Part shown: one piece after another, positions 1-49,897 of the stretch | Layout of the letters: the number at the start of each line of letters is the position of its first letter | How positions within the stretch are numbered: the first letter of the stretch is position 1 | Source: Escherichia phage JLBYU19 | Sequence record: OK272489.1 | Strand: one strand, 5' to 3' | DNA: 49,897 bases | The notes under the pieces: generated by a model | Seen by the model: the letters and a program-made list of their open reading frames with translations, nothing else | Told to the model about the DNA's origin: nothing | Database searches by the model: none | Made by a program: the position numbers and the translations under genes

Positions 1-1
1 T

Positions 2-931
2 TTATAGCAGTGATTCGGGCTTGTAGAGTTTTCTTTCTACGCCCTGTTTAAAATTATCGTTAACAGGCATCATTATGTCAAGCCCTCTTTCCTCTGCCGC
101 GATTATCACATCACGATCATCTTTCCGGCAGACTACGCGCATTCTTCTTTCTCCTTTATATCTATGCGCAACCATTTCAAGATTTGAAGGAGTAAAACAG
201 GCCCACACCTCTTGACCAGTTGATAAATGAACATGCTGAGAATCAACCCAATCAAGGCACAAATAGATCGTCTTATCTGTACTACCTGTTTTAACAACAG
301 ATCCGCGCGTGTAGTCGCGAGCTAAAAACCAATCCTTTCCATCCTCATCAATGAAAAGCACGTTACACATTTCATCATCCAGCCCGTCATCATGCACCAG
401 GTGACAAGGTAGCGCGTGAATGTATCGACCATCCTTGACGCCGCAATCATAATGACAATCTTCCGGCGGATATATCCCCTCATAAACGCTTAAAGGTGTG
501 CGATCGAATTTTAATGTTTTTGCCATCACTTTTTCGCAACATTCATGACTTGCCTGTTTCCCGAACGAGTAACCAGAAGAACGCGAAGCGCGTTTGTTTG
601 CTCTGATCCTGTAATCTTGTGGCACTTTTCCGAGGAAGCGGCCCAAAATGTTGATGGCCTCGCTGTAAGGTTCGCCAGTTAATTTCATTAACCAACCGAT
701 CCCCGTGTCGTTGCCGCACACGTTGCAGATCGCGCCGCCGTCGCCCTCTTCATTTAGCTTATCAGTCCATCTAAAACGATCCTTACCGCCGCAGTGTGGG
801 CAAGGCTGATGCTTTTTGTTGAAAACATCGCTATGCAGCCCGCAAATGCTGTGTAGTGCTTCACGCCATAACCCCTTCATATATGGCAAAACATCTTCTT
901 TCTGATAGGTCATAAAGTTTTCAGTATTCAT
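2..931 (-). CDS. DNA primase (zinc-ribbon + TOPRIM-like)
   Basis: 309 aa from ATG 931 (GAGG RBS); N-terminal CPHCGGKDRFRW zinc-binding motif typical of phage/plasmid primases; track ORF extension to 1009 lacks RBS. Confidence 0.75.
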   Translation of the reverse strand: MNTENFMTYQKEDVLPYMKGLWREALHSICGLHSDVFNKKHQPCPHCGGKDRFRWTDKLNEEGDGGAICNVCGNDTGIGWLMKLTGEPYSEAINILGRFLGKVPQDYRIRANKRASRSSGYSFGKQASHECCEKVMAKTLKFDRTPLSVYEGIYPPEDCHYDCGVKDGRYIHALPCHLVHDDGLDDEMCNVLFIDEDGKDWFLARDYTRGSVVKTGSTDKTIYLCLDWVDSQHVHLSTGQEVWACFTPSNLEMVAHRYKGERRMRVVCRKDDRDVIIAAEERGLDIMMPVNDNFKQGVERKLYKPESLL

Positions 932-986
932 GGCAAACCTCAATAAAAAAGCCCAGCAAATATTATCATTTCGCTGGGCCTTATCA

Positions 987-1463
987 TTAGCTATTCGTGC
1001 TGTTATCACCTTTGTAGAATCTTCCGCCTGGTTCGTAGTCTGAATTTTTGACTACGCGCAACATTTCGTATTTGTCGCAACGGGTAGTAAGAGGCTTGCC
1101 GTTAGAATCAAACCGCAGATCTGGACGACAAAACGAGGCGCGGTATCCTTTGCATCCATTATATTTGTAGTCGTTATGCACCTTTTGTGCTCCAGCGGCT
1201 GAAATCATACCACGCTTTCGCCATTGGTTAACGACTTGCTGAGATACGCGCAGACGTCGAGCCATAGCAGGAACACCGCCGTAATACTCGATCAGAATGT
1301 CAAGGCGAGATTTCAGGCTTGCTTTTACCTCATCTCGCAGGATAAGAAATCCGGTTCGGTGTTTTCGTGGCTTTTTGTCTTTACCTCGTCGCGTTCCGTT
1401 GTTACCGTTAATAGTGCGCTTGTCGATCTCACCCGTAGATACTGCAATTCGTGCATCTTTCAT
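987..1463 (-). CDS. putative HTH DNA-binding protein
   Basis: 158 aa, basic; RRLRVSQQVVNQWRKRG helix-turn-helix-like segment; GAGGTGA RBS; divergent from helicase gene. Confidence 0.5.
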   Translation of the reverse strand: MKDARIAVSTGEIDKRTINGNNGTRRGKDKKPRKHRTGFLILRDEVKASLKSRLDILIEYYGGVPAMARRLRVSQQVVNQWRKRGMISAAGAQKVHNDYKYNGCKGYRASFCRPDLRFDSNGKPLTTRCDKYEMLRVVKNSDYEPGGRFYKGDNSTNS

Positions 1464-1474
1464 CTAGTCACCTC

Positions 1475-1494
1475 ATAGCATTTTTTGTTAAAAC
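1475..1494 (+). promoter_or_regulatory. conserved junction element (variant ATAGCATTTTTTGTTAAAAC)
   Basis: TTGTTA at 1485-1490, TATTAT 22 nt downstream (1513-1518); precedes helicase gene. Confidence 0.55.
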
Positions 1495-1550
1495 AGTTTA
1501 TTGTAATGAGTCTATTATATACTCCAAATGGCATTTTTTAAAGGTTTAAG

Positions 1551-3548
1551 ATGATTCCAAATATCGAAAAACAAATATCAGCGTTAGGCGAGGCAGTAAT
1601 AAAAAGCATCCAAGAGCGATTCACGGTTGGCAATATAGTGCCTTATCCTTATCAGTGCGTTGCGTATGCCGAGATCGCAAAGCGCATGAAAAACTATGAG
1701 CATCCTTTCTTCGTTAAGGCTTCTGTGTCGGCTGGCAAAACTTTGATGTTTGCGATGGTTGCGGCGCAATGCCGCAAGATGGGATTGAAAATGATGGTCC
1801 TTGCTCGCCAGGCTGAAATTGTTGATCAGGATTCAGAAGAGATCAGCAATCTTGGCGTGCCAAACTCAATCTATTGCGCCGGACTGAAAACAAAAAGCGC
1901 ATACTTTCCGATCGTAGTCGGTTCTGAGGGCACTGTAGTAAACGGATTGTTTAAGTCGTTAGGTGATTATGTTCCGCACGTTATCGGTATTGATGAATGT
2001 CACCAGGTGGATTGGGAGGATCTCGCTGATGCGATAGAAAATAATGAATCTTACCAGCAGATGACCACTAAGAAGGATTTACCTGTACTGATTGGAGAAG
2101 AACAGCAATTTGATTCCAATGGCGATCCAATGTTCGGAACAGGGCGCACACAGTACACCGTAATAATCATGGAAATGATGCGCAGGTGTCGCGAGGCATA
2201 CGGGCACGAATTGCGAATATTCGGTATGACTGGATCTGAGTTTCGCGGCGTGGTTCCAATACTGGTTGAAGATAAGAACAAAAAGGGATTCTGGCGTGAG
2301 CAGGTGACTAACATAGACACAAACTACTTAATCAAATTTGGTTCTGTAGTGCCAACAAATTTCGGCGACGTAGGCGACCTGGGGTATGACCTTTCAGAGT
2401 TCGAAGCCAGTAGCGAGGATGGCGTTTCAGACTTTGACGCTAAAACATTGCGCAAGATGGAAGAAAAGATCCATCAAGACGCAACAATGACACAGAAAAT
2501 CATGGCTAAAGTCCATGAGATATGCAAAGACAGGAACGGAGTTTTAGTTACATGCGCAGGGGAAAGACACTGCAAGGAGGCCGCCGCCGCACTTCCGCCA
2601 GGCGTTGAATACAGGATCATAACTGGCAAGACTGGAGACAATCAGCGTAAAGAGTGGCTGAGGGAGGCATACGAGGGAAAAGTAAAATACATCTTCCAGG
2701 TACAGGCGCTTACCACTGGCGTTAACGTTCCGTTTTGGGATACTTCTGTAATACTGAGAAAGATAGGTTCTCTAACATTGCTTATCCAGCTTTTGGGGCG
2801 CGGTATGCGACTGCTTAAGCAATGGCACATTGAGCAGGGATTCAAGAAAAAAGATCATCTTGTATTGGATTTTGCCGGTACTATGGATGAGTTAGGGGAT
2901 TTGTATTTCGATCCAATCCTTGAGCAAGCGCAATTCCAAAAGAGATTTACAAACGGGAAAGAGCCTAAGACTTGTCCGATATGTGGAACGCTAAACAGCT
3001 TTTACGCTCGCCGATGTATGCACGTAGACGATAACGGGAAGAGATGCGAGCATTTTTGGACTTACAGAATTTGCGAGGACCAGGTAGATCCGAGAACGAA
3101 AAAGATAATCAAGCGCGGTTGCGGAACAAAAAACGACGTAGTGGCGAGAGTATGCCGTTGTTGCGATATTTCTCTTGTCGATCCTAACGAGAAGTTAAGC
3201 GGCAAGCACTACACCAAAAACGATTGGTGCAACGTTAAATCTTTCCGCGTTGATATGACGAAAAACCAGAAAGGAATTGTTTTTTGCTATGAGCTTGAGG
3301 CCAACGGCGACACATTCAAGGCATACGAAAGATTTTTCCCTGAGTCAGAAAGCAACATTTGCCGGACGATATGGAGAAAAATAGCATTGCAGCACATACC
3401 GGATCGCAAGGTTGCTGGTATGGTGGCGAGCTATAGAAATGCGCGTAAAATAATGTCATACGCTCATCACATCATGCCTCCTGTACGCGTAACGCATCGC
3501 AAAAACGGCAAAGGTGAGGATAACATTGCAAAACGGGAGTTTGTTTAA
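1551..3548 (+). CDS. SF2 DNA helicase (DEAD/DEAH-box) with C-terminal zinc-ribbon region
   Basis: 665 aa; Walker A-like SVSAGKT, motif II GIDECHQV, several CxxC pairs in C-terminal third. Confidence 0.85.
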   Translation: MIPNIEKQISALGEAVIKSIQERFTVGNIVPYPYQCVAYAEIAKRMKNYEHPFFVKASVSAGKTLMFAMVAAQCRKMGLKMMVLARQAEIVDQDSEEISNLGVPNSIYCAGLKTKSAYFPIVVGSEGTVVNGLFKSLGDYVPHVIGIDECHQVDWEDLADAIENNESYQQMTTKKDLPVLIGEEQQFDSNGDPMFGTGRTQYTVIIMEMMRRCREAYGHELRIFGMTGSEFRGVVPILVEDKNKKGFWREQVTNIDTNYLIKFGSVVPTNFGDVGDLGYDLSEFEASSEDGVSDFDAKTLRKMEEKIHQDATMTQKIMAKVHEICKDRNGVLVTCAGERHCKEAAAALPPGVEYRIITGKTGDNQRKEWLREAYEGKVKYIFQVQALTTGVNVPFWDTSVILRKIGSLTLLIQLLGRGMRLLKQWHIEQGFKKKDHLVLDFAGTMDELGDLYFDPILEQAQFQKRFTNGKEPKTCPICGTLNSFYARRCMHVDDNGKRCEHFWTYRICEDQVDPRTKKIIKRGCGTKNDVVARVCRCCDISLVDPNEKLSGKHYTKNDWCNVKSFRVDMTKNQKGIVFCYELEANGDTFKAYERFFPESESNICRTIWRKIALQHIPDRKVAGMVASYRNARKIMSYAHHIMPPVRVTHRKNGKGEDNIAKREFV

Positions 3549-3967
3549 TGGCTATAACTGATAAAGGCGATTATCTTGAGTTTTACGAAAGGGATCCAAC
3601 CGACACGAGAAGGGAAGTTAATCACCAGATAGATAGTTTTCAGTGGTTGACTTATGCTCATCCTTATTTGCTGGCGTGGCATACGGTAAACGAGAATGAG
3701 AAGTCTAAAGCAACGGCGATGATTGATCAGCAGTCCGGCTTGGTTAAGGGAGTAAGCGATTTCATCATCCTGATTGGTTTAAACGGAAAATACCCCTTTG
3801 CAGCGATTGAGATCAAACGAGTGAATAAATCAGGCAAGGGGAAAGCATCACCAGTCAGCGATGAACAAAAGGCTTTTTTGCGTCGCGTTCGCAGCTTAGG
3901 AGGATTCGCTGCGGTAGCCTACGGATTCAATCAGTTTAAGTTGGCTATTGAATACATGCTTAAATAG
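3548..3967 (+). CDS. VRR-NUC-like nuclease (PD-(D/E)xK)
   Basis: 139 aa; VSDFIIL...IEIKR core; start overlaps helicase stop (TAATG). Confidence 0.6.
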   Translation: MAITDKGDYLEFYERDPTDTRREVNHQIDSFQWLTYAHPYLLAWHTVNENEKSKATAMIDQQSGLVKGVSDFIILIGLNGKYPFAAIEIKRVNKSGKGKASPVSDEQKAFLRRVRSLGGFAAVAYGFNQFKLAIEYMLK

Positions 3968-3982
3968 CACTTTTTGTTAAAA
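3963..3982 (+). promoter_or_regulatory. conserved junction element AATAGCACTTTTTGTTAAAA
   Basis: exact consensus; contains stop of upstream gene; CATAAT at 4002-4007, 22 nt after TTGTTA. Confidence 0.6.
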
Positions 3983-4041
3983 CTGGCGCGATGGATTGCG
4001 CCATAATTCAATAACACGAGATAGCTTTTAATAGCGGAGAA

Positions 4042-4773
4042 ATGAAAATGGCTAAAGATATTTTAGATAAAGACACACATGACGCATTCGTTAGCTTTGA
4101 GCAGTTGGAGAGAGAAACGTTTATAGGGAATGCCCTTGCAACTGGAGGCCATTACCAGGCAGTAAAGCCAAATCAATATTATAAGGTAAGCGGAAACCGA
4201 TACGCTGGAAGCACTACGCCGGACGTTGTGCGCGATATGTGGAGCACGCCTCAAGAGATCGTGGAGTGGATGGAATCAGAATTTGGTGAATACGATCTCG
4301 ACGCGGCAGCAAGCCAGGAAAACGCAGTTTGCGAGAAGTTCTATAGCAAGGAAACAAACTGCTTAAAGCGTTGGTGGGGTAGCAACAAGCACGTATGGCT
4401 TAACCCGCCGTACAGCAACCCAACTCCATTTATCAAGAAAGCAATTGAGCAAATGGAGCACAACAACCAAATTGATGTTTTGTTGCCAGCAGACAACTCT
4501 ACAGCATGGTTTTATGAGGCACAGAAAAACGCGGCTGAAATCATCTGGATCACTGGCGAGGTTTACGAAGAGGGTGGAGTAGAATACTCCCGCACCGGAA
4601 GAATCGCCTTTGTGTCTGGATTGACTGGCGAGCCTGTGCAGGGCAACAACAAGGGAAGCGTGATTTTTGTCATGCGCAAACTTAAAGAAGGCGAGGAGCA
4701 GAAAACGCGATACGTTAAGATCAGCGATATTTGCCCTTCTGTAACCGAACGTCGCGCACGCAAACGGAGCTAA
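4042..4773 (+). CDS. dam: DNA N6-adenine methyltransferase (phage Dam-type)
   Basis: 243 aa; catalytic NPPY motif (WLNPPYS) and upstream DLDAAAS motif; GGAG RBS. Confidence 0.8.
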   Translation: MKMAKDILDKDTHDAFVSFEQLERETFIGNALATGGHYQAVKPNQYYKVSGNRYAGSTTPDVVRDMWSTPQEIVEWMESEFGEYDLDAAASQENAVCEKFYSKETNCLKRWWGSNKHVWLNPPYSNPTPFIKKAIEQMEHNNQIDVLLPADNSTAWFYEAQKNAAEIIWITGEVYEEGGVEYSRTGRIAFVSGLTGEPVQGNNKGSVIFVMRKLKEGEEQKTRYVKISDICPSVTERRARKRS

Positions 4774-4777
4774 CACG

Positions 4778-5035
4778 ATGGAAAAAGAGAGAAGCGTTTA
4801 TTTAAATGAAACTGGCGAGTGGTTGTTATTTCGCGCTATGGTGTGCGATGCACTTGATAAAAACCCTAACGTGAAAAAGATGATTGATTGCGATCCGTGG
4901 GAATTTTCAAGCGCATTAGATATGAGCTTTGAGGAGACAAGAAAACTCCCGCTTGAAAAATGGCACGAACAAATCAGAAATGACATGCAAGAGTTTGTCG
5001 ATTCGTGGAATTTTCAGCACGGAATGATCCACTAA
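4778..5035 (+). CDS. hypothetical protein
   Basis: 85 aa ORF; GGAG RBS; stop codon embedded in conserved junction element. Confidence 0.5.
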   Translation: MEKERSVYLNETGEWLLFRAMVCDALDKNPNVKKMIDCDPWEFSSALDMSFEETRKLPLEKWHEQIRNDMQEFVDSWNFQHGMIH

Positions 5036-5053
5036 TAGCACTTTTTGTTAAAA
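5034..5053 (+). promoter_or_regulatory. conserved junction element AATAGCACTTTTTGTTAAAA
   Basis: exact consensus; CATAAT at 5073-5078; GC dyad 5055-5073. Confidence 0.6.
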
Positions 5054-5110
5054 CGCCCGGCCTAGTGTCGGGCATAATTATTTCAACGAAGCAAACATGA
5101 GGAAATAAAA

Positions 5111-5290
5111 ATGGTGGTATTCGATAAACGCGCTTTTAACCTTGCTCAAGAAGTAGCAAAAGGTTCAGTGGATGGCGGTTCAAAGGAAGGATTCCAGTTT
5201 GATTGGGAGATCGCAATGTTTTTACTGAAAGTTGCATACGGTCACGCACCAATTGAACAAGCGGAGGCATATTATAAGCATGAAGGTTGA
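5111..5290 (+). CDS. hypothetical small protein (not in ORF track)
   Basis: 59 uninterrupted codons; GAGGA RBS 8 nt upstream; downstream of junction-element promoter at 5034. Confidence 0.4.
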   Translation: MVVFDKRAFNLAQEVAKGSVDGGSKEGFQFDWEIAMFLLKVAYGHAPIEQAEAYYKHEG

Positions 5291-5522
5291 GCAAGGAAGA
5301 GATGCGGTATGGAATCACGCTAAAGAATGCGGTATTGCCGACGATATAAAGAAGATCGCGCAATACTTTGATATTGCAGATGTGAGCATAATTAGCGGCG
5401 ACAAGATGACTTTCCTCAAGGAAAGGCCGCGAAAAATGGTAAGAGTTCCAGCAGTTCCAACAAAAATTGATTTCAAAGAGGCAATGGCTAAAATCCGAGA
5501 GCCTCGCAAATATTATAAATGA
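5280..5522 (+). CDS. hypothetical protein
   Basis: 80 aa from ATG 5280 (GGAGG 11 nt upstream); overlaps preceding small ORF by 11 nt. Confidence 0.45.
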   Translation: MKVEQGRDAVWNHAKECGIADDIKKIAQYFDIADVSIISGDKMTFLKERPRKMVRVPAVPTKIDFKEAMAKIREPRKYYK

Positions 5523-5616
5523 GGATAGTTATCATGTGGCGCTTGTTTGTTCTACCGTTACCCGTTATCATCGCTGTTACAGTTATGTACCATATAGTGA
5601 TGAGATAGGTAGCAGA

Positions 5617-6732
5617 ATGAAAAATGTAAAAATTACAGATGAGCAATTCAAGATCGAACGGGCGGCAGGTAAGACATATAAACAGATCGCTCAAGAGTAC
5701 GGAATGAATGTGAGAAGCGTCGAGCGTCGCGCGGCGCGTCTTGCAAAGCAAGGACAGCTATCGACCATCGGAGCGCCTGGTTTTGGTGTTCATGGTGAGT
5801 CAGTAATGACTGACAAAGAAGGAAATATAATCCTCAAGTGGACCAAAACCAGCAAGGATAAAGAGCAATTAGAGGCATTGATGCGCGCAGCTATGGAGGC
5901 GTTTAGCGAGGAAGTGCCGCGATTAGATCCAGTTCCATTGCAGGAGCGTAATTATAATGAAACGCTTTCATTGTATCCGATCTTTGACATGCACTTAGGC
6001 GCTATGGCCCATAAGCACGAATGCGGCGAAAATTGGGATACTGCGACGGCAGAGCGCGTTATGAATAACTTTATCGACTATGCTTTGATGTGCGCGCCGG
6101 ACAGCGAAAAGGCTGTTATCCTGATTGGTGGCGATATGCTTCATAGCGATGGCCTGGAGGCTGTGACACCTGCAAGCGGTCACGTACTTGATCAAGATAG
6201 CCGATATGCAAAATTGGTTTACGTTGCAATCCGTGCAATGCGTCGCGCAATTAATAAAATGCTGTTAAAGCATAAACATGTTGAGGTGCAGATCGTAGAG
6301 GGGAATCACGACCAATCAGGAATGATTTGGCTACGCGCAGCGATGGCGGCAGCATATGAGAACGAGCCGCGCGTTTACGTTGATGTTTCTCCTCGCGTTG
6401 TTCACCACACGCAATACGGAAAAACTTTCCTTGCGTACCATCACGGGCACACAGTGCGTAAACCGGAGACTTTGCTAATGATGTGCGCGTCAGATTGGCG
6501 GGAGGACTTCGGGAACTCAAAAACGATGTATGCGCACGTAGGGCACTGGCATCACCAGACCGTAACAGAAACGTCGCTTGGCATCGTGGAGGTGCATAGC
6601 ACCCTGGCGGCAAAAGACGCATACGCCGCGCGAGGTGGCTGGAGATCTCGACGCCGTGCGGCGGTTATCATTTACGACAAAGAGCATGGAGAGGTCGGGC
6701 GATTTGTCCACTATCCAGAAATGATGAATTGA
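5617..6732 (+). CDS. metallophosphoesterase (calcineurin-like) with N-terminal HTH-like segment
   Basis: 371 aa from ATG 5617; motifs DMH, GGDMLHSDG, GNHD, HHGH, GHWHH; N-terminal TYKQIAQEYGMNVRSVERRAARL. Confidence 0.7.
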   Translation: MKNVKITDEQFKIERAAGKTYKQIAQEYGMNVRSVERRAARLAKQGQLSTIGAPGFGVHGESVMTDKEGNIILKWTKTSKDKEQLEALMRAAMEAFSEEVPRLDPVPLQERNYNETLSLYPIFDMHLGAMAHKHECGENWDTATAERVMNNFIDYALMCAPDSEKAVILIGGDMLHSDGLEAVTPASGHVLDQDSRYAKLVYVAIRAMRRAINKMLLKHKHVEVQIVEGNHDQSGMIWLRAAMAAAYENEPRVYVDVSPRVVHHTQYGKTFLAYHHGHTVRKPETLLMMCASDWREDFGNSKTMYAHVGHWHHQTVTETSLGIVEVHSTLAAKDAYAARGGWRSRRRAAVIIYDKEHGEVGRFVHYPEMMN

Positions 6733-6777
6733 TGAATTTTTATTTAAATCAATGACAAATTAAATCAAAAACTTGCA

Positions 6778-6808
6778 AAGGGGCGGCGTTTGTCGCCTCT
6801 TTTTTTTG
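6778..6808 (+). terminator. intrinsic terminator after phosphoesterase gene
   Basis: GC-rich imperfect hairpin GGGGCGGCG/CGCCTC followed by T8. Confidence 0.5.
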
Positions 6809-6878
6809 TTTAATTTTTTTACCATGTGCGTTTATCATGCGGTCAATATATTGACTTTAATTAATATGGAGAATAAAA

Positions 6879-7094
6879 ATGAAAGATTTTATTAACGCAG
6901 CTACCGCCGGATCTGGCGGTTCATCTATCGCAAGCGCCGCTACAGGGCAGTTAACCATTGCTATTGCCAGTTTTATTTTAATGGCTGCATTCGGTGCGTG
7001 GGGCGCTTACCTTCGCTGGCGTGATAGTAAAAAATTCCACGAGGCGATCGAAAAAGGTGATATTCAAAAAGCTATTGAGATCAGGGGCAAGTAA
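6879..7094 (+). CDS. holin (single TMD, pinholin-like)
   Basis: 71 aa; one hydrophobic helix [19 protein letters not shown], charged C-terminus; immediately precedes endolysin. Confidence 0.6.
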
Positions 7095-7585
7095 TGAGCA
7101 TAAAGAACAGGGTAGCGGCTGCGGCCTTTGGCGTTGCGGTTGCCTTGACTTCTCCACTTCTTGAAGAGATCGAAGGGGTAAGATACAAGCCATACAAAGA
7201 TATTGCGGGGGTATGGACGGTTTGCGCAGGAATCACCGGACCAGATGTTATCCTGGGGAAAACGTACACTAAAAAAGAGTGTGATGCTTTGTTGGCTAAA
7301 CATATCCAGGTTGCTAAAAAAGAAGTTGACAAGCAGGTTAAGGTTGACATTCCTGATAGTATGCGTGCAGCAATGTACTCATTCACTTACAATGCAGGTG
7401 TGGGAGCTTTCAGAAATTCAACAATGCTGAAACTCATCAACCAGGGGAAATTAAACGAGGCTTGCGATCAGCTTTATCGTTGGACGTATTACCATAACCC
7501 CAAAACAGGAAAGCGCGAGAAGTCTAAAGGCTTGCTTAACAGGCGCAAGGTCGAATACAAATATTGCACAATGGATCTTAAATGA
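7094..7585 (+). CDS. endolysin (lysozyme fold) with SAR-like N-terminus
   Basis: 163 aa; [10 protein letters not shown]...CAGIT lysozyme catalytic region; Gly/Ala-rich weakly hydrophobic N-terminus [14 protein letters not shown]; start overlaps holin stop. Confidence 0.75.
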
Positions 7586-7977
7586 TGAAGAAATTTTTAC
7601 TTACACCAATCGCAATGGCGGTGATCTTGTCTGGATGTTCAAGCGTTACGCCACTGACCGGATTAATCGGCAGTAAGCCGGAAATCACAGCGCAGGCTGG
7701 CGCGGAGAACGTGAAGCAGACAGTTGGCATTACAGCAAGGCAGGACGCCAGCACAAAACAGGAAACCACAATAAAGGAATCTGCGGTTGACAAGGTGGAC
7801 ACGTCCAGCAAGAAGGATTTCACAACATCAACCATTCAGGCCAATACCATCAAGGCAGACAAAATTCAGGTCGTGCAGGGTAATAACGGCAGATGGTACG
7901 ATCCAGTAATCATATGCGTGGTTGTGTTTCTTGTGCTGATTTGTCTTTACTGGATAGAAAAGAAAAAGGAGGCTTAA
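7582..7977 (+). CDS. unimolecular spanin (u-spanin)
   Basis: 131 aa; N-terminal lipoprotein signal with lipobox LSGC and C-terminal [19 protein letters not shown]; last gene of lysis cassette. Confidence 0.7.
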
Positions 7978-7995
7978 CGCCTCCTTTATTTTTAT
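7967..7995. terminator. bidirectional intrinsic terminator between convergent lysis and early genes
   Basis: AGGAGGC-ttaac-GCCTCCT hairpin flanked by A/T tracts on both sides. Confidence 0.6.
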
Positions 7996-8216
7996 GCGTC
8001 GGGCCACATATGGCTTTCGTTTGTTGGCTTGTTCGATTCGTCGTACTGCCTTACTTCAATGCTGCAAGTGTCGCCGTATAGTCCTGCAATCTTGCGCTCA
8101 TTTTCAACCGCCGATTGCTCACTCCAGCCTGAATCCTTATCGTAAACTGTCGGGATTTCAGAAGAAGATCCATTTGCATGATTGTATACGCGAACTACTA
8201 AAAACTTGCTGGACAT
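7992..8216 (-). CDS. hypothetical protein
   Basis: 74 aa from ATG 8216 (AAGGA RBS); downstream of junction-element promoter 8279. Confidence 0.5.
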   Translation of the reverse strand: MSSKFLVVRVYNHANGSSSEIPTVYDKDSGWSEQSAVENERKIAGLYGDTCSIEVRQYDESNKPTNESHMWPDA

Positions 8217-8278
8217 AATTTTTCCTTTTTGGTTGTTTCGTTTCGATGAAACAAATATACCCGACACTAGGCCGGGCG

Positions 8279-8298
8279 TTTTAACAAAAAATGCTATT
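8279..8298 (-). promoter_or_regulatory. conserved junction element (AATAGCATTTTTTGTTAAAA on minus strand)
   Basis: one mismatch to consensus; followed on minus strand by same GC dyad as copy at 5034 and TATATT. Confidence 0.6.
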
Positions 8299-8488
8299 CC
8301 ATACGCTTTACCGTAACCAGTAATACACCATCATCATTGCATAAAACATGTTCAGTGGTGCTAAAAGCGCGCATATCTGAATAAAGCAGCGTAAGTAACG
8401 CATGAATAAAATCCTCATGTGAGATTGAATTTACGGCGCAGTGCTTCAAGATCTTGTCTATTAGCTTTTGCCTGGAACAATTCATCAT
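8294..8488 (-). CDS. hypothetical protein
   Basis: 64 aa; GGGGAG RBS; stop inside junction element; overlaps next ORF by 74 nt so start uncertain. Confidence 0.35.
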   Translation of the reverse strand: MMNCSRQKLIDKILKHCAVNSISHEDFIHALLTLLYSDMRAFSTTEHVLCNDDGVLLVTVKRME

Positions 8489-8810
8489 CGCCCATCTCCC
8501 CTATTCTAGCCATATCCCTGATCCAGTCGTTGCGCATACCATCCAGGCTATACAATTCGAATCCGAAAGGCCGCTTTGACGATCCTTTGGACCAGTATTT
8601 TCCGCAGACTCCATCTATATAACCAGCCGTCATCATTCTTGCGCAAAATTCCTTAGATGCAAGGCTGGCGAACATTCGCGGCGTAAGTCCGGCGGCCCGT
8701 GCGAGCCGCTCACATTCTCTATGCTGATAGATAAATTTGGCTATGTGCTGCCTGTTAAACCAGTCGTATGACTCACACCATTTATACAGATCAAGCAAAA
8801 ACATAATCAT
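8415..8810 (-). CDS. hypothetical protein
   Basis: 131 aa; start overlaps stop of upstream gene (ATGA). Confidence 0.5.
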   Translation of the reverse strand: MIMFLLDLYKWCESYDWFNRQHIAKFIYQHRECERLARAAGLTPRMFASLASKEFCARMMTAGYIDGVCGKYWSKGSSKRPFGFELYSLDGMRNDWIRDMARIGEMGDDELFQAKANRQDLEALRRKFNLT

Positions 8811-10387
8811 CCCAGCAGTATTGGATTGACAAAAATAACACCATTAATCACACAAACATAATTTCTTTCTTCCAGCATTGGCAGCAAGTGCCCTTCTATC
8901 CTCTTCATTACGCCAGCCTGACCAACGAAAGGTTTTACCTTTCTCGCTGATTCGTACAGGGCGCGAATATTCAGGATCCCTTTGTTCGCCTTGCCGTGCC
9001 TCGTGATCAATTCAATCAATTTACCCATTTCAGCATCATCACCAGCATAACCAGAAGCATTGGCGGCGCTAATGTATGTTTTGCTCAATTCCTGAAACAT
9101 GATCAACGCCTCTTGCATTGTTTCCACGTCGATCTCTTTCGACTTCTGCGGGTATCCGGCAGGATTAAACCAGTTACGGATAACATGCAGGACGGAAGCA
9201 AGCCTGATCACCTGTTTATCCATTTTACCCAGCGCACCGCGTAACATTGTATGAGAATACTTTCCGCCGTCTGCAAGATGCGGTTCCATATCCTGGCGAG
9301 CAATGTTGAGCACTCGCATAGCTGAACGGCTTATTTTCAGCGATATATTTGATTCGCTCATGATGTTATGCACCAATTGATAATATTGGGCCTTCAATTC
9401 AGGATCCACCGCCTCATAGGTAGAATCACCATTTTCATCAATGAATGAGCGACGGCCTAAGAATGATTCCTCACGGACCAACAAAAAGCGCTCACTCACA
9501 CCGATACCGCGCGATCCAGCGTCCATGATTCCGCTTATCGTTTCATCCTGGGCTATAACGCTCATACATCCAAGCGCGCGAAAACTCATGTTATTGTCAG
9601 CATTAGCACGGGCAATTGATACGTGACCATTATCCCACGCCTTAAGCACTAGCTCGCTGTTAGTCTTCCTTTCGCTATTGGCATAGGTCAAGCCTAACAG
9701 GCTGTTAATACTTGTTGCTTCGTCAGATATTACGGCAAAGTTACCTTGCTTGTTGTTGATTTTCGCCAAGCCTTCTGGAGTTGTATCTGAAACAGGGAAA
9801 GTTATATCACACATCTTTTCCAGCTTCTCCTCCAGATCCTCTTTTTCCTGGTATAGAGATTCCATATCAGCGCCGGACCTTTCGCTTTTCATCTCCTTTG
9901 CAAGACCTGCCAACTTTGCCTGTATTTTCTTTCTTTCCTTGCGGCGTTGCTCGTTGATCTTCTCAACTTCCGCAATCATCGGAGCAATAGCCATGCTGTT
10001 GATCGCAGATTTACCAGTTGACGGCGGCTGGCTTGTAACGACGTAAAGCGCAGTCGGCTGATCTGTTCCGTGATAGTCAACCGTAAAGCGTCCAAGCATA
10101 GCGGCAGAAATGCAGCCGATAAAGTGCATGTAAGCCGATGATTCAGGGAATTGAACGGATCGCGCAATGCTGCGTGATAGCTTTCCGACAACATCAATAT
10201 CATTACCAAGAGAAATAACGGGGTAGCGATCGTGACCGCTATTTACATCCTTCACGTCGCCCCAAAAGCTGGACGACTGGCGATAGCCGTTAGCCTGAAT
10301 TGATACGCGAACTGGTGAAAGGTTCTGGCTTTCAGCCATAGCGATTATTTGCTGTGGAGTTAATTTGTTCGTTTCTAATGAAAACAT
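8807..10387 (-). CDS. putative replication-associated protein with P-loop-like motif
   Basis: 526 aa; PPSTGKSA P-loop-like segment, central charged coiled-coil; AAGGAG RBS; first gene after junction element 10441. Confidence 0.45.
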   Translation of the reverse strand: MFSLETNKLTPQQIIAMAESQNLSPVRVSIQANGYRQSSSFWGDVKDVNSGHDRYPVISLGNDIDVVGKLSRSIARSVQFPESSAYMHFIGCISAAMLGRFTVDYHGTDQPTALYVVTSQPPSTGKSAINSMAIAPMIAEVEKINEQRRKERKKIQAKLAGLAKEMKSERSGADMESLYQEKEDLEEKLEKMCDITFPVSDTTPEGLAKINNKQGNFAVISDEATSINSLLGLTYANSERKTNSELVLKAWDNGHVSIARANADNNMSFRALGCMSVIAQDETISGIMDAGSRGIGVSERFLLVREESFLGRRSFIDENGDSTYEAVDPELKAQYYQLVHNIMSESNISLKISRSAMRVLNIARQDMEPHLADGGKYSHTMLRGALGKMDKQVIRLASVLHVIRNWFNPAGYPQKSKEIDVETMQEALIMFQELSKTYISAANASGYAGDDAEMGKLIELITRHGKANKGILNIRALYESARKVKPFVGQAGVMKRIEGHLLPMLEERNYVCVINGVIFVNPILLG

Positions 10388-10440
10388 TCGTTAGCTTCTC
10401 CTTTGTGGGCCGTAAATTTTAACGGCCCAATACTACCCCG

Positions 10441-10460
10441 TTTTGTCAAAAAGTGCTATT
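10441..10460 (-). promoter_or_regulatory. conserved junction element (AATAGCACTTTTTGACAAAA on minus strand)
   Basis: TTGACA variant; TAAAAT 22 nt downstream inside GGGCCG/CGGCCC dyad; precedes 8807..10387. Confidence 0.6.
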
Positions 10461-10677
10461 TGATCCGCTCTATTGCAACCAGAAGTCGATCAGGCTGGAG
10501 GTCGCTGTAGCATTCTCCTGTAATCCCATCCTTAAACGTAAAGTAAAGCGCCTTATGATATGAAAAACCAATCAGCCAACCTACCGCCGTTTTTTTGATG
10601 GGCCTGACTATATCGCCAGGCTTGAAAGTCTTTGTGGTAGAATGCGTTACTTTGTAACGGTTCTCACTGTTTATCAC
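10456..10677 (-). CDS. hypothetical protein
   Basis: 73 aa; coupled to upstream ORF; stop inside junction element. Confidence 0.45.
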   Translation of the reverse strand: MINSENRYKVTHSTTKTFKPGDIVRPIKKTAVGWLIGFSYHKALYFTFKDGITGECYSDLQPDRLLVAIERIK

Positions 10678-11060
10678 AGATATTTGCCCTCAAACAGATA
10701 ACATCCGCCAGCAGAGAATCCGACCTCTTCACGGTACAGGTTCCAGCGGTCGCCGCACTCATCAAAAACATAACCCGCAACGCTTCCAAGCGGTCGCCCT
10801 TTCTCGATCTGGTATCGCTTGCCCTGCTTAAAGTGCTTTTTGCACGGCATGTTATGATCTACAAACGTGCAAAGAACGGTTTTTGTGTTAATGGTGCGGT
10901 AATCATCTCGGTTTGCTGGAAGCCAACGGCTACCCTTAACAAGCGTCTTAACCTGGAACTCTTCCATCTCGATCACATCATTACTTCCTGCAATATTCTG
11001 ATAAACCGTTTTAAAACGGCCTTTCATCAATACGTTGGTTTCATTACAGATAACATTCAT
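10674..11060 (-). CDS. hypothetical protein
   Basis: 128 aa; AAGGAG RBS; first ORF after junction element 11115. Confidence 0.5.
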   Translation of the reverse strand: MNVICNETNVLMKGRFKTVYQNIAGSNDVIEMEEFQVKTLVKGSRWLPANRDDYRTINTKTVLCTFVDHNMPCKKHFKQGKRYQIEKGRPLGSVAGYVFDECGDRWNLYREEVGFSAGGCYLFEGKYL

Positions 11061-11114
11061 GATTAGATCTCCTTTGTTTGTTCGATGTGATTATGCCAGG
11101 TTTTTACACCTGGC

Positions 11115-11134
11115 TTTTAACAAAAAGTGCTATT
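11115..11134 (-). promoter_or_regulatory. conserved junction element (minus strand)
   Basis: exact consensus on minus strand; stop of upstream gene embedded; CATAAT 22 nt downstream. Confidence 0.6.
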
Positions 11135-11816
11135 TTGAGTTTGACTCAAAGACGGCGCGAGCAAATCCGCGCGGAGTGAGGGAGCGTAGTTGCTTTGTTC
11201 TGGCAGACTTACCGCCTAAAAACTTCCAACCCCAAAAGAACATTACGCCCTCATCATTGGATAACGGCTTGCGTTCCGGTTCGGTAAATCCGTTGCCGCA
11301 CCAGATAGCCGTCCTTTTAGTGTAGCCATCCTTTAGCGGCATTTTGGGGTGAAATGACCCATCGGATTCGTCCAAGTAGTTACCAAAATCGCGCGGATTG
11401 AAATAAAAATCCGGCTTGCGCCATAGCGTTGATAGTCGGCCTACCGGATTCTCAGCCATCCAGGGAACACCGAAATGATTTCCGACTTTTTCAACCATGA
11501 TTGCATTTTGGAGCGCGATATGAATATCGTCTTCGCTGCGCACATGCTTACTTCCTGATTGGGCGAACATGGTGCAGTCTGGAAAGCCAAATACAATATC
11601 AGGTTTTGGAATATCCATCTTAATGACGTTTTCAATGAAATTTTCATCAATCCACATATTCACATAATGCAGATTTTCATGCTTCATTTTGATGAAATAT
11701 TCTCCGTGATTGCCTTCGTCAGCGTTAAAGCAATAGCATTGATAACCAGCCTTCGCATATTCAAGCAACATGATTCCAGATCCATCAAACATTGAGTAAG
11801 CAACTTTATTTCCCAT
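11130..11816 (-). CDS. C5-cytosine DNA methyltransferase-like protein (short form)
   Basis: 228 aa from ATG 11816; FDGSG (motif I-like), GFPDCTMFAQSG (PC motif IV-like), ENP (motif VI-like); no obvious target-recognition domain; start ambiguous (11816/11840/11876). Confidence 0.5.
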   Translation of the reverse strand: MGNKVAYSMFDGSGIMLLEYAKAGYQCYCFNADEGNHGEYFIKMKHENLHYVNMWIDENFIENVIKMDIPKPDIVFGFPDCTMFAQSGSKHVRSEDDIHIALQNAIMVEKVGNHFGVPWMAENPVGRLSTLWRKPDFYFNPRDFGNYLDESDGSFHPKMPLKDGYTKRTAIWCGNGFTEPERKPLSNDEGVMFFWGWKFLGGKSARTKQLRSLTPRGFARAVFESNSK

Positions 11817-12333
11817 GATTTTTATGATACCCCAATTCATTCTCGGCTTTACGTTTTGCGGCAACAGCATCTCCAAAACTGGAGAAACAACCTATATAAA
11901 TCCTACTTCCTCGCTTTCCGCTTCCAACCCTTACAATCCACTTGCCATGTTTATTTTTATGCACACCTGGCATGCCACTTGTATTGTTTTTCTGCTTTGA
12001 TGTGTTTCGCATATTTCCTTTGTGATCTTTTAACTCAAAGTTTATTGCTCTGTTATCAGTCGTAATGTGATTTACGTGATCAACCTCCATTCCTTCCGGT
12101 ATAGGCCCATAGTGCATTTCATAGCATATTCTATGAACTTTCAGGTTATAACGTTTTCCGTTTACAGTAAGTGCGGTTTCTAAATATCTGCCACCACTAC
12201 CCAAAGAGCCAACCTCATTACCAGCATTACAAGCATTCCATTGTTTAACTCTTGATTGGTGAATATCTTTTCTTTCTTTCCAGAACAGCTTTCCGGTTTC
12301 TGGATTGTATGTAAAGTAATCGTGCCAATTCAT
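11806..12333 (-). CDS. HNH homing endonuclease with AP2-type DNA-binding domain
   Basis: 175 aa; HNH motif EVDHVNHITTDNRAINFEL; C-terminal AP2-like GVHKNKHGKWIVRV...YIGCF; GAGGT RBS. Confidence 0.75.
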   Translation of the reverse strand: MNWHDYFTYNPETGKLFWKERKDIHQSRVKQWNACNAGNEVGSLGSGGRYLETALTVNGKRYNLKVHRICYEMHYGPIPEGMEVDHVNHITTDNRAINFELKDHKGNMRNTSKQKNNTSGMPGVHKNKHGKWIVRVGSGKRGSRIYIGCFSSFGDAVAAKRKAENELGYHKNHGK

Positions 12334-12341
12334 TCATTACC

Positions 12342-12566
12342 TCAAAACGGAAAACAGCGCGGACAACCAGGATCGAAATCGCATCCACAATCATTAACAA
12401 TCATATTGGGATCTGCAAATATTGCGCTTGATTCAAGATCCATATCCATATCACCTAAAGCCTCATCAAGAGTCTTAATTTTATATGCCACTTCAAGCGC
12501 CGCCTCTTTATTTAGTCCGGCATCTTCTGCCATTTGAAGGCGCTCAAAAAAACCGTCCTGACTCAT
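12342..12566 (-). CDS. hypothetical acidic Cys-cluster protein
   Basis: 74 aa, strongly acidic, C-terminal CGCDFDPGCPRC. Confidence 0.45.
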   Translation of the reverse strand: MSQDGFFERLQMAEDAGLNKEAALEVAYKIKTLDEALGDMDMDLESSAIFADPNMIVNDCGCDFDPGCPRCFPF

Positions 12567-12679
12567 CGCATAATCTCCTTAATAACAACCAAGATAATAG
12601 CCAGGCCAGCAGCAGTAACCAAAAAGCCAGCCGCGCCAATAATCGAATAAAAAAAGAAATCAATAGCTTTATCCATCAT
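12563..12679 (-). CDS. hypothetical small membrane protein (not in ORF track)
   Basis: 38 codons MMDKAIDFFFYSIIGAAGFLVTAAGLAIILVVIKEIMR; GAGGTGA RBS; stop overlaps next start (ATGA). Confidence 0.4.
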   Translation of the reverse strand: MMDKAIDFFFYSIIGAAGFLVTAAGLAIILVVIKEIMR

Positions 12680-12689
12680 TTTTCACCTC

Positions 12690-12714
12690 ATTTAAAAGGC
12701 GGCAAAACGCCGCC
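12690..12714 (-). terminator. intrinsic terminator (minus strand)
   Basis: GGCGGC-aaaa-CGCCGCC stem followed on minus strand by TTTTAAA. Confidence 0.5.
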
Positions 12715-12721
12715 AGATTAA

Positions 12722-12949
12722 TTAAAGAGCGCGCCAACTTTGAATATAGAAAGCGTTTTCTTCCAGTAATTCTTTTAACTGATCTTTATTGTATTTGCGC
12801 ACCTTACCGCCTGGATGGATACCAATAAGATAGCCGCCTTTGCCCTCGGTGATAGTGATTTGGCTAATTCCGCAGGACTTATCAAGTTTTACAGCCACGC
12901 GGTGATGAGCGTCAATAGTTGCCATAATGTTTAAAACTTTTGCTTTCAT
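12722..12949 (-). CDS. hypothetical protein
   Basis: 75 aa ORF followed by intrinsic terminator 12690-12714. Confidence 0.45.
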   Translation of the reverse strand: MKAKVLNIMATIDAHHRVAVKLDKSCGISQITITEGKGGYLIGIHPGGKVRKYNKDQLKELLEENAFYIQSWRAL

Positions 12950-13057
12950 TTAAATATCCTCAATTGAAATATGAATGACGTGGCGCTCTTTTTCCGTCGC
13001 CGCCGTAATGGTCATTTGCAACCGCTACCATCCAGGCATTTTTGAAAATAAATAGCC

Positions 13058-13270
13058 TCATTTCTTATTTTTTAGCTTAAATTTATGACCTGGAACACCA
13101 GCGCCAATATACCCATCGTTGTATTCCATTAAATAAAGGTGAAGACCATTATCTGAAATTAAATGAGGATCTTCTTTGATATTTCCCATTAGCGGGTATT
13201 CTTTTCCGCGCGTAAATTTCCAAATTGAGTTATAAGTTTCTACGCATTTAAGTTTTAATTGCTTTGCCAT
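13058..13270 (-). CDS. hypothetical protein
   Basis: 70 aa ORF in co-directional early array. Confidence 0.4.
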   Translation of the reverse strand: MAKQLKLKCVETYNSIWKFTRGKEYPLMGNIKEDPHLISDNGLHLYLMEYNDGYIGAGVPGHKFKLKNKK

Positions 13271-13551
13271 TATGCGATCCCAGTTACGTTAAAACTTACA
13301 GCCCTTGTTGCGCTAAATACATAAGCATCAACAGCGCCGCCAAATACACGAATTTTACCCTGGCCGTACTGCGCATTCATATTTCGCCAAACCGTTCTAT
13401 TAGAGCAGAATGCGCTACCAGTCTTAATAAGCGTATCCATCTCTTTTCTTAGATCGCGATAGTCAAGCCAGAATCTAAAGGCACGCTGTTTAATTCGCGC
13501 CGCCTTGATTTTTTCTCTTGCGCTATTGAAATCATTCTTTTCGTATGCCAT
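13270..13551 (-). CDS. hypothetical protein
   Basis: 93 aa, basic; single-nucleotide stop/start overlaps with neighbours. Confidence 0.45.
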   Translation of the reverse strand: MAYEKNDFNSAREKIKAARIKQRAFRFWLDYRDLRKEMDTLIKTGSAFCSNRTVWRNMNAQYGQGKIRVFGGAVDAYVFSATRAVSFNVTGIA

Positions 13552-13748
13552 TAAATGATCTCCATGTATGTTTCAAAGCCATTTAACTTGAACAGGCCGT
13601 TTTCACATTTGCGCACGTTCCAAGTTAGCCCTGAGTGGTACGCCTCCATATCATCAAGGTCAATGGTGATTTCAGCACCTTTCTTAAACAAGCCTTTTTC
13701 GTGAGACTTGTCGCGCTTAACAACTTTAACATCAACCTGATTTTCCAT
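13551..13748 (-). CDS. hypothetical protein
   Basis: 65 aa from ATG 13748 (GAGGA RBS), directly downstream of junction element 13805. Confidence 0.5.
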   Translation of the reverse strand: MENQVDVKVVKRDKSHEKGLFKKGAEITIDLDDMEAYHSGLTWNVRKCENGLFKLNGFETYMEII

Positions 13749-13804
13749 CTTTAAATCCTCGCTTGTTGTCGATGGGTGTAATATACCATTCAGGCGCACA
13801 TCGT

Positions 13805-13824
13805 TTTTAACAAAAAGTGCTATT
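13805..13824 (-). promoter_or_regulatory. conserved junction element (minus strand)
   Basis: exact consensus; TATATT 22 nt downstream; conserved leader shared with copies at 14311 and 15615. Confidence 0.6.
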
Positions 13825-14110
13825 CAACAACTTTTCCAGTTAAAGAGATAAGTTGCCTTGTAATCTTGTGGCGGCGATACTTACGCGCAACAACAGGAAG
13901 GCTTTCACCGCTTTGATGGCCAAAGCAGATCGGCAATTCACCTTCAAGGGAGCGGAAGCCACCAAATTCAAGATCCCGCACTGGCTTCGTGCGCCAGGCT
14001 TCAATAAATCCGCGCTCGTCACGAGTGATATAGCGGTATATGTTCGGGAGGGGCAATTGTATCCCCTCAAAATCCACGGTATCGGTATAGCTATAAAACT
14101 TAGAACTCAT
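13820..14110 (-). CDS. hypothetical protein
   Basis: 96 aa from ATG 14110; stop inside junction element; track N-terminal extension to 14161 rejected. Confidence 0.45.
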   Translation of the reverse strand: MSSKFYSYTDTVDFEGIQLPLPNIYRYITRDERGFIEAWRTKPVRDLEFGGFRSLEGELPICFGHQSGESLPVVARKYRRHKITRQLISLTGKVVE

Positions 14111-14252
14111 AGTCAACAACTCCAAACTCATTGACGATTTGGGCCTTGTAGAAGCCGCCATTTTTCGCCAGGTTGTAACAAGCGGCTACGGTTTCAAATT
14201 CGCGCGCTTCCGGCTGGCTGTTTTCGTGTTCCCAGGTAATCAGAGTAACCAT
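14100..14252 (-). CDS. hypothetical small protein (not in ORF track)
   Basis: 50 codons; GAGGA RBS; first ORF after junction element 14311; overlaps next start by 11 nt. Confidence 0.4.
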   Translation of the reverse strand: MVTLITWEHENSQPEAREFETVAACYNLAKNGGFYKAQIVNEFGVVDYEF

Positions 14253-14310
14253 TTTCAAATCCTCGCATTCGTTGTCGATGCGTGTAATGTACAGGAATGC
14301 GAGGATTGAG

Positions 14311-14330
14311 TTTTAACAAAAAGTGCTATT
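14311..14330 (-). promoter_or_regulatory. conserved junction element (minus strand)
   Basis: exact consensus; TACATT 22 nt downstream. Confidence 0.6.
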
Positions 14331-14593
14331 TAGTCCAGGAATTCGATTTCACGCTCTCCAGTTAACGGATCTACAAGCCAGAATCCGAGCGGTTCGTCGC
14401 GAACACCTTCATAGAATCCAAGCGCCGCCAGATCTTCACCTTTAACGAATACCAGGTTTCCGCTACGGCTTACGTGAGAAACGTTAACGATAACCGGAAA
14501 TGTGCGATCCTTAAATGCAGGCCGCAGGGCGTAACATCCGTTGTTGAGCAAACGTGCTTTGCGCTTAACTGGAATAGGTGCATTAATTTTCAT
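14330..14593 (-). CDS. hypothetical protein
   Basis: 87 aa; AAGGAG RBS; stop adjacent to junction element. Confidence 0.5.
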   Translation of the reverse strand: MKINAPIPVKRKARLLNNGCYALRPAFKDRTFPVIVNVSHVSRSGNLVFVKGEDLAALGFYEGVRDEPLGFWLVDPLTGEREIEFLD

Positions 14594-14605
14594 GGTTATT
14601 ACTCC

Positions 14606-14818
14606 TTATCGTAAAGATTTAAAGACGTATAGTTTATTGCGGTAACTATATATCCGCATTGTTATTTCTCGCAGTGCAATATATTCCTTCCTGTTTTCCG
14701 GCAGACTGGCGAGCAATAACAGGCAGTATTTATAAGCGCGGTCAAGATTCCTTTCCGTGCCCCTGCAATATCCCTTGTTGCGCCTGGAGCGGTACAGCCA
14801 TAACAATTTCTTGAACAT
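14606..14818 (-). CDS. hypothetical protein (uncertain)
   Basis: 70 aa Arg-rich ORF from ATG 14818, 2 nt after upstream stop; no clear RBS. Confidence 0.25.
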   Translation of the reverse strand: MFKKLLWLYRSRRNKGYCRGTERNLDRAYKYCLLLLASLPENRKEYIALREITMRIYSYRNKLYVFKSLR

Positions 14819-14819
14819 T

Positions 14820-15029
14820 TCAGATACGCCCATACAGATCACAGACTTCGTTGATAAAATTGCTTTGCGCCCCTTTGTTGTCACGCTCAAGAATTGCGCG
14901 GCATTCAAACTTATGATTATGCACGATGACTACAACCATGTTTTCAGGCATTGAGCGGTTATAGCGTTGCGCATCAGTGATTAAAACATCCATACCCATC
15001 TCATGTGCTTTCTTGATCACATCCAACAT
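14820..15029 (-). CDS. hypothetical protein (paralog of 15017..15283)
   Basis: 69 aa from ATG 15029 (AGGAG RBS); C-terminal NFINEVCDLYG resembles DFINDVCLLQ of neighbour. Confidence 0.45.
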   Translation of the reverse strand: MLDVIKKAHEMGMDVLITDAQRYNRSMPENMVVVIVHNHKFECRAILERDNKGAQSNFINEVCDLYGRI

Positions 15030-15283
15030 TTTTTCTTCTCCTGCAATAAGCAAACATCATTGATAAAATCAGCACGGCCCTTAATGTTGCTGATGTGGAA
15101 CGTCTTTTCAGCGTACAGGCCATCACCTTCAATCACGATCATTACGCGAGTCGGTTTATTCACGGTCGCACACGAAAAGAGTGGTCGCACCGGAAGAAAT
15201 TTAGTAGCCACACCCAGGTTAGCCCTGGCGGCCCTGCAAAATGCCTCCGCCAGATCCAAATCATTTTCGGTAATCACCGCCAT
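15017..15283 (-). CDS. hypothetical protein (paralog of 14820..15029)
   Basis: 88 aa; GAGGAG RBS. Confidence 0.45.
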   Translation of the reverse strand: MAVITENDLDLAEAFCRAARANLGVATKFLPVRPLFSCATVNKPTRVMIVIEGDGLYAEKTFHISNIKGRADFINDVCLLQEKKKCWM

Positions 15284-15555
15284 TACTTCTTGATCTCCTC
15301 ACTGATAAATTTCAGCACCTGACGCAAGAAAACCTCGTTGTTGATAGTCGCTGGCAATTCTTCTTTCACTTCTTGCGGCAGATAGATATTGCCGTGCCAG
15401 GTCAAGCAATCGTAGTTGATACGATAAGAGCAAAGCCACTCGCAATCGTTATCTGCTTCCCAAATGCAGAGTTGCAGAACATCGCCAAAATCTTCAACAG
15501 TCAGATCCAGACCGTGACGCTTAGCGAAATTGAAAGTGGTTTTGCTGATGTTCAT
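15283..15555 (-). CDS. hypothetical protein
   Basis: 90 aa; AGGAG RBS; first gene after junction element 15615. Confidence 0.5.
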   Translation of the reverse strand: MNISKTTFNFAKRHGLDLTVEDFGDVLQLCIWEADNDCEWLCSYRINYDCLTWHGNIYLPQEVKEELPATINNEVFLRQVLKFISEEIKK

Positions 15556-15614
15556 TGCTATCTCCTGAGCGGTTCGTTTCGATGTGTGTAATGTACCCGA
15601 TCAGACGGCCTGAG

Positions 15615-15634
15615 TTTTAACAAAAAGTGCTATT
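15615..15634 (-). promoter_or_regulatory. conserved junction element (minus strand)
   Basis: exact consensus; TACATT 22 nt downstream; faces away from AT-rich control region. Confidence 0.6.
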
Positions 15635-15663
15635 TGACGGTTAGCGCCAGGATTGTGATCGAA

Positions 15664-15753
15664 ATAATCAGAAGTAATCATTCGTAATCAAATCACGTCA
15701 AAATGATGATTGCCTTTGCAAATTTGATGAGAAAAGTAATCACGTTTAATCAT
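15664..15753. repeat. iteron-like short direct repeats (A/G)TAATCA
   Basis: ATAATCA 15665, GTAATCA 15674, GTAATCA 15684, GTAATCA 15736, TTAATCA 15747; first three spaced 9-10 bp. Confidence 0.5.
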
Positions 15754-15936
15754 TGGTTGCAGGGGAGATAGTGAAACCTTCCCCTCTTGCCTCACTTTTC
15801 CGCCTGGCTGTCAGTGGTTGTTGTCTTTTGTTCACCCCTGTTACCGATTTCAGGCGGCGTGTTTCCGCGCGGTTTTCCGGTGTAGCGAAAACGGAAAAAA
15901 CAAAAAAAATCCTATATAATACATTGAAAATAAAGA

Positions 15937-16075
15937 TTATTTATTTATATATATCTATAATGTTTTCTTTTTGTTCTCACTGTTACAGTGCTTTTTGTTG
16001 GGTGTGGTGTGGTTGTGTGTTGGTATATATGGATAGTTGCGCGCGCGGCGGATTGCATATGTATATATACTTTTT
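15937..16075. repeat. AT/GT-rich block homologous to 43926-44060
   Basis: TTATTTATTTAT(A/G)TAT... then TTGTTTT(C/T)TT.., GT-rich GGTGTGGTGTGG, ATGTATATATAC; same order in both copies. Confidence 0.55.
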
Positions 16076-16188
16076 CCGGCGGATTGCGTTAACAGCGTGA
16101 ACAGAAAAATAACAGCCCTGAAATCAACAACTTGCGCATGATTTTGTAGTTTTTCGATATTGGTAACGTTTTGAATACAACAAAAACA

Positions 16189-16216
16189 TTGACACGCACC
16201 AAATAGCTTTTATAAT
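16189..16216 (+). promoter_or_regulatory. sigma70-type promoter (consensus hexamers)
   Basis: TTGACA 16189-16194, 16-nt spacer, TATAAT 16211-16216; 32 nt upstream of ATG 16248. Confidence 0.6.
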
Positions 16217-16247
16217 GCGCCAACAGTCAACAACTGGAGGAAAGGAA

Positions 16248-16712
16248 ATGGAACAGAAGACCACTAAGGACTATTGCGATTGGCTTCGCGAGCTTGGTCG
16301 CCGCATGGCTAGTGGCGATATTGAAGAGTATAAAATGTCACTAATTGACCTGGCCGGAATGTTAAGCGGTGACGACTGCTACAAGATCACGCGCAGTTCA
16401 TCCTACAGCCGGACCATTATCAACCGCGTTCCAGAAGTAAGGGCCGCAGGTCGGGTAAGTATCAAGGTCGAGGAAACGGAAGATGATAAATTTTACGTTT
16501 TCCGCATGGTGCGCGAATCAAAAAGGAAAATCATCACACCCGAAGAATTGCCAGCAATCAAGGCAAGGGCGATCAAAAAGTTTGCCGATCGCTTACTGGC
16601 AGCAATCCCGAACATCGTTGACCTGGAAGGGGATAAACTGGCTGGAGCTTGTGAGGGCGTAAGCCGCTACCAGGATATGATCCGCGAAATCATCAAAGAG
16701 GAGGAGCAATAA
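16248..16712 (+). CDS. hypothetical early protein
   Basis: 154 aa from ATG 16248 (GGAGGAAAGG RBS), directly downstream of consensus sigma70-type promoter. Confidence 0.5.
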   Translation: MEQKTTKDYCDWLRELGRRMASGDIEEYKMSLIDLAGMLSGDDCYKITRSSSYSRTIINRVPEVRAAGRVSIKVEETEDDKFYVFRMVRESKRKIITPEELPAIKARAIKKFADRLLAAIPNIVDLEGDKLAGACEGVSRYQDMIREIIKEEEQ

Positions 16713-16837
16713 TGAAAAAGGCATTAATCGGCGTTTTGGCGGCAATGACACTCCTGAACGGCGGCGAAGGCACTAAGGTTATGGCACACGCTATGGTAAT
16801 GGCTGAATTTGAGGAAGTGAAAGATGAAAACAAATAA
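16712..16837 (+). CDS. hypothetical small protein (not in ORF track)
   Basis: 41 codons with hydrophobic N-terminus; GAGGAGG RBS. Confidence 0.3.
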   Translation: MKKALIGVLAAMTLLNGGEGTKVMAHAMVMAEFEEVKDENK

Positions 16838-17045
16838 GCGCGTCAAGCACAGGTTTACTGATAACCACGGCGACGCGATTGATGTATACAAGTTCGGCGA
16901 TCGCGTGTTTATTGATGGCACGTTTGAAGGTGGGCGTAGGCCGGATTTTAGGTCGATACTTACCGTTGACCAAGTGCGCAAGCTGGCAGATAAGTTAAAT
17001 GATCTGGCAGATGAAATAGAATACAAGCAAATCCATTTTAATTGA
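16824..17045 (+). CDS. hypothetical protein
   Basis: 73 aa; GAGGA RBS. Confidence 0.45.
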   Translation: MKTNKRVKHRFTDNHGDAIDVYKFGDRVFIDGTFEGGRRPDFRSILTVDQVRKLADKLNDLADEIEYKQIHFN

Positions 17046-17056
17046 TAGGTTTTATA

Positions 17057-17599
17057 ATGAAAAAATACACTTTCGAACTATGGGGCAAGAAGTACGAATT
17101 AATTACCAGCAAGCCGATTGTTATCGTTGACCTGGACGGCACACTATCGGACGGATCGCATCGTTTGCATTTGCTGCCAACTGAAAACTTGCACCTTACG
17201 GAATCGTGGAGCGAGTTTAACAGGGCCGCAGCAGGAGATTCACCGATTAAAAGCACGATCGCGATTGTTAACGGTTTGTGGGTGTCGGGATTTGCCATCG
17301 TCATCTTGACCGGACGCAGCGACGAGGTTCGCTACGAAACCTGCAAATGGTTGAATGAGAACGGCGTGAAGTTTGACGAAATCATCATGCGCCGCCAGGA
17401 TGACAACCGAAAGGATACGGTTATTAAAGAGGAAGCCTTGCGCGCTATCGGACTGGAAAACATTGTGTGCGCTTTTGATGATTCGCCGAACGTGGTTAAG
17501 CACTTCCGCAGCCTGGGAATCACAACCTATCAGGTCACGGAATACGACAAGCCGCACGCTCACATGCAATCTCACGGCGTGGAGGAGTTGCAGAAATGA
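17057..17599 (+). CDS. HAD-superfamily phosphatase (nucleotidase / polynucleotide 3-phosphatase-like)
   Basis: 180 aa from ATG 17057; DxDGT motif (VDLDGTLSDG) plus ILTGR and FDDS motifs. Confidence 0.65.
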   Translation: MKKYTFELWGKKYELITSKPIVIVDLDGTLSDGSHRLHLLPTENLHLTESWSEFNRAAAGDSPIKSTIAIVNGLWVSGFAIVILTGRSDEVRYETCKWLNENGVKFDEIIMRRQDDNRKDTVIKEEALRAIGLENIVCAFDDSPNVVKHFRSLGITTYQVTEYDKPHAHMQSHGVEELQK

Positions 17600-17805
17600 T
17601 CCTGAATGTAGCATATGCTAACCCTCGCGGCCGCAATATATACGGCTTTAAGGTTGGCGCGATGGTCAACGCCAGGATAAACGAAAAAGGCGTATTAGTT
17701 GTCAAGTCACCTAAAACTGGCATTGATATGCACATCAAGGAGAACGGCGGAAGATTGTTTATCAGGTCAATGTCTGGTCAAACGCTCGCAACTTTCACCA
17801 AATAG
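17596..17805 (+). CDS. hypothetical protein
   Basis: 69 aa; ATGA overlap with upstream gene; stop inside junction element. Confidence 0.45.
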   Translation: MILNVAYANPRGRNIYGFKVGAMVNARINEKGVLVVKSPKTGIDMHIKENGGRLFIRSMSGQTLATFTK

Positions 17806-17819
17806 CACTTTTGCAAAAA
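17801..17819 (+). promoter_or_regulatory. conserved junction element (variant AATAGCACTTTTGCAAAAA)
   Basis: TTGCAA variant; TATAGT at 17839-17844 inside GGGCTT/AAGCCC dyad. Confidence 0.55.
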
Positions 17820-17875
17820 CAGATTATCGGGCTTGCTGTATAGTAAGCCCATCAACAACAAGCGAGGATTAAATC

Positions 17876-18139
17876 ATGGCTAACAAGATCGAATTTTTCA
17901 AAGCGGTAGACATTATTGATGGCGCTCCTAGCTTCTTTGCCATCCATTCCATTGACGGCAAGGATATTGGGTACGACGTTATCCGTCGAGATGGAATCTC
18001 AAAACTTAGCGATCTGGTAGGGCATATTGTGTCAAACGGGAAATGCGCATGGCCCGATTCGCCACGAGAGCCACGCCGCCGCGACATGGTAGAGCCTGCT
18101 CTGCTTTACACTCTGGTAGTAGAAGGAGAAAATAAATGA
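17876..18139 (+). CDS. hypothetical protein
   Basis: 87 aa; GAGGA RBS after junction element 17801. Confidence 0.5.
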   Translation: MANKIEFFKAVDIIDGAPSFFAIHSIDGKDIGYDVIRRDGISKLSDLVGHIVSNGKCAWPDSPREPRRRDMVEPALLYTLVVEGENK

Positions 18140-18321
18140 TTTGGTTACTTGCTTTTTTGGTTGTTTTTCTTTACATTTCAGGCTTGTTTACGTTCCGCGC
18201 GTTGGTGAAATATTCTGACGCGACAGACAAGGACGATAAAATCGTTCTCGCTTTCTGGTTTGTTTGGGCGTGGTTAGCAATTTACGAGATCATTAGAGAC
18301 AAACAGAAATTTGAGTGGTGA
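18136..18321 (+). CDS. hypothetical membrane protein
   Basis: 61 aa with two hydrophobic segments; ATGA overlap. Confidence 0.4.
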   Translation: MIWLLAFLVVFLYISGLFTFRALVKYSDATDKDDKIVLAFWFVWAWLAIYEIIRDKQKFEW

Positions 18322-18380
18322 TTCTTGCTATGGCGCATTCATGCAGTGCGCCATGTTGAGAAAACCTAAAGGGGGAGACG

Positions 18381-18530
18381 ATGCGTAACTTTGAAAAAAT
18401 CATTACCAAAAAGAAGCGTCGCGGGTACGATGAGCATGTGGAGCTTGTGAAAAAGCAACGCAAGAAGCGCAACGAAGACAAGAAGCGCAGGAAAAAATTT
18501 AATGCGATTTTTCGCTATGGAGATCATTAA
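18381..18530 (+). CDS. hypothetical basic small protein (not in ORF track)
   Basis: 49 codons, Lys/Arg-rich; AAGGGGGA RBS. Confidence 0.35.
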   Translation: MRNFEKIITKKKRRGYDEHVELVKKQRKKRNEDKKRRKKFNAIFRYGDH

Positions 18531-18532
18531 TC

Positions 18533-19123
18533 ATGAAACGAGACATTATTATCCTTAATGGGCCGCCTGGCTGTGGAAAGGACACTATTGCAGCTTACCT
18601 AACGGGCCATCGTTACCCAGCGGTTAAGGCGTCATTCAAGCAGCCGATGTTCGATATTGCGTTTTCCATGCTGGGCGTGTACAGATACGATGAATTTATG
18701 GACCTGTACAACGACCGAGAACAAAAAGAAAAGCCTCAAGTTATTTTGGGCGGCAAGTCACCTCGACAATTCATGATCTGGATTAGCGAGGATGTAATGA
18801 AGCCAGTTTTTGGGGATCACTATTTCGGGCGTCGAATGGTTGAAGAGATTCACGAGATGTACCGAGATTTGGCGGTTGTGATCAGTGATGGCGGATTCCC
18901 CGAAGAAATCAAGCCGCTCGTTAAGGCGGGGCATGAGGTGCATATTTGCCGATTGCATCGCGACGGCTTCACGTTTGCTGGCGATTCGAGAGACTACATT
19001 GACCTGAGCGGTTATCACTATCGAATCCATCACTATGACTTCCACTTGCAGGACGGCAAGCCGGAACTGGCTGTAAACGAGATCGTCAATACTGTCAAAT
19101 GGAAGCACACACAGATTAAATAG
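18533..19123 (+). CDS. P-loop nucleotide kinase (dNMP kinase-like)
   Basis: 196 aa; N-terminal Walker A ILNGPPGCGKDT. Confidence 0.6.
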   Translation: MKRDIIILNGPPGCGKDTIAAYLTGHRYPAVKASFKQPMFDIAFSMLGVYRYDEFMDLYNDREQKEKPQVILGGKSPRQFMIWISEDVMKPVFGDHYFGRRMVEEIHEMYRDLAVVISDGGFPEEIKPLVKAGHEVHICRLHRDGFTFAGDSRDYIDLSGYHYRIHHYDFHLQDGKPELAVNEIVNTVKWKHTQIK

Positions 19124-19137
19124 CACGAATTGCTAAA
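19119..19137 (+). promoter_or_regulatory. conserved junction element (variant AATAGCACGAATTGCTAAA)
   Basis: TTGCTA variant; TATAAT at 19158-19163; GC dyad 19139-19157. Confidence 0.55.
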
Positions 19138-19193
19138 CGCGGGGTTATCGGCCCCGCTATAATGCGCACATCAACAATCAAGAGGAAATCACA

Positions 19194-19574
19194 ATGGTTA
19201 ACATCAGAAAAATTCGCGTCGGCACTAAATTCTTAGTTACTTACGCAATTCCAGATAGCGGAATGAAGAAGGGCCAGATTGTTAAGGTTGATAGCAAAAG
19301 ATTCGGAATCCCTGGCATCAATGGCTATCTAATCAATAAAGATCTTGGATTCGGCGGCTTCGCTATCCGTTCGCTTGATGGTATTGTTGCTACCCTCAAG
19401 CAAATCACTAACCATCGCGGCTGCCCAATCAAGACGATTAAAGCGCCAACCAATTACGGCAAACTGGATAATCGTCGAATCCGCCGCCTGGCGCGTAACG
19501 CGTTAAAATTCCGTGGCGTAGGCGATGATTTCTACTATGGTTACAAGAGGATCGCGCGCAATGCTGGGAAATAA
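19194..19574 (+). CDS. hypothetical protein
   Basis: 126 aa; AAGAGGA RBS after junction element 19119. Confidence 0.5.
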   Translation: MVNIRKIRVGTKFLVTYAIPDSGMKKGQIVKVDSKRFGIPGINGYLINKDLGFGGFAIRSLDGIVATLKQITNHRGCPIKTIKAPTNYGKLDNRRIRRLARNALKFRGVGDDFYYGYKRIARNAGK

Positions 19575-19673
19575 CAATAACGCAACGAATCCTAAGCCAC
19601 CTTTTGATTTTCATTCCGCAATGATTGCGGTATTATCAATGCTACTTTTTCTTTATAGCATGAGGGCGCCACT

Positions 19674-19922
19674 ATGGTTTTTAACGCATTGAAACGACTG
19701 TTTAAGCCGGAATACCGGATCGTATTTTGCCGAGACTGTTCTACTTATCATGTGCAGCGACGCAGCTTAGGCGGCAATTGGCACTATGTTACAGACGACT
19801 TTTTCGGCATTATTGCCACTGAATTTAAGTATTACAGCGATGCTTATATGTACGTCAAGAAGCGCCACCGCTTACGCAAGTGTCGTTTTTCCGTGCTGAT
19901 TCACGTTAATGATTGTTACTGA
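19674..19922 (+). CDS. hypothetical protein with Cys pairs
   Basis: 82 aa, basic; CRDC plus distal Cys residues. Confidence 0.4.
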   Translation: MVFNALKRLFKPEYRIVFCRDCSTYHVQRRSLGGNWHYVTDDFFGIIATEFKYYSDAYMYVKKRHRLRKCRFSVLIHVNDCY

Positions 19923-19929
19923 GGTTAAA

Positions 19930-20112
19930 ATGAAAACTGGTATTATTATTCTTTTCCTGATCCTTTTCGGCAGTCATTTAACCATTAACTACGATGGCAT
20001 TATGGCATTTTGGGGCAACTTGATGATGTTTGCCGCTGGTTCGATTGCTGGCTACTCTGACGGGAAAAAGGATGGCGTTCGCAAGATGCTGATGGGGCTT
20101 AAACAAAAATAA
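19930..20112 (+). CDS. hypothetical membrane protein
   Basis: 60 aa from ATG 19930 (GAGG RBS); two hydrophobic helices. Confidence 0.4.
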   Translation: MKTGIIILFLILFGSHLTINYDGIMAFWGNLMMFAAGSIAGYSDGKKDGVRKMLMGLKQK

Positions 20113-20123
20113 GGGGATCTGAA

Positions 20124-20414
20124 ATGGCAAACAAAACTTACCGCAAACTACTGGTTAACGCTTTTGAAAACATCGCGCAGTGTAACAAGTGGAACGACTC
20201 TAAACACTCGCCAGTCACAATGAAGCGCGCAGGATTCAAAAATGCTCGTTCATGGGCGCGAGCTTTCGCAGCTTGCTATATGCCGGATGGCGGACTAGGG
20301 GTGATGAACGATTTTTTGATCAACATGATAGAGGAAGCGGCGCGAGAGGATCGACCGCTGACACAGCGAGATTTTGACGACTTCGCGCGCGATGAGCTTT
20401 ACTATCTGAGCTAA
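20124..20414 (+). CDS. hypothetical protein
   Basis: 96 aa; AAGGGGA RBS; stop inside junction element. Confidence 0.45.
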   Translation: MANKTYRKLLVNAFENIAQCNKWNDSKHSPVTMKRAGFKNARSWARAFAACYMPDGGLGVMNDFLINMIEEAAREDRPLTQRDFDDFARDELYYLS

Positions 20415-20432
20415 TAGCACTTTTTGTTAAAA
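20413..20432 (+). promoter_or_regulatory. conserved junction element AATAGCACTTTTTGTTAAAA
   Basis: exact consensus; TAAAGT at 20452-20457 within AAGGGCA/TGCCCTT dyad. Confidence 0.6.
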
Positions 20433-20489
20433 CTTCCGCAAGGGCATTTGGTAAAGTGCCCTTATTGAAGCGAAACAGAGGAAAGCGCA

Positions 20490-20702
20490 ATGAAAATCAA
20501 AATCACCAAAATCGACACTGTCAACGGCGACGGATCAATCACTCTTGAGCAATGTGGCCTGGTTGTTGGTGATGTGCTGGAAGTTGACGGACATTTCAGC
20601 GACGGATCTTATTGTGTTATTGCGCCGCGTAACAGCGAGTTTATCAAGGCTGGCGACAATATTAGTGTTAACCATGACGAATGCGAGGTAGTAGAAGAAT
20701 GA
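20490..20702 (+). CDS. hypothetical acidic protein
   Basis: 70 aa; GAGGAAAG RBS after junction element 20413. Confidence 0.45.
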   Translation: MKIKITKIDTVNGDGSITLEQCGLVVGDVLEVDGHFSDGSYCVIAPRNSEFIKAGDNISVNHDECEVVEE

Positions 20703-20962
20703 TCACGATTAACCTGTCAGAGCAGCAAGCGCGCATTATGTTAGCGGCCTTTGGCTGGCGAGATGATGACGGCATCCAGGCAACGGTTAAAATTCCTGAG
20801 CAAGTGGCCCGTGAAGTTTTCAGCCAGCTAGAACACGCATTTGATCCTGCTGGGACTGAGCAAGCGGAAGCTGCCGCATGGTTCGGAGAGAATGGATACA
20901 GAGATCAGCAAGTCGAAAACTGGAAGCGCATAAACGAGACTATGGAGGAATCAGGTTTATGA
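20699..20962 (+). CDS. hypothetical acidic protein
   Basis: 87 aa from ATG 20699 (ATGA coupling). Confidence 0.45.
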   Translation: MITINLSEQQARIMLAAFGWRDDDGIQATVKIPEQVAREVFSQLEHAFDPAGTEQAEAAAWFGENGYRDQQVENWKRINETMEESGL

Positions 20963-21273
20963 TTTACATTCACTACTACCAAATCGGAACTAACGAGAAC
21001 AAGAAAGAGCATCGTTTCATCCATGATGATTTGGACAAGGCAAAGGCGCAGCAACAGGTTTTAGGAGGTGTCATTCAGGCTTTTGAGCCTGTAGAAGATA
21101 TTGAGTACCGCGAGCATTTAAAAGATGTTGTTATTGATGAGATCTCTTGCTTGATTGATGATATGACAAATCACGGCCCTGGTTCCCCGTGGGAAGATGC
21201 AGGATCTGTAACGTGGGATAAGGCCAAAGTTAAGACGCTAAACAACTTTCGAGAGATTCTCGACGGTTTTTAA
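20959..21273 (+). CDS. hypothetical protein
   Basis: 104 aa from ATG 20959 (ATGA coupling). Confidence 0.45.
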   Translation: MIYIHYYQIGTNENKKEHRFIHDDLDKAKAQQQVLGGVIQAFEPVEDIEYREHLKDVVIDEISCLIDDMTNHGPGSPWEDAGSVTWDKAKVKTLNNFREILDGF

Positions 21274-21343
21274 TTAAAAACGCATAGCCGTTAGAGCGCC
21301 TAAATCGCATTCTAACGAGCTATTTTTCTGGTAAGGTGATTTA

Positions 21344-21472
21344 ATGGATGAGTACAAACAACCCTCGCAATGGTGCAAAGAGAAGCAGGAGGAAGCACTT
21401 GAGCGCGGAGATGTAGAAGAAGCTATGAACTATTTCAAACTTGCGGAAGAATGGAAGGGGAGAGGATACTGA
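21344..21472 (+). CDS. hypothetical small protein (not in ORF track)
   Basis: 42 codons; AAGGTGA RBS. Confidence 0.3.
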   Translation: MDEYKQPSQWCKEKQEEALERGDVEEAMNYFKLAEEWKGRGY

Positions 21473-21702
21473 TGTTCGGCATGAACGAGGCGCAATTCAA
21501 CGCAGCTAAACGCCAGGCTAAAAAGTGCGGCGAGGCAATGAAAGCGGATGTGGAAAAGCGCGGGAAGTATGTTGATGAAGTAATGAAGGGAATCATTGCA
21601 GAACACTACCAGCCAATCGCGCCAATGTTGACGATCACTCAATTCATTTGGCTATGTGGTTACTTGCGCGGACGTTGGGGGAACGCTTTCGACAGGGAAT
21701 GA
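21472..21702 (+). CDS. hypothetical protein
   Basis: 76 aa from ATG 21472, overlapping upstream stop. Confidence 0.4.
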   Translation: MFGMNEAQFNAAKRQAKKCGEAMKADVEKRGKYVDEVMKGIIAEHYQPIAPMLTITQFIWLCGYLRGRWGNAFDRE

Positions 21703-21791
21703 TTGACAACTCTTTCCTGATTGGTTAGCATGGCGTCGTTTACATAAGAGCGGCTTTGTCCGAACGCGTGACGCGATAGTCACACAACAAC

Positions 21792-21850
21792 GGCGATATG
21801 CAGGAGGTTTTTGCAATGCAAAATAATCCGTAAGACGTATCGCCTTTTTT
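21792..21850 (+). terminator. possible terminator/attenuator (long-loop hairpin + T6)
   Basis: GGCGATA ... TATCGCC 7-bp stem enclosing about 39 nt, followed by TTTTTT. Confidence 0.3.
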
Positions 21851-21864
21851 AATGGAGATCCAAA

Positions 21865-22098
21865 ATGATTAAATACAAATTAACCGTTTCTTTCCGTGAT
21901 ACCGTTATTCATCCTTTCTACAATAGCTTTGTTAACAGCTTTACAGTAGAAGCGACAAGTGATCAGCTTGACGGTGACGAAACTTGCATTTCTATCGGCA
22001 ATGTTGCTTATCCGATTCACAACATTACCAGCATTAAGCGTGAGGTTGTCGCTGATGAATTACAAAGTGAAGATGACGATCCGGCGAATGGGGCGTAA
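21865..22098 (+). CDS. hypothetical acidic protein
   Basis: 77 aa; GGAG RBS; preceded by hairpin plus T6. Confidence 0.45.
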   Translation: MIKYKLTVSFRDTVIHPFYNSFVNSFTVEATSDQLDGDETCISIGNVAYPIHNITSIKREVVADELQSEDDDPANGA

Positions 22099-22240
22099 CT
22101 GCCAATCATGCAAACAGGAATATGAATGCGTAGTCGATGCTCTTGATGAACTGGAAGCAGTAGCAAAAGCAAAAGAGCAATCGGGCGCTAATCCTGAAAC
22201 ACATCAATTTTCAATTAATCTTGTGAGGGCTTTACAATGA
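22073..22240 (+). CDS. hypothetical CxxC protein (start uncertain)
   Basis: 55 aa in alternative frame, overlapping upstream gene by 26 nt; weak RBS. Confidence 0.25.
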   Translation: MTIRRMGRNCQSCKQEYECVVDALDELEAVAKAKEQSGANPETHQFSINLVRALQ

Positions 22241-22461
22241 TCGCATTATCTTTCTGCATTGGTTTTATCATGGCTATCATTATCTTTTCCGTTGTCATGC
22301 GCTTTGCTTATAAGTTCGTGATTAATAAAGGTTGGTACGCTTCTGCCATCTGGAGCGAAAAACAAAAGAAATGGCTTGTACGTGGTCAATACCTGATGAT
22401 CGGCAGCAAGATCCTAAATTCCATTCGAGCCAAAGATGGGAAAGTAAAATATACAGCTTAA
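22237..22461 (+). CDS. hypothetical membrane protein
   Basis: 74 aa; N-terminal hydrophobic helix; followed by intrinsic terminator. Confidence 0.4.
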   Translation: MIALSFCIGFIMAIIIFSVVMRFAYKFVINKGWYASAIWSEKQKKWLVRGQYLMIGSKILNSIRAKDGKVKYTA

Positions 22462-22465
22462 AAAT

Positions 22466-22490
22466 CACCCGCCGAACGGCGGGTTTTTTA
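22466..22490 (+). terminator. intrinsic terminator at end of early rightward block
   Basis: CACCCGCC-gaac-GGCGGG hairpin + T7. Confidence 0.65.
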
Positions 22491-22502
22491 TTGCCCGTTG
22501 TT

Positions 22503-22511
22503 TGGTATAAT
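22503..22511 (+). promoter_or_regulatory. candidate extended -10 promoter before terminase genes
   Basis: TGGTATAAT (TGn + TATAAT) 12 nt after terminator T-tract and 29 nt before TerS ATG; no good -35. Confidence 0.35.
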
Positions 22512-22539
22512 CAGGCATCTAACCAAAGGAGGATTAACA

Positions 22540-23067
22540 ATGGCTAAAAACGTTGAGCCTGCTGTAAAGGCATTAAATTTCAAAGAGTTATACAATAAAA
22601 CTTATGGCGATATTGTTACGCTAAACAACCGCCACAAGTACACGCCGGAACAGGTTTTTGATATGGCGATCCGCTATTTCACTTGGGCCGAAGAGAATCA
22701 CATCCAGGCGGCTGAAACTGCTTCCTTTCAGGGTGACGTGTACGAGAGCAGAGTTTACAAGCCTCGCGTTTTCACGGTTAACGGATTCAGCTTGTATCTC
22801 GGCGTGACTGAGGCTGCCGTAAGCAAATGGCGTAAAGAGCCTGGATTCTGCGATGTGATGGAGTTTGTTGATAAAGTAATTTACGAGCAAAAATTCCAGC
22901 TTGCGGCAAATAACATGATTAATGCTGGATTTATCGGTAAAGAGATCGGCGTAGAGAAGCCAGCAACAGTGAGCGTTGAAGCTAGCGCGGCAGCTAATGC
23001 AAGCATTGACGCAGTAACTGCCGATGAGGTGAAAGAGGCTGTTATTGATATTCTGGAGCAACTTTAA
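22540..23067 (+). CDS. terminase small subunit
   Basis: 175 aa from ATG 22540 (AAGGAGG RBS); immediately upstream of and overlapping large terminase gene. Confidence 0.55.
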   Translation: MAKNVEPAVKALNFKELYNKTYGDIVTLNNRHKYTPEQVFDMAIRYFTWAEENHIQAAETASFQGDVYESRVYKPRVFTVNGFSLYLGVTEAAVSKWRKEPGFCDVMEFVDKVIYEQKFQLAANNMINAGFIGKEIGVEKPATVSVEASAAANASIDAVTADEVKEAVIDILEQL

Positions 23068-24635
23068 TGATCATATGGGAAGATTTGACGGCGGCGCAAA
23101 AGCGAGCCATTAAAGAAATCAGTGAGCATTCATTCGAAAAGATGATCAGAATCTGGTTTCAGTTATTGCAGGGGCAAAAATTCCAGAGCAACTGGCATTT
23201 TAGCTTATTGTGCAGTGAGGTAGAGAAGATCATCAATGGAGAGTCGCAGAATGTGATTTTCAACATTACGCCAGGTAGCGGTAAGACTGAGATTTTCTCG
23301 ATCCACATGTCACCCTACGCGTCATTGAAAAGTCGGAAGGTGAGAAACCTTAACCTTTCGTTTAGTGATGGACTTGTCCAGCAAAACAGCAACAGGATAA
23401 AGGAGATTATCGGTTCTCCTGAGTGGCAAGAGCTATGGCCAGGAAAACTGGCAAAGGCGAGCGCAAAAGATCTCATAGTTACGGATGGCGGCAAGGTTAA
23501 ATTGCAAGTTAACTCACGTTCTATTGGCGGACAGGTAACAGGTTTGCGTGGCGGCTATATGGACGATGGTTTTACTGGTATGCTGGTTCTGGACGATCCA
23601 GACAAGCCGGATGATATGCTTTCTAAGGTCAAGCGTGAGGCGATCCACATGCGGTTAAAAAACACAGTGCGATCGCGTCGAATGAAAGACACTACGCCGA
23701 TTGTTATGGTGCAACAGCGACTACACGTTAATGATTCCACCTGGTTCATGCTTAATGGCGGAATGGGTGGTATTGAGTTTAAAGTCGTGAGCATTCCGGC
23801 GCTGGTTACGAAAGAATACCGCGAATCGCTTCCTGATTGGTTGAAGCCTGAATTTGATCGTGATGTGCTGTCAAGTAAGCCAGTGATGATAGATGGCGTT
23901 GCTCATTATTCATTTTGGCCTGCGAAGGAAAGCGCGGAGGAGTTGCTTGCATTGCGCAATGCAGATCCTTACACGTTCTCCAGCCAATACCAACAGCAAC
24001 CAATCGCGCTGGGCGGGAACGTGTTTAAAACAGAGTGGTTCCAGTATTACGGCAGCGGCGAAAAATGCGCACTTCCTAAACCGGATCGCTTTGAATACAC
24101 ATTTATTACTGGAGATACCGCGCAGAAGGCCGGAGAGCTTAACGACTATTCTGTTTTTTGTTATTGGGGGATGTATAAGAATCGCGTTTACTTCATTGAT
24201 GGCATTCGCGGAAAGTGGGAAGCGCCGGATCTTGAATTAAATTTTATTGCCTTCGTTAATCAGTGCTGGAAGCGCAATAAGGAGTGTGGCAGCTTGCGAC
24301 GTATCCACATTGAGGATAAGGCCAGCGGCACTGGTTTGATTCAGGGGGCCAAAAAGAAGATCCCGATTGATATAAATCCCGTTCAGCGAAGCAACGACAA
24401 GGTAACGAGAGCAATGGACGCCGCGCCAGTAATGAGGGCCGGACGTGTGGCACTGCCAGAAAATCACCCAATGCTGCCTGAGATACTGGCAGAGGTTGCA
24501 GCATTCACTTTTGATGATTCTCATCCCCATGATGATATTGTCGATAATATAGTTGATGCTGTTAACGTCGAAATGAACTTGGCAGATGATCCGGTGGCAA
24601 GGATGAAAAAGCTGGCTGGTCTACGCAATAAATAG
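23067..24635 (+). CDS. terminase large subunit
   Basis: 522 aa; Walker A-like NITPGSGKT; position and size. Confidence 0.8.
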   Translation: MIIWEDLTAAQKRAIKEISEHSFEKMIRIWFQLLQGQKFQSNWHFSLLCSEVEKIINGESQNVIFNITPGSGKTEIFSIHMSPYASLKSRKVRNLNLSFSDGLVQQNSNRIKEIIGSPEWQELWPGKLAKASAKDLIVTDGGKVKLQVNSRSIGGQVTGLRGGYMDDGFTGMLVLDDPDKPDDMLSKVKREAIHMRLKNTVRSRRMKDTTPIVMVQQRLHVNDSTWFMLNGGMGGIEFKVVSIPALVTKEYRESLPDWLKPEFDRDVLSSKPVMIDGVAHYSFWPAKESAEELLALRNADPYTFSSQYQQQPIALGGNVFKTEWFQYYGSGEKCALPKPDRFEYTFITGDTAQKAGELNDYSVFCYWGMYKNRVYFIDGIRGKWEAPDLELNFIAFVNQCWKRNKECGSLRRIHIEDKASGTGLIQGAKKKIPIDINPVQRSNDKVTRAMDAAPVMRAGRVALPENHPMLPEILAEVAAFTFDDSHPHDDIVDNIVDAVNVEMNLADDPVARMKKLAGLRNK

Positions 24636-24650
24636 CACTAATTGCTAAAA
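24631..24650 (+). promoter_or_regulatory. conserved junction element (variant AATAGCACTAATTGCTAAAA)
   Basis: atypical: TATAAT only 5 nt downstream (24656-24661), then a terminator hairpin before portal gene. Confidence 0.4.
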
Positions 24651-24664
24651 AGTTATATAATCAA

Positions 24665-24690
24665 GGCTGGATTTTTCCAGCCTTTTTTAT
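24665..24690 (+). terminator. intrinsic terminator between terminase and portal genes
   Basis: GGCTGGA-ttttt-CCAGCC hairpin + T6. Confidence 0.6.
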
Positions 24691-24705
24691 TATGGAGATT
24701 TGACG

Positions 24706-25998
24706 ATGAGTGAAAAAACAAGGCTAGTTAAGGCCGATGGATACAACGAGATTTTCAAGGGCAGCAAGGGCAATGGGCGTGTGGAGTTGCCTTTCTTTAT
24801 GCAAGGGTTCGAATACACCACGCACGCTGATTTTTACATTCGCGACGGCCTAGCAAAACGAATCATCGACGTTGTTCCAGAAGAAATGGTGACGCCTGGA
24901 TTTAATATTGACGGCGTGGAAGACGAGGAAAGTTTTAGATCTTTGTGGGATGAGAAGAGACTAAACGATAAAATCATTGATGCGCTTTGCTGGTCGCGTC
25001 TTTTTGGTGGCGCTGCAATCGTAGCAATCGTCCAGGATGGCAGGTCGTTAAAGTCACCTGTAGCGCCTGGTGCAATCCTTGAAGATGTTCGCGTTTACGA
25101 TCGCTTTCAGGTTAGGGTAGAAAAGCGCGAAACTAATCCACGCAAGGTAAGATATGGTGAGCCATTAATTTACACCATTTCACCTGGTGCCGACTTGCCA
25201 GAATACCAGGTTCACTATTCGCGAGTCTGTATTATCGACGGTGAGCGGCTACCAAATCAGCGGCGTCAATCAAATGATGGGTGGGGTGAGTCGATCCTGA
25301 ATAAGAGACTTGTTGAGGCTATTTGTGATTATAACTACTGCGAAAACTTAGCAACTCAATTGTTGCGACGTAAGCAACAGGCGGTATGGAAAGTTAAAGG
25401 TCTTGCTGATCTTTGTGATGATGATGATGGTGTTAGTGCCGCACGTTTGCGACTTGCTCAAGTTGATGATGAGGGTGGCGTAGGCCGTGCGATCGGCATT
25501 GATGCGGAAGATGAGGAATATGATGTTTTAAATTCTGATATTTCTGCCGTCGATTCGTTCTTGGAAAAGAAGATGGATCGCATTGTATCTCTTTCCGGCA
25601 TCCATGAAATCATCCTCAAAAACAAGAACGTTGGCGGTGTTAGCGCGAGCCAAAACACGGCGCTTGAAACCTTCTCCAAGCTGATCGACAGAAAGCGAAA
25701 GGAAGAATACAAACCAATCCTTGAATTTCTGATCCCGTTCCTGATTCAAGAGGAAGAATGGAGTATTCAGTTTGCGCCGTTAAGCGTTCCCAGCGAAAAG
25801 GACCAGGCCGAGATCTTGAACAAGAACATTGATTCTTTGAGCAAGGCTATTGACGGTCAATTCATGGATACAGAGGAGGCGCGCGACACATTGCGAGCCA
25901 TTGCGCCTAACGTTAAACTAAAAGACGGCAATAACATTAAATTACCTGAGCAGGACGTAGAGCCGGAGCCAGGAACAACCGAGGGTAGCAATCAATGA
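24706..25998 (+). CDS. portal protein
   Basis: 430 aa from ATG 24706 (GGAG RBS); follows terminase. Confidence 0.6.
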   Translation: MSEKTRLVKADGYNEIFKGSKGNGRVELPFFMQGFEYTTHADFYIRDGLAKRIIDVVPEEMVTPGFNIDGVEDEESFRSLWDEKRLNDKIIDALCWSRLFGGAAIVAIVQDGRSLKSPVAPGAILEDVRVYDRFQVRVEKRETNPRKVRYGEPLIYTISPGADLPEYQVHYSRVCIIDGERLPNQRRQSNDGWGESILNKRLVEAICDYNYCENLATQLLRRKQQAVWKVKGLADLCDDDDGVSAARLRLAQVDDEGGVGRAIGIDAEDEEYDVLNSDISAVDSFLEKKMDRIVSLSGIHEIILKNKNVGGVSASQNTALETFSKLIDRKRKEEYKPILEFLIPFLIQEEEWSIQFAPLSVPSEKDQAEILNKNIDSLSKAIDGQFMDTEEARDTLRAIAPNVKLKDGNNIKLPEQDVEPEPGTTEGSNQ

Positions 25999-26750
25999 TA
26001 GTGAAAGGCGTCGTTAAACAATGGCGCTTTCCTGAAGCAAGCGAGCGGCAATTGCGCCGCTCAATTCAGGAGGCGATAAGGGATCTTGTTGTGCTGATGC
26101 GCAGCAAAACAAAGGAAATGAAATTTGACGCGGACACCGAAGAAATCAACGCCGCAGAGGATGAGATTAGTAGCTTCGCGTTAAAGCTAATAGCTGGCAT
26201 CGCCGCATCACTTCCGGCTATCGGTCTTGCTGTTTATAAATTCAACTCGAAGCAATTTATTAACGTAGCCAAATCAACGGGAGGCAAGTCAAATTCAGCC
26301 GTTATCATCCTTATGGCTATTGGGGCCAATGCGAATGAGAGTTGGTATAGGACGCTATACGGTCAATGGCATGACATGACGATCGCATCTCTTCAAAAGC
26401 TATTTGGAAACATCGTGTCTGACTGGTCAACCAATATTAGATTGGCAAACTTTCGCGGAATGAGAGATAGCCAGGTTAATGAATTGGCTGGTAAGAGGTT
26501 CGCAGTGTATAGCTCTTGGGGTAAGACAAGGGCGGAAAACATCATAGGCGCTTGGAATAGTAGACTCATGCGCCAGCGTCTTTATGATTCAAAAGTAACT
26601 CATTATTTTTGGCATGGTATGCTTGATGACAGAGAGCGATTGCAGCATGTACAATGGGAAGGTAAGCGCATTGCGCTAGATTCTGAACATGATTTTCCTG
26701 GTGAGCCTTTCGGTTGTCGTTGTTGGGCCATACCAGATTGGAACAGTTAA
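25995..26750 (+). CDS. head morphogenesis / minor head protein
   Basis: 251 aa; start overlaps portal stop; position between portal and scaffold. Confidence 0.45.
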   Translation: MIVKGVVKQWRFPEASERQLRRSIQEAIRDLVVLMRSKTKEMKFDADTEEINAAEDEISSFALKLIAGIAASLPAIGLAVYKFNSKQFINVAKSTGGKSNSAVIILMAIGANANESWYRTLYGQWHDMTIASLQKLFGNIVSDWSTNIRLANFRGMRDSQVNELAGKRFAVYSSWGKTRAENIIGAWNSRLMRQRLYDSKVTHYFWHGMLDDRERLQHVQWEGKRIALDSEHDFPGEPFGCRCWAIPDWNS

Positions 26751-26760
26751 GAGGTATTAA

Positions 26761-27876
26761 ATGAAGGCAAAACAAAGATTTGATAGCGCCAAAGTAAAGG
26801 CGCACTTTGATGATAACGGGTTTTTAGTTGATCGCCCTATCGTGGCGCGAATTGGTTTACAAGTCTATCAGACTCCTTTCGGTGAGCGCCGAGAATTTCG
26901 CCCTGCGTCAGAAGTATTCAAGGCCGACTCGCTCGCCACCTTTGCAGGGAAGCCGGTCACGGTTGGTCACGTCACGGTAACGCCAGAAAATGCCGAAAAG
27001 GTTGTGGTTGGTTCTTGTGCTGGCGCTGGTGTGCCTAACGGGATCGGCGTAGAGGTTCCGTTAAGCATTTACTCAAAACGAGCAATCGAAAGCGCAAAGA
27101 AGCGAGACACGGCGGAAATTTCAGTTGGTTATACATCGGTTGATATTGATAAACCAGGCTGGGGCAATAATAAAACTGGTGAGTACGTTTTCGATGAGGA
27201 CGTTAGCGAAGACTGGAAACCTGATTCTCCTGATTGGGTTAAGTTTGATGCAATCCAGACTGAAATCAAGGTAAACCACATCGCGTTAGTTTTCCGAGGT
27301 CGAGCTGGCATTGCAAAATTAAACCTTGATAGCCAGCAAGATTTTCCGTATAGTGACGACGTTATTAACAACAAAGAGGATCAAATCATGACTGTAAAAA
27401 TTAAACTGGATGGCGCTGTAGAGTTTGACGTGCCGAAAGCGGTTGCGGATCACATTGAATCACTGAAAGCTGATACCAAAGCGCAGAAAGAAAAGGCTGA
27501 CAGCCTAGAAGCTGAGCGAGACGCACTGCAAACCAAAGTAGATGGCATTCAGGATCAGATTGATGCCGCAGTCAAGAAGGCCAAAGAAGATGCCGAGCAA
27601 TATGCTCAATTAGTGGCAGACGCTAAAGAGTTAGGCATCAAGTGCGACGGCCTGGATGCGAAAGCAATCAAGGTTGCATACATCAAGGAAGTTATGGGCA
27701 ATGACGTTTCTGATAAAACTGATGCCTATATCGAAACAGCTTTCGACATCGCCAAAAACTCTGATAAAATGGCGGCGCAGCGTAAGAGCATTAAAGGTGA
27801 CTCTTTCGCGAATGAAAAGCAGGATGACGCAGGTTCTAAGCTGAATCCTAACGCTCGTTTTGAGAAACTGAAATAA
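26761..27876 (+). CDS. capsid scaffolding protein (possibly with N-terminal protease-like domain)
   Basis: 371 aa; C-terminal half is a charged coiled coil (KADSLEAERDALQTKVDGIQDQIDAAVKKAKED). Confidence 0.5.
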   Translation: MKAKQRFDSAKVKAHFDDNGFLVDRPIVARIGLQVYQTPFGERREFRPASEVFKADSLATFAGKPVTVGHVTVTPENAEKVVVGSCAGAGVPNGIGVEVPLSIYSKRAIESAKKRDTAEISVGYTSVDIDKPGWGNNKTGEYVFDEDVSEDWKPDSPDWVKFDAIQTEIKVNHIALVFRGRAGIAKLNLDSQQDFPYSDDVINNKEDQIMTVKIKLDGAVEFDVPKAVADHIESLKADTKAQKEKADSLEAERDALQTKVDGIQDQIDAAVKKAKEDAEQYAQLVADAKELGIKCDGLDAKAIKVAYIKEVMGNDVSDKTDAYIETAFDIAKNSDKMAAQRKSIKGDSFANEKQDDAGSKLNPNARFEKLK

Positions 27877-27888
27877 GGAGTAATTAAA

Positions 27889-28398
27889 ATGGCTAAAATT
27901 GGAGCAAGTTATTTTGACACTATGGCGCGTGCGCTTCCTGGTCAGGTATCCGACACGTCAGCATATAACATCGACGGCGCTTGCGTTCTTGACAAGGAAG
28001 ACGGCATCCCAATCCTGGTTGGCGTGGCTGTTAAGCTAAAAGGCGTTGACTCAATGGGTAACAAGCTGATCGACTCCATTTCCGCTGGAGGTGATGTTCC
28101 TTATGGCGTTGGCATCCGCTCTCACTTTCAAACCACGGCTGATAATGGTCGAATGGTTTATGAGGTTGGCGGCGGAATCAACGTTATGACAGAGGGCCGC
28201 GTTTGGATGATTGTCGATGATTCAGATAAGGCCAAAAAGCCATCGTATCGCGAGCCTGTAAAAATTGATGAAAACACTGGCAAGGTGAAAAGTGGTGGCG
28301 CTATCAATACCAACTGGATTTACACGGGAGATAAAACCACATTTGGAACTGGCGAAGATGTGTTGACTTTGTTTGAAGTTCAGGTTTTCCCAAGCTAA
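27889..28398 (+). CDS. capsid decoration/cement-like protein (paralog 1)
   Basis: 169 aa; AGGAG RBS; motifs YNIDG, GRVW, WIYTGD shared with next ORF; followed by terminator. Confidence 0.45.
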   Translation: MAKIGASYFDTMARALPGQVSDTSAYNIDGACVLDKEDGIPILVGVAVKLKGVDSMGNKLIDSISAGGDVPYGVGIRSHFQTTADNGRMVYEVGGGINVMTEGRVWMIVDDSDKAKKPSYREPVKIDENTGKVKSGGAINTNWIYTGDKTTFGTGEDVLTLFEVQVFPS

Positions 28399-28403
28399 AA
28401 TTA

Positions 28404-28432
28404 AGGCGCTCGCTTGAGCGCCTTTTTTATTA
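28404..28432 (+). terminator. intrinsic terminator after decoration-like paralog 1
   Basis: AGGCGCTCG-cttg-AGCGCCT hairpin + T6. Confidence 0.6.
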
Positions 28433-28448
28433 TGTAAGGAGAAATGAA

Positions 28449-29006
28449 ATGGCTAAAGATTATTCATCTGTTATGGGTCTTTCTTGCCCTGGTTGTTTGG
28501 TTGACTCTACTCGCTACAATATTGATGGAACTGGCGTTTGTGGTTCTGAGTCGATTATTGCTGGTAAGGTTGTTTTCTTCAAAGAGAGAGTAGAAGGTTA
28601 TAGCATATTTGTTGATCATAAAGAGCATGATGCGGTTGTTGCTGGCGTCGCGCTAAGGAGCAACATAACAACGACAGTTAACGAGGAAGACGGGTATTCA
28701 GACTACAAGGAAGGAGACGCCATCAACATTTTGACAAGAGGTGTTGTATGGTGTGTAACTCAAACAATTGAATCTCCTCCTGAACATGGCGATCTTGTTT
28801 ATGTTAACAATGATGGCTTTGTAGCAAAGAGTGACGGGGATGAAATCGTCGATGGCTGGATTTTTACTGGTGACTTCTACAAGTTTGATGAAACAATAAA
28901 CATAGTAGGAGTAAGGATAACGCCGCTTCATCATAGAAAATACCTTCTTACTGGTGCGATAATTGAGGCTGAAAATGGCTACATAGAGGGGAACAGAGAC
29001 GATTAA
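28449..29006 (+). CDS. capsid decoration/cement-like protein (paralog 2)
   Basis: 185 aa; AGGAG RBS; motifs YNIDG, RGVVW, WIFTGD. Confidence 0.45.
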   Translation: MAKDYSSVMGLSCPGCLVDSTRYNIDGTGVCGSESIIAGKVVFFKERVEGYSIFVDHKEHDAVVAGVALRSNITTTVNEEDGYSDYKEGDAINILTRGVVWCVTQTIESPPEHGDLVYVNNDGFVAKSDGDEIVDGWIFTGDFYKFDETINIVGVRITPLHHRKYLLTGAIIEAENGYIEGNRDD

Positions 29007-29232
29007 TAACGTTCAATTAAAGGTAACGGTTGTTCCTACTTGGGCTGATGACAAAACGGGTCAGTGGACAATTACAAACGAGCAAGATCCAAAGGTTGCC
29101 AGCGTTAGCCGTACAGGTCTTGTTGTTCCTACTGGTGTAGGAGGCAGAGTTAACGTCAACTGGACTGCTAATGATGGTTCTGGAGTTGCTGACCAGTTTG
29201 ATATTGTATTTAAGAAAACCGCTGGCGAATAA
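28987..29232 (+). CDS. Ig-like (Big_2-type) domain segment lacking its own start codon (+1 frame)
   Basis: 81-codon open frame overlapping the last 18 nt of 28449..29006; reads VQLKVTVVPTW...KVASVSRTGLVVPTGVGGRVNVNWTANDGSGVADQFDIVF; no start codon before the domain. Confidence 0.45.
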   Translation, partial: RGTETINNVQLKVTVVPTWADDKTGQWTITNEQDPKVASVSRTGLVVPTGVGGRVNVNWTANDGSGVADQFDIVFKKTAGE

Positions 29233-29257
29233 CTGATAGCATAAAAAAACATTGCAC

Positions 29258-29276
29258 GTTTAACAAAAAGTGCTAT
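29258..29276 (-). promoter_or_regulatory. conserved junction element, oriented away from adjacent capsid gene
   Basis: plus strand reads GTTTAACAAAAAGTGCTAT; flanked by inverted repeat TGATAGCA (29234) / TGCTATCA (29271). Confidence 0.45.
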
Positions 29277-29282
29277 CATCTA

Positions 29283-29308
29283 GGCCGTTACATTTAACGG
29301 CCTTTTTT
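29283..29308 (+). terminator. intrinsic terminator immediately upstream of major capsid gene
   Basis: GGCCGTT-acattt-AACGGCC hairpin + T6, directly followed by GGAGG RBS. Confidence 0.6.
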
Positions 29309-29322
29309 ATGGAGGAAGCAAA

Positions 29323-30294
29323 ATGGCTAAAAAATACGATGAATTAGATGCTACCATTGTAGCAAATCATTTACAGGTTCAGGGCGTTAAGGGTGATGCT
29401 TCTGATATGGGTATTTGGACCGCTCAAGAGCTACACAAGATCCGTTCAACGGCATACGAGAAAGAGTATCCGGCAGGTTCCGCACTTCGCGTATTCCCTG
29501 TAACAAACGAGCTTTCTGATACTGATAAGACTTTTGAGTATCAGACTTTTGATAAGGTTGGCTACGCGAAAATTATCGCCGACTACACCGACGATCTGCC
29601 GACCGTGGACGCGCTGATGACTTCTGAATTTGGCAAGGTGTTCCGCCTGGGTAACGCTTTTCTGATCTCCATTGATGAGATTAAAGCGGGTCAGCGAACT
29701 GGCAAGAGCCTGTCAACTCGCAAGGCTAACGCTGCGCAAAATGCGCATGATCAGTTGATTAACTTCCTGGTGTTCAAAGGTTCCAAGCCTCATAAGATCG
29801 TTTCCGTTTTCGATCACCCTAACCTTACGAAAATTGTTTCTAAAGGATGGATGAGCCAGGATGGAAACACCAAGTTCCCTGATGTGGCAAGCGATGAACT
29901 GGAGGCTGCAATCGAGACTATCGAGGAAGTAACCAAAGGTCAGCACCGCGCGACTAACATCCTGATCCCGCCGTCCATGCGTAAAGTCTTGACGGTTCGA
30001 ATGGAAAATACCACTGAAAGTTATCTTGAATACTTCCAGAAGCAAAACGGCGGCATCACTATCGACTCTATCGCAGAGCTTGAGGATATTGACGGCAAAG
30101 GTACGAAAGGTTGCTTGGTTTACGAAAAAGATCCAATGAACATGAGCATTGAGATTCCAGAAGCGTTTAACATGCTTCCGGCGCAGCCAAAAGACCTTCA
30201 TTTCAAGGTTCCTTGCACTTCCAAGTGTACTGGCCTTACTATTTACCGTCCGTTTACGATGGTGCTTATTACTGGCTTGAAAAAGTCAACTTAA
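29323..30294 (+). CDS. major capsid protein
   Basis: 323 aa; GGAGG RBS; flanked on both sides by intrinsic terminators (own unit); position in head module. Confidence 0.6.
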   Translation: MAKKYDELDATIVANHLQVQGVKGDASDMGIWTAQELHKIRSTAYEKEYPAGSALRVFPVTNELSDTDKTFEYQTFDKVGYAKIIADYTDDLPTVDALMTSEFGKVFRLGNAFLISIDEIKAGQRTGKSLSTRKANAAQNAHDQLINFLVFKGSKPHKIVSVFDHPNLTKIVSKGWMSQDGNTKFPDVASDELEAAIETIEEVTKGQHRATNILIPPSMRKVLTVRMENTTESYLEYFQKQNGGITIDSIAELEDIDGKGTKGCLVYEKDPMNMSIEIPEAFNMLPAQPKDLHFKVPCTSKCTGLTIYRPFTMVLITGLKKST

Positions 30295-30305
30295 TTAGAT
30301 AACAT

Positions 30306-30337
30306 GGGGAGCCTTAAGGGTTCCCCTTTTTTTATTT
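30306..30337 (+). terminator. intrinsic terminator after major capsid gene
   Basis: GGGGAGCC-ttaag-GGTTCCCC hairpin + T7. Confidence 0.65.
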
Positions 30338-30351
30338 ACGGAGTACACAAA

Positions 30352-30618
30352 ATGAGCAAAACTTTAAAACTTAAAGTAACTGGCGTTTGCATGATTATTA
30401 TGGACGGTAAGCGTTATCACCCTGGTGATGAGATTGAAATTGAATCTGATCGCATTAATGATTCCGCAATTGAATACCTGATCGCTCGCGGCGATGTGGA
30501 AGTTAAAGACAATTCCGAAATTAACGAGCAAATCAAGGAGAAAGCGGAGAAGAAGCGCAAAAAAGATCCTACCGAGGGCAAGAGCCGCAAAGAGCTAGAG
30601 GATGGCGGCGAATATTAA
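30352..30618 (+). CDS. hypothetical structural-module protein
   Basis: 88 aa from ATG 30352 (GGAG RBS). Confidence 0.4.
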
Positions 30619-30667
30619 TAATTGGGGCGCTTATGCGCCCCTTGTCATATCTGGAGAAAACAAAATG
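30616..30667 (+). repeat. leader element shared with ssb leader (46277-46325)
   Basis: GAATATTAATAATTGGGGCGCTTATGCGCCCCTTGTCATATCTGGAGAAAACAAAATG vs GAATAATAAACGGGGCGCTTGCGCCCCTTTTGTCATAGGAGAAAACAAAATG. Confidence 0.55.
30626..30650 (+). terminator. hairpin/attenuator in leader of connector gene
   Basis: GGGGCGC-ttat-GCGCCCC followed by TTGTCAT (weak U-tract). Confidence 0.35.
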
Positions 30668-31084
30668 GTAGATGAATTTTACACAGACGCTGAAATCGTT
30701 CAGCAAATCGTAAAGTTGGCCCCACCAATGCAGCAGGTTGATCCCGATTTAATTGTGGCATGGATTGAGCTTGCTAAAGAATTTGTTTGCAAAAAACGGT
30801 TTAAAAACTCATACCCGAAAGCGGTTGCGCTTTACACTCTTCACCTTATGACCTTAGACGGGGCAATGAAACAGGAAGGTGAAAGCGTAGAAAGCTATTC
30901 CCGCCGCGTTGCATCGTTCACTCTGACTGGTGAGTTTAGTCAGACGTTTGATCGAATTTCTTCCGATACAAGCGGAAAGCAGATCCGACAAACGCCGTGG
31001 GGCAAAATGTACGAAGTGTTAAACCGTAAGCACGGTGGCGGCTTTGGACTTGTAACTGGATTGCGCCGGAGATGTTGCCGATGA
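30665..31084 (+). CDS. putative head-tail connector protein
   Basis: 139 aa from ATG 30665 (GGAG RBS); position between capsid and tail genes. Confidence 0.4.
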
Positions 31085-31455
31085 ATTACAATGAGATTGC
31101 AAGAATGGCTACTGCTGGGATTAACTTTTTCAGCGACGCTAACGGTATGTTTAAGTGCATCACGCAGCAGGGAGGGGTTGAGATTATCGGCGGAGAGGAA
31201 GTTGCCAAGCCTGAGATTTCAGTGATGATAAAGGGGCTTGTTAGATCTCCGAGGACTAGAGAGGTTGACGGTGAAACGATCCGAGTAACCGACAAGTTGG
31301 GGGTATTCACCAATGAAACTGAGATCAAAAATGGTTATCAGATTGAAATTGATGGCGATCGTTATGTTGTCGTTGAAGCAAGACCAGTCAGACAGACTAA
31401 CATCACGGCAGCTTATCGTCCGATATTAAGGAGGATTGCAGTGCATGGCGGATAA
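31081..31455 (+). CDS. putative head-tail joining protein
   Basis: 124 aa; ATGA overlap with upstream gene. Confidence 0.4.
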
Positions 31456-31888
31456 TTATAAGATCAGGGAATTTCACGGTGATATAAGCAGGTGGATTGA
31501 TTCAGTAAGCAGCGGCCTTGTTGATTGCGTTGAAATGTTCGCGACAAACGTCCACGAGGATCTTGTAAAGCGTTCGCCAGTTGATACGGGCCGATATAAA
31601 GCTAACTGGCAGGTAACAGCAAACAAGCCGCCGCTATATGCTCTCAATCAATACGATCGCGATGGTAGTAAAACCATTGCAGAAGGCAAGCGAGCAATAT
31701 ATGCAATCATGCGGGGCGGTGGAGCGGTGCGGTCAATCTATTTTTCAAACATGCTTATTTACGCCAATGCGCTTGAATACGGGCATTCAAAACAAGCGCC
31801 GTCCGGCGTGCTGGGAATCGTGGCGGTAAAGCTGCGATCCTATATGACTAAGGCAATAAAGGATTCGAGGGCAAAAAATGCACTATGA
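31445..31888 (+). CDS. neck protein, HK97 gp10-like
   Basis: 147 aa; VDTGRYKANW motif; GGAGG RBS. Confidence 0.45.
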   Translation: MADNYKIREFHGDISRWIDSVSSGLVDCVEMFATNVHEDLVKRSPVDTGRYKANWQVTANKPPLYALNQYDRDGSKTIAEGKRAIYAIMRGGGAVRSIYFSNMLIYANALEYGHSKQAPSGVLGIVAVKLRSYMTKAIKDSRAKNAL

Positions 31889-32279
31889 TTTAATGTTAGC
31901 GGCAAGAAAGGCGCTGGCGGAGGAATATGAATCACGATTCAAGATCGCCTATGAAAACGTTGATTTTGTTCCGCCTGGTGATGGTTCGATGTGGTTAAAA
32001 TTTGACTACATGGAAGCCGACACAGATCGCATATCTCTTGATAGAAAATGCGTTTCTTATATCGGATTGGTTCAGGTTGGAATTGTTATGCCTCCTGGCG
32101 GCGGCACTGATAAAGCGCGTTTGCTGGCTAAAGAGATTGCGAGATTTTTCTATGATGGTAGAATGTTTGAAACTGGCTATATTAGCGATGGGGCAAAGGT
32201 CCACACATTACTAAAAAGTGAAACAGGTTGGTTCTTACCGATCCGTTTCAGTGTTAGGCTTGACACAAAGGAGGAATAA
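31878..32279 (+). CDS. putative tail terminator/completion protein
   Basis: 133 aa; overlaps upstream gene by 11 nt; precedes major tail gene. Confidence 0.4.
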   Translation: MHYDLMLAARKALAEEYESRFKIAYENVDFVPPGDGSMWLKFDYMEADTDRISLDRKCVSYIGLVQVGIVMPPGGGTDKARLLAKEIARFFYDGRMFETGYISDGAKVHTLLKSETGWFLPIRFSVRLDTKEE

Positions 32280-32281
32280 TC

Positions 32282-32944
32282 ATGCACTTGCCTAATGGTT
32301 CTCAAATTTTCATCGGCGTTAATATGGGTGAGCCAATTAGCGCGACTCAAATCAGCAATGCTGATAATCCTGTTTTTACAACCGAAAACACTCAAAGCAT
32401 CAAAAAAGGCGCTTATGTTCTTATTGAAACATCTTCTTGGGGCAAACTTGTTAGTCGAGTGCTTCGAGTTAAGGAAGTATCAGATAATGCAAGTGTTACT
32501 CTTGAGGGTGTTAGCACTAAAGATACAAACGTATTTCCAGAAGGACAGAACACAGCAACTTTCCGAGAAGTGAAATCTTGGGTAGAGGTTCCTTGCGTAC
32601 AGGATCTTGCGCAGGACGGCGGCGAGCAACAGTATTACACTTATCAGTGTTTGGCTGATGACCGGGAGCAGCAGTTGCCGACCCACAAGAGCGCGGTTTC
32701 TCTTACCTACACTTTCGCTCATGAATATGATAACCCGATTTATCCGATCTTGCGCGAGGCTGAGGAATCCGGCGACGTAACCGCTTTGCGTATGTACGTG
32801 CCGAAAGCTAAAGAGATGCGTTGCTGGGCTGGCGTATTGTCTTTTAATGACATTCCGCAAACAACTATGAACGAAATGGAAACTGTTTCCCTTTCTGTAT
32901 CTCTGAAAGGCCGATTCACGTTCTTACCTTCCGACGTTAAGTAA
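32282..32944 (+). CDS. major tail protein
   Basis: 220 aa; AAGGAGG RBS; followed by strong terminator; upstream of G/GT chaperone genes. Confidence 0.6.
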   Translation: MHLPNGSQIFIGVNMGEPISATQISNADNPVFTTENTQSIKKGAYVLIETSSWGKLVSRVLRVKEVSDNASVTLEGVSTKDTNVFPEGQNTATFREVKSWVEVPCVQDLAQDGGEQQYYTYQCLADDREQQLPTHKSAVSLTYTFAHEYDNPIYPILREAEESGDVTALRMYVPKAKEMRCWAGVLSFNDIPQTTMNEMETVSLSVSLKGRFTFLPSDVK

Positions 32945-32947
32945 AAC

Positions 32948-32970
32948 AAGGGGCGTTGCGCCCCTTTTTT
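32948..32970 (+). terminator. intrinsic terminator after major tail gene
   Basis: GGGGCG-ttg-CGCCCC hairpin + T6. Confidence 0.7.
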
Positions 32971-33010
32971 CATTCCTGTAAAATCAATCTATCAAATAAA
33001 TTAATTCCAC

Positions 33011-33029
33011 TTTTAACAAAAAGTGCTAT
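33011..33029 (-). promoter_or_regulatory. conserved junction element, oriented away from adjacent tail chaperone gene
   Basis: plus strand reads TTTTAACAAAAAGTGCTAT immediately followed by AAGGAG RBS of 33044 gene. Confidence 0.45.
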
Positions 33030-33043
33030 AAGGAGATCTTAAG

Positions 33044-33361
33044 ATGGCAAAGATGAAACTAACGTTAGGCCCACTGCCTGATTTTAAGCTGCCTGTTTCT
33101 TTCGTGCTTCCAAATGGTGATGAGCAAGTTATTGTTTTTACCGTGCGCCACAAGAAGGCAAGCGAAATTCACGAACGATACACGGCAGAAAAGCCGATGA
33201 GCGACGTAGAAATGATCACCTTCCTTGCTTCCGGTTGGGATCTGGAAGATGAATTTAACGAGGAAAACGTTGCTAAATTGCTGGATTATTACCCGTCTGC
33301 GTCATTATCGCTGACTGGTCATTATATGAAAGCACTTGCGGGGCAGCGGGTAAAAAACTAA
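33044..33361 (+). CDS. tail assembly chaperone (gpG-like)
   Basis: 105 aa; AAGGAG RBS; slippery heptamer A_AAA_AAC sits immediately before its stop. Confidence 0.7.
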   Translation: MAKMKLTLGPLPDFKLPVSFVLPNGDEQVIVFTVRHKKASEIHERYTAEKPMSDVEMITFLASGWDLEDEFNEENVAKLLDYYPSASLSLTGHYMKALAGQRVKN

Positions 33362-33678
33362 AGCGGGCGGTTTACCTGTTTTACCTCAAGCCGCCAACTG
33401 ACGCACAATTAGAGGCCGTCGGCCTATCCCGTTCAGACTACGAAGGGGAGGAGCCGCCGGAGGTAATTTTTGATGAATCAATGTTTCAATCTTGGGATCT
33501 GTTTTGCGCTATGCAGACGCAATGGAGATCGACTAGCGGCAGTGTGTATGGGTTCGACTATAACGTTTTGCCTATGCTTTTTGACATTTACAAGATTGAG
33601 GATCGGGAGATGGCGCTAAATGATTTGCGCATCATGGAACAAAAGGCGCTAGAAATGATTCATTCAAACAAAACATAA
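33277..33678 (+). CDS. tail assembly chaperone T-domain (-1 frame, expressed as G-T fusion)
   Basis: -1 frame open from 33277, overlapping gpG-like ORF; QSWDLFCAMQTQW region typical of phage tail assembly protein T. Confidence 0.6.
   Translation: MAGLLPVCVIIADWSLYESTCGAAGKKLKRAVYLFYLKPPTDAQLEAVGLSRSDYEGEEPPEVIFDESMFQSWDLFCAMQTQWRSTSGSVYGFDYNVLPMLFDIYKIEDREMALNDLRIMEQKALEMIHSNKT
33352..33358 (+). other. -1 programmed frameshift slippery heptamer A_AAA_AAC (G to G-T)
   Basis: heptamer in frame of gpG-like ORF 3 nt before its stop; -1 frame continues open to 33678. Confidence 0.6.
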
Positions 33679-33698
33679 GCGCCGCGAGGCGCTTTTTT
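33677..33698 (+). terminator. intrinsic terminator/attenuator before tape measure gene
   Basis: AAGCGCC-gcga-GGCGCTT hairpin + T6. Confidence 0.55.
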
Positions 33699-33717
33699 AA
33701 TATCTGGAGGTTTTAAA

Positions 33718-36399
33718 ATGGCTGAAAAATACGCTGGCCTAACGCTAGGCGTTGACGTGTCGCAGGTCAACAATGCTGTTAAATCATTGCAGCAATTCAA
33801 GAAGGCAAACGACGACGCAAAAAAAAGCGTTAATGAATTTGTTGATTCTGAGGTTGTGGCCCGACAGCAAGCAAAACAGCTTGCCGAAGAACTGGCGCGC
33901 CAGAAAGCAGAATTTAAGAAAATCCAGGAGTCAATTGATCCCACTGCATCAAAGATGGATAAGCTGCGAAAGGCAGCGACACAGCTTGATGCGCTATGGA
34001 AAAAGGGCGTTGTTCCTGATCAGACTTTTTTTGAGCTTGGGGCAATTCTTGAGACGCAGCAAAACAAGCTGATCGCAACCAAAAAAGCGATGACAGAGGA
34101 AGGCCGCGCGGCGCTTGAGGAATCAAAGAACAAGGCGCGTGCAGCGGAAGAGGCTAAAAAATTCGTCCAGGCTTTGCGTGAGCAGGAAGAAGCAGCAGGA
34201 AAAAGCAAGTCTGAATTGCTGGAAATGAAAGCGGCACAGCTTGGAGTTAGCCAGGAGGCAGCACCTTACATCGCAAGACTGAAAGAGCAGGAAAAGCAGA
34301 TCCAGAAACTTGGGATTTCTACAGGCCAATACAAACAAGCAATGGCGCAATTGCCAATGCAGATCACAGACGTGGTGACTTCACTTGCTTCTGGTATGCC
34401 AGTTTGGTTGGTCGCAGTCCAGCAGGGTGGACAGATCAAGGATTCTTTTGGTGGTGCATCCAATGCTTTAAAAGCGTTGCTATCTTTCCTGAATCCGGCA
34501 AACGTGGCGTTTGGCTTACTTTCAGGCACGCTGGCAATTGCTGCATATAATGCCTACAAAGCACAGACAGAGCTTGAGGCAATTAAAAAAACCGTTCAGG
34601 AAACAACTGGCTTGAGTGGTGAGTTTGCCGAAAAGATTGCTATAGGAATCCAGGAGCTTTCCGACAAGACAGGCGAAAGCGCCGAAGATCTGGCAAAGGC
34701 TTACATAACAACGAAAGACGGCGCGAGCGAGGCGATTAAAAAACTGGTTGACGTTGGCATGACTTATGATGACGCAAAAAAGAAAGTCAACGAGTACAAG
34801 GGCGCGTCTAGCTTTGTCAGCTTGAATAACGAAATTGCAAACCACAAAAACAAAGTCCTTGAGTTGGGCGATTCGTGGTATGAGGTTTTGAAAGCGAAGC
34901 GTGATTACGCTTCCCCGTCCGGCGGCCTGTTAGGTAAGGAGCTTGGCTATGTTAACCCTATGCTTAAGTTTGCACTTAACACTTATGAAGACATTGGAAA
35001 GGTCGTAAAAGATGCGAATAAGGACATGGCGGAACGAGCGGAGCGAATCGACAAAGAAAACCTGGCCTTAAACAGAGTGCGCGCAGCACAGGAGGCTTTA
35101 AACAAAGCCATTGAGGATCAGAAAAATGTGGCGAGTTCGGCTGATGAAGAACTGAAAAAGCGCGCGGCTGAAAACGTGGAGTTTAGGCGCAAAGAGCTTG
35201 AGGAAATCAAGAAGCAGGAGCAGAAAAAGAAAGAGGCTAAAGGGGGAATAGTTCGCGGCCCTACTGAGCAGCTTGATAAAGAGTTGTACGTTTTAAAGGC
35301 GCAACTGGAAACTCTTAAAGAGCATCGCACTGTTAACGATGTTATTTCTCGCCAGCGTAAATCTTTATGGAGCATCGAAAAGCAGATCGAGATCCTGGAG
35401 AATGCGCAGAGCAAGCGTAAATTGACCGGAGCGGAACAGGCGCTACTAAACGAGCAAAAGGCCGTTCTTGAAATGGCAAGACAAAAAGCTGAGCTAGGGG
35501 ATCAGATTGTTTTGCAGGAGCGCAAAAACAAGCTGGAGCAAGATAGTCTTAAGTTTATCCGTGAAACTGAGGCTGCTATTGATGCGATTGGCCTTAAGCA
35601 ACTTGGCTACACTGAAAAGCAGATCGAGCGTGAGCTAGAGTTACGCAAGCTGCGCACCGACTACGAGGCGCAAGGCGGAAGCGTTAGCGACGAAGTTTTT
35701 CAGGAAATGGAGACGAAACTTAAGCTGTATTACCAGGCACAAGACGAGGCGCAAGGCAACTGGTTAGCCGGAGCAAAGAACGCATGGGAGCTATTCGCGG
35801 AAGATGCAAACAATGCCTATGGCAATGTTCAGCAGATCGCAAGCGAGGCGTTAAACGGCCTTACAAACCAATTAGCGAATTTTATCGCTACTGGCAAGGC
35901 AAACTTTAAAGACTTCTCGACGGCTATCATCAAAATGATTATCCAGATGATCACGAAAATGGTCGTCTTTAATGCGTTATCTGGCCTGATGGGTGGTCAA
36001 ACCTGGACGATGGGGAGCTTGCTTAAGAATATTGGCGGATTTGCTGGCGGTGGATACACTGGAGACGGCGGGAAGTATGAGCCAGCCGGAATTGTCCATA
36101 AAGGTGAATTTGTCATGACGAAGGAGGCGACGCAGCGTATCGGGGTAGGAAACTTGTACCGCATGATGCGAGGCTATGCTAACGGCGGCGTTGTTGGTAG
36201 TTCCGGCTATACTGGCGGTGTAGCTGTCACTGGTGGAGCACCTCAATTTAACATTGGGGGGATTGATGTTAGCATCAATAACGGCAGCGATCCGAAGGGC
36301 ATCGAAACTGGTGTTAAGATGATCTTTACTGATATGATTAAACGTTCCTGTATGCAGGGCGGCGAGGTTTACGAATTTGTTATGAGCAAGCGAGGTTGA
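33718..36399 (+). CDS. tape measure protein
   Basis: 893 aa; extensive coiled coil, Gly-rich C-terminal region; GGAGG RBS. Confidence 0.85.
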   Translation: MAEKYAGLTLGVDVSQVNNAVKSLQQFKKANDDAKKSVNEFVDSEVVARQQAKQLAEELARQKAEFKKIQESIDPTASKMDKLRKAATQLDALWKKGVVPDQTFFELGAILETQQNKLIATKKAMTEEGRAALEESKNKARAAEEAKKFVQALREQEEAAGKSKSELLEMKAAQLGVSQEAAPYIARLKEQEKQIQKLGISTGQYKQAMAQLPMQITDVVTSLASGMPVWLVAVQQGGQIKDSFGGASNALKALLSFLNPANVAFGLLSGTLAIAAYNAYKAQTELEAIKKTVQETTGLSGEFAEKIAIGIQELSDKTGESAEDLAKAYITTKDGASEAIKKLVDVGMTYDDAKKKVNEYKGASSFVSLNNEIANHKNKVLELGDSWYEVLKAKRDYASPSGGLLGKELGYVNPMLKFALNTYEDIGKVVKDANKDMAERAERIDKENLALNRVRAAQEALNKAIEDQKNVASSADEELKKRAAENVEFRRKELEEIKKQEQKKKEAKGGIVRGPTEQLDKELYVLKAQLETLKEHRTVNDVISRQRKSLWSIEKQIEILENAQSKRKLTGAEQALLNEQKAVLEMARQKAELGDQIVLQERKNKLEQDSLKFIRETEAAIDAIGLKQLGYTEKQIERELELRKLRTDYEAQGGSVSDEVFQEMETKLKLYYQAQDEAQGNWLAGAKNAWELFAEDANNAYGNVQQIASEALNGLTNQLANFIATGKANFKDFSTAIIKMIIQMITKMVVFNALSGLMGGQTWTMGSLLKNIGGFAGGGYTGDGGKYEPAGIVHKGEFVMTKEATQRIGVGNLYRMMRGYANGGVVGSSGYTGGVAVTGGAPQFNIGGIDVSINNGSDPKGIETGVKMIFTDMIKRSCMQGGEVYEFVMSKRG

Positions 36400-36752
36400 T
36401 AATGAAACTGGATCAGTTTAAGTGGTGTACGCAGGTTCAGAATGGTGGCGGGGCCATGACGTCATCGAATAACGATCGAGAGATTGCATTCGGTAACGGA
36501 TACACACAGGTAGCATCTGGAGGTTTTAACACAATCCGGCGAGAGTTCAGCATTGTTTACGCTGGGCTTGATTACAGAGATGTTGTCAAGTTCCTGAATG
36601 AGCACAGGCTAAAACCTTTCTTGTGGATCATGCCAGATGGAAGCCCTGGATTGTTTAGGGTGAAAAGCGGTAGCGTCGGCCTTACTCCATTGTCGCCAAC
36701 CGTTCAGGAAGTAAAAGCCACTTTTACGGAGCAATTTACATCAATGCAGTAA
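36396..36752 (+). CDS. minor tail protein (lambda gpM-like)
   Basis: 118 aa directly after tape measure gene; followed by terminator. Confidence 0.65.
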   Translation: MIMKLDQFKWCTQVQNGGGAMTSSNNDREIAFGNGYTQVASGGFNTIRREFSIVYAGLDYRDVVKFLNEHRLKPFLWIMPDGSPGLFRVKSGSVGLTPLSPTVQEVKATFTEQFTSMQ

Positions 36753-36756
36753 TTTA

Positions 36757-36781
36757 AAGCCGCCTTTGTGCGGCTTTTTTC
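36757..36781 (+). terminator. intrinsic terminator after gpM-like gene
   Basis: AGCCGC-ctttgt-GCGGCT hairpin + T6. Confidence 0.6.
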
Positions 36782-36814
36782 TTGATGTTACAATGAGCAA
36801 AAAGGAGGTAGAAA

Positions 36815-37576
36815 ATGGCTAATAAAGAATCAGGTAGAGTTGAATTTGAGAACTGCCTACAAAGTTTGTACCCAGGCGAAATTATAACGCTTGTAGAGAT
36901 TGACGGGACGAAGTTCGGAGCAAATATTTACCGATTTCACAATGAGAACATCTCTTATACTGCCGAAGAATTAATGCAAGCGCAGCAAACCGGAATATTG
37001 CCGCCGAAAGATATTATTTTTCAGGGTGAGGTTTACGGAGCGCGGCCTTTCGGTGTGAGCGGTATTAACTTCACAAGTAACGGCAGGGCAGATAAGCCTC
37101 AGCTTATAGTGTCAAACCTTGACAGCAGGGTGAGCGCCATGATCAGAAATTACAATGGCATGATGCAAGCAAAGGTGACTTTCTGGATAACGGCAAAGGA
37201 ATTTATCGGAGAAGGCGGAGCAATCAAAGATGGCGCTTACAGAAAATTGGTTTATTACATTGAGCGCCCAAGCCAGTACAATAGAGAGATAGCGAAATTT
37301 GATCTAACATCTCCTTACGATATGGATGGACTGATGATCCCGCCGCGCATCACTCAAAGCGTTTGCTATTGGGCGCAAAGGGGATGGTACAGGAGCGGAA
37401 AGGGTTGCTCTTATAACGGATCGGCAATGTTCGATAAAGACAATAAGCCAGTAACAGATCCATCACAAGACTATTGCGCCGGAACTGTAACGGCTTGCAA
37501 ATTGAGATTCGGTCAGCAAAACGAGTTGGATTTCGGCGGTTGCGCGGTGGCGTCACTGCTACGGAGGAATCAATAA
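36815..37576 (+). CDS. minor tail protein (lambda gpL-like)
   Basis: 253 aa; C-terminal Cys cluster; AAGGAGG RBS. Confidence 0.65.
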   Translation: MANKESGRVEFENCLQSLYPGEIITLVEIDGTKFGANIYRFHNENISYTAEELMQAQQTGILPPKDIIFQGEVYGARPFGVSGINFTSNGRADKPQLIVSNLDSRVSAMIRNYNGMMQAKVTFWITAKEFIGEGGAIKDGAYRKLVYYIERPSQYNREIAKFDLTSPYDMDGLMIPPRITQSVCYWAQRGWYRSGKGCSYNGSAMFDKDNKPVTDPSQDYCAGTVTACKLRFGQQNELDFGGCAVASLLRRNQ

Positions 37577-38307
37577 TGATTAGTGCAAAAATTAAACTTG
37601 AAATAATGCAGCACGTTAAAGAGGAATACCCTAAAGAGGCTTGCGGCGTCATAACTCAAAAGTCACGGGTACAGAAATATCACCGCATAACCAACGTGCA
37701 TGACGATCCAGAAAATCATTTTGAAATGGACGCCGTAGAATACGCTGAATCGCTCGACAAAGGCGAATTAATCGCGGTGGTGCATTCCCATTGCGGGGAT
37801 GGTGCTAGTACGATACCGAGCGCGCACGACTCATGTATGTGCGATGAAATGGGTGTGTCGTGGATTATAGTTTCATGGCCCGAAGGTGATATGAGAATTG
37901 TCGAGCCGCAGGAGAGGCCGCTTATCGGTCGCCCGTGGTCGCTGGGGTCGTTCGATTGCTGGGGTCTTATCATGGCATGGCATAAACAGCACGGAGTAGT
38001 ATTGAATGACTTCCGAAAACCTTACGAGTGGTGGAAGTCAGAATATGGTGAAAATCTTTACCAGGATAATTATTTGAAAGAGGGATTTATTGAAACTAAC
38101 GAGCCTCCAAAACCTGGTGATATGGTGATTATGCAGCTATCATCGCCAGTCTGGAATCATGCGGGGATTTATTTGGGTAACAATCAGCTATTACATCATG
38201 CGTTTGGAAAGCTATCTCGCATTGACTTGTATTCTGGATGGTATCAGGAGCACACTGTAAAAATTTGCCGACATAAGGATCTGAAATATGACATTGAAAG
38301 TAATTAA
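37576..38307 (+). CDS. tail assembly protein (lambda gpK-like; JAB/MPN + NlpC/P60-like)
   Basis: 243 aa from ATG 37576; JAMM-like VVHSHCGDGASTIPSAHD and DCWGLI Cys motif. Confidence 0.7.
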   Translation: MISAKIKLEIMQHVKEEYPKEACGVITQKSRVQKYHRITNVHDDPENHFEMDAVEYAESLDKGELIAVVHSHCGDGASTIPSAHDSCMCDEMGVSWIIVSWPEGDMRIVEPQERPLIGRPWSLGSFDCWGLIMAWHKQHGVVLNDFRKPYEWWKSEYGENLYQDNYLKEGFIETNEPPKPGDMVIMQLSSPVWNHAGIYLGNNQLLHHAFGKLSRIDLYSGWYQEHTVKICRHKDLKYDIESN

Positions 38308-38884
38308 ACTATCTGGTTCCCTGGGGCGTAGATTTGGCGTCTTTCACAAAATGGCGGTTGACTCATACCCCGAAGCAATACGAGCGTTATCTTCCCAGGT
38401 TGATGGGTTCAAAGACTACATGCAAAGCGAAGTAGGATCGCGAATGAAGTATGCTGTATTTGTTGATGGAAAAAACGTTAGTCAGCATGATGAAAAATCA
38501 TGGAAGTGCGCGCGAGAGGTTCGAATAGTTCCCGTTCCAACTGGTTCTAAGTCCGGCGGCCTGTTCAATGTTGTTTTTGGTGCTGTAATTATGGCTACTG
38601 CGTTCATTACTGGCGGTGCAAGCCTGGCGGCTATGGGCGCTTTTGCATCTTCCGCATTTATGATGGGTGGTGCTATCGCGCTTGGCGGTGTCATGCAAAT
38701 GATCTCGCCGCAGCAGGGCGGAATGAAACTGCAAAGCCAATCAGCAGAAAACAAGCCTTCTTACGCTTTCGGCGGTGCTGTAAATACCACGGCGGCAGGT
38801 TATCCGGTTCCTTTGCCATATGGATATAGGACAGTAGGCGGCGCAATCTGGTCGGCTGGCAGCTACGCAGAAGATAAAGCATAA
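38288..38884 (+). CDS. tail assembly protein (lambda gpI-like)
   Basis: 198 aa; hydrophobic Gly/Ala-rich central segment; followed by terminator. Confidence 0.6.
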   Translation: MTLKVIKLSGSLGRRFGVFHKMAVDSYPEAIRALSSQVDGFKDYMQSEVGSRMKYAVFVDGKNVSQHDEKSWKCAREVRIVPVPTGSKSGGLFNVVFGAVIMATAFITGGASLAAMGAFASSAFMMGGAIALGGVMQMISPQQGGMKLQSQSAENKPSYAFGGAVNTTAAGYPVPLPYGYRTVGGAIWSAGSYAEDKA

Positions 38885-38890
38885 AAAAAT

Positions 38891-38914
38891 ACCCGCCTTG
38901 CGCGGGTTTTTTTG
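38891..38914 (+). terminator. intrinsic terminator after gpI-like gene
   Basis: ACCCGC-cttg-CGCGGGT hairpin + T7. Confidence 0.6.
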
Positions 38915-38962
38915 TGCATTTATAATGTGCAAACCAAGAAACAGCACAAAAGGTTAAAAGTC

Positions 38963-41900
38963 ATGGCTAAATATATGATAAGCGGCAGCAAGGGCGGAAG
39001 CAAAAAGCCATACGTGCCAAAAGAGATGGAAGATAACCTTATCTCGATAAACAAGATTAAAGTTTTGCTGGCTGTATCTGATGGCGAGTGCGATCCAGAT
39101 TTCACGTTGCGCGATCTTTATCTTGATGATGTTCCGGTTATTGCCAGCGATGGCACTGTTAACTACGAGGGAGTTACGGCTGAATATCGACCAGGTACGC
39201 AGACGCAAGATTACATCCAGGGTTTTACTGACACATCAAGTGAGGTGACAGTTGCAAGAGATATTACCGGAGACAATCCTTATATTATTTCTGTTACAAA
39301 TAAAAATCTATCTGCGGTAAGAATAAAGATCCTGATGCCAGTAGGCATTAAAACAGAGGATAACGGCGATCTTGTTGGCGTAAGGGTTGAGTATGCCGTA
39401 GATATGGCTGTTGATGGCGGTTCTTATAGCGAGGTTATGAGAGATGTAATTGACGGCAAGACAAGATCAGGATACGACCGCAGCAGAAGGATTGATCTTC
39501 CTAAGTTTGATGAGCGCGTTTTAATCCGAGTAAAGCGACTGACTCCAGACAGCACATCTTCAAAGGTGACTGATAAAATCAAGCTGCAAAGTTACGCTGA
39601 GGTTATTGATGCAAAATTCCGCTATCCTCTGACTGGACTTGTATTCGTAGAATTTGACAGCGAATTGTTTCCTACGCAAATCCCTAACATTTCTATAAAA
39701 AAGAAATGGAAGATTATTAATGTGCCAAGCAACTATGATCCAATATCAAGAGAATATCACGGGTCATGGGATGGGACTTTTAAAAAAGCGTGGTCAAATA
39801 ATCCTGCTTGGGTTCTTTATGATCTGGTGACAAATCAGCGTTATGGACTTGATCAGCGAGAGTTAGGAATACAGATCGACAAGTGGAGCTTATACGAGGC
39901 GGGCGTTTACTGCGATCAGAAAGTTCCAGACGGTAAAGGCGGCACTGAGCCTCGCTACCTATGCGATGTGGTGATTCAGAATCAAGTTGAGGCTTATCAG
40001 CTAATCCGTGACATTTGCTCAATCTTTCGCGGAATGAGTTTTTGGAATGGTGAGAGCTTATCAATCGTGATTGATAAGCCGCGCGATCCATCATACGTGT
40101 TTACTAATGAAAACGTCATCAACGGTGATTTTCAGTACACAAACGCAAGCGAAAAAAGCATGTACACGCAGTGTAACGTGACGTTTGACGACGAACAAAA
40201 CATGTATCAGCAGGACGTAGAGGGGGTTTTTGATACTGAGGCGGCATTACGATTTGGATACAACCCAACAAGCATTACAGCGATCGGGTGTACGCGCAGG
40301 AGCGAAGCGAATCGTCGCGGTCGTTGGGTTTTGAAAACAAACCTTAGAAGCACTACTGTAAACTTTGCTACCGGACTAGAGGGGATGATTCCATCAATAG
40401 GTGATGTTATTGCTATCGCTGATAATTTTCAGAGTAGCAACCTAACGTTAAACCTATCGGGCCGAGTAATGGAAGTTTCAGGGCTGCAGGTTTTCGTTCC
40501 GTTTAAGGTTGATGCTCGCCCTGGTGATTTTATTATCATCAACAAGCCGGACGGCAAGCCAGTTAAGCGCACGATCTCAAAGGTTAGCGCAGACGGAAAA
40601 ACCATTGAGTTAAATATTGGATTTGGTTTTGATGTTAAGCCTGATACTGTTTTTGCGATTGACCGTACTGATCTTGCGTTGCAGCAATACGTTGTGACAA
40701 CCATCAGCAAGGGTGATGACGAAGACGAGTTTACCTATTCAATCACGGCTGTAGAGTACGATCCGAACAAATACGACGAGATTGATTATGGAGTAAACAT
40801 TGATGACAGACCGACTTCAATTGTTCAGCCTGACGTGATGGCAGCGCCTGAGAACGTTAAGATCTCATCTTATTCTCGCGTCGTGCAGGGTGTTAGCGTT
40901 GAGACTATGGTTGTTTCATGGGATAAGGTTCCTTACGCATCGCTTTATGAAATGCAGTGGCGAAAAGGTGATGGTAACTGGCTGAATACGCCGCAGACCG
41001 CTAACAAAGAGATAGAGGTAGAAGGGATTTACTCTGGCAACTACCAAGTAAGGGTGAGATCCGTTTCTGCAAGCGGTAACGCTTCCCCGTGGTCAAAGAT
41101 TGCAACCGCCACTCTGACAGGTAAAGTTGGAGAGCCAGGAGCGCCGATTAATCTTACGGCTTCTGATAATGAAGTTTTTGGCATTCGTGTCAAATGGGGT
41201 ATGCCGGAAGGATCAGGCGATACGGCTTACATTGAGCTTCACCAATCGCCAGACGGAACGGTTGAAAACTCAAGTCTGCTTACGCTGATTCCATATCCTC
41301 AATATGAGTATTGGCATAGCACGTTACCAGCGGGGCAAGTTGTATGGTATAGAATCCGCAGCGTTGACAGAATAGGCAACGTTTCAAGCTGGACTGACTT
41401 TGTTCGCGGCATGGCGTCAGATGACGTTGAATCTGTTTTGGGCGACATTCTGGACAAGATTTTTGATACAGAAGCTGGTCAAGAAATCAAAGAGAACGCC
41501 ATAGACAGTGCCAATAAAATCAAAGACCAGGCGCAATCAATCATACAGAACGCGTTGGCAAATGATGCAGATGTGAAGTGGACGCGAGTGCAAAACGGAA
41601 AGCGCAAGGCTGAATATGGTCATGCTCTTGAGCTTATCGCCAATGAAACAGAAGCGCGCGTAACTCAAATCGAAGAATTAAGGGCATCAATTGATGGCGA
41701 GATAACATCAAGCATCAAGACAGTGCAGGAGGCAATTGCCACTGAATCAGAGACGCGAGCGACTCAAATTCAGCAGCTTGATTCTAAATTCACAAAAGAA
41801 ATCGACGGCGTGCGCAAGGATACTTCTGCAAGCATTAGCGATGTAAGGCAGACAATCACTAACGAGTCAGAAGCGCGCGCTCAGGCCGTTCAGCAGCTTG

Positions 41901-42541
41901 ACGCTAAGTTCACGAAAGAGATAAACGACCTTGACGGAGTTATCAAAACAGAAGTCGAGGCTAACATCTCAGAAGTGAAACAGGCGATCGCCAATGAGAC
42001 AGAGGCAAGGGTTCAGGCTGACCAGGCATTAACAGCACGATTTGGCGACGTTGAATCTGCATTGGTTGAAAAGTTGGATTCTTGGGCGAGCGTTGATTCA
42101 GTTGGGGCTAAATACGCTATGAAACTTGGCCTTACTTACAAAGGCCAGCAATACAGCGCAGGAATGGTGATGCAGCTTTCGCAGGGTTCATCCGGCCTTA
42201 TCTCGCAAATTTTGTTTGATGCTAACAGGTTCGCCATTATGACTAGCTCTACTGGAGGGACTTTTACTTTGCCTTTCGTGGTTGAGAATAATCAGGTTTT
42301 CATTAATAGTCTTTTGGTGAAGAACGGTTCAATCACTAATGCGATGATTGGTAATGTGATTCAGTCAAACAACTTTGTTCAAAACCAGCAAGGATGGAGG
42401 CTTGATAAAAACGGAATCTTTGAGAATTACGGATCAACGCCAGGAGAAGGAGCTACTAAATTCACCAATGAGGGATTGAAGGTAAAAGATGCAAACGGAG
42501 TATTGAGGGTTGAAGTCGGAAGGATTACCGGAAGCTGGTAA
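38963..42541 (+). CDS. central tail fiber / host-specificity protein (lambda gpJ-like)
   Basis: 1192 aa from ATG 38963; largest ORF of tail module, after gpI-like gene. Confidence 0.8.
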   Translation: MAKYMISGSKGGSKKPYVPKEMEDNLISINKIKVLLAVSDGECDPDFTLRDLYLDDVPVIASDGTVNYEGVTAEYRPGTQTQDYIQGFTDTSSEVTVARDITGDNPYIISVTNKNLSAVRIKILMPVGIKTEDNGDLVGVRVEYAVDMAVDGGSYSEVMRDVIDGKTRSGYDRSRRIDLPKFDERVLIRVKRLTPDSTSSKVTDKIKLQSYAEVIDAKFRYPLTGLVFVEFDSELFPTQIPNISIKKKWKIINVPSNYDPISREYHGSWDGTFKKAWSNNPAWVLYDLVTNQRYGLDQRELGIQIDKWSLYEAGVYCDQKVPDGKGGTEPRYLCDVVIQNQVEAYQLIRDICSIFRGMSFWNGESLSIVIDKPRDPSYVFTNENVINGDFQYTNASEKSMYTQCNVTFDDEQNMYQQDVEGVFDTEAALRFGYNPTSITAIGCTRRSEANRRGRWVLKTNLRSTTVNFATGLEGMIPSIGDVIAIADNFQSSNLTLNLSGRVMEVSGLQVFVPFKVDARPGDFIIINKPDGKPVKRTISKVSADGKTIELNIGFGFDVKPDTVFAIDRTDLALQQYVVTTISKGDDEDEFTYSITAVEYDPNKYDEIDYGVNIDDRPTSIVQPDVMAAPENVKISSYSRVVQGVSVETMVVSWDKVPYASLYEMQWRKGDGNWLNTPQTANKEIEVEGIYSGNYQVRVRSVSASGNASPWSKIATATLTGKVGEPGAPINLTASDNEVFGIRVKWGMPEGSGDTAYIELHQSPDGTVENSSLLTLIPYPQYEYWHSTLPAGQVVWYRIRSVDRIGNVSSWTDFVRGMASDDVESVLGDILDKIFDTEAGQEIKENAIDSANKIKDQAQSIIQNALANDADVKWTRVQNGKRKAEYGHALELIANETEARVTQIEELRASIDGEITSSIKTVQEAIATESETRATQIQQLDSKFTKEIDGVRKDTSASISDVRQTITNESEARAQAVQQLDAKFTKEINDLDGVIKTEVEANISEVKQAIANETEARVQADQALTARFGDVESALVEKLDSWASVDSVGAKYAMKLGLTYKGQQYSAGMVMQLSQGSSGLISQILFDANRFAIMTSSTGGTFTLPFVVENNQVFINSLLVKNGSITNAMIGNVIQSNNFVQNQQGWRLDKNGIFENYGSTPGEGATKFTNEGLKVKDANGVLRVEVGRITGSW

Positions 42542-42545
42542 AAAA

Positions 42546-42569
42546 GGGGGCATAGCCCCCTTTAATTTT
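42546..42569. terminator. bidirectional terminator between gpJ-like gene and leftward accessory operon
   Basis: GGGGGC-atag-CCCCC hairpin with flanking A- and T-tracts. Confidence 0.6.
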
Positions 42570-43182
42570 AATCATAGTGTGATGCATTTATAACCAAAAC
42601 AGATGAAGCGGTGTAAATACCAACAGGTCCAGGAGTTTGTGCAACCTGCCTAGAAAAAGAGTAGATCCCGTTACCATACGCGGCAGCTTGAGACTCAAAA
42701 ATCATGAATCCACCTAAAGCCGGATTAGGAACAGAGTTTAATGCTGTCAGTGATGGCATTATGGCGCAAGGATAGCCCATGTTAACATCAAATGCGATCC
42801 CGCTTACGCCTACTTGCTTTGCATCTAGCGGCCTCATTTTTCCATGATAAACCATTTCACCATGAGCATTATAAAACGCTATGCCGTGACTACCTGGGGG
42901 AGTCACCATATTACTAAAAGCATAAACAATAACCTCACCCTGATTATCAGATCTATCAAGTCTTATTGCGTGCCTTCCACCATTGTTAAATTGCGTGAAT
43001 GATATGTATGATTTAGCGGTCAATCTAACAAAGAAAAAACATACCCTATCAACAGGAATTGACGAAGTAAAAACGGTTCCGGTATTAGCAGATATTACGG
43101 CCCGATCAATTAGATTAACTGGAGTGAAATCTGGACTTAACCATAACGATCCGTCTGATTTTTTTATACTCATCCCGTACAT
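42568..43182 (-). CDS. hypothetical protein (leftward accessory operon)
   Basis: 204 aa from ATG 43182 (GGGGTGA RBS), 2 nt after upstream stop. Confidence 0.45.
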   Translation of the reverse strand: MYGMSIKKSDGSLWLSPDFTPVNLIDRAVISANTGTVFTSSIPVDRVCFFFVRLTAKSYISFTQFNNGGRHAIRLDRSDNQGEVIVYAFSNMVTPPGSHGIAFYNAHGEMVYHGKMRPLDAKQVGVSGIAFDVNMGYPCAIMPSLTALNSVPNPALGGFMIFESQAAAYGNGIYSFSRQVAQTPGPVGIYTASSVLVINASHYD

Positions 43183-43184
43183 TA

Positions 43185-43463
43185 TCACCCCCAAAAAGTA
43201 TATATATATCTTGAATCAGATCCAGAAAGCCCACTCCATGTAACGGTGTCGCCACTTACCCCTAAGTTTGGTGCGCCAGGGTCGCCACCACGCCAGGAAT
43301 TCATGCCAACATATATTGCTTTCAATGATTTACCTGGCGGCCTGTTTTGGTAAGTCTTGCTACCTGATGGCTGAGTGAATTTATCAAGGAAGAAAACAGG
43401 CGTTAAAAGCCCTGTAACTTCCCTTCCTCGATCGTCATATATTGCATAACCATATTGCGCCAT
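43185..43463 (-). CDS. hypothetical protein (leftward accessory operon)
   Basis: 92 aa ORF. Confidence 0.4.
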   Translation of the reverse strand: MAQYGYAIYDDRGREVTGLLTPVFFLDKFTQPSGSKTYQNRPPGKSLKAIYVGMNSWRGGDPGAPNLGVSGDTVTWSGLSGSDSRYIYTFWG

Positions 43464-43732
43464 TAATTACACCTCAAATCAATAAATTTACTTTCATTTT
43501 GCCAACGGTTGATAAATTTAACTTCTTTATTGTCAACGCTCAACCTGTATTGCTTTTGGCTGAATCTGTTTTCTCGGACTGCATTAATTTTGACTTCATG
43601 TAATCCGTTAACAGGGAATGTTTTAACGTTAAATTTTGCCGTGCAATCGATCTCCTTGAAGTTGCCAGTAGGCGACGCTGCGCATCCTGTCAGAGCGGCT
43701 ACAGTGGCGATAACTGCGATTAACTTTTTCAT
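43463..43732 (-). CDS. putative outer-membrane lipoprotein (Cor/Llp-like superinfection-exclusion candidate)
   Basis: 89 aa from ATG 43732 (AAGGAG RBS); signal peptide plus lipobox LTGC; first gene after junction element 43789. Confidence 0.5.
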   Translation of the reverse strand: MKKLIAVIATVAALTGCAASPTGNFKEIDCTAKFNVKTFPVNGLHEVKINAVRENRFSQKQYRLSVDNKEVKFINRWQNESKFIDLRCN

Positions 43733-43788
43733 CTTCAATACTCCTTAGTTGTTGTTGGATGCAACTATACACGATCTTGGGCATCGCG

Positions 43789-43807
43789 TTTAGCAAAAAG
43801 TGCTATT
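43789..43807 (-). promoter_or_regulatory. conserved junction element (AATAGCACTTTTTGCTAAA on minus strand)
   Basis: TATAGT 21-22 nt downstream on minus strand; precedes Cor-like lipoprotein operon. Confidence 0.55.
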
Positions 43808-43925
43808 TGTTATTTTTTGTTTTCCGGTGTTATCGAATTTAAGACGGCGTAAATTTAGCGCAAAATTTAGACAACATAAGATCAATAAACAATCAATAAA
43901 ATAGATATATACATATAAAATCAAT

Positions 43926-44060
43926 AGTTTATTTATTTATGTATGTATATTTGTTTTTTCTTGTTATCTGCGTTTCTTGTGGTTTTGGTTGTTTGTGGTG
44001 ATTTTTCTTTCTGAGTATCTGTATGTGCCATCATTCATGTGTATGTATATAATCCGGCGT
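43926..44060. repeat. AT/GT-rich block homologous to 15937-16075
   Basis: TTTATTTATTTATGTATGTATATTTGTTTTTTCTTGTT, TTGTGGTTTTGGTTGTTTGTGGTG, GTGTATGTATATAAT. Confidence 0.55.
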
Positions 44061-44175
44061 ATCTGAGAGAACATGGGAACAAGAAAAATAACACACATTA
44101 ATCATTAACTTATGAGTCAAATCTGTTTTCTTGCCATCTGAGAACGTTTAGAAAACAGAAAAAACAAAACAGCTA

Positions 44176-44203
44176 TTGACTAAATCAACCAAGTGGCTAC
44201 AAT
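44176..44203 (+). promoter_or_regulatory. sigma70-type promoter
   Basis: TTGACT 44176-44181, 16-nt spacer, TACAAT 44198-44203; upstream of exonuclease gene. Confidence 0.55.
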
Positions 44204-44233
44204 GCACGCATAAAGCAACAAGGAGCATTAAAG

Positions 44234-45289
44234 ATGAGTGATTTTAACGCCTACACTAGCGAAGAAATGAGCAACGAGCTTTATCATGATCCTAACGCGT
44301 GGACGGCTGAATATGTCAGCGGTTCCAGCCTGGCGGAGATTTACAGCACTTGCCCGGCGTACTGGAAGTACAAGCCGCGCCAGGAAACTAAAGCACTTGT
44401 TTTCGGTACGCAGTCGCATACCAACTTTGAAAGCAAGGAGCTATTCGAAAAAACATATCGCCGCGCACCGTCGCAGGATGATTTTAAAGACCTGATCACT
44501 AGTCAAACGGCGTTAGCATCAAAGCTGAAATCTTTTGGCCTGAAAGGTACGACGGGTAAACAATACCCTGAATTACTGGAAATGCTGTACAAGTGCGGCG
44601 AGGATCTCAATGTGTGGTGGCTTATCGAAATGATGGCAGAATGCCAGGCCGCAGCGGACGGAGTGCAGTTAATAGACGCTAAAGATTATGATGCCTGTGT
44701 AGCGATGCGGCGCGTACTTGAGGCCATACCGGAGCATAACGCTTGCATGAACAGCCCAACCGCGCAGCGTGAAATGTCAATATTTGGGATCATCAACGGC
44801 GTAAAAGTAAAAGTGCGTCTTGATCACGTTGACGTAAACAAGGATGTAAAGGCAACAATCATTAACGGTTACGACGAAAAAGGCAGGCCGATTTATGAAG
44901 AAGTCACCTATCCAGAAGCGGTGATTATCACTGACTACAAAACAACGGTTAGCGCAAATCCGGTTGACTTCCAGCGCCTGGCTTACAATCACGGCTATTA
45001 TCTTAAAATGGCTTTGCAACATGACTTATTCAAAAAGGCGTATCCAGACGAGGAAAGGCCAGTGATTGTAAGATTGCTTGCTCAAGAGAAGAAAGAGCCT
45101 TACTTGCCGCTCGCATTCCGCATGAACATTGAGCAGTTGAAGATTGGGCGTATCCAGTACATGAGCGTGATCAACAAGTTTAACGTTTGCCAGCAGTTAG
45201 ATGAATGGCCTTCGTATGCAAACGGACAACCAGAAATTGATCTTGATACTCCTGATTGGGTACGTGCTCAATTCAGGCAGTATCTGTGA
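44234..45289 (+). CDS. recombination exonuclease (PD-(D/E)xK, RecE/YqaJ-like)
   Basis: 351 aa; RLDHVD ... ITDYKTT nuclease-type motifs; first gene after sigma70-type promoter; precedes Erf and SSB. Confidence 0.5.
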   Translation: MSDFNAYTSEEMSNELYHDPNAWTAEYVSGSSLAEIYSTCPAYWKYKPRQETKALVFGTQSHTNFESKELFEKTYRRAPSQDDFKDLITSQTALASKLKSFGLKGTTGKQYPELLEMLYKCGEDLNVWWLIEMMAECQAAADGVQLIDAKDYDACVAMRRVLEAIPEHNACMNSPTAQREMSIFGIINGVKVKVRLDHVDVNKDVKATIINGYDEKGRPIYEEVTYPEAVIITDYKTTVSANPVDFQRLAYNHGYYLKMALQHDLFKKAYPDEERPVIVRLLAQEKKEPYLPLAFRMNIEQLKIGRIQYMSVINKFNVCQQLDEWPSYANGQPEIDLDTPDWVRAQFRQYL

Positions 45290-45320
45290 CAAACTAAACA
45301 AATAGCTAAACTTTTATAAT

Positions 45321-45344
45321 GGTTGGTGATATAATTCACCAACC
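45321..45344. repeat. perfect 9-bp inverted repeat GGTTGGTGA-tataat-TCACCAACC
   Basis: palindrome directly after TATAAT at 45315-45320, 20 nt upstream of ATG 45365. Confidence 0.5.
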
Positions 45345-45364
45345 AGATAACGGGAGAATGAGAA

Positions 45365-45622
45365 ATGACAGATAAAGACAATGCCACATTATTGCATTTA
45401 GAACGATTCATTGATCGAGTAACCATTGCAATGAAAGAATTTATTAAGCCGATGAACATTAAAGAGTCGGAAGAAATGAAGACTTATATCAAGGACGTGG
45501 TTGCATCCATTGACAATGTTATCCTTGTTGCAACGATGAGCAAGGGAAACAAAGAGCGAGAGAGGTTGGTTGCTGAATCAACAGAAGAATTTATTAAAAT
45601 GCTTGAAAGCGAGAAGGAATAA
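45365..45622 (+). CDS. hypothetical protein
   Basis: 85 aa; GGGAGAA RBS. Confidence 0.45.
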   Translation: MTDKDNATLLHLERFIDRVTIAMKEFIKPMNIKESEEMKTYIKDVVASIDNVILVATMSKGNKERERLVAESTEEFIKMLESEKE

Positions 45623-46276
<654 letters not shown>

Positions 46277-46279
<3 letters not shown>

Positions 46280-46325
46280 TAAACGGGGCGCTTGCGCCCC
46301 TTTTGTCATAGGAGAAAACAAAATG
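46277..46325 (+). repeat. leader element shared with connector-gene leader (30616-30667)
   Basis: same stop-hairpin-TTGTCATA-GGAGAAAACAAA-ATG arrangement. Confidence 0.55.
46285..46308 (+). terminator. hairpin/attenuator in ssb leader
   Basis: GGGGCGC-tt-GCGCCCC followed by TTTTGTCAT. Confidence 0.4.
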
Positions 46326-46775
46326 CACGTTATTACAGGTGAGATTCGAAAAGAGCCAAAAGTAAAGCAAATGCCTAACGGCAGCACGCTATATGTTATT
46401 GAGCTTTCCGAGCGATACAAAGACCGAGAAGGAAATTGGCAGTATACAAACTATGTGTTTTTCTTTAACGCGAAAACAGACGGCCTGAATGGTTGGTATG
46501 CCGAGGCGTTCCAGGTAGGCAAGGTTGTTTCTGTTTCCTGCGATACCTTGCGAGTTGAAACGCGAGAATACAACGGAAAGATTTACAGCACCGTGCAGCC
46601 TGGCGGATTTGCAAACTTGCTATTTAGCCAGAGAGGTGAAAGCCAGCAACAATATCAGCAGCGAACGCAAGGAGGCTGGGGGCAACCACAACAGCAACAG
46701 CAACAAAATACTCAACAGCATCCGCAGCAAAGCAATCAGCCTCCGATTGACTTTGACGACGATATACCATTCTGA
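46323..46775 (+). CDS. ssb: single-stranded DNA-binding protein
   Basis: 150 aa from ATG 46323 (AGGAG RBS); Gln/Gly-rich linker and acidic C-terminal tail DFDDDIPF. Confidence 0.8.
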   Translation: MHVITGEIRKEPKVKQMPNGSTLYVIELSERYKDREGNWQYTNYVFFFNAKTDGLNGWYAEAFQVGKVVSVSCDTLRVETREYNGKIYSTVQPGGFANLLFSQRGESQQQYQQRTQGGWGQPQQQQQQNTQQHPQQSNQPPIDFDDDIPF

Positions 46776-46783
46776 TAACAAAA

Positions 46784-46810
46784 AGCCCCGCATATGCGGG
46801 GCTTTTTTTA
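46784..46810. terminator. bidirectional terminator between ssb and leftward fiber cluster
   Basis: AGCCCCGC-atat-GCGGGGCT hairpin flanked by A5 and T7. Confidence 0.7.
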
Positions 46811-47314
46811 TTCTAACGTGGTTGGTTTGTTTACCAGTGCCGCTACAACCGCTTTTAGCTCGTCAATTTCTTTTCTCATCTCATCGTTTTCCGCTTTCAG
46901 TTTCTTAACGTGGTGAATCAGTGGAACAGTGAGGCGGTCATACATAACGCCTTCCGCCACCATGCCATTACTTGAAGCAATGGCAGGATCTTCTCCTTCT
47001 TGCAGCGGTCGCCAGTGAACGTACTCCGGCGCAATTTCTCCAACCTCTTCCGCGATTAGCCCGTACCATCCCCAATCTTTACGGTCGCTTTCACAAGTTG
47101 ACCGATACCAAACAGGACGCATTTCAAGCATCAGATCCGCATATTCATCAATAACCGATTCTACGCTGCTCTTATAACGAGAAGAGGAAGTGGAGCGTAA
47201 AACTTGCGACACTCCAGCATTTGGATCAAGCCATAAGTTTGCTGATTGAGCGGTTGTGTTAAGATTAAATAAATAAAATGCATCGTTACCAGTTAGGGGG
47301 GTAAAAACTCCCAC
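46808..47314 (-). CDS. tail-fiber C-terminal chaperone-like domain protein (peptidase S74-like)
   Basis: 168 aa from GTG 47314; SSRYKSSVESV ... DWGWYGLIAEEVGEIAPEYV resembles auto-processing chaperone domain of tail fibers. Confidence 0.45.
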   Translation of the reverse strand: MGVFTPLTGNDAFYLFNLNTTAQSANLWLDPNAGVSQVLRSTSSSRYKSSVESVIDEYADLMLEMRPVWYRSTCESDRKDWGWYGLIAEEVGEIAPEYVHWRPLQEGEDPAIASSNGMVAEGVMYDRLTVPLIHHVKKLKAENDEMRKEIDELKAVVAALVNKPTTLE

Positions 47315-47546
47315 TATACCTTCCGCTACCCAACTCGGATGATAGATCAGTTTGTTTTAGATACAGCTTCAACTTATTGTCAACATCAGTAGTTGATGCT
47401 TTTCCTGCGACATCCTGTTTTAGTGTCGAAACATCACTTTTCAGCTTCGTTATATCACCAGGAATAGTAGCAACATCCTGTTTTAGTGTTGAAACGTCAT
47501 TTTTCAGCTTCGTTATATCACTAGGTATAACAGTGACTGTAGCCAT
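47286..47546 (-). CDS. tail fiber-like coiled-coil repeat protein (possible upstream part of split fiber gene)
   Basis: 86 aa; two 21-aa repeats DITKLKxDVSTLKQDVA; overlaps next ORF by 29 nt in another frame. Confidence 0.45.
   Translation of the reverse strand: MATVTVIPSDITKLKNDVSTLKQDVATIPGDITKLKSDVSTLKQDVAGKASTTDVDNKLKLYLKQTDLSSELGSGRYSGSFYPPNW
47411..47526. repeat. tandem direct repeat, 2 x 63 bp
   Basis: CATCCTGTTTTAGTGTCGAAACATCACTTTTCAGCTTCGTTATATCACCAGG repeated with few substitutions 63 bp apart; encodes 21-aa repeat. Confidence 0.6.
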
Positions 47547-47558
47547 TTTCCTAACTCC

Positions 47559-47837
47559 TTAAGCCCATTCTCTAATAGGCTGATCTAACTCAACCACGTA
47601 TCCATTAAAAATTACGGCATCAAACTTATCATCAATGATTCGCACATTAACGAAATAGCCGTCGTTCTTTCGCGCAATCTCCTCGCCATCGTCAGATCGT
47701 GCAATTACTGTATAAGTATTGCCGATTACATCGAGCAGGATTGCATCCTGAATGGATTCGTTATCATCCCAATTAATTTTTCCTAAAAAGGCCGAAAACT
47801 CGGCCTTGTCTGAAAATTTTAATGTTAAATCACGCAT
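47559..47837 (-). CDS. hypothetical protein
   Basis: 92 aa from ATG 47837 (TAATG overlap with fiber gene stop). Confidence 0.4.
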   Translation of the reverse strand: MRDLTLKFSDKAEFSAFLGKINWDDNESIQDAILLDVIGNTYTVIARSDDGEEIARKNDGYFVNVRIIDDKFDAVIFNGYVVELDQPIREWA

Positions 47838-49792
47838 TAAACAATTTCCCCCAATTGATGATCTGTTAGTGCCTTGTGCCATATACGGAAGTTTCTAACG
47901 TGCCCGAAAAGATGACGTTCTCCCGTAGTTGTTTGTCCGCCAATCCTTATAGTAGCCGTCGATCTTATGTATCTCCATTCCGCTTTTGATTCGCTTGATA
48001 TTATGGAATTACTTACACAACAAGTATTGTAATCACTCTTTACTCTCATTCCCATGATCATCTTTTTTAGTTTCGCATTCTCGTAAACCCTTCGGTTTGA
48101 GTTACCTATGTCGCAACAAGGGAATCCGTCATTATCGCCTTCGGCAGACCCGAAAGCAAGAATTATTGCCGCTCCGGTTTGATGGCCGGATGTATCAAAA
48201 ACACGTGGCGCAGCGTTTGGCGTTATACTCCAGTTTTTATGAGCTTCCACAAGCACTGTAAACGGCAAATTGTAAAGGTTGTTTTTTATTGGCAATGTAA
48301 CCATATCGCTTGCCCTTGTTGTCGGACTTTCATTAGTTATAATGAATGATGAAGCGCAAGATCCAACCTCTACTTGAGGAGTTGTTAAATCCATAAAGCT
48401 ATTTTCATCAAAAACTTCTCCTTGTTTATTAACGACCTGTATTACCCCCCTAATGGAAGTTGATTCATCAGTAACTTTGTAAACTATTTCTGCAAAAATC
48501 CATTCCCCGTCTATGGTAGCGTTCTTTAGCACTATGTTTTTTGCGTCAACTCCAGAAGTTGCCACCCCTAAGTTATCGCAATCAATAATAGCAGAAGCAA
48601 CAGAAGATAAAGGATCTCCCTTGTCAAATCTTGCTGCAAATCTTACATTTTTCCCCTTAGCCCTAAAAGATATTGTAACTCCATCACCCTTTACAACTGC
48701 AATCTTATTTGTAGTAAGTCCAGCTATAATAGTGTAAGAGCCTACGCCACCTAAATATTCCCCTGGTTTAAATGTTGCATACTTAAACCCCCTTTCATCA
48801 GTCTTAGTTTCACCTCTTTCTAATCTTGGATTTGGATTCCATGATTCAGGCTTATTTGAATTTACAAAATAGTTTGTTCTCTGCCCTTCAATCAAAAGAC
48901 CATCCTTTTCAAATCTAGGTTCATCAATAGCAGCATCAGTAAGCAACCCAGACTTATTAATGTAAGTAGCGGTTGATGCACGTTTAAACTTAACAATCTT
49001 GTCACCTGGCATCGTGATCTCATCATCACCTATGACAATCTTTTTGTATGACGGCGAGAATCCGGTGATCATATCCAGGGAATCATTAAATGGTATCCAC
49101 ACGTCAGGTAGAGGCTGCAATAAATCTTTGTAAGGTTCTGCGGCCTGTTTTGCGTATTCCTCCGCTTGATCTCGCGCACTTTCAGCGCCTGCCTTTGCGG
49201 TGTTCGCAGCATCACGCGCAGTTTCAGCGCCTTTTCTTGCAGTTTCAGCGCCAGTCTTTGCAGTGTTTGCAGCGTCGCGCGCGGATTCAGCGGCAGCCTT
49301 TGCAGTGTCAGCACCTTTCTTGCTATTCTCTGCATTTGTTGCGCTTGTCTTTGCGTTATTCTCGCTAGTTTTAGCTGCCTTCTGGCTTGCTGCGGCTGCG
49401 TCAGCATTTGTCTTTACGTCTTCCTGGATCTTCTGTAGCTTATCCCAATCAAAATCCTTGATGATCTCAATAAATCCAGCAAACTCCGATTCCTTCCCCT
49501 GGTAATAACGCAACGTTTCCGCTACGTCTTGCGCAAGACCGTCAACCGTTAACGAGTCATGAAGCAAGATCAGGTAATTTGTCTTCTGTACTACCGCGCC
49601 TCCAGTAGTAATTGCGCGAATGCTTGTATCGCTAATCACTTCTGTAATCACAGCAGCTTGCAAAGGTTGAGCAAGAAAGAAAATAGTTGCACCTGGGCGA
49701 ATCAAGGTTAATTGCTCACGCCATTTTGTACCGTAACCAGTTACATAACCTTGCGCGTCCATAGACGCTTGGCCTTGTCTGTAAATCGCCAT
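47837..49792 (-). CDS. tail fiber protein
   Basis: 651 aa from ATG 49792 (AGGAGG RBS 9 nt upstream); Ala-rich repeat region TAKAAAESARDAANTAK. Confidence 0.65.
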   Translation of the reverse strand: MAIYRQGQASMDAQGYVTGYGTKWREQLTLIRPGATIFFLAQPLQAAVITEVISDTSIRAITTGGAVVQKTNYLILLHDSLTVDGLAQDVAETLRYYQGKESEFAGFIEIIKDFDWDKLQKIQEDVKTNADAAAASQKAAKTSENNAKTSATNAENSKKGADTAKAAAESARDAANTAKTGAETARKGAETARDAANTAKAGAESARDQAEEYAKQAAEPYKDLLQPLPDVWIPFNDSLDMITGFSPSYKKIVIGDDEITMPGDKIVKFKRASTATYINKSGLLTDAAIDEPRFEKDGLLIEGQRTNYFVNSNKPESWNPNPRLERGETKTDERGFKYATFKPGEYLGGVGSYTIIAGLTTNKIAVVKGDGVTISFRAKGKNVRFAARFDKGDPLSSVASAIIDCDNLGVATSGVDAKNIVLKNATIDGEWIFAEIVYKVTDESTSIRGVIQVVNKQGEVFDENSFMDLTTPQVEVGSCASSFIITNESPTTRASDMVTLPIKNNLYNLPFTVLVEAHKNWSITPNAAPRVFDTSGHQTGAAIILAFGSAEGDNDGFPCCDIGNSNRRVYENAKLKKMIMGMRVKSDYNTCCVSNSIISSESKAEWRYIRSTATIRIGGQTTTGERHLFGHVRNFRIWHKALTDHQLGEIV

Positions 49793-49807
49793 TTGTAAAA
49801 TCCTCCT

Positions 49808-49826
49808 AAATAGCACTTTTTGCTAA
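49808..49826 (+). promoter_or_regulatory. conserved junction element, oriented away from adjacent tail fiber gene
   Basis: AAATAGCACTTTTTGCTAA directly abutting AGGAGG RBS of minus-strand fiber gene; second AATAGCA at 49838. Confidence 0.4.
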
Positions 49827-49857
49827 TGACAATGCAGATAATAGCATTTTCAAGTGC

Positions 49858-49882
49858 AAAAAAAAACCCCGCATAAGCGGGG
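49858..49882 (-). terminator. intrinsic terminator (minus strand) at right end
   Basis: CCCCGC-ataa-GCGGGG preceded on plus strand by A9, i.e. hairpin + U-tract on minus strand. Confidence 0.55.
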
Positions 49883-49897
49883 CAATACTAGCGGAGT

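What the first reader, a model, noticed from the sequence alone, without database searches (positions are those of the whole stretch)
3963..4007. Fixed promoter-like architecture: element, GC dyad, then a -10-like hexamer exactly 22 nt after TTGTTA
In 13 co-oriented copies a TATAAT-like hexamer starts exactly 22 nt after the TTGTTA core (TATTAT 1513, CATAAT 4002, CATAAT 5073, TATAGT 17839, TATAAT 19158, TAAAGT 20452, and TATATT/TACATT/TAAAAT/CATAAT for minus-strand copies). That spacing is too long for TTGTTA to act as a -35, and the hexamer at true -35 distance is AAAAC-like. The spacer nearly always holds a 5-7 bp GC-rich inverted repeat (e.g. 3985-4002, 5055-5073, 19139-19157). Read on the opposite strand, each dyad is followed by TTTTAAC and could terminate antisense transcription. 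This resembles activator-dependent or appropriated host promoters.
Basis: partly seen in the sequence, partly recalled or inferred. Interest (0 to 1): 0.6.

Follow-up and report, generated by a model that had tools for sequence, protein, structure and literature searches.

The report
Marbox-type promoters in T1-like phage
A 44-base unit repeated about 13 times in this T1-like coliphage is a promoter whose upstream half is a near-perfect binding site ("marbox") for the host stress regulators MarA/SoxS/Rob, placed as in the host's own class II promoters; this suggests, without proving it, that the phage uses a host activator to switch on its early genes.

Summary
The window is a Warwickvirus (Drexlerviridae, T1-like). 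It carries 18 copies of ATAGCACTTTTTGTTAAAAC, 13 of them strong. A -10-like hexamer sits exactly 18 nt after the 20-nt box (22 nt after TTGTTA), with G at -14 and a conserved CA start 7 nt downstream.

The box was published in 2024 as a "21-nt direct repeat" of phage TLS with unknown function. I find that it matches the E. coli marbox (GCAHWWWWTGYYAAA; AYnGCACnnWnnRYYAAAYn). It lies in forward orientation over the -35 position, with the box-to-hexamer spacing I read in E. coli micF, nfo and sodA (18 nt). That is class II MarA/SoxS/Rob architecture.

The phage has no detectable AraC-type protein. Its only predicted regulator is Cro-like. That regulator is absent from an unrelated phage, C130_2, which uses the same module.

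The GC dyads are real: mean z = -3, with compensatory changes in relatives. However, they are sense-strand RNA hairpins (G·U pairs, GNRA/UNCG loops). They most likely act as terminators or stabilisers of the upstream transcript, squeezed into the promoter's free positions. They are not antisense terminators, and only 5 of 13 lie wholly in the spacer.

The activator's identity is inferred, not shown. Host Rob/MarA/SoxS is favoured; a phage protein is the rival.

The parts
3964..3983 (+). Focal 20-nt box ATAGCACTTTTTGTTAAAAC (marbox-like: RE1 GCAC at 3967-3970, RE2 TAAA at 3978-3981). Its TAG (3965-3967) is the stop codon of the upstream VRR-NUC gene 3548-3967.
3984..4003 (+). Sense-strand hairpin TGGCGCGA-TGGA-TTGCGCCA: 8 pairs including one G.U, MFE -12.1 kcal/mol, z -2.8. 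The 3' arm runs into the first two bases of the -10 hexamer.
4002..4007 (+). -10 hexamer CATAAT, 18 nt after the box. Predicted start about 4013-4014. The Dam methyltransferase gene starts at 4042.
1475..1518 (+). Module (box to TATTAT) upstream of the helicase gene 1551-3548. No GC hairpin. Its -10 overlaps the -10 of the divergent regulator promoter.
5035..5078 (+). Module with a 7-bp hairpin (5055-5073) and CATAAT. Flagged as sense-strand terminator-like.
8254..8297 (-). Module with the same spacer hairpin as copy 5035, and TATATT.
10416..10459 (-). Module upstream of the second helicase gene (8807-10387). The hairpin arms flank the TAAAAT hexamer.
11090..11133 (-). Module with a 7-pair hairpin in the spacer, and CATAAT.
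13780..13823 (-). Module with TATATT and only a weak hairpin.
14286..14329 (-). Module with TACATT. A 10-bp long-range dyad, CCTCGCATTC...GAATGCGAGG, reaches the Shine-Dalgarno sequence.
15590..15633 (-). First module of the leftward early arm (TACATT), at the edge of the 570-bp control region.
17802..17844 (+). Variant module: the box is one T shorter, the hexamer is TATAGT, and the hairpin flanks the -10.
19120..19163 (+). Module with a GAATT-type box (0 mismatches to the marbox consensus), a hairpin in the spacer, and TATAAT.
20414..20457 (+). Module with TAAAGT. The hairpin flanks the -10.
43764..43806 (-). Module with a 17-nt spacer and TATAGT, upstream of the three leftward genes 42568-43738.
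24632..24651 (+). Box without a hexamer at +18, directly followed by a strong terminator, between terL and portal.
29257..29276 (-). Box in reverse orientation inside the late operon, upstream of the major capsid gene. Its position is conserved in T1 and TLS. Role unexplained.
33010..33029 (-). Box in reverse orientation between the major tail and tape-measure chaperone genes. Conserved in T1. Role unexplained.
38941..38960 (+). Weak box-like site inside the tail-tip gene. Probably not a promoter.
49810..49829 (+). Degenerate box (RE2 is TAAT) with no hexamer at +18.
987..1463 (-). Gene for the only predicted phage transcription factor: 158 aa, Cro-like helix-turn-helix, conserved in about 824 phage records. 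It is the rival candidate for the box-binding protein.
1514..1542 (-). Sigma-70-like promoter TTTAAA-17-TATAAT for the regulator gene, face to face with the helicase module.
   Evidence: TLS P57

Best explanation
Each unit is a compact sigma-70 promoter of the class II, activator-dependent type. A 20-bp asymmetric box (ATAGCAC-N5-GYTAAAAC) occupies about -50 to -31 and replaces the -35 hexamer. After 18 unconstrained bases come a -10 hexamer (TAnAnT, preceded by G at -14) and a CA start site 7 nt downstream. A conserved A/C-rich leader (CATCGAAACGAA), a ribosome-binding site and the gene follow.

In sequence, orientation and distance to the -10, the box is a consensus marbox. The activator is therefore most likely a host protein of the MarA/SoxS/Rob family. 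Rob is the default candidate because it is made constitutively. It would bind as a monomer, displace sigma region 4 from the -35 position and recruit RNA polymerase.

The GC dyad is a separate, overlaid signal. It is an RNA hairpin on the sense strand, formed in transcripts coming from the upstream gene. It would terminate, attenuate or stabilise those transcripts. Its arms sit wherever the promoter leaves bases free: in the spacer, or in the spacer plus the first bases after the -10.

Shown: the anatomy, the match to the marbox, the spacing, the conservation and the covariation. Inferred: who binds the box, that transcription starts at the CA, and what the hairpin does.
For: Box and marbox. 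The phage consensus GCACTTTTTGTTAAA fits the ChIP-derived MarA motif 5'-GCAHWWWWTGYYAAA-3' at 15 of 15 positions. It has 0-2 mismatches to AYnGCACnnWnnRYYAAAYn (consensus quoted from memory) in 17 of 18 copies. Sites with <=1 mismatch number 15 in the window and 20 in T1, against about 0.9 in shuffles.

Variation. In 124 distinct modules from Drexlerviridae, variation follows the marbox code: position 2 is Y in 119, position 10 is W in 124, position 13 is R in 123, position 14 is C in 61 and T in 60, position 15 is Y in 111. Conserved A1, C7, T11 and A17-19 lie outside the TAGCA/TGCTA half-palindrome.

Architecture. I read four E. coli class II promoters directly: micF ACAGCACTGAATGTCAAAAC + 18 nt + TAGAAT, nfo + 18, sodA + 18, fumC + 19. 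All have GCAC promoter-distal, as in the phage. With the conserved CA as -1/+1, the phage GCAC lies at -47 to -44. The Rob-RNAP-micF cryo-EM paper reports contacts to -47G and -45A, and describes the B site overlapping the -35. Class II is defined as a forward marbox over the -35.

Promoter reality. The hexamer sits at one offset only. G at -14 occurs in 113 of 124 modules, and C and A at -1/+1 in 95 and 102 of 124. Ordinary sigma-70 promoters are not enriched: 26 found against 37.8 expected.

Host rather than phage factor. No MarA/SoxS/Rob homologue was found by tblastn (best E 0.22). No AraC domain was found in 20 ORFs. The phage regulator has a Cro fold, not an AraC fold. The complete genome of Escherichia phage C130_2 (Hungariovirus, not Drexlerviridae) has 8 marbox sites against 0.35 expected. 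Six of them carry a hexamer at +18, and the regulator HMM finds nothing (best E 0.61, against 1e-79 in the window). The same module also occurs in the T4-like Klebsiella phage KP15, where it is annotated as a 'putative middle promoter', and in the terminal repeat of the T5-like Providencia phage PR1. In KP15 no flanking T1 genes accompany it. All these hosts are Enterobacterales. Rob is constitutive and abundant.

Hairpin. Searches give z = -3, 103 of 105 cells paired, 4 of 7 pairs with compensatory changes including the first base of the hexamer, and G.T 11 against A.C 0. The T1 record annotates the homologous dyads as rho-independent terminators.
Against: No binding or transcription data exist, so the identity of the activator rests on sequence resemblance.

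Position 19 is A in 100 of 124 boxes where the consensus has Y. micF also has A there.

The phages do encode a conserved early regulator. Its gene lies next to a box, in a layout that would make sense for autoregulation.

C130_2 shares two small proteins of unknown function with Drexlerviridae (phrog_2676 and phrog_2817). Either could be an unrecognised activator.

Rob is largely sequestered in unstressed cells.

From memory: classical T1-resistant mutants map to fhuA and tonB, not rob. No single host factor can therefore be essential.

Most window hairpins lack a U-tract; only 2 pass the terminator scan. Termination may therefore be weak.

The 124 modules were selected with GCA, AA and hexamer filters, and many are orthologues, so they are not independent.
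Confidence: 0.6

Rival explanations
1. A phage-encoded activator binds the box, and the likeness to the marbox is coincidence or mimicry. The candidate is the early Cro-like regulator (987-1463) or a small unknown protein. The regulator would be made from its own sigma-70 promoter. It would then turn on about 13 middle promoters and shut off its own promoter through the box downstream of its start site.
For: The regulator is conserved in essentially all Drexlerviridae (824 records). It has an HTH and its own sigma-70-like promoter overlapping a box promoter (TLS P57). Box variants with TTGCTA form a TAGCA-N5-TGCTA inverted repeat centred near -42, which is typical for a dimeric class II activator. 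From general knowledge, phage middle promoters usually have phage activators (T4 MotA, Mu Mor). Two small proteins are shared with C130_2.
Against: I estimate the chance of a 13/14 match to the marbox code plus the class II register at roughly 1e-3. Conserved positions A1, C7, T11 and A17-19 break the symmetry, and position 14 is C or T in equal shares while its mirror G4 never varies. C130_2 uses the module without the regulator. The KP15 and PR1 loci examined carry the module, and no regulator homologue was found in them. The PR1 copies lie in the terminal repeat. In T5-like phages that region enters the cell and is expressed first (general knowledge).
Confidence: 0.25
2. The promoter needs no activator. 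The box would be an UP-like, A/T-rich upstream element that, together with G-14 and a good -10, is read by RNA polymerase alone. This is one of the options raised in the TLS paper.
For: T- and A-tracts lie at -43 to -32. G at -14 occurs in 113 of 124 modules and the -10 hexamers are near consensus. The TLS authors suggested UP-like elements.
Against: The most conserved positions are GCAC and TAAA, not the A/T tracts. The middle of the box varies freely (TTTTT, GAATT, TAATT). From general knowledge, UP elements have no invariant G/C core.
Confidence: 0.07
3. The boxes are roadblock or 'stoperator' sites, or parts of terminators, rather than promoters. The dyads would terminate antisense transcription.
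For: The boxes are co-oriented with transcription and lie between genes. Three or four boxes lack a usable hexamer or face the wrong way in the late operon (24632, 29276, 33029, 49810). On the opposite strand the hairpins are followed by GTTTTAAC.
Against: The fixed 18-nt distance to a -10 hexamer, G-14, the CA start and a leader plus RBS downstream all point to a promoter. The hairpins are better on the sense strand and use G.U pairs. No antisense terminator passes the scan.
Confidence: 0.06

Closest known systems
E. coli class II MarA/SoxS/Rob (marbox) promoters: micF, nfo, sodA, fumC, lpxC P2
   Same: A 20-bp asymmetric box with GCAC and YAAA one helical turn apart. Forward orientation over the -35 position. 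18-19 nt to the -10 hexamer. No -35 consensus. micF and the phage box are identical at 15 of 20 positions, including AAAAC.
   Different: The phage boxes are much closer to consensus than the four host sites I read, and nearly identical to one another. There are 13-20 per 50-kb genome. They begin inside the stop codon of the upstream gene and carry an RNA hairpin in or around the spacer. Binding by MarA/SoxS/Rob is untested.
The '21-nt direct repeats' (DR1-18) of phage TLS (German, Kropinski et al., PHAGE 2024, PMC11447400)
   Same: This is the same element: aaATAGCACnnnTTGnTAAAA, co-oriented with genes, about 76 nt upstream of start codons, also stated to occur in T1, Rtp and Rogue1.
   Different: That paper left the function open, offering stoperator, enhancer site or UP-like element. 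In the text I read it did not report the fixed -10 hexamer, the start site, the marbox identity or the hairpin covariation.
T4 middle promoters (MotA box plus AsiA, sigma appropriation)
   Same: A normal -10 hexamer. The -35 is replaced by an activator box. Used by a virulent phage for post-early genes. KP15 annotators labelled one such module a 'putative middle promoter'.
   Different: From general knowledge, the MotA box is centred at -30, 11-13 bp from the -10. Here the box ends 18 bp upstream and extends to -50. No dedicated MotA/AsiA search was run. The ORFs I scanned and the annotated relative show only a Cro-like regulator.
T1 'transcriptons': terminator-flanked modules (Roberts et al. 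2004, as quoted in PMC11447400 and annotated in NC_005833)
   Same: The dyads homologous to those at 3984-4003 and 5055-5073 are annotated as rho-independent terminators in T1.
   Different: The terminator hairpin lies inside the promoter of the next unit, and its stem can include the first base of the -10 hexamer.

Membership tests
Class II marbox (MarA/SoxS/Rob-dependent) promoter | 20-bp asymmetric marbox with RE1 GCAC and RE2 YAAA separated by 7 A/T-rich bp (AYnGCACnnWnnRYYAAAYn; GCAHWWWWTGYYAAA) | tested here: met
   0-2 mismatches in 17 of 18 window copies. The fit to the ChIP motif is 15/15. Variation in 124 modules follows the code except at position 19.
Class II marbox (MarA/SoxS/Rob-dependent) promoter | Forward orientation (GCAC distal) overlapping the -35 position | tested here: met
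   The box occupies -50 to -31 relative to the conserved CA start. The orientation is the same as in micF.
Class II marbox (MarA/SoxS/Rob-dependent) promoter | 18-19 bp between the marbox and the -10 hexamer | tested here: met
   18 nt in 10/15 window sites and 14/20 T1 sites. In E. coli: micF, nfo and sodA 18, fumC 19, read directly. For nfo, sodA and fumC the hexamer assignment is my own reading.
Class II marbox (MarA/SoxS/Rob-dependent) promoter | Binding of MarA, SoxS or Rob and activator-dependent transcription by E-sigma70 | not testable with these tools
   Needs EMSA or footprinting, in vitro transcription and mutant hosts.
TLS/T1 21-nt direct repeat (DR) family | aaATAGCACnnnTTGnTAAAA, intergenic, co-oriented with the downstream gene, about 76 nt before the start codon | tested here: met
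   13 strong copies. From box start to start codon is 72-86 nt where a start codon was called.
Intrinsic (rho-independent) terminator (for the dyad) | GC-rich hairpin directly followed by a U-tract on the transcribed strand | tested here: inconclusive
   The hairpin criterion is met. A U-rich tail is present only in copies 5035 and 8297 and in some relatives (GGGTTTTGTATTAT). On the antisense strand no copy passes.
T4-type middle promoter (MotA/AsiA) | MotA box centred at -30, 11-13 bp upstream of the -10 | tested here: not met
   The box ends 18 bp upstream of the hexamer and its core lies at -47 to -32.
UP element | A/T-rich -40 to -60 element without a conserved G/C core, read by alpha-CTD | tested here: not met
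   The GCAC core is near-invariant and G13 is present in 121/124, while the A/T middle varies. G4, C5 and A6 were required by the selection filter. They are also constant in the unfiltered lists.
Mycobacteriophage L5 stoperators | Asymmetric repressor sites within transcription units that block elongation, with no fixed relation to a -10 | tested here: not met
   The boxes have a fixed 18-nt relation to a -10 hexamer and a start site. A few orphan boxes (29276, 33029) could still act in this way.

The most novel reading that the evidence does not exclude
Drexlerviridae, together with scattered genes of unrelated Enterobacterales phages (Hungariovirus C130_2, T4-like KP15, T5-like PR1), have handed promoter recognition for most early and middle transcription units to the host's MarA/SoxS/Rob stress regulators, through consensus class II marboxes. 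Phage development would then be wired to the host's envelope and antibiotic stress state (bile salts, fatty acids, salicylate, redox drugs). The many consensus boxes on replicating phage DNA would also titrate these regulators away from the host resistance regulon.
Probability: 0.5. Interest if true: 0.85.

Novelty: new variant of a known kind. Interest (0 to 1): 0.72.

Why it matters
T1-like phages are among the commonest coliphages and Klebsiella phages and are used in therapy cocktails, yet how they are transcribed is unknown. A 2024 reannotation of TLS found only three sigma-70 promoters and an unexplained 21-nt repeat.

Reading that repeat as a class II marbox gives a concrete hypothesis that can be tested at once. 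It predicts the promoters and start sites of about 13 transcription units.

It also links phage gene expression to the regulators that control multidrug efflux and porins. If correct, inducers of Rob, MarA or SoxS (bile salts, salicylate, paraquat, some antibiotics) should change the yield of T1-like phages, and the phage should perturb the host mar regulon. That bears on phage-antibiotic combinations.

The modules are also short (about 75 bp) promoter-leader cassettes that appear to be portable and could be useful in engineering. The overlap of a terminator hairpin with a promoter spacer, down to covariation with the first base of the -10, shows unusually tight packing of signals.

Tried and rejected
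- TTGTTA as a -35. Rejected: the spacer would be 22 nt.
- A phage MarA-like protein. tblastn with MarA, SoxS and Rob-N, plus a three-sequence HMM on all six-frame ORFs, found nothing (best tblastn E 0.22, whose HMM table was cut in the output). Pfam scans on 20 ORFs found no HTH_18/AraC domain.
- The 158-aa regulator as a hidden two-HTH MarA mimic. The AF2 model (pLDDT 85) and Foldseek gave only Cro-type matches, best E 0.013 (Xfaso 1 and N15 Cro).
- Vibrio phage Vc1 as a natural test in a host outside Enterobacterales. It carries the same boxes and the regulator, and its host assignment cannot be checked, so it is uninformative.
- A palindromic-operator reading (TAGCA-N5-TGCTA). Kept only as a rival because the conserved positions are asymmetric.
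- A sigma-32-like CCCCAT after the hexamer. Rejected: there is no TTGAAA at the right distance.
- Rfam and tRNA scans of the window: nothing found.
- Literature. No paper links marboxes, Rob or SoxS to T1-like phages. One search was wasted on settings that were too loose. Three papers did not contain the information I looked for: the 20-bp marbox consensus and any promoter or repeat analysis of KanT1. The 20-bp consensus is therefore quoted from memory.
- Homology of the genes downstream of the PR1 and KP15 modules to T1 genes: none.
Full report
WHAT THE WINDOW IS. Bases 3000-9000 are 98.6% identical to Escherichia phages NorthRox, Sip, FritzSarasin and tiwna. FritzSarasin (Bas04) is classified as Drexlerviridae, Tempevirinae, Warwickvirus. 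The window is therefore essentially a whole T1-like genome. It has a leftward early arm (about 15600 down to 8000) and a rightward early arm followed by the late arm (16200 to 42500). A replication and lysis block occupies 1-8000, in both orientations.

CHECK OF THE OBSERVATION. At 3964-4007 the + strand reads ATAGCACTTTTTGTTAAAAC TGGCGCGATGGATTGCGC CATAAT. The 20-mer occurs 13 times with <=3 mismatches, against 0.01 expected. A PWM scan adds weaker copies at 17802, 19120, 24632, 38941 and 49810.

I scored every offset from 8 to 29 nt after the box for a -10-like hexamer (A2, T6, >=4/6). Offset 18 scores 10 of 15 in the window and 14 of 20 in T1. Every other offset scores 0-4. The fixed spacing is real.

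The dyad claim is only partly right. Nine of the 13 strong copies have a stable local hairpin. Five of these sit wholly in the spacer and four straddle the -10. Four copies have little or no local hairpin.

PRIOR LITERATURE. The element has been described. The 2024 reannotation of phage TLS reports a 21-nt direct repeat, aaATAGCACnnnTTGnTAAAA, at 21 sites. The repeats are co-oriented with genes and lie about 76 nt upstream of start codons. Conservation is highest at ATAGCAC and TAAAA, and the middle is variable. The paper says the repeat is also seen in T1, Rtp and Rogue1. It leaves the function open, offering stoperator, enhancer site or UP-like element, and finds only three sigma-70 promoters. 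A full-text search for the motif finds no other relevant paper.

WHAT THE BOX IS. The pattern is a conserved GCAC, about 7 variable A/T-rich bases, then TAAA. That is the signature of the marbox, the site of the monomeric two-HTH activators MarA, SoxS and Rob. The phage consensus GCACTTTTTGTTAAA fits the ChIP-derived MarA motif 5'-GCAHWWWWTGYYAAA-3' at every position. Against the 20-bp consensus AYnGCACnnWnnRYYAAAYn (quoted from memory of Martin et al. 1999), 17 of 18 copies have 0-2 mismatches. Sites with <=1 mismatch number 15 in the window, 20 in T1 and 8 in C130_2. Composition shuffles give 0.95, 0.85 and 0.35.

I collected 124 distinct modules from the window, T1, FritzSarasin, Vc1 and 35 IMG/VR loci. 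Their variation obeys the degenerate code:
- position 2: T 101, C 18
- position 10: A 56, T 68
- position 13: G 121
- position 14: C 61, T 60
- position 15: T 108
The only systematic departure is A instead of Y at position 19. micF shares that departure.
Caveat: the modules were selected by requiring GCA, AA and a hexamer, and many are orthologues.

ARCHITECTURE. Class II marbox promoters have a forward marbox overlapping the -35. I read four of them directly from E. coli MG1655:
- micF: ACAGCACTGAATGTCAAAAC, 18 nt, TAGAAT, with the annotated RNA start 8 nt after the hexamer
- nfo: ATCGCATAAACCACTACATC, 18 nt, TATCAT
- sodA: ACGGCATTGATAATCATTTT, 18 nt, TATAAT
- fumC: ATGGCACGAAAGACCAAACA, 19 nt, TAATAA
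(for the last three the hexamer assignment is my own reading).

The phage has the same orientation and 18 nt. The modules also show G at -14 (113/124) and C-A at the sixth and seventh bases after the hexamer (95 and 102 of 124). That is the usual pyrimidine-purine start. Taking that A as +1 puts the box at -50 to -31 and GCAC at -47 to -44. The Rob-RNAP-micF cryo-EM paper reports Rob contacts to -47G and -45A. It describes the B site over the -35, with Rob occluding sigma region 4. Ordinary sigma-70 promoters are not enriched in the first 20 kb: 26 against 37.8 expected. One perfect one lies at 16189-16216.

WHO BINDS THE BOX. The phage has no detectable MarA-type protein. It does have one predicted regulator (987-1463, minus strand, 158 aa). 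This protein has a basic N-terminus, a Cro/YdaS-like HTH and a conserved Cys-containing C-terminus. The AF2 model has pLDDT 85.5, and its best structural matches are Cro proteins. It is present in about 824 phage records. It has its own sigma-70-like promoter, whose -10 overlaps that of the helicase module on the other strand. It is therefore a serious rival.

Three points argue against the regulator.
- Asymmetry of conservation. A1, C7, T11 and A17-19 are conserved but have no mirror partners. G4 never varies, yet its mirror, position 14, is C or T in equal shares.
- My rough estimate of about 1e-3 for the chance that an unrelated site matches the marbox code at 13 of 14 specified positions, in the class II register.
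- The module occurs where the regulator does not. Escherichia phage C130_2 (Hungariovirus, complete 41,775 bp) has full modules at 3760, 4736, 37099, 13857, 10710 and 1345. An HMM of the regulator finds nothing there (best E 0.61, against 1e-79 in the window and 6e-68 in T1).

One perfect T1-type module sits in the T4-like Klebsiella phage KP15, where the depositors called it a putative middle promoter. Its flanking genes are not T1-like. Two modules sit in the 10.5-kb terminal repeat of the T5-like Providencia phage PR1. In T5-like phages that region is the first DNA to enter the cell (general knowledge).

All these hosts are Enterobacterales, which carry marbox-binding regulators. Rob is constitutive and abundant, though regulated by sequestration and released by bile salts and fatty acids.

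Points in the other direction:
- C130_2 shares a replication module and two tiny unknown proteins (phrog_2676, phrog_2817) with Drexlerviridae. A phage factor therefore cannot be excluded.
- From memory, T1-resistant E. coli mutants map to fhuA and tonB, not rob. Any host dependence must be redundant or partial.

My weights are about 0.6 for a host factor, 0.25 for a phage factor, and the remainder for no activator or another role.

THE DYAD. Over 31 promoter-type sites in the window and T1, the region from box position 17 to 16 nt past the hexamer folds to a mean of -11.8 kcal/mol. Shuffling only the free positions gives -5.3 (mean z -3.0). The sense strand is the more stable one in 24 of 31.

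I examined two orthologous promoters, upstream and downstream of the Dam operon, in 35 related contigs (61-100% Dam identity). The hairpin persists while its sequence changes: GGCGC/GCGCC, GCCGGGA/TCCCGGC, GCCGGAT/ATCCGGC, GCCCGGC/GTCGGGC, GCCCCGC/GTGGGGC and GCCAGGC/GTCTGGC.

For the downstream promoter, 103 of 105 cells pair, against 32-50 when the partner is slid. Four of 7 pairs show double changes. One of these is G-C to A-T between spacer position 2 and the first base of the -10 hexamer, which explains CATAAT versus TATAGT. There are 11 G.T cells and no A.C cell. I assigned the registers from each sequence's own predicted fold.

Loops are often GAAA, UUCG or UACG. Some lineages have a complete terminator, CCGC-TTCG-GCGG-GTTTTGTATTAT, in which the -10 hexamer is part of the U-rich tail. 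T1's depositors annotated the homologous dyads as rho-independent terminators. In the window only copies 5035 and 8297 pass a terminator scan, both on the sense strand.

The dyad is therefore a sense-strand RNA hairpin belonging to the upstream transcript. It would act as a terminator, attenuator or 3' stabiliser. Its arms occupy positions the promoter does not need. That explains why it lies in the spacer in some copies and around the -10 in others. The antisense-terminator reading is not supported.

COMPACTNESS. The TAG at box positions 2-4 is the stop codon of the upstream gene in 8 copies, and a TAA abuts the box in 3 more. Each intergenic region of about 75 nt thus holds a stop codon, activator site, hairpin, -10, start site, conserved leader (CATCGAAACGAA) and RBS.

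UNEXPLAINED. Boxes at 29276 and 33029 point against the late operon. Their positions are conserved in T1 (15086, 18850) and TLS (DR7). Boxes at 24632 and 49810 have no hexamer. The 570-bp control region 15640-16215 holds five TAATCA repeats, which might be the real target of the Cro-like regulator.

VERDICT. The element itself is published, but its function is not. I found no paper linking it to the marbox. Experiments are needed to identify the activator.

Noticed in passing
window 15640-16215: A 570-bp non-coding region lies between the two early arms. It holds five TAATCA repeats (15662-15757), an AT-rich stretch (15900-15960), CGGCGGATTGC twice (16046, 16077) and a perfect sigma-70 promoter TTGACA-16-TATAAT at 16189-16216. 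It could be an origin, or the operator region for the Cro-like regulator.
   Followed up: partly
window 29257-29276 (-) and 33010-33029 (-): Two well-conserved boxes point against the direction of the late operon, upstream of the major capsid gene and after the major tail gene. The same positions and orientation occur in T1 (15086, 18850) and TLS (DR7). Their role is unknown; antisense RNA or roadblock are possibilities.
   Followed up: partly
L165 (Escherichia phage C130_2, NC_048067) 3760+, 4736+, 37099+, 13857-, 10710-, 1345-: A phage of another genus (Hungariovirus, GC about 56%) uses the same box + 18 nt + TATAGT module. It has 8 marbox sites against 0.35 expected and lacks the Drexlerviridae Cro-like regulator. 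It shares only a replication/recombination gene set (30-47% aa identity), an endolysin (48%), methyltransferases (about 33%) and two tiny unknown proteins.
   Followed up: yes
L164 (Klebsiella phage KP15, NC_014036) locus 1543-1600 (-); L163 (Providencia phage PR1, NC_041913) 7473 and 7817 (+): Single or duplicated T1-type modules occur in a T4-like phage and a T5-like phage. In KP15 the module is annotated as a 'putative middle promoter'. In PR1 both copies lie inside the terminal repeat. The downstream genes have no T1 homologues, so the promoter cassette itself appears to move or to converge.
   Followed up: partly
window 5055-5073 (+) and 8259-8277 (-): Two modules on opposite strands, convergent around the lysis cassette, have identical 18-nt spacers (GCCCGGCCTAGTGTCGGG). 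This suggests recent duplication or gene conversion. A bidirectional terminator lies between them at 7965-7987.
   Followed up: no
window 1513-1519: The palindromic TATTATA serves as the -10 for the helicase box promoter on the + strand and for the regulator's sigma-70 promoter on the - strand. The two promoters overlap face to face and should exclude each other. The same layout occurs in T1 (36444-36490) and TLS (DR11/P57).
   Followed up: partly
window, 8 copies (e.g. 3965-3967, 19121-19123, 10458-10456): The TAG inside the box (positions 2-4) is the stop codon of the upstream gene, so coding sequence and activator site overlap.
   Followed up: yes
window, +1 to about +15 of each module (e.g. 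13773-13759, 15583-15569): A conserved A/C-rich leader, CATCGA(A/C)AACGAA, lies between the predicted start and the RBS. It is shared by Drexlerviridae, C130_2 and KP15 modules. Its function is unknown; an unstructured translation leader is one possibility.
   Followed up: no
window 14297-14306 and 14263-14272 (-): A 10-bp inverted repeat, CCTCGCATTC...GAATGCGAGG, spans the -10 and start of module 14329 and includes the Shine-Dalgarno sequence of the downstream gene. In read-through transcripts it would sequester the RBS.
   Followed up: no
L042 (Vibrio phage Vc1, NC_054898): A Drexlerviridae record assigned to Vibrio cholerae carries the same boxes, hairpins and regulator, with coliphage-like GC (44.8%). 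Either the host assignment is doubtful or the box-binding factor is not restricted to Enterobacterales.
   Followed up: partly
window 11806-12333 (-): An HNH endonuclease gene (Pfam HNH_3, E 1e-14) lies in the leftward early arm, next to the Dcm-like methyltransferase.
   Followed up: no

Follow-up and report, generated by a model that had tools for sequence, protein, structure and literature searches.

The DNA analysed here, a stretch of 49,897 nucleotides from Escherichia phage JLBYU19 (OK272489.1; "the window"), carries a three-gene lysis cassette at positions 6879-7977 that is most likely the late lysis module of a T1-like siphophage (Drexlerviridae, Warwickvirus) operating by the holin / SAR-endolysin / u-spanin route; we assign this reading a probability of about 0.9. 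An earlier note, made from the letters of the sequence, had described a lysis cassette of a small holin, a SAR-type endolysin, and a unimolecular spanin, and family matches, sequence motifs, orthology to the genes of phages T1 and TLS, and the literature all agree with this description. The cassette as such is already known, as it is annotated in near-identical GenBank genomes and has been analysed in the literature on spanins and on Drexlerviridae. The features of the region are listed in Table 1.

Table 1. Genes and transcription and translation signals of the lysis region (positions in the window).
Feature	Position	Strand	Remarks
Intrinsic terminator at the end of the upstream replication/repair operon	6777..6802	+	11-bp stem (6 G-C pairs) and a T run after it
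Shine-Dalgarno sequence GGAG	6868..6871	+	7 nt 5' of the holin ATG; read directly from the sequence
Holin	6879..7094	+	71 aa; orthologue of T1 gp13
SAR-type endolysin	7094..7585	+	163 aa; GH24 T4-lysozyme-like muramidase; orthologue of T1 gp12
Unimolecular spanin	7582..7977	+	131 aa; orthologue of T1 gp11; alternative start ATG at 7585
Bidirectional intrinsic terminator	7965..7987	both	9-bp stem, T runs on both strands

The cassette consists of three plus-strand ORFs whose coordinates are exactly those of the earlier note. The stop and start codons of neighboring genes overlap, as TAATG at the holin/endolysin junction and as ATGA at the endolysin/spanin junction. On the basis of their PHROG and Pfam matches, the three ORFs are real genes and not chance ORFs. 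The other frames and the minus strand were inspected for hidden genes, which could have encoded an antiholin or, embedded in another gene, an o-spanin, and none of the six ORFs tested had a credible PHROG match. The best score among them (E=0.0019), from an ORF antisense to the endolysin gene, was taken as spurious. The topology given below for the three proteins was assigned from hydropathy and motif patterns, from homology, and from two AlphaFold2 models of low depth, those of the holin and of the spanin, which were both run from single sequences.

The source phage is T1-like and belongs to the genus Warwickvirus (Drexlerviridae, Tempevirinae). The 1.4-kb cassette region is 99.0% identical at the DNA level to that of Escherichia phage JLBYU10, and other T1-like coliphages among the matches listed reach 97.8-98.9%, with 59 further records at 95-99%. 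At the same coordinates, the JLBYU10 record names a "putative holin", a "putative endolysin", and a "putative unimolecular spanin". The three proteins share 56%, 66%, and 46% of their amino acids with T1 gp13, gp12, and gp11, respectively, and 45%, 72%, and 52% with HolN, LysN, and RzlA of TLS, which are labeled "pinholin class 2", "SAR endolysin", and "u-spanin" in the TLS record. The T1 module has likewise been described as consisting of a pinholin, a SAR endolysin, and a u-spanin (PMC13164509). The cassettes of T1, TLS, and JLBYU10 resemble that of the window in the three genes, their order, and the overlapping junctions, and also in their surroundings, with an exonuclease gene upstream, a converging operon downstream, and a terminator that covers the spanin stop codon. 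T1 differs in having an HNH endonuclease gene, ST15, together with ST14 between the exonuclease and the holin; ST14 has been reported to encode a standalone SH3 protein (PMC13164509).

Among the three gene products, the holin is the one whose mode of action leaves most room for alternatives. Over its full length it matches the holin family phrog_2877 (E=2.9e-32), and the holin families of Pfam and NCBIfam gave no match to it. It contains one strongly hydrophobic stretch at residues 25-45 (nt 6951-7013; mean Kyte-Doolittle hydropathy 1.84, summed Hessa dG about 0.3 kcal/mol) and ends with a charged C-terminal tail. Ahead of the transmembrane domain (TMD) lies a segment of 17 residues (aa 7-23, nt 6897-6947) that is composed to 94% of Gly, Ala, Ser, and Thr. 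The single-sequence AlphaFold2 model, which is of moderate confidence, shows one continuous helix that spans residues 15-58, with pLDDT values of 81-90 at residues 21-50.

The earlier note had called this protein a pinholin-like holin with a single TMD, an assignment drawn from its pairing with a SAR endolysin rather than from homology or a demonstrated function. The one strong stretch at residues 25-45 and the single predicted helix speak for one TMD. Annotators of the T1 and TLS holins disagree on this point: one TMD is given both in the T1 record ("single transmembrane domain") and in the TLS record ("1 TMD predicted using DeepTMHMM"), but the TLS holin was proposed to be a class II holin with "two putative transmembrane segments" (PMC11447400). 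The proposal of two TMDs for the TLS holin can be understood because segment 7-23 is as hydrophobic as TMD1 of the pinholin S21 of phage 21, with 0.44 versus 0.41 kcal/mol per residue and Kyte-Doolittle values of 0.54 versus 0.45. However, only Gly-Gln separates segment 7-23 from the TMD, whereas the corresponding loop of S21 comprises 7 residues (DQVSPSQ).

As to the term "pinholin-like", the SAR endolysin partner and the length of 71 aa agree with it, but a homology to S21 does not: in a profile-profile comparison by hhalign, based on an alignment of Drexlerviridae holins, the probability of a relationship to S21 and to the Slopekvirinae pinholins was 6%, i.e., no homology was detectable. 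A MAFFT co-alignment of the holin with S21 opens a gap of 12 columns where S21 has its loop, but as the profile-profile comparison found no homology, this alignment is no evidence of common descent. The S21 68 pinholin, a class II holin with two TMDs of which TMD1 is a SAR domain, shares with the window holin its size (71 aa for S21 71), the SAR endolysin partner, the charged C-terminal tail, and a weakly hydrophobic segment rich in Gly, Ala, Ser, and Thr in front of a strong TMD. In contrast, the window holin lacks homology to S21 as well as the loop and the dual-start motif, and it is modeled as a single helix. A search for a second in-frame start near the holin ATG found none, and there is therefore no obvious dual-start antiholin; the TLS holin gene differs in this respect, as it has a second in-frame Met near its start. 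From this comparison, we infer that the window holin is a member of the T1 holin family that is pinholin-like only by its size and its partnership with a SAR endolysin.

The same cassette could also function with a canonical, large-hole holin, which we regard as unlikely but as having a real chance of being correct. Such a holin would only time the depolarisation, and its holes could also let cytoplasmic proteins pass. Phage P1 pairs a SAR endolysin with a conventional holin, and SAR endolysins, as in the P1 Lyz system, need depolarisation alone. A canonical holin would fit the absence of any sequence relation to S21 and of any pinholin match in Pfam or NCBIfam, and it would fit the one strong TMD and the continuous helix, which are unlike the two-TMD design of S21. 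Moreover, u-spanins work with either type of holin-endolysin pair (Kongari et al., PMC6139136). Against this stand the very small size of the protein, the agreement of segment 7-23 with the SAR-like TMD1 of S21 in hydrophobicity per residue, and the judgement of specialist curators, who label the T1 and TLS holins as pinholins (PMC6139136, PMC11447400, PMC13164509, and the TLS record). The overlap of the holin stop codon with the start codon of the SAR-type endolysin gene reflects the genetic pairing of the two.

A further idea, which we consider distinctly doubtful and mention as a tentative one, is that the holins of phrog_2877 could represent an independent, "loop-less" or class III-like type of pinholin, consisting of a single helix that evolved apart from S21, in which segment 7-23 would have a regulatory role like that of the SAR-TMD1 of S21. 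In one study, the T1 holin produced alone was barely toxic (PMC10954549). This is unlike what would be expected of a strongly triggering holin, and low expression is one possible explanation. If the idea of a loop-less pinholin were true, the low toxicity of the T1 holin in that study (PMC10954549) would mean either that the holin causes depolarisation only or that it needs partner proteins. Beyond this toxicity result (PMC10954549), we found no experiments on T1 gp13 in the literature searched.

The endolysin matches phrog_7 (E=2.7e-55) and the Pfam family PF00959, Phage_lysozyme (E=3.6e-39). In full agreement with the Gly/Ala-rich, weakly hydrophobic N-terminus claimed for it before, residues 7-23 (nt 7112-7162) form an uncharged stretch of 17 residues with 53% Gly, Ala, Ser, and Thr and a Kyte-Doolittle value of 2.0, flanked by K4 and R6 on one side and by E24/E25 on the other. 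Its summed Hessa dG is +2.1 kcal/mol, which is similar to the value for the SAR domain of the phage 21 lysozyme R21 (+0.8 kcal/mol) and indicates a much weaker hydrophobicity than that of the TMD of the window spanin (-3.0 kcal/mol). By its SAR-like composition, the segment is a putative SAR domain. Counting somewhat against this assignment, the uncharged stretch has only 17 residues, includes a proline, and is 6 residues nearer to the catalytic Glu than its counterpart in R21.

A search of solved structures aligned residues 2-159 of the endolysin with the full-length R21 lysozyme (3HDE, E=4.8e-47), and this alignment spans the N-terminal hydrophobic segment, which thus faces the R21 SAR domain. 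Further matches were RrrD of E. coli DLP12 (4ZPU) and the N-terminally truncated R21 (3HDF). Over the whole protein, the identity to R21 is 53%. The catalytic triad E27/D36/T42 (nt 7172-7219) corresponds to E35/D44/T50 of R21 in the alignment and is invariant in 9 sequences, and each of the 9 endolysin homologues aligned has retained a hydrophobic segment at the N-terminus. R21 is named a SAR endolysin in the phage 21 record and is the archetypal one. Both enzymes share the Gly/Ala-rich hydrophobic N-terminal segment and the Glu-8-Asp-5-Thr spacing of the triad. They differ in that the linker from the SAR segment to the catalytic Glu is 6 residues shorter in the window endolysin, which also has a shorter uncharged N-terminal stretch (17 residues, versus about 19 in R21) and a 6-residue insertion close to its C-terminus. 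The partner proteins differ as well, as R21 acts together with S21, a pinholin with two TMDs, and with an embedded spanin of two components. For R21, Sun et al. reportedly found in 2009 that the SAR domain, once released, becomes part of the refolded enzyme and moves the catalytic Glu into position, and plausibly, the same refolding logic applies to the window endolysin. Its orthologue T1 gp12 has been predicted to be a SAR endolysin (PMC11447400). E. coli cells that produced only the T1 endolysin were lysed within 2 h, but production of only the T7 endolysin, a cytoplasmic enzyme, had little effect (PMC10954549). Lysis by the T1 endolysin alone is as expected of a holin-independent, exported enzyme.

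It is in principle conceivable, but in our view very improbable, that the N-terminus of the endolysin is a cleavable Sec signal peptide and that the enzyme is secreted as a soluble protein whose activity is controlled in another way. There is precedent for signal peptide-dependent secretion with another activity control in some endolysins of Gram-positive phages, and the N-terminus does have K4 and R6 in the position of an n-region, a short hydrophobic core, and, with A15-V16-A17, a sequence that resembles an AXA cleavage site. However, this sole AXA-like motif lies within the hydrophobic core as judged by manual inspection, and if the protein were cut behind A17, its h-region would be no longer than about 8-10 residues. 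Across the 9 homologues, no AXA motif is conserved. The SAR domain with which the segment aligns is uncleaved and present in the full-length R21 crystal (3HDE), and the orthologues have been curated as SAR endolysins (TLS record; PMC11447400). We therefore favor the assignment of a SAR-type endolysin.

The third protein was recognized over its full length as an Rz-like spanin (phrog_1804, E=4.1e-46), and the claim that it combines a lipoprotein signal with a C-terminal TMD in one polypeptide was borne out by its lipobox, its TMD, and its homology to T1 gp11. The lipobox, L16-S17-G18-C19 (nt 7627-7638), matches the PROSITE pattern PS51257 and is identical to the LSGC lipobox of T1 gp11. The residue at the +2 position is Ser20 and not Asp, in line with sorting to the outer membrane. 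The periplasmic domain comprises residues 20-107 and is followed by the TMD at residues 108-125 (nt 7903-7956; Kyte-Doolittle value 3.0), after which the sequence EKKKEA follows. Apart from the lipobox Cys19, the only cysteines are Cys112 and Cys121, both of which are located within the TMD, so that none is periplasmic, and the same absence of periplasmic cysteines has been reported for every one of 58 u-spanins (PMC6139136).

In an alignment of eight spanins from two families, which included proteins of Webervirus, Eclunavirus, and Braunvirinae phages and of two Autographiviridae (Slopekvirinae), G18-C19-S20 were invariant, the periplasmic core PxxxAQxGAENxK was conserved, and the C-terminal hydrophobic stretch was present in all eight sequences. 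The single-sequence AlphaFold2 model contains confident helices only at residues 8-19, which correspond to the signal peptide, and at residues 108-130, which correspond to the TMD (pLDDT about 85); residues 27-80 have pLDDT values below 50 and no secondary structure. For T1 gp11, a beta-rich periplasmic domain rather than a coiled-coil has been predicted (PMC6139136). T1 gp11 is the prototype of the u-spanins, and T1 gene 11 complements an RzRz1 defect of phage lambda (PMC6139136). Its family is the largest of the u-spanin families, and with two exceptions, its members come from cassettes that also encode a pinholin and a SAR endolysin (PMC6139136).

The window spanin would do the same job as Rz/Rz1 of lambda and is encoded at the same place, as the last gene of the cassette, and both systems provide an outer-membrane lipoprotein anchor and an inner-membrane TMD anchor. 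In contrast to the two proteins Rz and Rz1, the window spanin is a single polypeptide, and its gene has no second gene embedded in it. It shows no sequence similarity to Rz/Rz1 and has no cysteines in the periplasm. That the third gene encodes a Cor-like superinfection-exclusion protein or another accessory lipoprotein that merely adjoins the lysis genes is extremely improbable, as the weak secondary PHROG match to Cor (phrog_1119, E=1.1e-05, residues 2-81) and the plain name "lipoprotein" in several GenBank records of the orthologue are opposed by the full-length best match to the Rz-like spanin family, by the identity to T1 gp11, the complementing protein (PMC6139136), by the conserved C-terminal TMD, which Cor-type lipoproteins lack, and by the overlap of the spanin start codon with the endolysin stop codon.

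Taken as a holin / SAR-endolysin / u-spanin system, the cassette would act as follows. The host Sec system would export the endolysin, whose weakly hydrophobic SAR segment would keep it anchored in the inner membrane, and the anchored enzyme would be restrained in its activity. The u-spanin would likewise be exported, lipidated at Cys19, and, with Ser at +2, sorted to the outer membrane, while its C-terminal TMD would remain in the inner membrane, so that a single polypeptide would cross the periplasm through the murein mesh. Meanwhile, the 71-aa holin would build up in the inner membrane until its programmed triggering would collapse the proton-motive force. The SAR segment would then exit the bilayer, and the enzyme would refold to its active form and degrade the peptidoglycan. 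With the loss of murein, the spanin would be freed to act on the outer membrane and disrupt it, probably through a fusion of the two membranes. For the window alleles, we infer these steps, like the small-hole nature of the holin, from comparison with the related systems; the identities of the three genes, their orthology, their motifs, and the conservation of these motifs are observed directly in the cassette.

The placement of the cassette, which the earlier note had considered unusual, turned out to be the norm for Drexlerviridae. In lambda, the lysis genes open the late operon, and the T1-like placement is unusual only relative to lambda. Upstream of the window cassette lies the gene of a DNA repair exonuclease (phrog_704, E=9e-149), and downstream, on the minus strand, are small genes of unknown function and a helicase gene (phrog_2373). 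In the T1 record, the order is ST16 (DNA repair exonuclease), ST13 (holin), ST12 (endolysin), and ST11 (Rz-like spanin), with a terminator over the end of gene 11 and then a converging operon with ST10 and the helicase gene ST9. The order exonuclease-holin-endolysin-spanin is found in the records of TLS, KpKT21phi1, Ec_L1, and DTL as well as in that of T1, Webervirus, Eclunavirus, and Braunvirinae phages have the cassette at the same position, and 508 of 522 Drexlerviridae show this order (PMC13164509). In Tunavirinae, an extra standalone SH3 gene is often found between the exonuclease and the holin genes, and T1 has the HNH gene there in addition.

Terminators delimit the transcription unit of the cassette at both ends. 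The upstream terminator lies in the 146-bp spacer between the exonuclease and holin genes and ends 76 bases 5' of the holin start; its RNA fold has an energy of -16.6 kcal/mol (z = -4.1 relative to shuffled sequence). The downstream terminator serves both the cassette and the minus-strand operon that converges on it, carries the spanin stop codon in its loop, and has fold energies of -16.4 and -15.0 kcal/mol (z = -3.75 and -3.64 relative to shuffled sequence). In a search of the 146-bp spacer for sigma-70 promoters, consensus-like matches were no more common than in shuffled sequence. The sole consensus-like match, at 6851-6880, cannot serve the holin ribosome-binding site because its -10 element overlies the start codon, and no promoter is assigned to the cassette here.

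In practical terms, the value of these results lies in the correct annotation of three genes in the window, and the cassette also served as a check that a reading of the bare sequence recognizes SAR domains, lipoboxes, and u-spanins. Whatever holds for the mechanism and the topology of the holin concerns the T1-type family as a whole and not the window in particular.

The coordinates of the window and of the near-identical phage JLBYU10 (50,987 bp) agree base for base in the 1.4-kb stretch that we compared. The ORF layout is in addition T1-like, with replication and repair genes followed by the lysis cassette, a group of small minus-strand genes with the helicase, and then larger plus-strand ORFs. 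On this basis, the window seems to represent almost the whole of a Warwickvirus genome. A search of the window (1-49897) for tRNA genes detected none.

Features discussed in the text; an empty cell means that no entry was given
Feature	Sequence	Coordinates	Strand	Details
Exonuclease, mechanical ORF	window	5467-6732		TTG start at 5467; 421 aa
Exonuclease-holin spacer	window	6733-6878		146 bp; terminator and AT-rich stretch
Antisense ORF	window	7081-7386	minus	101 aa; inside the endolysin gene
Region with a T1-type u-spanin homologue	Salmonella phage KKP 3828 (locus L008)	1498-2747		Autographiviridae, Slopekvirinae
Region with a T1-type u-spanin homologue	Klebsiella phage KpV41 (locus L009)	1504-2744		Autographiviridae, Slopekvirinae

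The DNA-repair exonuclease upstream of the cassette is annotated in JLBYU10 from 5536 (398 aa). This shorter start is more likely than that of the mechanical ORF, because the 421-aa version overlaps the small gene just before it (5280-5522 in JLBYU10). The spacer that follows contains no gene, whereas T1 carries the HNH endonuclease ST15 and ST14 at this position. Many members of the Tunavirinae, Braunvirinae, and Rogunavirinae have a standalone SH3 (DUF7244) gene between the exonuclease and the holin (PMC13164509), but the window phage, a member of the Tempevirinae, lacks this accessory gene of the lysis module.

Residues 7-23 of the holin (6897-6947) consist to 94% of Gly, Ala, Ser, and Thr, and are as weakly hydrophobic as the SAR-like TMD1 of the phage 21 pinholin S21. 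The segment directly adjoins the main TMD without a loop. In a MAFFT alignment, all Drexlerviridae holins showed a 12-column gap at the precise position of the loop in S21 and in the Slopekvirinae holins, although homology between the Drexlerviridae holins and either of these was undetectable.

The antisense ORF gave a weak PHROG match to phrog_22558 (unknown function; E=0.0019), which is probably a family assembled from wrongly predicted antisense ORFs in GH24 endolysin genes and not a real gene. At the endolysin/spanin junction, the motif ATGATGA (7582-7588) offers two candidate spanin starts, 7582 and 7585, the latter being the one annotated in JLBYU10. The window endolysin ends with a tandem TGATGA stop. 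The JLBYU10 endolysin is annotated at 7094-7588 and thus one codon longer, implying a substitution in the first stop of that phage.

The proteins of KKP 3828 and KpV41 are clear homologues of the T1-type u-spanin, with about 40% identity and a shared GCS lipobox. Both phages are podophages of a different family from the window phage. Their gene order is spanin-holin-endolysin rather than holin-endolysin-spanin, and their holin is of another type, longer and with two segments. Their endolysin likewise has a hydrophobic N-terminus, but its identity is just 26-27%. Evidently, the spanin gene has moved between unrelated lysis cassettes.

What the first reader, a model, noticed from the sequence alone, without database searches (positions are those of the whole stretch)
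11130..12333. Short C5-methyltransferase-like gene overlapping an HNH-AP2 endonuclease, plus a separate Dam-type methylase
The phage encodes a Dam-type N6-adenine methyltransferase (4042..4773) and a 228-aa protein with C5-cytosine-methyltransferase-like motifs I, IV and VI but no obvious target-recognition domain. The latter gene overlaps by 11 nt with an HNH-AP2 endonuclease gene. Two DNA modification functions plus a homing-type nuclease point to anti-restriction or genome-marking, and the short methyltransferase-like protein could have a non-canonical activity.
Basis: partly seen in the sequence, partly recalled or inferred. Interest (0 to 1): 0.5.

Follow-up and report, generated by a model that had tools for sequence, protein, structure and literature searches.

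The report
Known short phage Dcm methyltransferase
A T1-like coliphage carries a compact cytosine-5 DNA methyltransferase gene with a mobile HNH homing-endonuclease gene wedged in front of it, plus a separate Dam methylase; all three are real, but they are known and already annotated kinds of phage genes, so the finding is ordinary.

Summary
The window is a Warwickvirus (Drexlerviridae), about 99% identical to Escherichia phages JLBYU07 and JLBYU10.

- **Short methyltransferase (11130..11816, minus strand, 228 aa):** it belongs to a very large phage family of uniformly short (about 200-260 aa) C5-methyltransferase-like proteins (PHROG 757, E=8e-78). Pfam PF00145 is below threshold (E=0.09). 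Even so, motifs I (FDGSG), IV (PDC), VI (ENPV), a YTKRT block and an LTPRGFARAV block are conserved. The AlphaFold model matches DNMT3A/3B, M.HaeIII and a prophage C5-methyltransferase best. A roughly 30-residue segment replaces the usual target-recognition domain.
- **Published function:** the 711-bp dcm of a related phage (K42) raises 5mC in msDNA and triggers retron Ec86; its reported residue numbering fits the atuna-type allele, 47% identical to the window protein. Pantoea phage AAS23 gp52 (45% identical) was reported with Dcm-methylated virion DNA.
- **HNH gene (11806..12333):** this is a free-standing HNH_3 plus AP2-like homing endonuclease. It is a precise insertion, absent from most relatives. 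It takes over dcm's ribosome-binding site, and its last codons re-create dcm's ATG.
- **Dam (4042..4773):** confirmed (PF05869 E=1e-61, NPPY).
- **Site statistics:** CCWGG and GATC are the two most over-represented short palindromes, while 6-bp palindromes are strongly avoided.

Verdict: already known, low interest. The target sequence is still unmapped.

The parts
11130..11816 (-). Short Dcm-like C5-cytosine DNA methyltransferase gene (228 aa from the ATG at 11816; 'type B' allele with P-D-C in motif IV). Alternative upstream starts at 11840 (236 aa) and 11876 (TTG) lie inside the HNH gene.
   Evidence: PHROG 757 E=7.8e-78. 562 homologues of 215-245 aa. 1893 clusters at 50% identity, nearly all 200-260 aa. 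AF2 model pLDDT 83, best matched by DNMT3A/3B, M.HaeIII and 3g7u. Start position supported by the family N-termini and by A136. dN/dS 0.15 against A136.
11775..11789 (-). Motif I, FDGSG (AdoMet-binding F-x-G-x-G)
   Evidence: DGSG is invariant in A1. It aligns to motif I of M.HaeIII and E. coli Dcm. Coordinates checked.
11571..11582 (-). Motif IV, P-D-C-T, containing the presumed catalytic Cys81 (equivalent to C82 of phage K42 Dcm)
   Evidence: The Cys is invariant across 55 diverse family members. It aligns with the PC Cys of M.HaeIII and E. coli Dcm. K42 numbering was mapped through the atuna allele.
11442..11453 (-). Motif VI, E-N-P-V (ENV-type; Glu122 equivalent to E128 of K42 Dcm)
   Evidence: E122 and P124 are invariant and N123 is at least 90% conserved. 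In register with ENV of E. coli Dcm in hhalign.
11310..11324 (-). Motif VIII-like block YTKRT (K167/R168 equivalent to K175/K176 of K42 Dcm)
   Evidence: Y165, K167 and T169 are invariant; mapping.
11205..11294 (-). About 30-residue segment in the place of a target-recognition domain (NGFTEPERKPLSNDEGVMFFWGWKFLGGKS)
   Evidence: Lies between the motif VIII-like and motif IX-like blocks. The W-G-W..LGG part is invariant in A1. Model confidence here is lower, pLDDT 63-80.
11151..11189 (-). Motif IX/X-like C-terminal block LRSLTPRGFARAV
   Evidence: The most conserved block of the family. Forms the C-terminal helices in the model.
11806..12333 (-). Free-standing HNH homing endonuclease gene (175 aa): HNH_3 domain (12007..12141) plus AP2-like DNA-binding domain (11833..11982)
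   Evidence: PF13392 E=9.6e-15. PHROG 99 E=2.8e-51. D85, H86, N94, N98, N107 and N110 are invariant. PF00847 hits in homologues align to residues ~118-167.
11808..12339 (-). HNH cassette as an insertion, relative to the HNH-less Hanrivervirus record A136
   Evidence: blastn homology to A136 stops at 11807 and resumes at 12340, with only 16 nt between those points in A136. The junction sequences show that HNH uses the GAGG ribosome-binding site that precedes dcm in A136 and atuna. They also show that the HNH end (AAT CAT GGG AAA TAA) supplies dcm's ATG.
11217..12333 (-). Mosaic block (most of type-B dcm plus HNH) that replaces the type-A dcm allele of same-genus phages such as atuna
   Evidence: Identity to atuna is 97.5% up to 11216 and 97.3% from 12334, but only 71-75% or no match in between. 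The two Dcm alleles are 47% identical as proteins.
4042..4773 (+). Phage Dam-type N6-adenine DNA methyltransferase (243 aa; NPPY at 4402..4413)
   Evidence: PF05869 E=1e-61. TIGR01712 'phage_N6A_met' equivalog at 181 bits against a cutoff of 97. PHROG 111 E=5e-88.

Best explanation
The 228-aa gene encodes an active AdoMet-dependent DNA cytosine-5 methyltransferase of the widespread 'short phage Dcm' family.

Architecture. It keeps the catalytic Rossmann core of C5-methyltransferases: motif I for AdoMet, the motif IV cysteine as nucleophile, the motif VI glutamate, and basic residues in a motif VIII-like block. A compact, highly conserved segment of about 30 residues plus a C-terminal LTPRGFARAV helix stand in for the large target-recognition domain.

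Likely function (inferred). Expressed early from the minus-strand operon, it most likely methylates the inner cytosine of CCWGG on replicating phage DNA. Together with the phage Dam (GATC), this would give host-like methylation faster than the host enzymes can, protecting those sites from restriction. As a side effect it can betray the phage to retron Ec86/Eco1, which senses methylation of its msDNA.

HNH gene. The upstream HNH(-AP2-like) gene is an independent selfish homing endonuclease. It inserted exactly between dcm's ribosome-binding site and its coding sequence. It now uses that site itself, and dcm is presumably translated by coupling from an ATG formed by the endonuclease's last codons.

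Shown versus inferred. Shown here: family membership by sequence and fold, conservation of catalytic residues, purifying selection, the insertion anatomy and the site statistics. Taken from papers: 5mC formation, retron triggering, and Dcm-type methylation of virion DNA for homologues 45-47% identical. Inferred: activity of this allele, CCWGG specificity, translational coupling and the anti-restriction role.
For: Family and fold:
- PHROG 757 E=7.8e-78.
- 562 close homologues, and 1893 clusters at 50% identity, almost all 200-260 aa. The short length is therefore the native architecture and not a truncation.
- Invariant across 55 diverse members: C81, E122, P124, Y165, K167, T169, W172, P215 and G217.
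- Motifs I, IV and VI align in register with M.HaeIII and E. coli Dcm.
- 9 of 32 relatives hit PF00145 at E<=1; the best is 3.1e-6 at 27.3 bits, above the gathering score.
- dN/dS is 0.15 against A136.

Literature:
- The 711-bp dcm of Drexlerviridae phage K42 was disrupted in all four retron Ec86 escapers. Its expression raised 5mC in msDNA by LC-MS, and a C82A/E128A/K175A/K176A mutant was inactive.
- The atuna-type allele has C, E, K, K at exactly those positions and is 47% identical to the window protein, which keeps C81, E122, K167 and R168.
- AAS23 gp52 is 45% identical. Its paper reports HHpred 99.7% to a Shigella C5-methyltransferase and Dam- plus Dcm-methylated virion DNA by restriction digest.

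Site statistics:
- CCWGG (O/E 2.36) and GATC (1.63) rank first and third by O/E and have the two highest z-scores among the 48 palindromes of 4-5 bp.
- CCSGG is the most avoided (0.09). 6-bp palindromes have a median O/E of 0.18.

HNH as a mobile insertion.
Against: - For this protein alone, Pfam PF00145 is below threshold.
- NCBIfam finds nothing.
- HMM profiles of the family find no PDB methyltransferase at E<0.1.
- hhalign against E. coli Dcm is not significant (E=0.057).
- Motif IV is P-D-C, not the canonical P-C.
- No experiment exists for this allele.
- The CCWGG target was assumed, not mapped, in the retron study.
- CCWGG enrichment could also come from host Dcm protection or from very-short-patch repair.
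- The BASEL study found no simple link between methyltransferase genes and restriction resistance in Drexlerviridae.
Confidence: 0.8

Rival explanations
1. The protein is an active C5-methyltransferase, but its target is not simply double-stranded CCWGG. It might have a shorter or relaxed site, or a preference for hairpin or single-stranded DNA such as msDNA or replication intermediates, as could be expected from the minimal recognition segment.
For: - Only about 30 residues stand in for a TRD.
- The retron study took CCWGG from E. coli Dcm. It showed only bulk 5mC and loss of defence when the CCTGG of the msDNA stem was mutated.
- That work was done in MG1655, which to my knowledge already has a CCWGG Dcm, yet msDNA 5mC was low without the phage enzyme.
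- Two alleles only 47% identical circulate in one genus.
Against: - AAS23 DNA was reported as Dcm-type methylated by restriction digest.
- CCWGG is the most over-represented short palindrome in this genome and the second in AAS23, while CCSGG, GGWCC and CCGG are not protected.
- The recognition segment is almost invariant across the close family, which argues for one common target.
Confidence: 0.15
2. The gene is a decayed or catalytically dead remnant of a C5-methyltransferase that lost its TRD. It would be kept, if at all, for a non-enzymatic role such as DNA binding or acting as a decoy.
For: - Pfam PF00145 is below threshold and covers only motifs I-IV.
- Motif IV is non-canonical, P-D-C.
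- The protein is about 100 aa shorter than M.HhaI or M.HaeIII (327-330 aa; target lengths).
Against: - Length is uniform across 1893 clusters.
- The catalytic Cys and Glu are invariant.
- dN/dS is 0.15.
- The model is compact and confident.
- For a family member, activity was lost in a catalytic-residue mutant.
Confidence: 0.04
3. The methyltransferase and the overlapping HNH nuclease form a functional pair, a minimal restriction-modification or addiction-like module. The nuclease would cut DNA lacking the methyl mark, for example competing phages or the host.
For: - The genes overlap and are probably translationally coupled.
- The HNH gene travels with the type-B dcm allele in several Warwickvirus genomes.
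Against: - The same dcm allele occurs without HNH: A136 and about 20 related records.
- Roughly 1490 phage records carry the methylase family, most without an adjacent HNH of this type.
- The nuclease family (HNH_3 plus AP2-like) is typical of free-standing homing endonucleases and occurs in many other contexts, including a second copy elsewhere in BEK12A.
- The insertion boundaries are those of a mobile cassette.
- Linkage with the flanking allele is what co-conversion during homing produces (established for T-even seg/mob endonucleases; own knowledge).
Confidence: 0.04
4. The enzyme transfers something other than a methyl group (for example carboxymethyl from Cx-SAM), or acts on RNA like DNMT2, or is the first step of a cytosine hypermodification pathway.
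For: - Motif IV is unusual.
Against: - LC-MS found 5mC for the K42 enzyme.
- No accessory modification genes turned up in the ORFs flanking dcm (10674..11060, 12342..12566) or in the ten other window ORFs scanned.
Confidence: 0.03

Closest known systems
Phage K42 (KarlJaspers-like, Drexlerviridae) Dcm, the reported trigger of retron Ec86/Eco1 (bioRxiv 10.1101/2023.08.16.553469)
   Same: Same protein family and the same genomic slot in T1-like phages. Same short architecture. The catalytic Cys, the Glu and the two basic residues are conserved: C82/E128/K175/K176 in K42 correspond to C81/E122/K167/R168 here.
   Different: Judging by its reported length (711 bp) and residue numbering, K42 carries the 236-aa 'type A' allele with canonical P-P-C, as in atuna. 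The window protein is the 228-aa 'type B' allele with P-D-C, 47% identical to the atuna protein. The K42 sequence itself was not retrieved. No experiment on type B was found.
Pantoea phage AAS23 gp52 (PMC8004638)
   Same: 45% identical over the full length. Paired with a PF05869-type Dam in a Drexlerviridae genome. BLASTP finds no conserved domain, while HHpred gives 99.7% to a C5-methyltransferase. Virion DNA was reported as Dam- and Dcm-methylated.
   Different: Type-A-like P-P-C motif, a different host and no adjacent HNH gene.
Canonical bacterial C5-cytosine DNA methyltransferases (Pfam PF00145: M.HhaI, M.HaeIII, E. coli Dcm)
   Same: Order and register of motifs I, IV and VI, Rossmann-type fold, and the expected Cys-nucleophile chemistry.
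   Different: About 100-240 residues shorter. There is no large TRD between motifs VIII and IX. Motif IV is P-D-C-T instead of P-C-Q. The C-terminal motifs IX/X are condensed into one block. The PF00145 score is below the gathering threshold.
DNMT3A/DNMT3B catalytic domain
   Different: Only 11-14% sequence identity, and a eukaryotic, regulated, CpG-specific enzyme. Whether the phage enzyme dimerises was not tested.
Phage T1-type Dam (Pfam PF05869 / TIGR01712)
   Same: The 243-aa protein at 4042..4773 passes both curated thresholds and has NPPY.
   Different: Nothing notable; GATC specificity is assumed from the family.
Free-standing HNH-AP2 homing endonucleases of phages
   Same: HNH_3 catalytic core with invariant D-H...N...N. 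The C-terminal domain is homologous to AP2-positive relatives. Presence/absence is polymorphic among close genomes, the gene sits in an intergenic position, and the flanking allele is linked.
   Different: AP2 is not detected by Pfam in this protein itself. The cleavage site and homing have not been demonstrated.

Membership tests
Short phage Dcm-like methyltransferases (PHROG 757) | Significant full-length match to the family profile | tested here: met
   PHROG 757 E=7.8e-78, residues 3-227 against profile 14-219 of 247. 562 homologues at E<=1e-3, the top ones at 55-99% identity.
Short phage Dcm-like methyltransferases (PHROG 757) | Single-domain architecture of about 200-260 aa, with no large TRD | tested here: met
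   228 aa. Lengths of homologues and representatives cluster at 200-260 aa.
Short phage Dcm-like methyltransferases (PHROG 757) | Family-invariant residues (Cys of motif IV, Glu-x-Pro of motif VI, Y-x-K-x-T, W, P..G in the C-terminal block) | tested here: met
   All are present in the window protein: C81, E122, P124, Y165, K167, T169, W172, P215 and G217.
Short phage Dcm-like methyltransferases (PHROG 757) | 5mC-forming activity on DNA | not testable with these tools
   Reported for the phage K42 enzyme, whose numbering fits the allele 47% identical to this protein, and implied for AAS23 gp52, 45% identical. Not tested for this allele.
C5-cytosine DNA methyltransferases (Pfam PF00145) | Score at or above the Pfam gathering threshold | tested here: not met
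   12.6 bits against 22, E=0.092, covering motifs I-IV only. Among 32 relatives, 9 match at E<=1 and one passes at 27.3 bits.
C5-cytosine DNA methyltransferases (Pfam PF00145) | Motif I F-x-G-x-G (AdoMet binding) | tested here: met
   FDGSG; DGSG is invariant in A1; aligned to motif I of M.HaeIII and E. coli Dcm.
C5-cytosine DNA methylтransferases (Pfam PF00145) | Motif IV Pro-Cys dipeptide with the catalytic Cys | tested here: inconclusive
   The Cys is invariant and in register. It is preceded by Asp (P-D-C); other family members have P-S-C or the canonical P-P-C.
C5-cytosine DNA methyltransferases (Pfam PF00145) | Motif VI E-N-V | tested here: met
   E-N-P-V, with Glu and Pro invariant, in register with ENV of E. 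coli Dcm.
C5-cytosine DNA methyltransferases (Pfam PF00145) | Variable target-recognition domain between motifs VIII and IX | tested here: not met
   Only about 30 residues, and they are highly conserved rather than variable.
C5-cytosine DNA methyltransferases (Pfam PF00145) | Fold: class I methyltransferase core most similar to solved C5-methyltransferases | tested here: met
Phage Dam (PF05869 / TIGR01712) | Curated HMM thresholds and the (D/N)PPY catalytic motif | tested here: met
   PF05869 208 bits (cutoff 28.1). TIGR01712 181 bits (cutoff 97). NPPY at residues 121-124.
HNH-AP2 free-standing homing endonucleases | HNH catalytic domain | tested here: met
   PF13392 54.4 bits (cutoff 24.8). 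D85, H86, N94, N98, N107 and N110 are invariant among homologues.
HNH-AP2 free-standing homing endonucleases | AP2 DNA-binding domain | tested here: inconclusive
   No PF00847 hit for this protein, even at E<=10 on the C-terminal fragment. Full-length homologues have PF00847 hits (E 1e-5 to 6e-8; one reaches the gathering score) that align to residues ~118-167.
HNH-AP2 free-standing homing endonucleases | Presence/absence polymorphism at a fixed site among close relatives | tested here: met
   Present in 8-9 close records and absent from atuna, tonijn, tiwna, A136 and others. Boundaries are precise at 11808 and 12339.
HNH-AP2 free-standing homing endonucleases | Site-specific cleavage of the HNH-less allele, and homing | not testable with these tools
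   No data.

The most novel reading that the evidence does not exclude
The short phage Dcm family may be the smallest active DNA C5-methyltransferase architecture. It would read its site with a roughly 30-residue element, perhaps as a DNMT3-like dimer, and its true target has never been mapped. The P-D-C 'type B' allele seen here spreads together with an HNH homing cassette that overwrites the type-A allele. It could differ in specificity, or in its ability to trigger retron Ec86, so that homing-endonuclease-driven allele replacement swaps an immune-trigger gene between co-infecting T1-like phages.
Probability: 0.12. Interest if true: 0.5.

Novelty: already known. Interest (0 to 1): 0.2.

Why it matters
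For the scan, this closes the finding. The gene is a genuine member of a large, already annotated phage family whose function has been reported (5mC formation, retron Ec86 trigger), and the neighbouring nuclease is an ordinary homing element.

The residual value is modest.
- The family is missed by Pfam and NCBIfam thresholds, so automated pipelines label it inconsistently. Near-identical genomes call it 'hypothetical', 'DNA methyltransferase' or 'Dcm-like', and neighbouring ORFs carry unsupported names.
- Its sequence specificity, and how it recognises DNA without a TRD, have not been mapped.
- The junction shows neatly how a homing endonuclease can take over a host gene's ribosome-binding site and still restore that gene's start codon.

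Tried and rejected
- **Sequence searches against solved structures.** I ran the single protein and two family profiles. Only marginal, non-significant matches to M.HaeIII and DNMT2 appeared. Sequence-only methods do not establish the link to canonical C5-methyltransferases; fold comparison and relatives do.
- **hhalign of the family profile against E. coli Dcm**. The motifs were in register but E=0.057. A profile of canonical enzymes was not built.
- **The 74-aa upstream ORF as a specificity partner or fused TRD.** This was prompted by its GenBank name, 'putative cytosine DNA methylase'. It has no Pfam hit, its PHROG has unknown function, there is no similarity to the ORF upstream of dcm in Webervirus, and the longer family members (328-329 aa) carry an unrelated N-terminal extension. 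Rejected.
- **Type-B dcm as the explanation for the restriction resistance of BASEL phages Bas04 and Bas05.** PeterMerian has type B, but FritzSarasin was not among the type-B records at 90% identity or above. Not supported. Strong palindrome avoidance is a simpler explanation.
- **Choosing between the ATGs at 11840 and 11816 from substitution patterns**. The sequences are too similar to decide. I chose by homology of N-termini instead.
- **Other features.** No Rfam family reached its gathering score anywhere in the window. A promoter/terminator scan of 10300..14300 showed nothing relevant inside the finding.
- **Other HNH genes.** None turned up among the ten further window ORFs that I scanned.
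Full report
**What the window is.** The region 10400..12700 is 98.9% identical over its full length to Escherichia phages JLBYU07 and JLBYU10. It is 89-98% identical to a handful of other Warwickvirus genomes (Drexlerviridae, Tempevirinae). In those records the target gene is already called 'putative DNA cytosine methyltransferase', 'DNA methyltransferase' or 'Dcm-like C5 cytosine methyltransferase', and the upstream gene 'HNH/homing endonuclease'.

**Checking the observation.**
- On the minus strand there is an ORF ending at 11130. Possible starts are a TTG at 11876, an ATG at 11840 (236 aa) and an ATG at 11816 (228 aa).
- The HNH ORF runs from 12333 to 11806 (175 aa).
- GenBank annotators mostly used 11840 or a start further upstream. 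The 228-aa start corresponds to the N-terminus of nearly all homologues, and to the start in the HNH-less relative A136 (MKQKIAYSMFDGSG against MGNKVAYSMFDGSG).
- The Dam gene is unambiguous: PF05869 E=1e-61; the TIGR01712 equivalog is above its cutoff; NPPY is present.
- The HNH domain is clear (PF13392 E=9.6e-15). AP2 is not detected in this protein by Pfam. It is detected in more than twenty full-length homologues, and those hits align to residues ~118-167 here. The 'HNH-AP2' label is therefore reasonable by transitive homology.

The results are mixed.
- Pfam PF00145 scores 12.6 bits (E=0.092), below its gathering score and covering motifs I-IV only. NCBIfam gives nothing.
- PHROG 757 'DNA methyltransferase' gives E=7.8e-78 over the whole length.
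- The family is very large. There are 562 close homologues in the 5.8-billion-protein set, 1491 phage genome records and 1893 clusters at 50% identity (779 at E<=1e-10), almost all 200-260 aa. The short length is therefore the native architecture.
- Across 55 diverse members the invariant residues are the motif IV Cys, the motif VI Glu-x-Pro, a Y-x-K-x-T block, a Trp, and P..G in the C-terminal block.
- Sequence-only links to canonical enzymes are weak: M.HaeIII at E=0.05, no significant profile hit in the PDB, and hhalign against E. coli Dcm at E=0.057 with motifs I, IV and VI in register. Nine of 32 relatives touch PF00145, and one passes the threshold.
- The AlphaFold model is good (pLDDT 83, pTM 0.84). 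All of its top 24 Foldseek matches in the PDB are C5 DNA methyltransferases: DNMT3A/3B and M.HaeIII, E down to 4.5e-7.
- The gene is under purifying selection (dN/dS 0.15 against A136).

**What is published.**
- A preprint, later published as 'DNA methylation activates retron Ec86 filaments for antiphage defense' (that title appears in 28 papers of the library), studied escapers of retron Ec86 in the Drexlerviridae phage K42.
- All four escapers disrupt a 711-bp dcm gene. Dcm expression is toxic only with the retron and raises 5mC in msDNA by LC-MS. A C82A/E128A/K175A/K176A mutant is inactive. 34 of 35 Ec86-sensitive phages encode such a Dcm.
- The dcm allele of the same-genus phage atuna is 236 aa and has C, E, K, K at exactly positions 82, 128, 175 and 176. 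K42 therefore appears to carry this 'type A' allele.
- The window protein ('type B') is 47% identical to the atuna protein and retains the equivalents C81, E122, K167 and R168.
- Separately, Pantoea phage AAS23 gp52 is 45% identical to the window protein. It was reported to have no BLASTP conserved domain, an HHpred probability of 99.7% to a Shigella C5-methyltransferase, and virion DNA that behaves as Dam- and Dcm-methylated in restriction digests.
- The BASEL paper notes that Drexlerviridae abundantly encode N6-adenine and C5-cytosine methyltransferases. It found no simple link between them and restriction resistance.

**Target sequence.**
- The retron study assumed CCWGG by analogy with E. 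coli Dcm. It showed that mutating the CCTGG in the msDNA stem abolishes defence. The site was not mapped.
- As an indirect test I counted all palindromes in the window against a dinucleotide model. 6-bp palindromes are strongly avoided: the median O/E is 0.18, 21 of 64 are absent, GAATTC occurs twice and GATATC never.
- Among the 48 palindromes of 4-5 bp, CCWGG (124 observed against 52.5 expected, O/E 2.36, z=+9.9) and GATC (296 against 182, O/E 1.63, z=+8.5) have the two highest z-scores. CCSGG is the most avoided (4 against 45.5).
- The few non-avoided hexamers include AGATCT, CGATCG and TGATCA. AAS23 shows CCWGG as the second most enriched.
- This is what would be expected if GATC and CCWGG are the sites that are shielded. 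It cannot separate phage methylation from host methylation or from very-short-patch repair effects.

**The HNH gene is a mobile insertion.**
- Most Warwickvirus genomes match only the flanks of the query (about 50% coverage) and lack the gene.
- Against the Hanrivervirus-type record A136, which has the type-B dcm without HNH, homology stops at 11807 and resumes at 12340. Only 16 nt lie between those points in A136.
- In A136 and atuna, the 74-aa gene's stop is followed by GAGG, a short spacer and then the dcm ATG. In the window, the same GAGG is followed by the HNH ATG.
- The endonuclease's conserved last codons (AAT CAT GGG AAA TAA...NHGK*) contain the ATG from which dcm now starts. dcm is thus most likely translated by coupling to HNH (inference).
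- Against atuna, the whole block 11217..12333 (most of dcm plus HNH) is replaced, flanked by sequence 97% identical on both sides.
- The type-B dcm is 96% identical in nucleotides between the window and A136, while the longer stretch 10427..11807 that contains it averages 85%.
- Both patterns are what homing with co-conversion of flanking markers would leave (inference from the known behaviour of free-standing phage homing endonucleases).
- The nuclease's catalytic residues are intact.
- There is no sign that methylase and nuclease form a functional pair, because each is found abundantly without the other.

**Verdict.** The hint of a non-canonical activity has no support, and the gene family is already annotated and functionally described. 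Three things remain open: the mapped target site, how about 30 residues replace a TRD (the closest solved structures, DNMT3A/B, suggest dimerisation, which was not tested), and whether the P-D-C type-B allele behaves like type A. Novelty: already known. Interest: low.

Noticed in passing
window 1..49897: 6-bp palindromes are avoided to an extreme degree: median O/E 0.18 under a dinucleotide model, 21 of 64 absent, EcoRI site twice, EcoRV site never. In contrast, CCWGG (O/E 2.36) and GATC (1.63) have the two highest z-scores among 4-5-bp palindromes, and CCSGG is the most avoided (4 against 45 expected). This may explain why the related BASEL phage PeterMerian was reported as highly restriction-resistant.
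   Followed up: partly
window 11806..11816 and 12334..12345: The HNH cassette uses the GAGG ribosome-binding site that serves dcm in HNH-less phages. Its conserved C-terminal codons (...AAT CAT GGG AAA TAA) create the ATG from which dcm now starts. The first four dcm codons therefore differ from those of A136 (MGNK against MKQK).
   Followed up: yes
window 11217..12333 versus L003 (atuna): Two Dcm alleles only 47% identical (type A with P-P-C, 236 aa; type B with P-D-C, 228 aa) circulate within one phage genus. The switch point lies inside the conserved 3' end of dcm.
   Followed up: partly
window 12342..12566 (-) and 10674..11060 (-): GenBank product names for these neighbours in JLBYU07 look unsupported: 'putative cytosine DNA methylase' for the 74-aa ORF and 'putative phosphoglucomutase/phosphomannomutase' for the 128-aa ORF. 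Both match only PHROGs of unknown function, with no significant Pfam hit.
   Followed up: partly
L005 (BEK12A) 1265..1786: BEK12A carries a second homing endonuclease gene two genes downstream of dcm, at the position of the 128-aa gene. This part of the early region therefore seems to be a hot spot for homing-endonuclease insertions.
   Followed up: no
L004 and hits H89-H105: About 20 GenBank records named 'UNVERIFIED: Campylobacter phage A1xx' (host given as Campylobacter jejuni) are classified as Hanrivervirus, a T1-like Drexlerviridae genus. They carry the type-B dcm at 96-97% protein identity without the HNH gene. The host attribution looks doubtful.
   Followed up: no
window 12698..12714 (-): A GC-rich hairpin followed by a T-run (GGCGGCGTTTTGCCGCC TTTT) lies on the minus strand upstream of the small-gene cluster that leads into HNH and dcm. 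It is a possible intrinsic terminator or attenuator within the early operon.
   Followed up: no
P0075, P0096 (homologues, 328-329 aa): A few family members carry an N-terminal extension of about 100 residues, unrelated to the window's neighbouring genes. Its nature was not examined.
   Followed up: no
literature: The retron Ec86 study measured low msDNA 5mC without phage Dcm in MG1655. To my knowledge that strain has its own CCWGG Dcm. This leaves open whether the phage enzyme has a different substrate preference from the host enzyme.
   Followed up: no

What the first reader, a model, noticed from the sequence alone, without database searches (positions are those of the whole stretch)
13764..15634. 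Three near-identical promoter-leader cassettes in the leftward early array
Beyond the shared 20-bp element at 13805, 14311 and 15615, the next 50 nt or so are also conserved (minus strand TAYATT-ACACNCATCGAMAACRA; plus strand 13764-13786, 14270-14291, 15575-15595). This implies whole promoter-leader modules were duplicated in front of different small genes. The same array holds tandem paralogs 14820..15029 and 15017..15283. Modular shuffling of this kind is typical of accessory or host-takeover gene islands.
Basis: seen in the sequence. Interest (0 to 1): 0.5.

Follow-up and report, generated by a model that had tools for sequence, protein, structure and literature searches.

The report
Phage promoter cassettes carrying host marboxes
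The three repeats belong to a genome-wide set of compact promoter cassettes in a T1-like coliphage, and their conserved 20-bp element matches the DNA site of the host stress activators MarA/SoxS/Rob at the position that activates transcription, which gives a testable answer to a published open question about these phages.

Summary
The window is a nearly complete T1-like phage genome (Drexlerviridae, 98.5% identical to vB_EcoS-95). The 20-mer occurs 16 times in it, not three. T1, TLS and a Klebsiella Webervirus carry 17-21 copies each. A 2024 paper on phage TLS describes it as an unexplained 21-nt intergenic repeat.

New here: in 73% of 249 non-redundant copies an extended -10 (TGnTATAAT) lies exactly 19 nt downstream. 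A C-rich discriminator, a CA start site and a leader of about 26 nt follow. No -35 is present.

The 20-mer matches the consensus marbox of MarA/SoxS/Rob/RamA. A matrix built from 81 published ChIP-seq sites has the consensus GCACTAATTGCTAAA, which is identical to one phage copy. Typical copies outscore 74-80 of the 81 host sites. Orientation, centre (about -40) and spacing to the -10 equal those of E. coli micF, the model class II marbox promoter. No AraC-type protein was found in 28 phage ORFs.

It is the commonest leader class in the family, not a recent duplication, because the spacers are unrelated. Gene gain, loss and replacement in relatives break at the cassettes, as with T4 PeSLs. Binding and dependence on the host activators are untested.

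The parts
15614..15633 (-). Cassette A: 20-bp marbox-like activator site ATAGCACTTTTTGTTAAAAC.
   Evidence: The core GCACTTTTTGTTAAA scores 16.5 bits on a matrix built from 81 MarA/SoxS/Rob/RamA ChIP-seq sites, better than 74 of the 81. It reads forward relative to the downstream gene.
15590..15595 (-). Cassette A: -10 hexamer TACATT, 18 bp after the marbox
   Evidence: In 249 non-redundant copies this position holds a -10 hexamer in 73%, with A at -11 in 82% and T at -7 in 78%.
15583..15583 (-). Cassette A: predicted transcription start (the A of CATCGA)
   Evidence: C is conserved at 65% and A at 72%, 6-7 nt after the -10. This is inferred and has not been mapped.
15556..15582 (-). Cassette A: leader TCGAAACGAACCGCTCAGGAGATAGCA with SD, before the ATG at 15553-15555 of a 90-aa ORF (15283-15555; PHROG 6147, unknown function)
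   Evidence: Across the family the leader has a median length of 26 nt.
14310..14329 (-). Cassette B: marbox-like site
14286..14291 (-). Cassette B: -10 hexamer TACATT
14253..14279 (-). Cassette B: predicted start (14279) and leader, before the ATG at 14250-14252 of a 50-aa DUF7170 protein (14100-14252)
14259..14306 (-). Cassette B: 11-bp inverted repeat ATCCTCGCATT (14296-14306) / AATGCGAGGAT (14259-14269). It brackets the -10, start site and leader, and the right arm contains the SD.
   Evidence: The RNA fold has dG -20.6 and z = -3.4 against shuffles. Cassettes A and C have no significant fold (z = 0.0).
13804..13823 (-). Cassette C: marbox-like site
13780..13785 (-). Cassette C: -10 hexamer TATATT, preceded by TGG (extended -10)
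13749..13773 (-). Cassette C: predicted start (13773) and leader, before the ATG at 13746-13748 of a 65-aa protein (13551-13748) matching Pfam PF25180 'Phage antiviral trigger protein Gp54'
   Evidence: E = 1.7e-38
1474..1493 (+). Family copy upstream of the helicase gene (1551-3548). It abuts, in divergent orientation, the SD of the Cro-like regulator gene (987-1463).
3963..3982 (+). Family copy upstream of the Dam methyltransferase gene
5034..5053 (+). Family copy. Its 19-nt spacer is identical to that of the copy at 8279-8298.
8279..8298 (-). Family copy upstream of a 91-aa ORF
10441..10460 (-). Family copy (TTGACA variant) upstream of the DUF3987 helicase gene
11115..11134 (-). Family copy upstream of ORF 10674-11060
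19119..19138 (+). Family copy (GAA variant, AATAGCACGAATTGCTAAAC) with a spacer hairpin and a perfect TATAAT. The mismatch search missed it.
20413..20432 (+). Family copy with a hairpin bracketing the -10
24631..24650 (+). Copy whose core GCACTAATTGCTAAA equals the ChIP-seq consensus. It is atypical: no -10 at the canonical distance, followed by a terminator, upstream of the portal gene.
43788..43807 (-). Family copy upstream of ORF 43463-43738
29258..29277 (-). Copy in reverse orientation inside the late (plus-strand) operon, between the Ig-like protein gene and the major capsid gene
   Evidence: The same arrangement occurs in T1 at 15087.
33011..33030 (-). Copy in reverse orientation between the major tail gene and the tail chaperone gene. 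It has TGA-TAGATT at the canonical distance and a bidirectional terminator about 30 nt further on.
   Evidence: The same arrangement occurs in T1 at 18851.
49809..49828 (+). Degenerate copy abutting the SD of the tail-fibre gene on the opposite strand

Best explanation
Each of the three elements is a compact promoter-leader cassette. It belongs to a family of 16 in this genome, and 17-21 per genome in T1, TLS and a Klebsiella Webervirus.

Anatomy, 5' to 3' on the transcribed strand:
1. The stop codon of the upstream gene.
2. A 20-bp site, ATAGCAC-nnn-TTG-Y-TAAAAC, which matches the consensus 'marbox', the binding site of the host monomeric AraC-family activators MarA, SoxS and Rob (RamA in Klebsiella and Salmonella). 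It is in forward orientation.
3. 18 bp of free spacer. In about half of the cassettes this carries one arm of a stem-loop.
4. An extended -10 (TGn-TAnAAT).
5. A C-rich 6-nt discriminator.
6. A CA start site.
7. A leader of about 26 nt, rich in A and C, with an SD. The commonest form begins AUCGAAACGAA.

No -35 hexamer is present. The activator site is centred at about -40.

Proposed mechanism: this is a class II activator-dependent sigma-70 promoter. Host RNA polymerase is recruited by a marbox-bound activator that takes the place of the -35 contact. The most likely activator in unstressed cells is the constitutive, abundant Rob. MarA, SoxS or RamA would add to it under antibiotic, oxidative or bile stress.

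Because the same cassette precedes many unrelated genes, it also serves as the homologous joint at which gene modules are gained, lost and swapped.

What is shown and what is inferred:
- Shown: the sequence anatomy, its family-wide conservation, the quantitative match to the marbox, the geometry identical to micF, and the cassette-bounded indels.
- Inferred: the start site, binding by MarA/SoxS/Rob, and dependence of transcription on them.

Sub-confidences: promoter cassette 0.9; the 20-mer is a marbox by sequence and geometry 0.85; real functional use of host MarA/SoxS/Rob 0.55.
For: Family and conservation:
- The 20-mer has 15 copies at up to 3 mismatches against 0.01 expected. It is oriented with the downstream gene in 12 of 16 copies.
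- T1 carries the same motif and the same architecture.
- The TLS paper independently reports 18 intergenic repeats aaATAGCACnnnTTGnTAAAA, lying in the direction of transcription about 76 nt before start codons, with function unknown. Here the distances are 76, 78 and 79 nt.

Promoter anatomy in 249 non-redundant copies (none of this was imposed by the search):
- G at -14 in 78%; T A T A A T at 61, 82, 67, 62, 51 and 78%.
- The -10 starts exactly 19 nt after the 20-mer in 73% of copies.
- C and A at the start site in 65% and 72%.
- The canonical -35 position reads AAAACn. A sigma-70 consensus scan finds no promoter at the cassettes.

Marbox match:
- A matrix from 81 ChIP-seq sites for MarA/SoxS/Rob/RamA (PMC10268841, Table 1) has the consensus GCACTAATTGCTAAA, identical to window 24635-24649.
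- The phage cores score 16.5-17.8 of a possible 18.5, above 74-80 of the 81 host sites.
- The window has 13 hits at or above 16.5 against 0 in shuffles, and 17 at or above 14.2 against 0.75.
- The low-information columns of the host matrix (5-7 and 11) are the phage's variable positions.

Geometry:
- The literature rules for class II are a forward marbox overlapping the -35, clustered near -41, with no recognisable -35 but a canonical -10 and start site.
- E. coli micF reads GCACTGAATGTCAAA, then 20 nt, then TAGAAT, then 7 nt, then +1. The phage cassettes read core, 20 nt, -10, 6 nt, A.

Specificity and the source of the factor:
- T1, TLS and Klebsiella phage Penguinator have 20, 21 and 18 high-scoring marboxes. 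Of these, 14, 15 and 14 have a -10 at +20. An unrelated Klebsiella phage has 1.
- No AraC-family domain was found in 28 unknown or early ORFs of at least 90 aa. The factor is therefore probably supplied by the host.
- The phage records that carry the family's conserved regulator gene are almost all from Enterobacterales hosts, the group that has MarA/SoxS/Rob.

Modularity:
- Indels in three relatives break at the cassettes.
Against: - No binding, start-site or expression data exist for any of these promoters. The start site is predicted.
- A Keio-collection screen of the T1-like phage LL5 recovered only LPS, TolC, PpiB and SecB mutants. It did not recover rob, marA or soxS, so no single paralogue is essential. 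Redundancy among the three, or basal activity of the extended -10, could explain this. So could the hypothesis being wrong.
- MarA and SoxS are scarce in unstressed cells, and Rob is largely held inactive (my knowledge). Yet T1-like phages grow very fast in ordinary broth.
- The site also contains a partial dyad, TAGCA-N5-TG(C/T)TA. A conserved phage Cro-like regulator exists whose gene abuts one copy, so a phage protein could be the real ligand.
- Four of the 16 copies do not fit the simple promoter picture: two lie in reverse orientation inside the late operon, one is degenerate, and one lacks the -10.
- The 81 ChIP sites were transcribed from the parts of the table shown, which was truncated in places. 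The set of 249 copies was collected with a motif pattern, so conservation inside the 20-mer is partly by construction. The downstream signals are not.
Confidence: 0.6

Rival explanations
1. The 20-mer is the operator of a phage-encoded dimeric helix-turn-helix protein, the conserved Cro/YdaS-like 'transcriptional regulator' (window 987-1463, minus strand). This protein would bind the dyad TAGCA-N5-TG(C/T)TA centred at -42. It would act as a class II activator of delayed-early promoters, as lambda cI does at PRM. Where the site lies downstream of a promoter it would act as a roadblock or 'stoperator'.
For: - The site holds a 5-bp dyad with 10-bp half-site spacing and a variable centre, at positions 3-7 and 13-17. 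It is perfect when position 15 is C, which holds in 131 of 249 copies.
- The regulator has a Cro-like HTH. Pfam YdaS gives 28.7 bits against a cutoff of 30, and PHROG 2856 'transcriptional regulator' gives 1.6e-72.
- The regulator is found in 849 phage records, almost all of them genomes of 44-54 kb from enterobacterial hosts, like the Drexlerviridae examined here.
- Its own putative sigma-70 promoter (TTTAAA-17-TATAAT, starting at 1542 on the minus strand) places the 1474 copy in its 5' UTR. That layout suggests autoregulation, and T1 has the same arrangement.
- The TLS authors proposed stoperator or enhancer roles.
Against: - The strongest conservation is asymmetric: A2, T3, C8 and A18-A20 have no symmetric partners.
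- The site has a strict orientation relative to the -10. A symmetric dimer site would not need one.
- Position 15 is T in 41% of copies, which breaks the dyad. The marbox consensus predicts exactly Y at that position.
- The full 15-20 bp match to an independently derived host motif, together with micF-identical spacing, would have to be coincidence.
- A non-Drexler phage with a distant Cro-like homologue lacks the motif. This is uninformative rather than contrary.
Confidence: 0.2
2. The cassettes are strong, activator-independent sigma-70 promoters. An extended -10 would act together with the T-tract and A-tract of the 20-mer, which would serve as an UP-like element for the alpha C-terminal domains. 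The resemblance to a marbox would have no functional meaning.
For: - G at -14 in 78% of copies and T at -15 in 43% give an extended -10, which can work without a -35.
- TTTTT-GTT-AAAA resembles the 3' half of the UP consensus (my knowledge; the TLS authors also suggested it).
- T1-like phages grow well without stress inducers, and no rob, marA or soxS hit appeared in the LL5 screen.
Against: - The A/T tracts sit about 8 bp closer to the -10 than a canonical UP element does. This comes from my own alignment of the remembered UP consensus, with phage positions.
- UP function does not explain the near-invariant ATAGCAC and G14.
- It also does not explain why the variable positions coincide with the uninformative columns of the marbox.
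Confidence: 0.13
3. The repeats are mainly recombination or mobility cassettes (PeSL-like selfish or modular joints, or relics of recent duplication). Their sequence would be kept by gene conversion, not by a specific regulatory protein.
For: - Indel and replacement breakpoints in swan01, SLUR29 and SECphi27 fall in the cassettes.
- The copies at 5034 and 8279 share an identical 19-nt spacer, which shows recent conversion.
- Inverted repeats are enriched: 54% of copies have one against 12% of shuffles. PeSLs show the same feature.
Against: - This does not exclude promoter function. PeSLs themselves are promoters.
- Gene conversion alone would homogenise the spacers too, yet they are unrelated in most pairs.
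- The motif is conserved across subfamilies and host genera with position-specific constraints.
Confidence: 0.05
4. The conserved sequence acts at the RNA level (a structured leader, riboswitch or processing site), or it is a sigma-54 promoter (TGGCAC-N5-TTGC-like).
For: - TAGCAC...TTGC superficially resembles the -24/-12 elements.
- Cassette B folds into a strong hairpin.
Against: - Rfam finds nothing in the window.
- Cassettes A and C have no significant fold (z = 0.0).
- The 20-mer lies upstream of the predicted start site.
- The GG-to-GC spacing is 2 bp too short for sigma-54 and the invariant GG reads AG. This is read from the sequence against the remembered sigma-54 consensus.
- A sigma-54 start site would leave the conserved -10 and CA unexplained.
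Confidence: 0.02

Closest known systems
Class II MarA/SoxS/Rob/RamA-dependent promoters of Enterobacteria (archetype: micF)
   Same: - A 20-bp asymmetric marbox in forward orientation overlapping the -35 position, centred at about -40/-41.
- No recognisable -35, with a canonical -10 and start site.
- The same 20 nt between the GCAC...AAA core and the -10 as in E. coli micF.
- Both have AAAAC at the -35 position.
   Different: - The cassettes are carried by a virulent phage, with 16-21 near-consensus copies in 50 kb, whereas host sites are degenerate and scattered.
- They are coupled to a conserved leader and often to a stem-loop.
- Binding and activation are untested.
The 21-nt intergenic direct repeats of phage TLS (also noted in T1, Rtp and Rogue1), PMC11447400
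   Same: It is the same element: consensus aaATAGCACnnnTTGnTAAAA, lying in the direction of transcription about 76 nt before start codons.
   Different: That paper left the function open (stoperator, enhancer site or UP element) and listed it as an unanswered question. It did not report the fixed -10, the start site, the leader classes, the marbox identity or the role in indels.
PeSL (promoter-early stem-loop) cassettes of T4-like phages (PMC2839356, PMC4122927)
   Same: - Small intergenic cassettes made of upstream stop codon, promoter, stem-loop, SD and start codon.
- The stem-loop lies between the upstream promoter element and the -10, or overlaps the -10.
- They are concentrated before small genes of unknown function.
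- Indels and replacements between close relatives break at the cassettes (compared with 26, 34, 37).
   Different: - PeSLs have consensus sigma-70 -35 and -10 boxes and no activator site.
- There is no sequence similarity to them.
- Only about half of the T1-type cassettes have a stem-loop, and of the three studied only cassette B does.
- Mini-circles were not examined.
Phage middle and late promoters that replace the -35 with an activator site (T4 MotA box; lambda PRM with cI at -42; Mu Mor and C)
   Same: A sigma-70 -10 combined with a conserved upstream site in place of the -35, with many copies per genome (my knowledge).
   Different: In those systems the activator is encoded by the phage. 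Here the site matches a host activator, and no phage AraC-type protein was detected.

Membership tests
Class II marbox (MarA/SoxS/Rob/RamA) promoter | Sequence matches the marbox (GCAC, then 7 nt, then AAA core; full consensus AYnGCACnnWnnRYYAAAYn as I remember it) | tested here: met
   On a matrix from 81 ChIP-seq sites the phage cores score 16.5-18.5 of a possible 18.5, above 74-81 of the 81 host sites. The window has 13 hits at or above 16.5 against 0 in shuffles. The variable phage positions coincide with the low-information columns. CACT-7X-AAA reads as in micF.
Class II marbox (MarA/SoxS/Rob/RamA) promoter | Marbox in forward orientation relative to transcription | tested here: met
   GCAC is distal and AAA proximal to the -10 and the downstream gene in A, B, C and 9 other copies. 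micF has the same orientation.
Class II marbox (MarA/SoxS/Rob/RamA) promoter | Site overlaps the -35 position and is centred near -41, at a fixed distance from the -10 | tested here: met
   The distance from core to -10 is 20 nt in 73% of 249 copies and 20 nt in E. coli micF. The centre is at about -40 from the predicted start. The start site itself is inferred.
Class II marbox (MarA/SoxS/Rob/RamA) promoter | No recognisable -35 hexamer, with a canonical -10 and start site | tested here: met
   The -35 position reads AAAACn. TGnTATAAT and CA are conserved. The rule is stated in PMC10268841.
Class II marbox (MarA/SoxS/Rob/RamA) promoter | Bound by MarA, SoxS or Rob, with transcription activated by them | not testable with these tools
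   This needs EMSA or footprinting, reporters in a triple mutant, or ChIP during infection. The LL5 Keio screen found no single-gene requirement.
T1/TLS 21-nt intergenic direct repeat | Consensus aaATAGCACnnnTTGnTAAAA, intergenic, in the direction of transcription, about 76 nt before the start codon | tested here: met
   All three copies match exactly. The distances to the ATG are 79, 78 and 76 nt.
PeSL-type promoter/stem-loop shuffling cassette | Promoter combined with a stable stem-loop in the same small intergenic cassette | tested here: inconclusive
   Family-wide, 54% of copies have an inverted repeat of at least 6 bp, against 12% of shuffles. Of the three cassettes in the finding only B folds significantly (z = -3.4; A and C 0.0).
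PeSL-type promoter/stem-loop shuffling cassette | Indels and replacements between close relatives are bounded by the cassettes | tested here: met
   swan01, SLUR29 and SECphi27 compared with the window. One counter-example at a microhomology.
PeSL-type promoter/stem-loop shuffling cassette | Consensus sigma-70 -35 and -10 boxes at 16-18 bp spacing | tested here: not met
   TTGnTA lies 22 nt from the -10. The consensus scan finds nothing at the cassettes.
Sigma-54 promoter | GG at -24 and GC at -12 with fixed spacing (TGGCAC-N5-TTGC) | tested here: not met
   The sequence reads TAGCAC-N3-TTGY: AG replaces GG and the spacing is 2 bp too short (sequence; consensus from memory).
Known structured RNA family (Rfam) | Match to a covariance model at the gathering threshold | tested here: not met
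   0 matches in the whole window.

The most novel reading that the evidence does not exclude
A whole family of virulent enterobacterial phages (Drexlerviridae: T1, TLS, Warwickvirus, Klebsiella Webervirus) has wired most of its early and replication-gene promoters to the host Mar/Sox/Rob/RamA activators. These 16-21 near-consensus class II marboxes per 50-kb genome are better than almost any host site.

Two consequences would follow.
1. Phage gene expression would be coupled to the host's antibiotic, oxidative or bile-salt stress state, for example through Rob activated by bile in the gut.
2. Replicating phage DNA would present hundreds to thousands of high-affinity sites that could titrate these regulators away from the host multidrug-resistance regulon.
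Probability: 0.45. Interest if true: 0.85.

Novelty: new variant of a known kind. Interest (0 to 1): 0.72.

Why it matters
T1-like phages are classic, widespread and troublesome laboratory contaminants, yet how they are transcribed is essentially unknown. [quoted passage not shown]

This analysis turns the repeat into a concrete, cheaply testable model: class II promoters that depend on MarA, SoxS or Rob, with predicted start sites.

If the model is correct:
- It would be an example of a virulent phage handing its early gene programme to a host stress-response activator family.
- It would link phage success to the Mar/Sox/Rob/RamA state of the cell, which also controls efflux, porins, and TolC, the receptor of TLS and LL5. 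That bears on phage-antibiotic combinations against multidrug-resistant Enterobacteria.
- It would supply a set of compact, naturally insulated, inducible promoters.
- It would extend the PeSL idea, promoter cassettes as joints for gene shuffling, from T4-like myoviruses to an unrelated siphovirus family.

Tried and rejected
- Canonical sigma-70 reading. TTGTTA, TTGACA or TTGCTA looks like a -35 but lies 22 nt from the -10. No -10 sits 16-18 nt after it.
- An extended -10 inside the 20-mer (TGTTAAAAC). It lacks the T at -7 and leaves ATAGCAC unexplained.
- A canonical UP element. The register is off by about 8 bp.
- Sigma-54. The spacing is wrong, and GG reads AG.
- Sites for CRP, FNR, IHF, Fis, ArcA or NtrC. 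I checked these by eye against remembered consensus sequences and found no fit.
- A structured RNA. Rfam finds nothing, and cassettes A and C do not fold.
- A dyad operator for the phage Cro-like protein. I keep this as a rival, but the conservation is asymmetric.
- A co-occurrence test with a distant Cro-like homologue in a non-Drexler Klebsiella phage. The motif is absent, but the homologue is too distant for this to be informative.
- Pseudomonas phage Motto as a negative control outside the host range of MarA/SoxS/Rob. I dropped it because it is 82-88% identical to Salmonella and Vibrio T1-like phages, so its host assignment does not make it independent.
- Literature searches for the motif string, for Drexlerviridae transcriptomics, and for marbox together with phage. 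They found only the TLS paper and no marbox link.
- The paralogy of 15017-15283 and 14820-15029 stays unresolved.

Full report
**What the window is.** The region 13500-15900 is 98.5% identical to Escherichia phage vB_EcoS-95 (Drexlerviridae, Tempevirinae, Warwickvirus). 233 phage records match it, mostly from Escherichia and Klebsiella. The window is collinear with almost the whole vB_EcoS-95 genome, permuted by about 400 bp and with a few indels. It is therefore a nearly complete T1-like siphophage genome. The finding lies in a leftward array of small genes of unknown function.

**Checking the observation.** On the minus strand the three sites read as follows:
- A (15634 down): AATAGCACTTTTTGTTAAAA ctcaggccgtctgatcggg TACATT acacac ATCGAAACGAACC...AGGAG...ATG
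- B (14330 down): AATAGCACTTTTTGTTAAAA ctcaatcctcgcattcctg TACATT acacgc ATCGACAACGAAT...GAGGA...ATG
- C (13824 down): AATAGCACTTTTTGTTAAAA acgatgtgcgcctgaatgg TATATT acaccc ATCGACAACAAGC...GAGGA...ATG

The 20-mer is identical in all three. The second box (TAYATTACACNCATCGAMAAC) occurs only at these three places in the window at up to 3 mismatches, with none expected. The 19 nt in between are not conserved: 3-9 of 19 are identical. The 20-mer is also not confined to this array. It occurs 15 times at up to 3 mismatches against 0.01 expected, and a 16th copy lies at 19119. The copies are on both strands and almost always point towards the next gene.

**The element is already described but unexplained.** The 2024 re-annotation of phage TLS reports 18 intergenic 21-nt direct repeats with the consensus aaATAGCACnnnTTGnTAAAA. 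They lie in the direction of transcription, about 76 nt before start codons, and the authors also saw them in T1, Rtp and Rogue1. They found only three sigma-70-like promoters in TLS. They speculated about stoperators, enhancer sites or UP elements, and they list the function of the repeat as an open question. In the window the three copies start 79, 78 and 76 nt before their ATGs. T1 itself has about 18-20 copies.

**Anatomy of the family.** I collected 249 non-redundant copies from the window, vB_EcoS-95, T1, TLS and IMG/VR contigs. Conservation inside the 20-mer is partly imposed by the search pattern. Everything downstream is not. Numbering the 20-mer as positions 1-20:
- G at position 38 in 78% of copies.
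- T A T A A T at positions 40-45, at 61, 82, 67, 62, 51 and 78%.
- C at position 51 in 65% and A at position 52 in 72%.

This is an extended -10 (TGnTATAAT) with its two key bases, A at -11 and T at -7, the best conserved. A C-rich 6-nt discriminator and a pyrimidine-purine start site follow. A -10 with A at its second position, T at its sixth and at least 4 of 6 matches starts exactly at position 40 in 73% of copies and at position 39 in 6%. With the start at position 52, the 20-mer spans -51 to -32. The canonical -35 position reads AAAACn, and the -35-like TTGnTA is 22 nt from the -10, too far for sigma-70. Simple consensus scans accordingly find no promoter at the cassettes. The leader from the predicted start to the start codon has a median of 26 nt.

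CATCGA sits at exactly this position in 48 of the 249 copies, and CATCGAAACGAA is the commonest 12-mer there. The same box follows the same 20-mer in T1 (2268+, 6530+) and in a Klebsiella Webervirus. The box is an old, family-wide leader class and not a product of recent local duplication.

**What the 20-mer is.** Positions 2-21, ATAGCAC-TTT-TTG-Y-TAAAAC, fit the marbox, the asymmetric 20-bp site of the monomeric AraC-family activators MarA, SoxS and Rob (RamA in Klebsiella and Salmonella). I first recalled this from memory: consensus AYnGCACnnWnnRYYAAAYn, from Martin et al. 1999, whose citation is confirmed. I then tested it against independent data.

Table 1 of a Salmonella ChIP-seq study lists 15-nt sites for the four proteins (PMC10268841). 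A weight matrix from the 81 sites shown gives these results:
- Its consensus is GCACTAATTGCTAAA, which is identical to the phage copy at window 24635-24649.
- The usual phage cores score 16.5 (GCACTTTTTGTTAAA), 17.8 (GCACTTTTTGCTAAA) and 17.3 (GCACGAATTGCTAAA) bits of a possible 18.5. That is better than 74, 80 and 78 of the 81 host sites.
- The window has 13 hits at or above 16.5 against none in 20 shuffles, and 17 at or above 14.2 against 0.75.

The matrix's uninformative columns (5-7 and 11) are exactly the positions that vary in the phage. These are the 'nnn' and 'n' of the TLS consensus. Phage position 15 is C in 131 copies and T in 102.

**Geometry.** The literature defines class II marbox promoters by three features:
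- a forward marbox overlapping the -35;
- clustering near -41;
- no recognisable -35, but a canonical -10 and start site.

The micF site reads CACT-7X-AAA and is centred at about -41. I read the E. coli K-12 micF promoter directly, because its 5' end is annotated. It runs ACAGCACTGAATGTCAAAAC, then 18 nt, then TAGAAT, then 7 nt, then +1. The phage cassettes run ATAGCACTTTTTGTTAAAAC, then 18 nt, then TACATT, then 6 nt, then A. Orientation, spacing to the -10, the AAAAC at the -35 position and the centre at about -40 are all the same. On every criterion that sequence can test, the cassettes are class II marbox promoters.

**Breadth and specificity.** With the same matrix (threshold 14.2 bits):

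| Genome | Marbox hits | Hits with a -10 at +20 |
|---|---|---|
| window | 17 | 12 |
| T1 | 20 | 14 |
| TLS | 21 | 15 |
| Klebsiella phage Penguinator | 18 | 14 |
| unrelated Klebsiella phage | 1 | 0 |

Shuffles give 0.6-0.9 hits per genome. The phage records that carry the family's conserved regulator gene are almost all from Enterobacterales hosts, the group that has these activators. None of 28 unknown or early window ORFs of at least 90 aa has an AraC-type domain, so the ligand is probably supplied by the host. In the searchable library no paper mentions both marboxes and T1-like phages.

**Most likely mechanism (inferred).** Host sigma-70 holoenzyme uses the extended -10. A marbox-bound activator replaces the -35 contact and recruits or retains the polymerase, as in the class II RamA, SoxS and Rob complexes. 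The activator would be the constitutive Rob in unstressed cells, with MarA, SoxS or RamA added under stress. The promoters drive the small early genes and also both helicases, Dam and other replication-region genes. The structural operon has few copies.

**Evidence against, and the main rival.**
- A Keio screen of the T1-like phage LL5 did not recover rob, marA or soxS. No single paralogue is essential. Redundancy or basal extended -10 activity could explain this.
- The site contains a partial dyad, TAGCA-N5-TGYTA. All Drexlerviridae genomes examined encode a Cro-like regulator (window 987-1463). Its SD abuts the copy at 1474, and its own sigma-70-type promoter (TTTAAA-17-TATAAT) would place that copy in its 5' UTR. 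A phage-encoded ligand therefore remains possible.
- Against the rival, the conservation is asymmetric, the orientation is strict, and position 15 behaves as 'Y' and not as a dyad partner.

**Stem-loops.** Perfect inverted repeats of at least 6 bp occur between positions 21 and 75 in 54% of copies. That compares with 12% of shuffles and 10% of a control region. The left arm lies in the free spacer, and the right arm overlaps or follows the -10. The T1 annotators called three of these terminators. Of the three cassettes in the finding, only B has one: 11 bp, z = -3.4, with the SD in the right arm. Only read-through transcripts from upstream would contain both arms. Why hairpins bracket the -10 is not explained.

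**Modularity.** Compared with the window:
- swan01 and SLUR29 lack 13825-14330, which is cassette B plus two genes. A single hybrid cassette remains, with B's upstream context and C's spacer and leader.
- SECphi27 has 646 bp of unrelated DNA between the same two cassettes.
- SLUR29 has an extra gene flanked by two copies of the 67-bp cassette A.

The breakpoints lie in the 20-mer or at the CATCGA box. The copies at 5034 and 8279 share an identical spacer, which shows recent exchange. This closely parallels the PeSL promoter/stem-loop cassettes that mediate modular shuffling in T4-like phages. The T1-type cassettes, however, have an activator site where PeSLs have a -35. Not all indels use them: a 2.1-kb deletion at about 16766 lies at an intragenic microhomology.

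**Paralogues.** The claim that 15017-15283 and 14820-15029 are tandem paralogues rests on a weak C-terminal similarity. BLASTP gives E = 0.004, and hhalign gives E = 0.0015 with probability 16%. It is unresolved.

**Verdict.** The feature is real, is a known unexplained repeat, and is a promoter-leader cassette. The new and testable claim is that its upstream element is a consensus host marbox in class II position. The sequence and geometry evidence is strong. Functional dependence on MarA, SoxS or Rob is inferred, at about 0.55.

Noticed in passing
window 13551-13748 (-): The gene driven by cassette C matches Pfam PF25180 'Phage antiviral trigger protein Gp54' over its full length (E = 1.7e-38). 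A protein family named as a trigger of a bacterial defence system therefore sits directly behind one of these promoters. The gene behind cassette B (14100-14252) is a DUF7170 protein.
   Followed up: no
window 33011-33030 (-) and 29258-29277 (-); T1 (L002) 18851 and 15087 (-): Two marbox copies lie in reverse orientation inside the plus-strand late operon, and T1 has them at the same positions. The copy at 33030 has TGA-TAGATT at the canonical distance and a bidirectional terminator about 30 nt after the predicted start. It could make a short antisense RNA of about 40-45 nt between the major tail gene and the tail chaperone gene.
   Followed up: partly
window 16189-16216 (+): A perfect consensus sigma-70 promoter (TTGACA-16-TATAAT, 12 of 12) heads the rightward small-gene array. 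The leftward array starts with marbox cassette A and has no canonical promoter upstream. The two early arms may therefore be controlled differently.
   Followed up: partly
window 15635-16215: The 580-bp intergenic region between the two divergent arrays is AT-rich and full of repeats: GTAATCA three times at 15674, 15684 and 15736, plus TGATTA-like iterations, TATATA-rich palindromes and a 25-nt inverted repeat at 15961/16090. T1 has GTAATC repeats next to its equivalent copy at position 121 (minus strand). This could be an origin, a pac-proximal region or a regulator-binding region.
   Followed up: partly
window 1474-1545: The marbox promoter of the helicase gene (-10 TATTAT at 1513-1518, plus strand) and the putative sigma-70 promoter of the Cro-like regulator gene (TTTAAA-17-TATAAT, minus strand, starting at 1542) have overlapping -10 hexamers on opposite strands. 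The marbox lies in the regulator's 5' UTR. T1 has the same layout.
   Followed up: partly
window 3768, 6119, 11553, 12250, 21715, 23831, 27228, 45250 (+); 6321, 47117 (-): The 11-mer TCCTGATTGGT (reverse complement ACCAATCAGGA) is over-represented: 10 copies at up to 1 mismatch against about 0.8 expected. T1 has 13, TLS 15 and Penguinator 12, against 3 in an unrelated phage. Many copies lie inside coding regions. In other places the reverse complement forms a leader plus SD (accaatcaGGAG). Its function is unknown.
   Followed up: partly
window 16712-16837 (+): Relative to vB_EcoS-95 the window has a deletion of about 2.1 kb at the microhomology TCCTGA(A/C)C. It fuses the signal peptide of a lipoprotein gene to the C-terminus of another small gene, giving a 41-aa chimeric ORF.
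   Followed up: yes
window 5054-5072 (+) and 8260-8278 (-): Two cassettes on opposite strands, 3 kb apart, share an identical 19-nt hairpin spacer (cgcccggcctagtgtcggg) although their leaders differ. This indicates recent exchange between cassettes.
   Followed up: partly
window 24631-24720 (+): This marbox copy is identical to the host ChIP-seq consensus but has no -10 at the canonical distance. A TATATAAT lies 3 nt after it, followed by a strong terminator hairpin just before the portal gene. T1's copy before terS (8361) likewise lacks the -10. These may act as binding sites only, or have another role.
   Followed up: no
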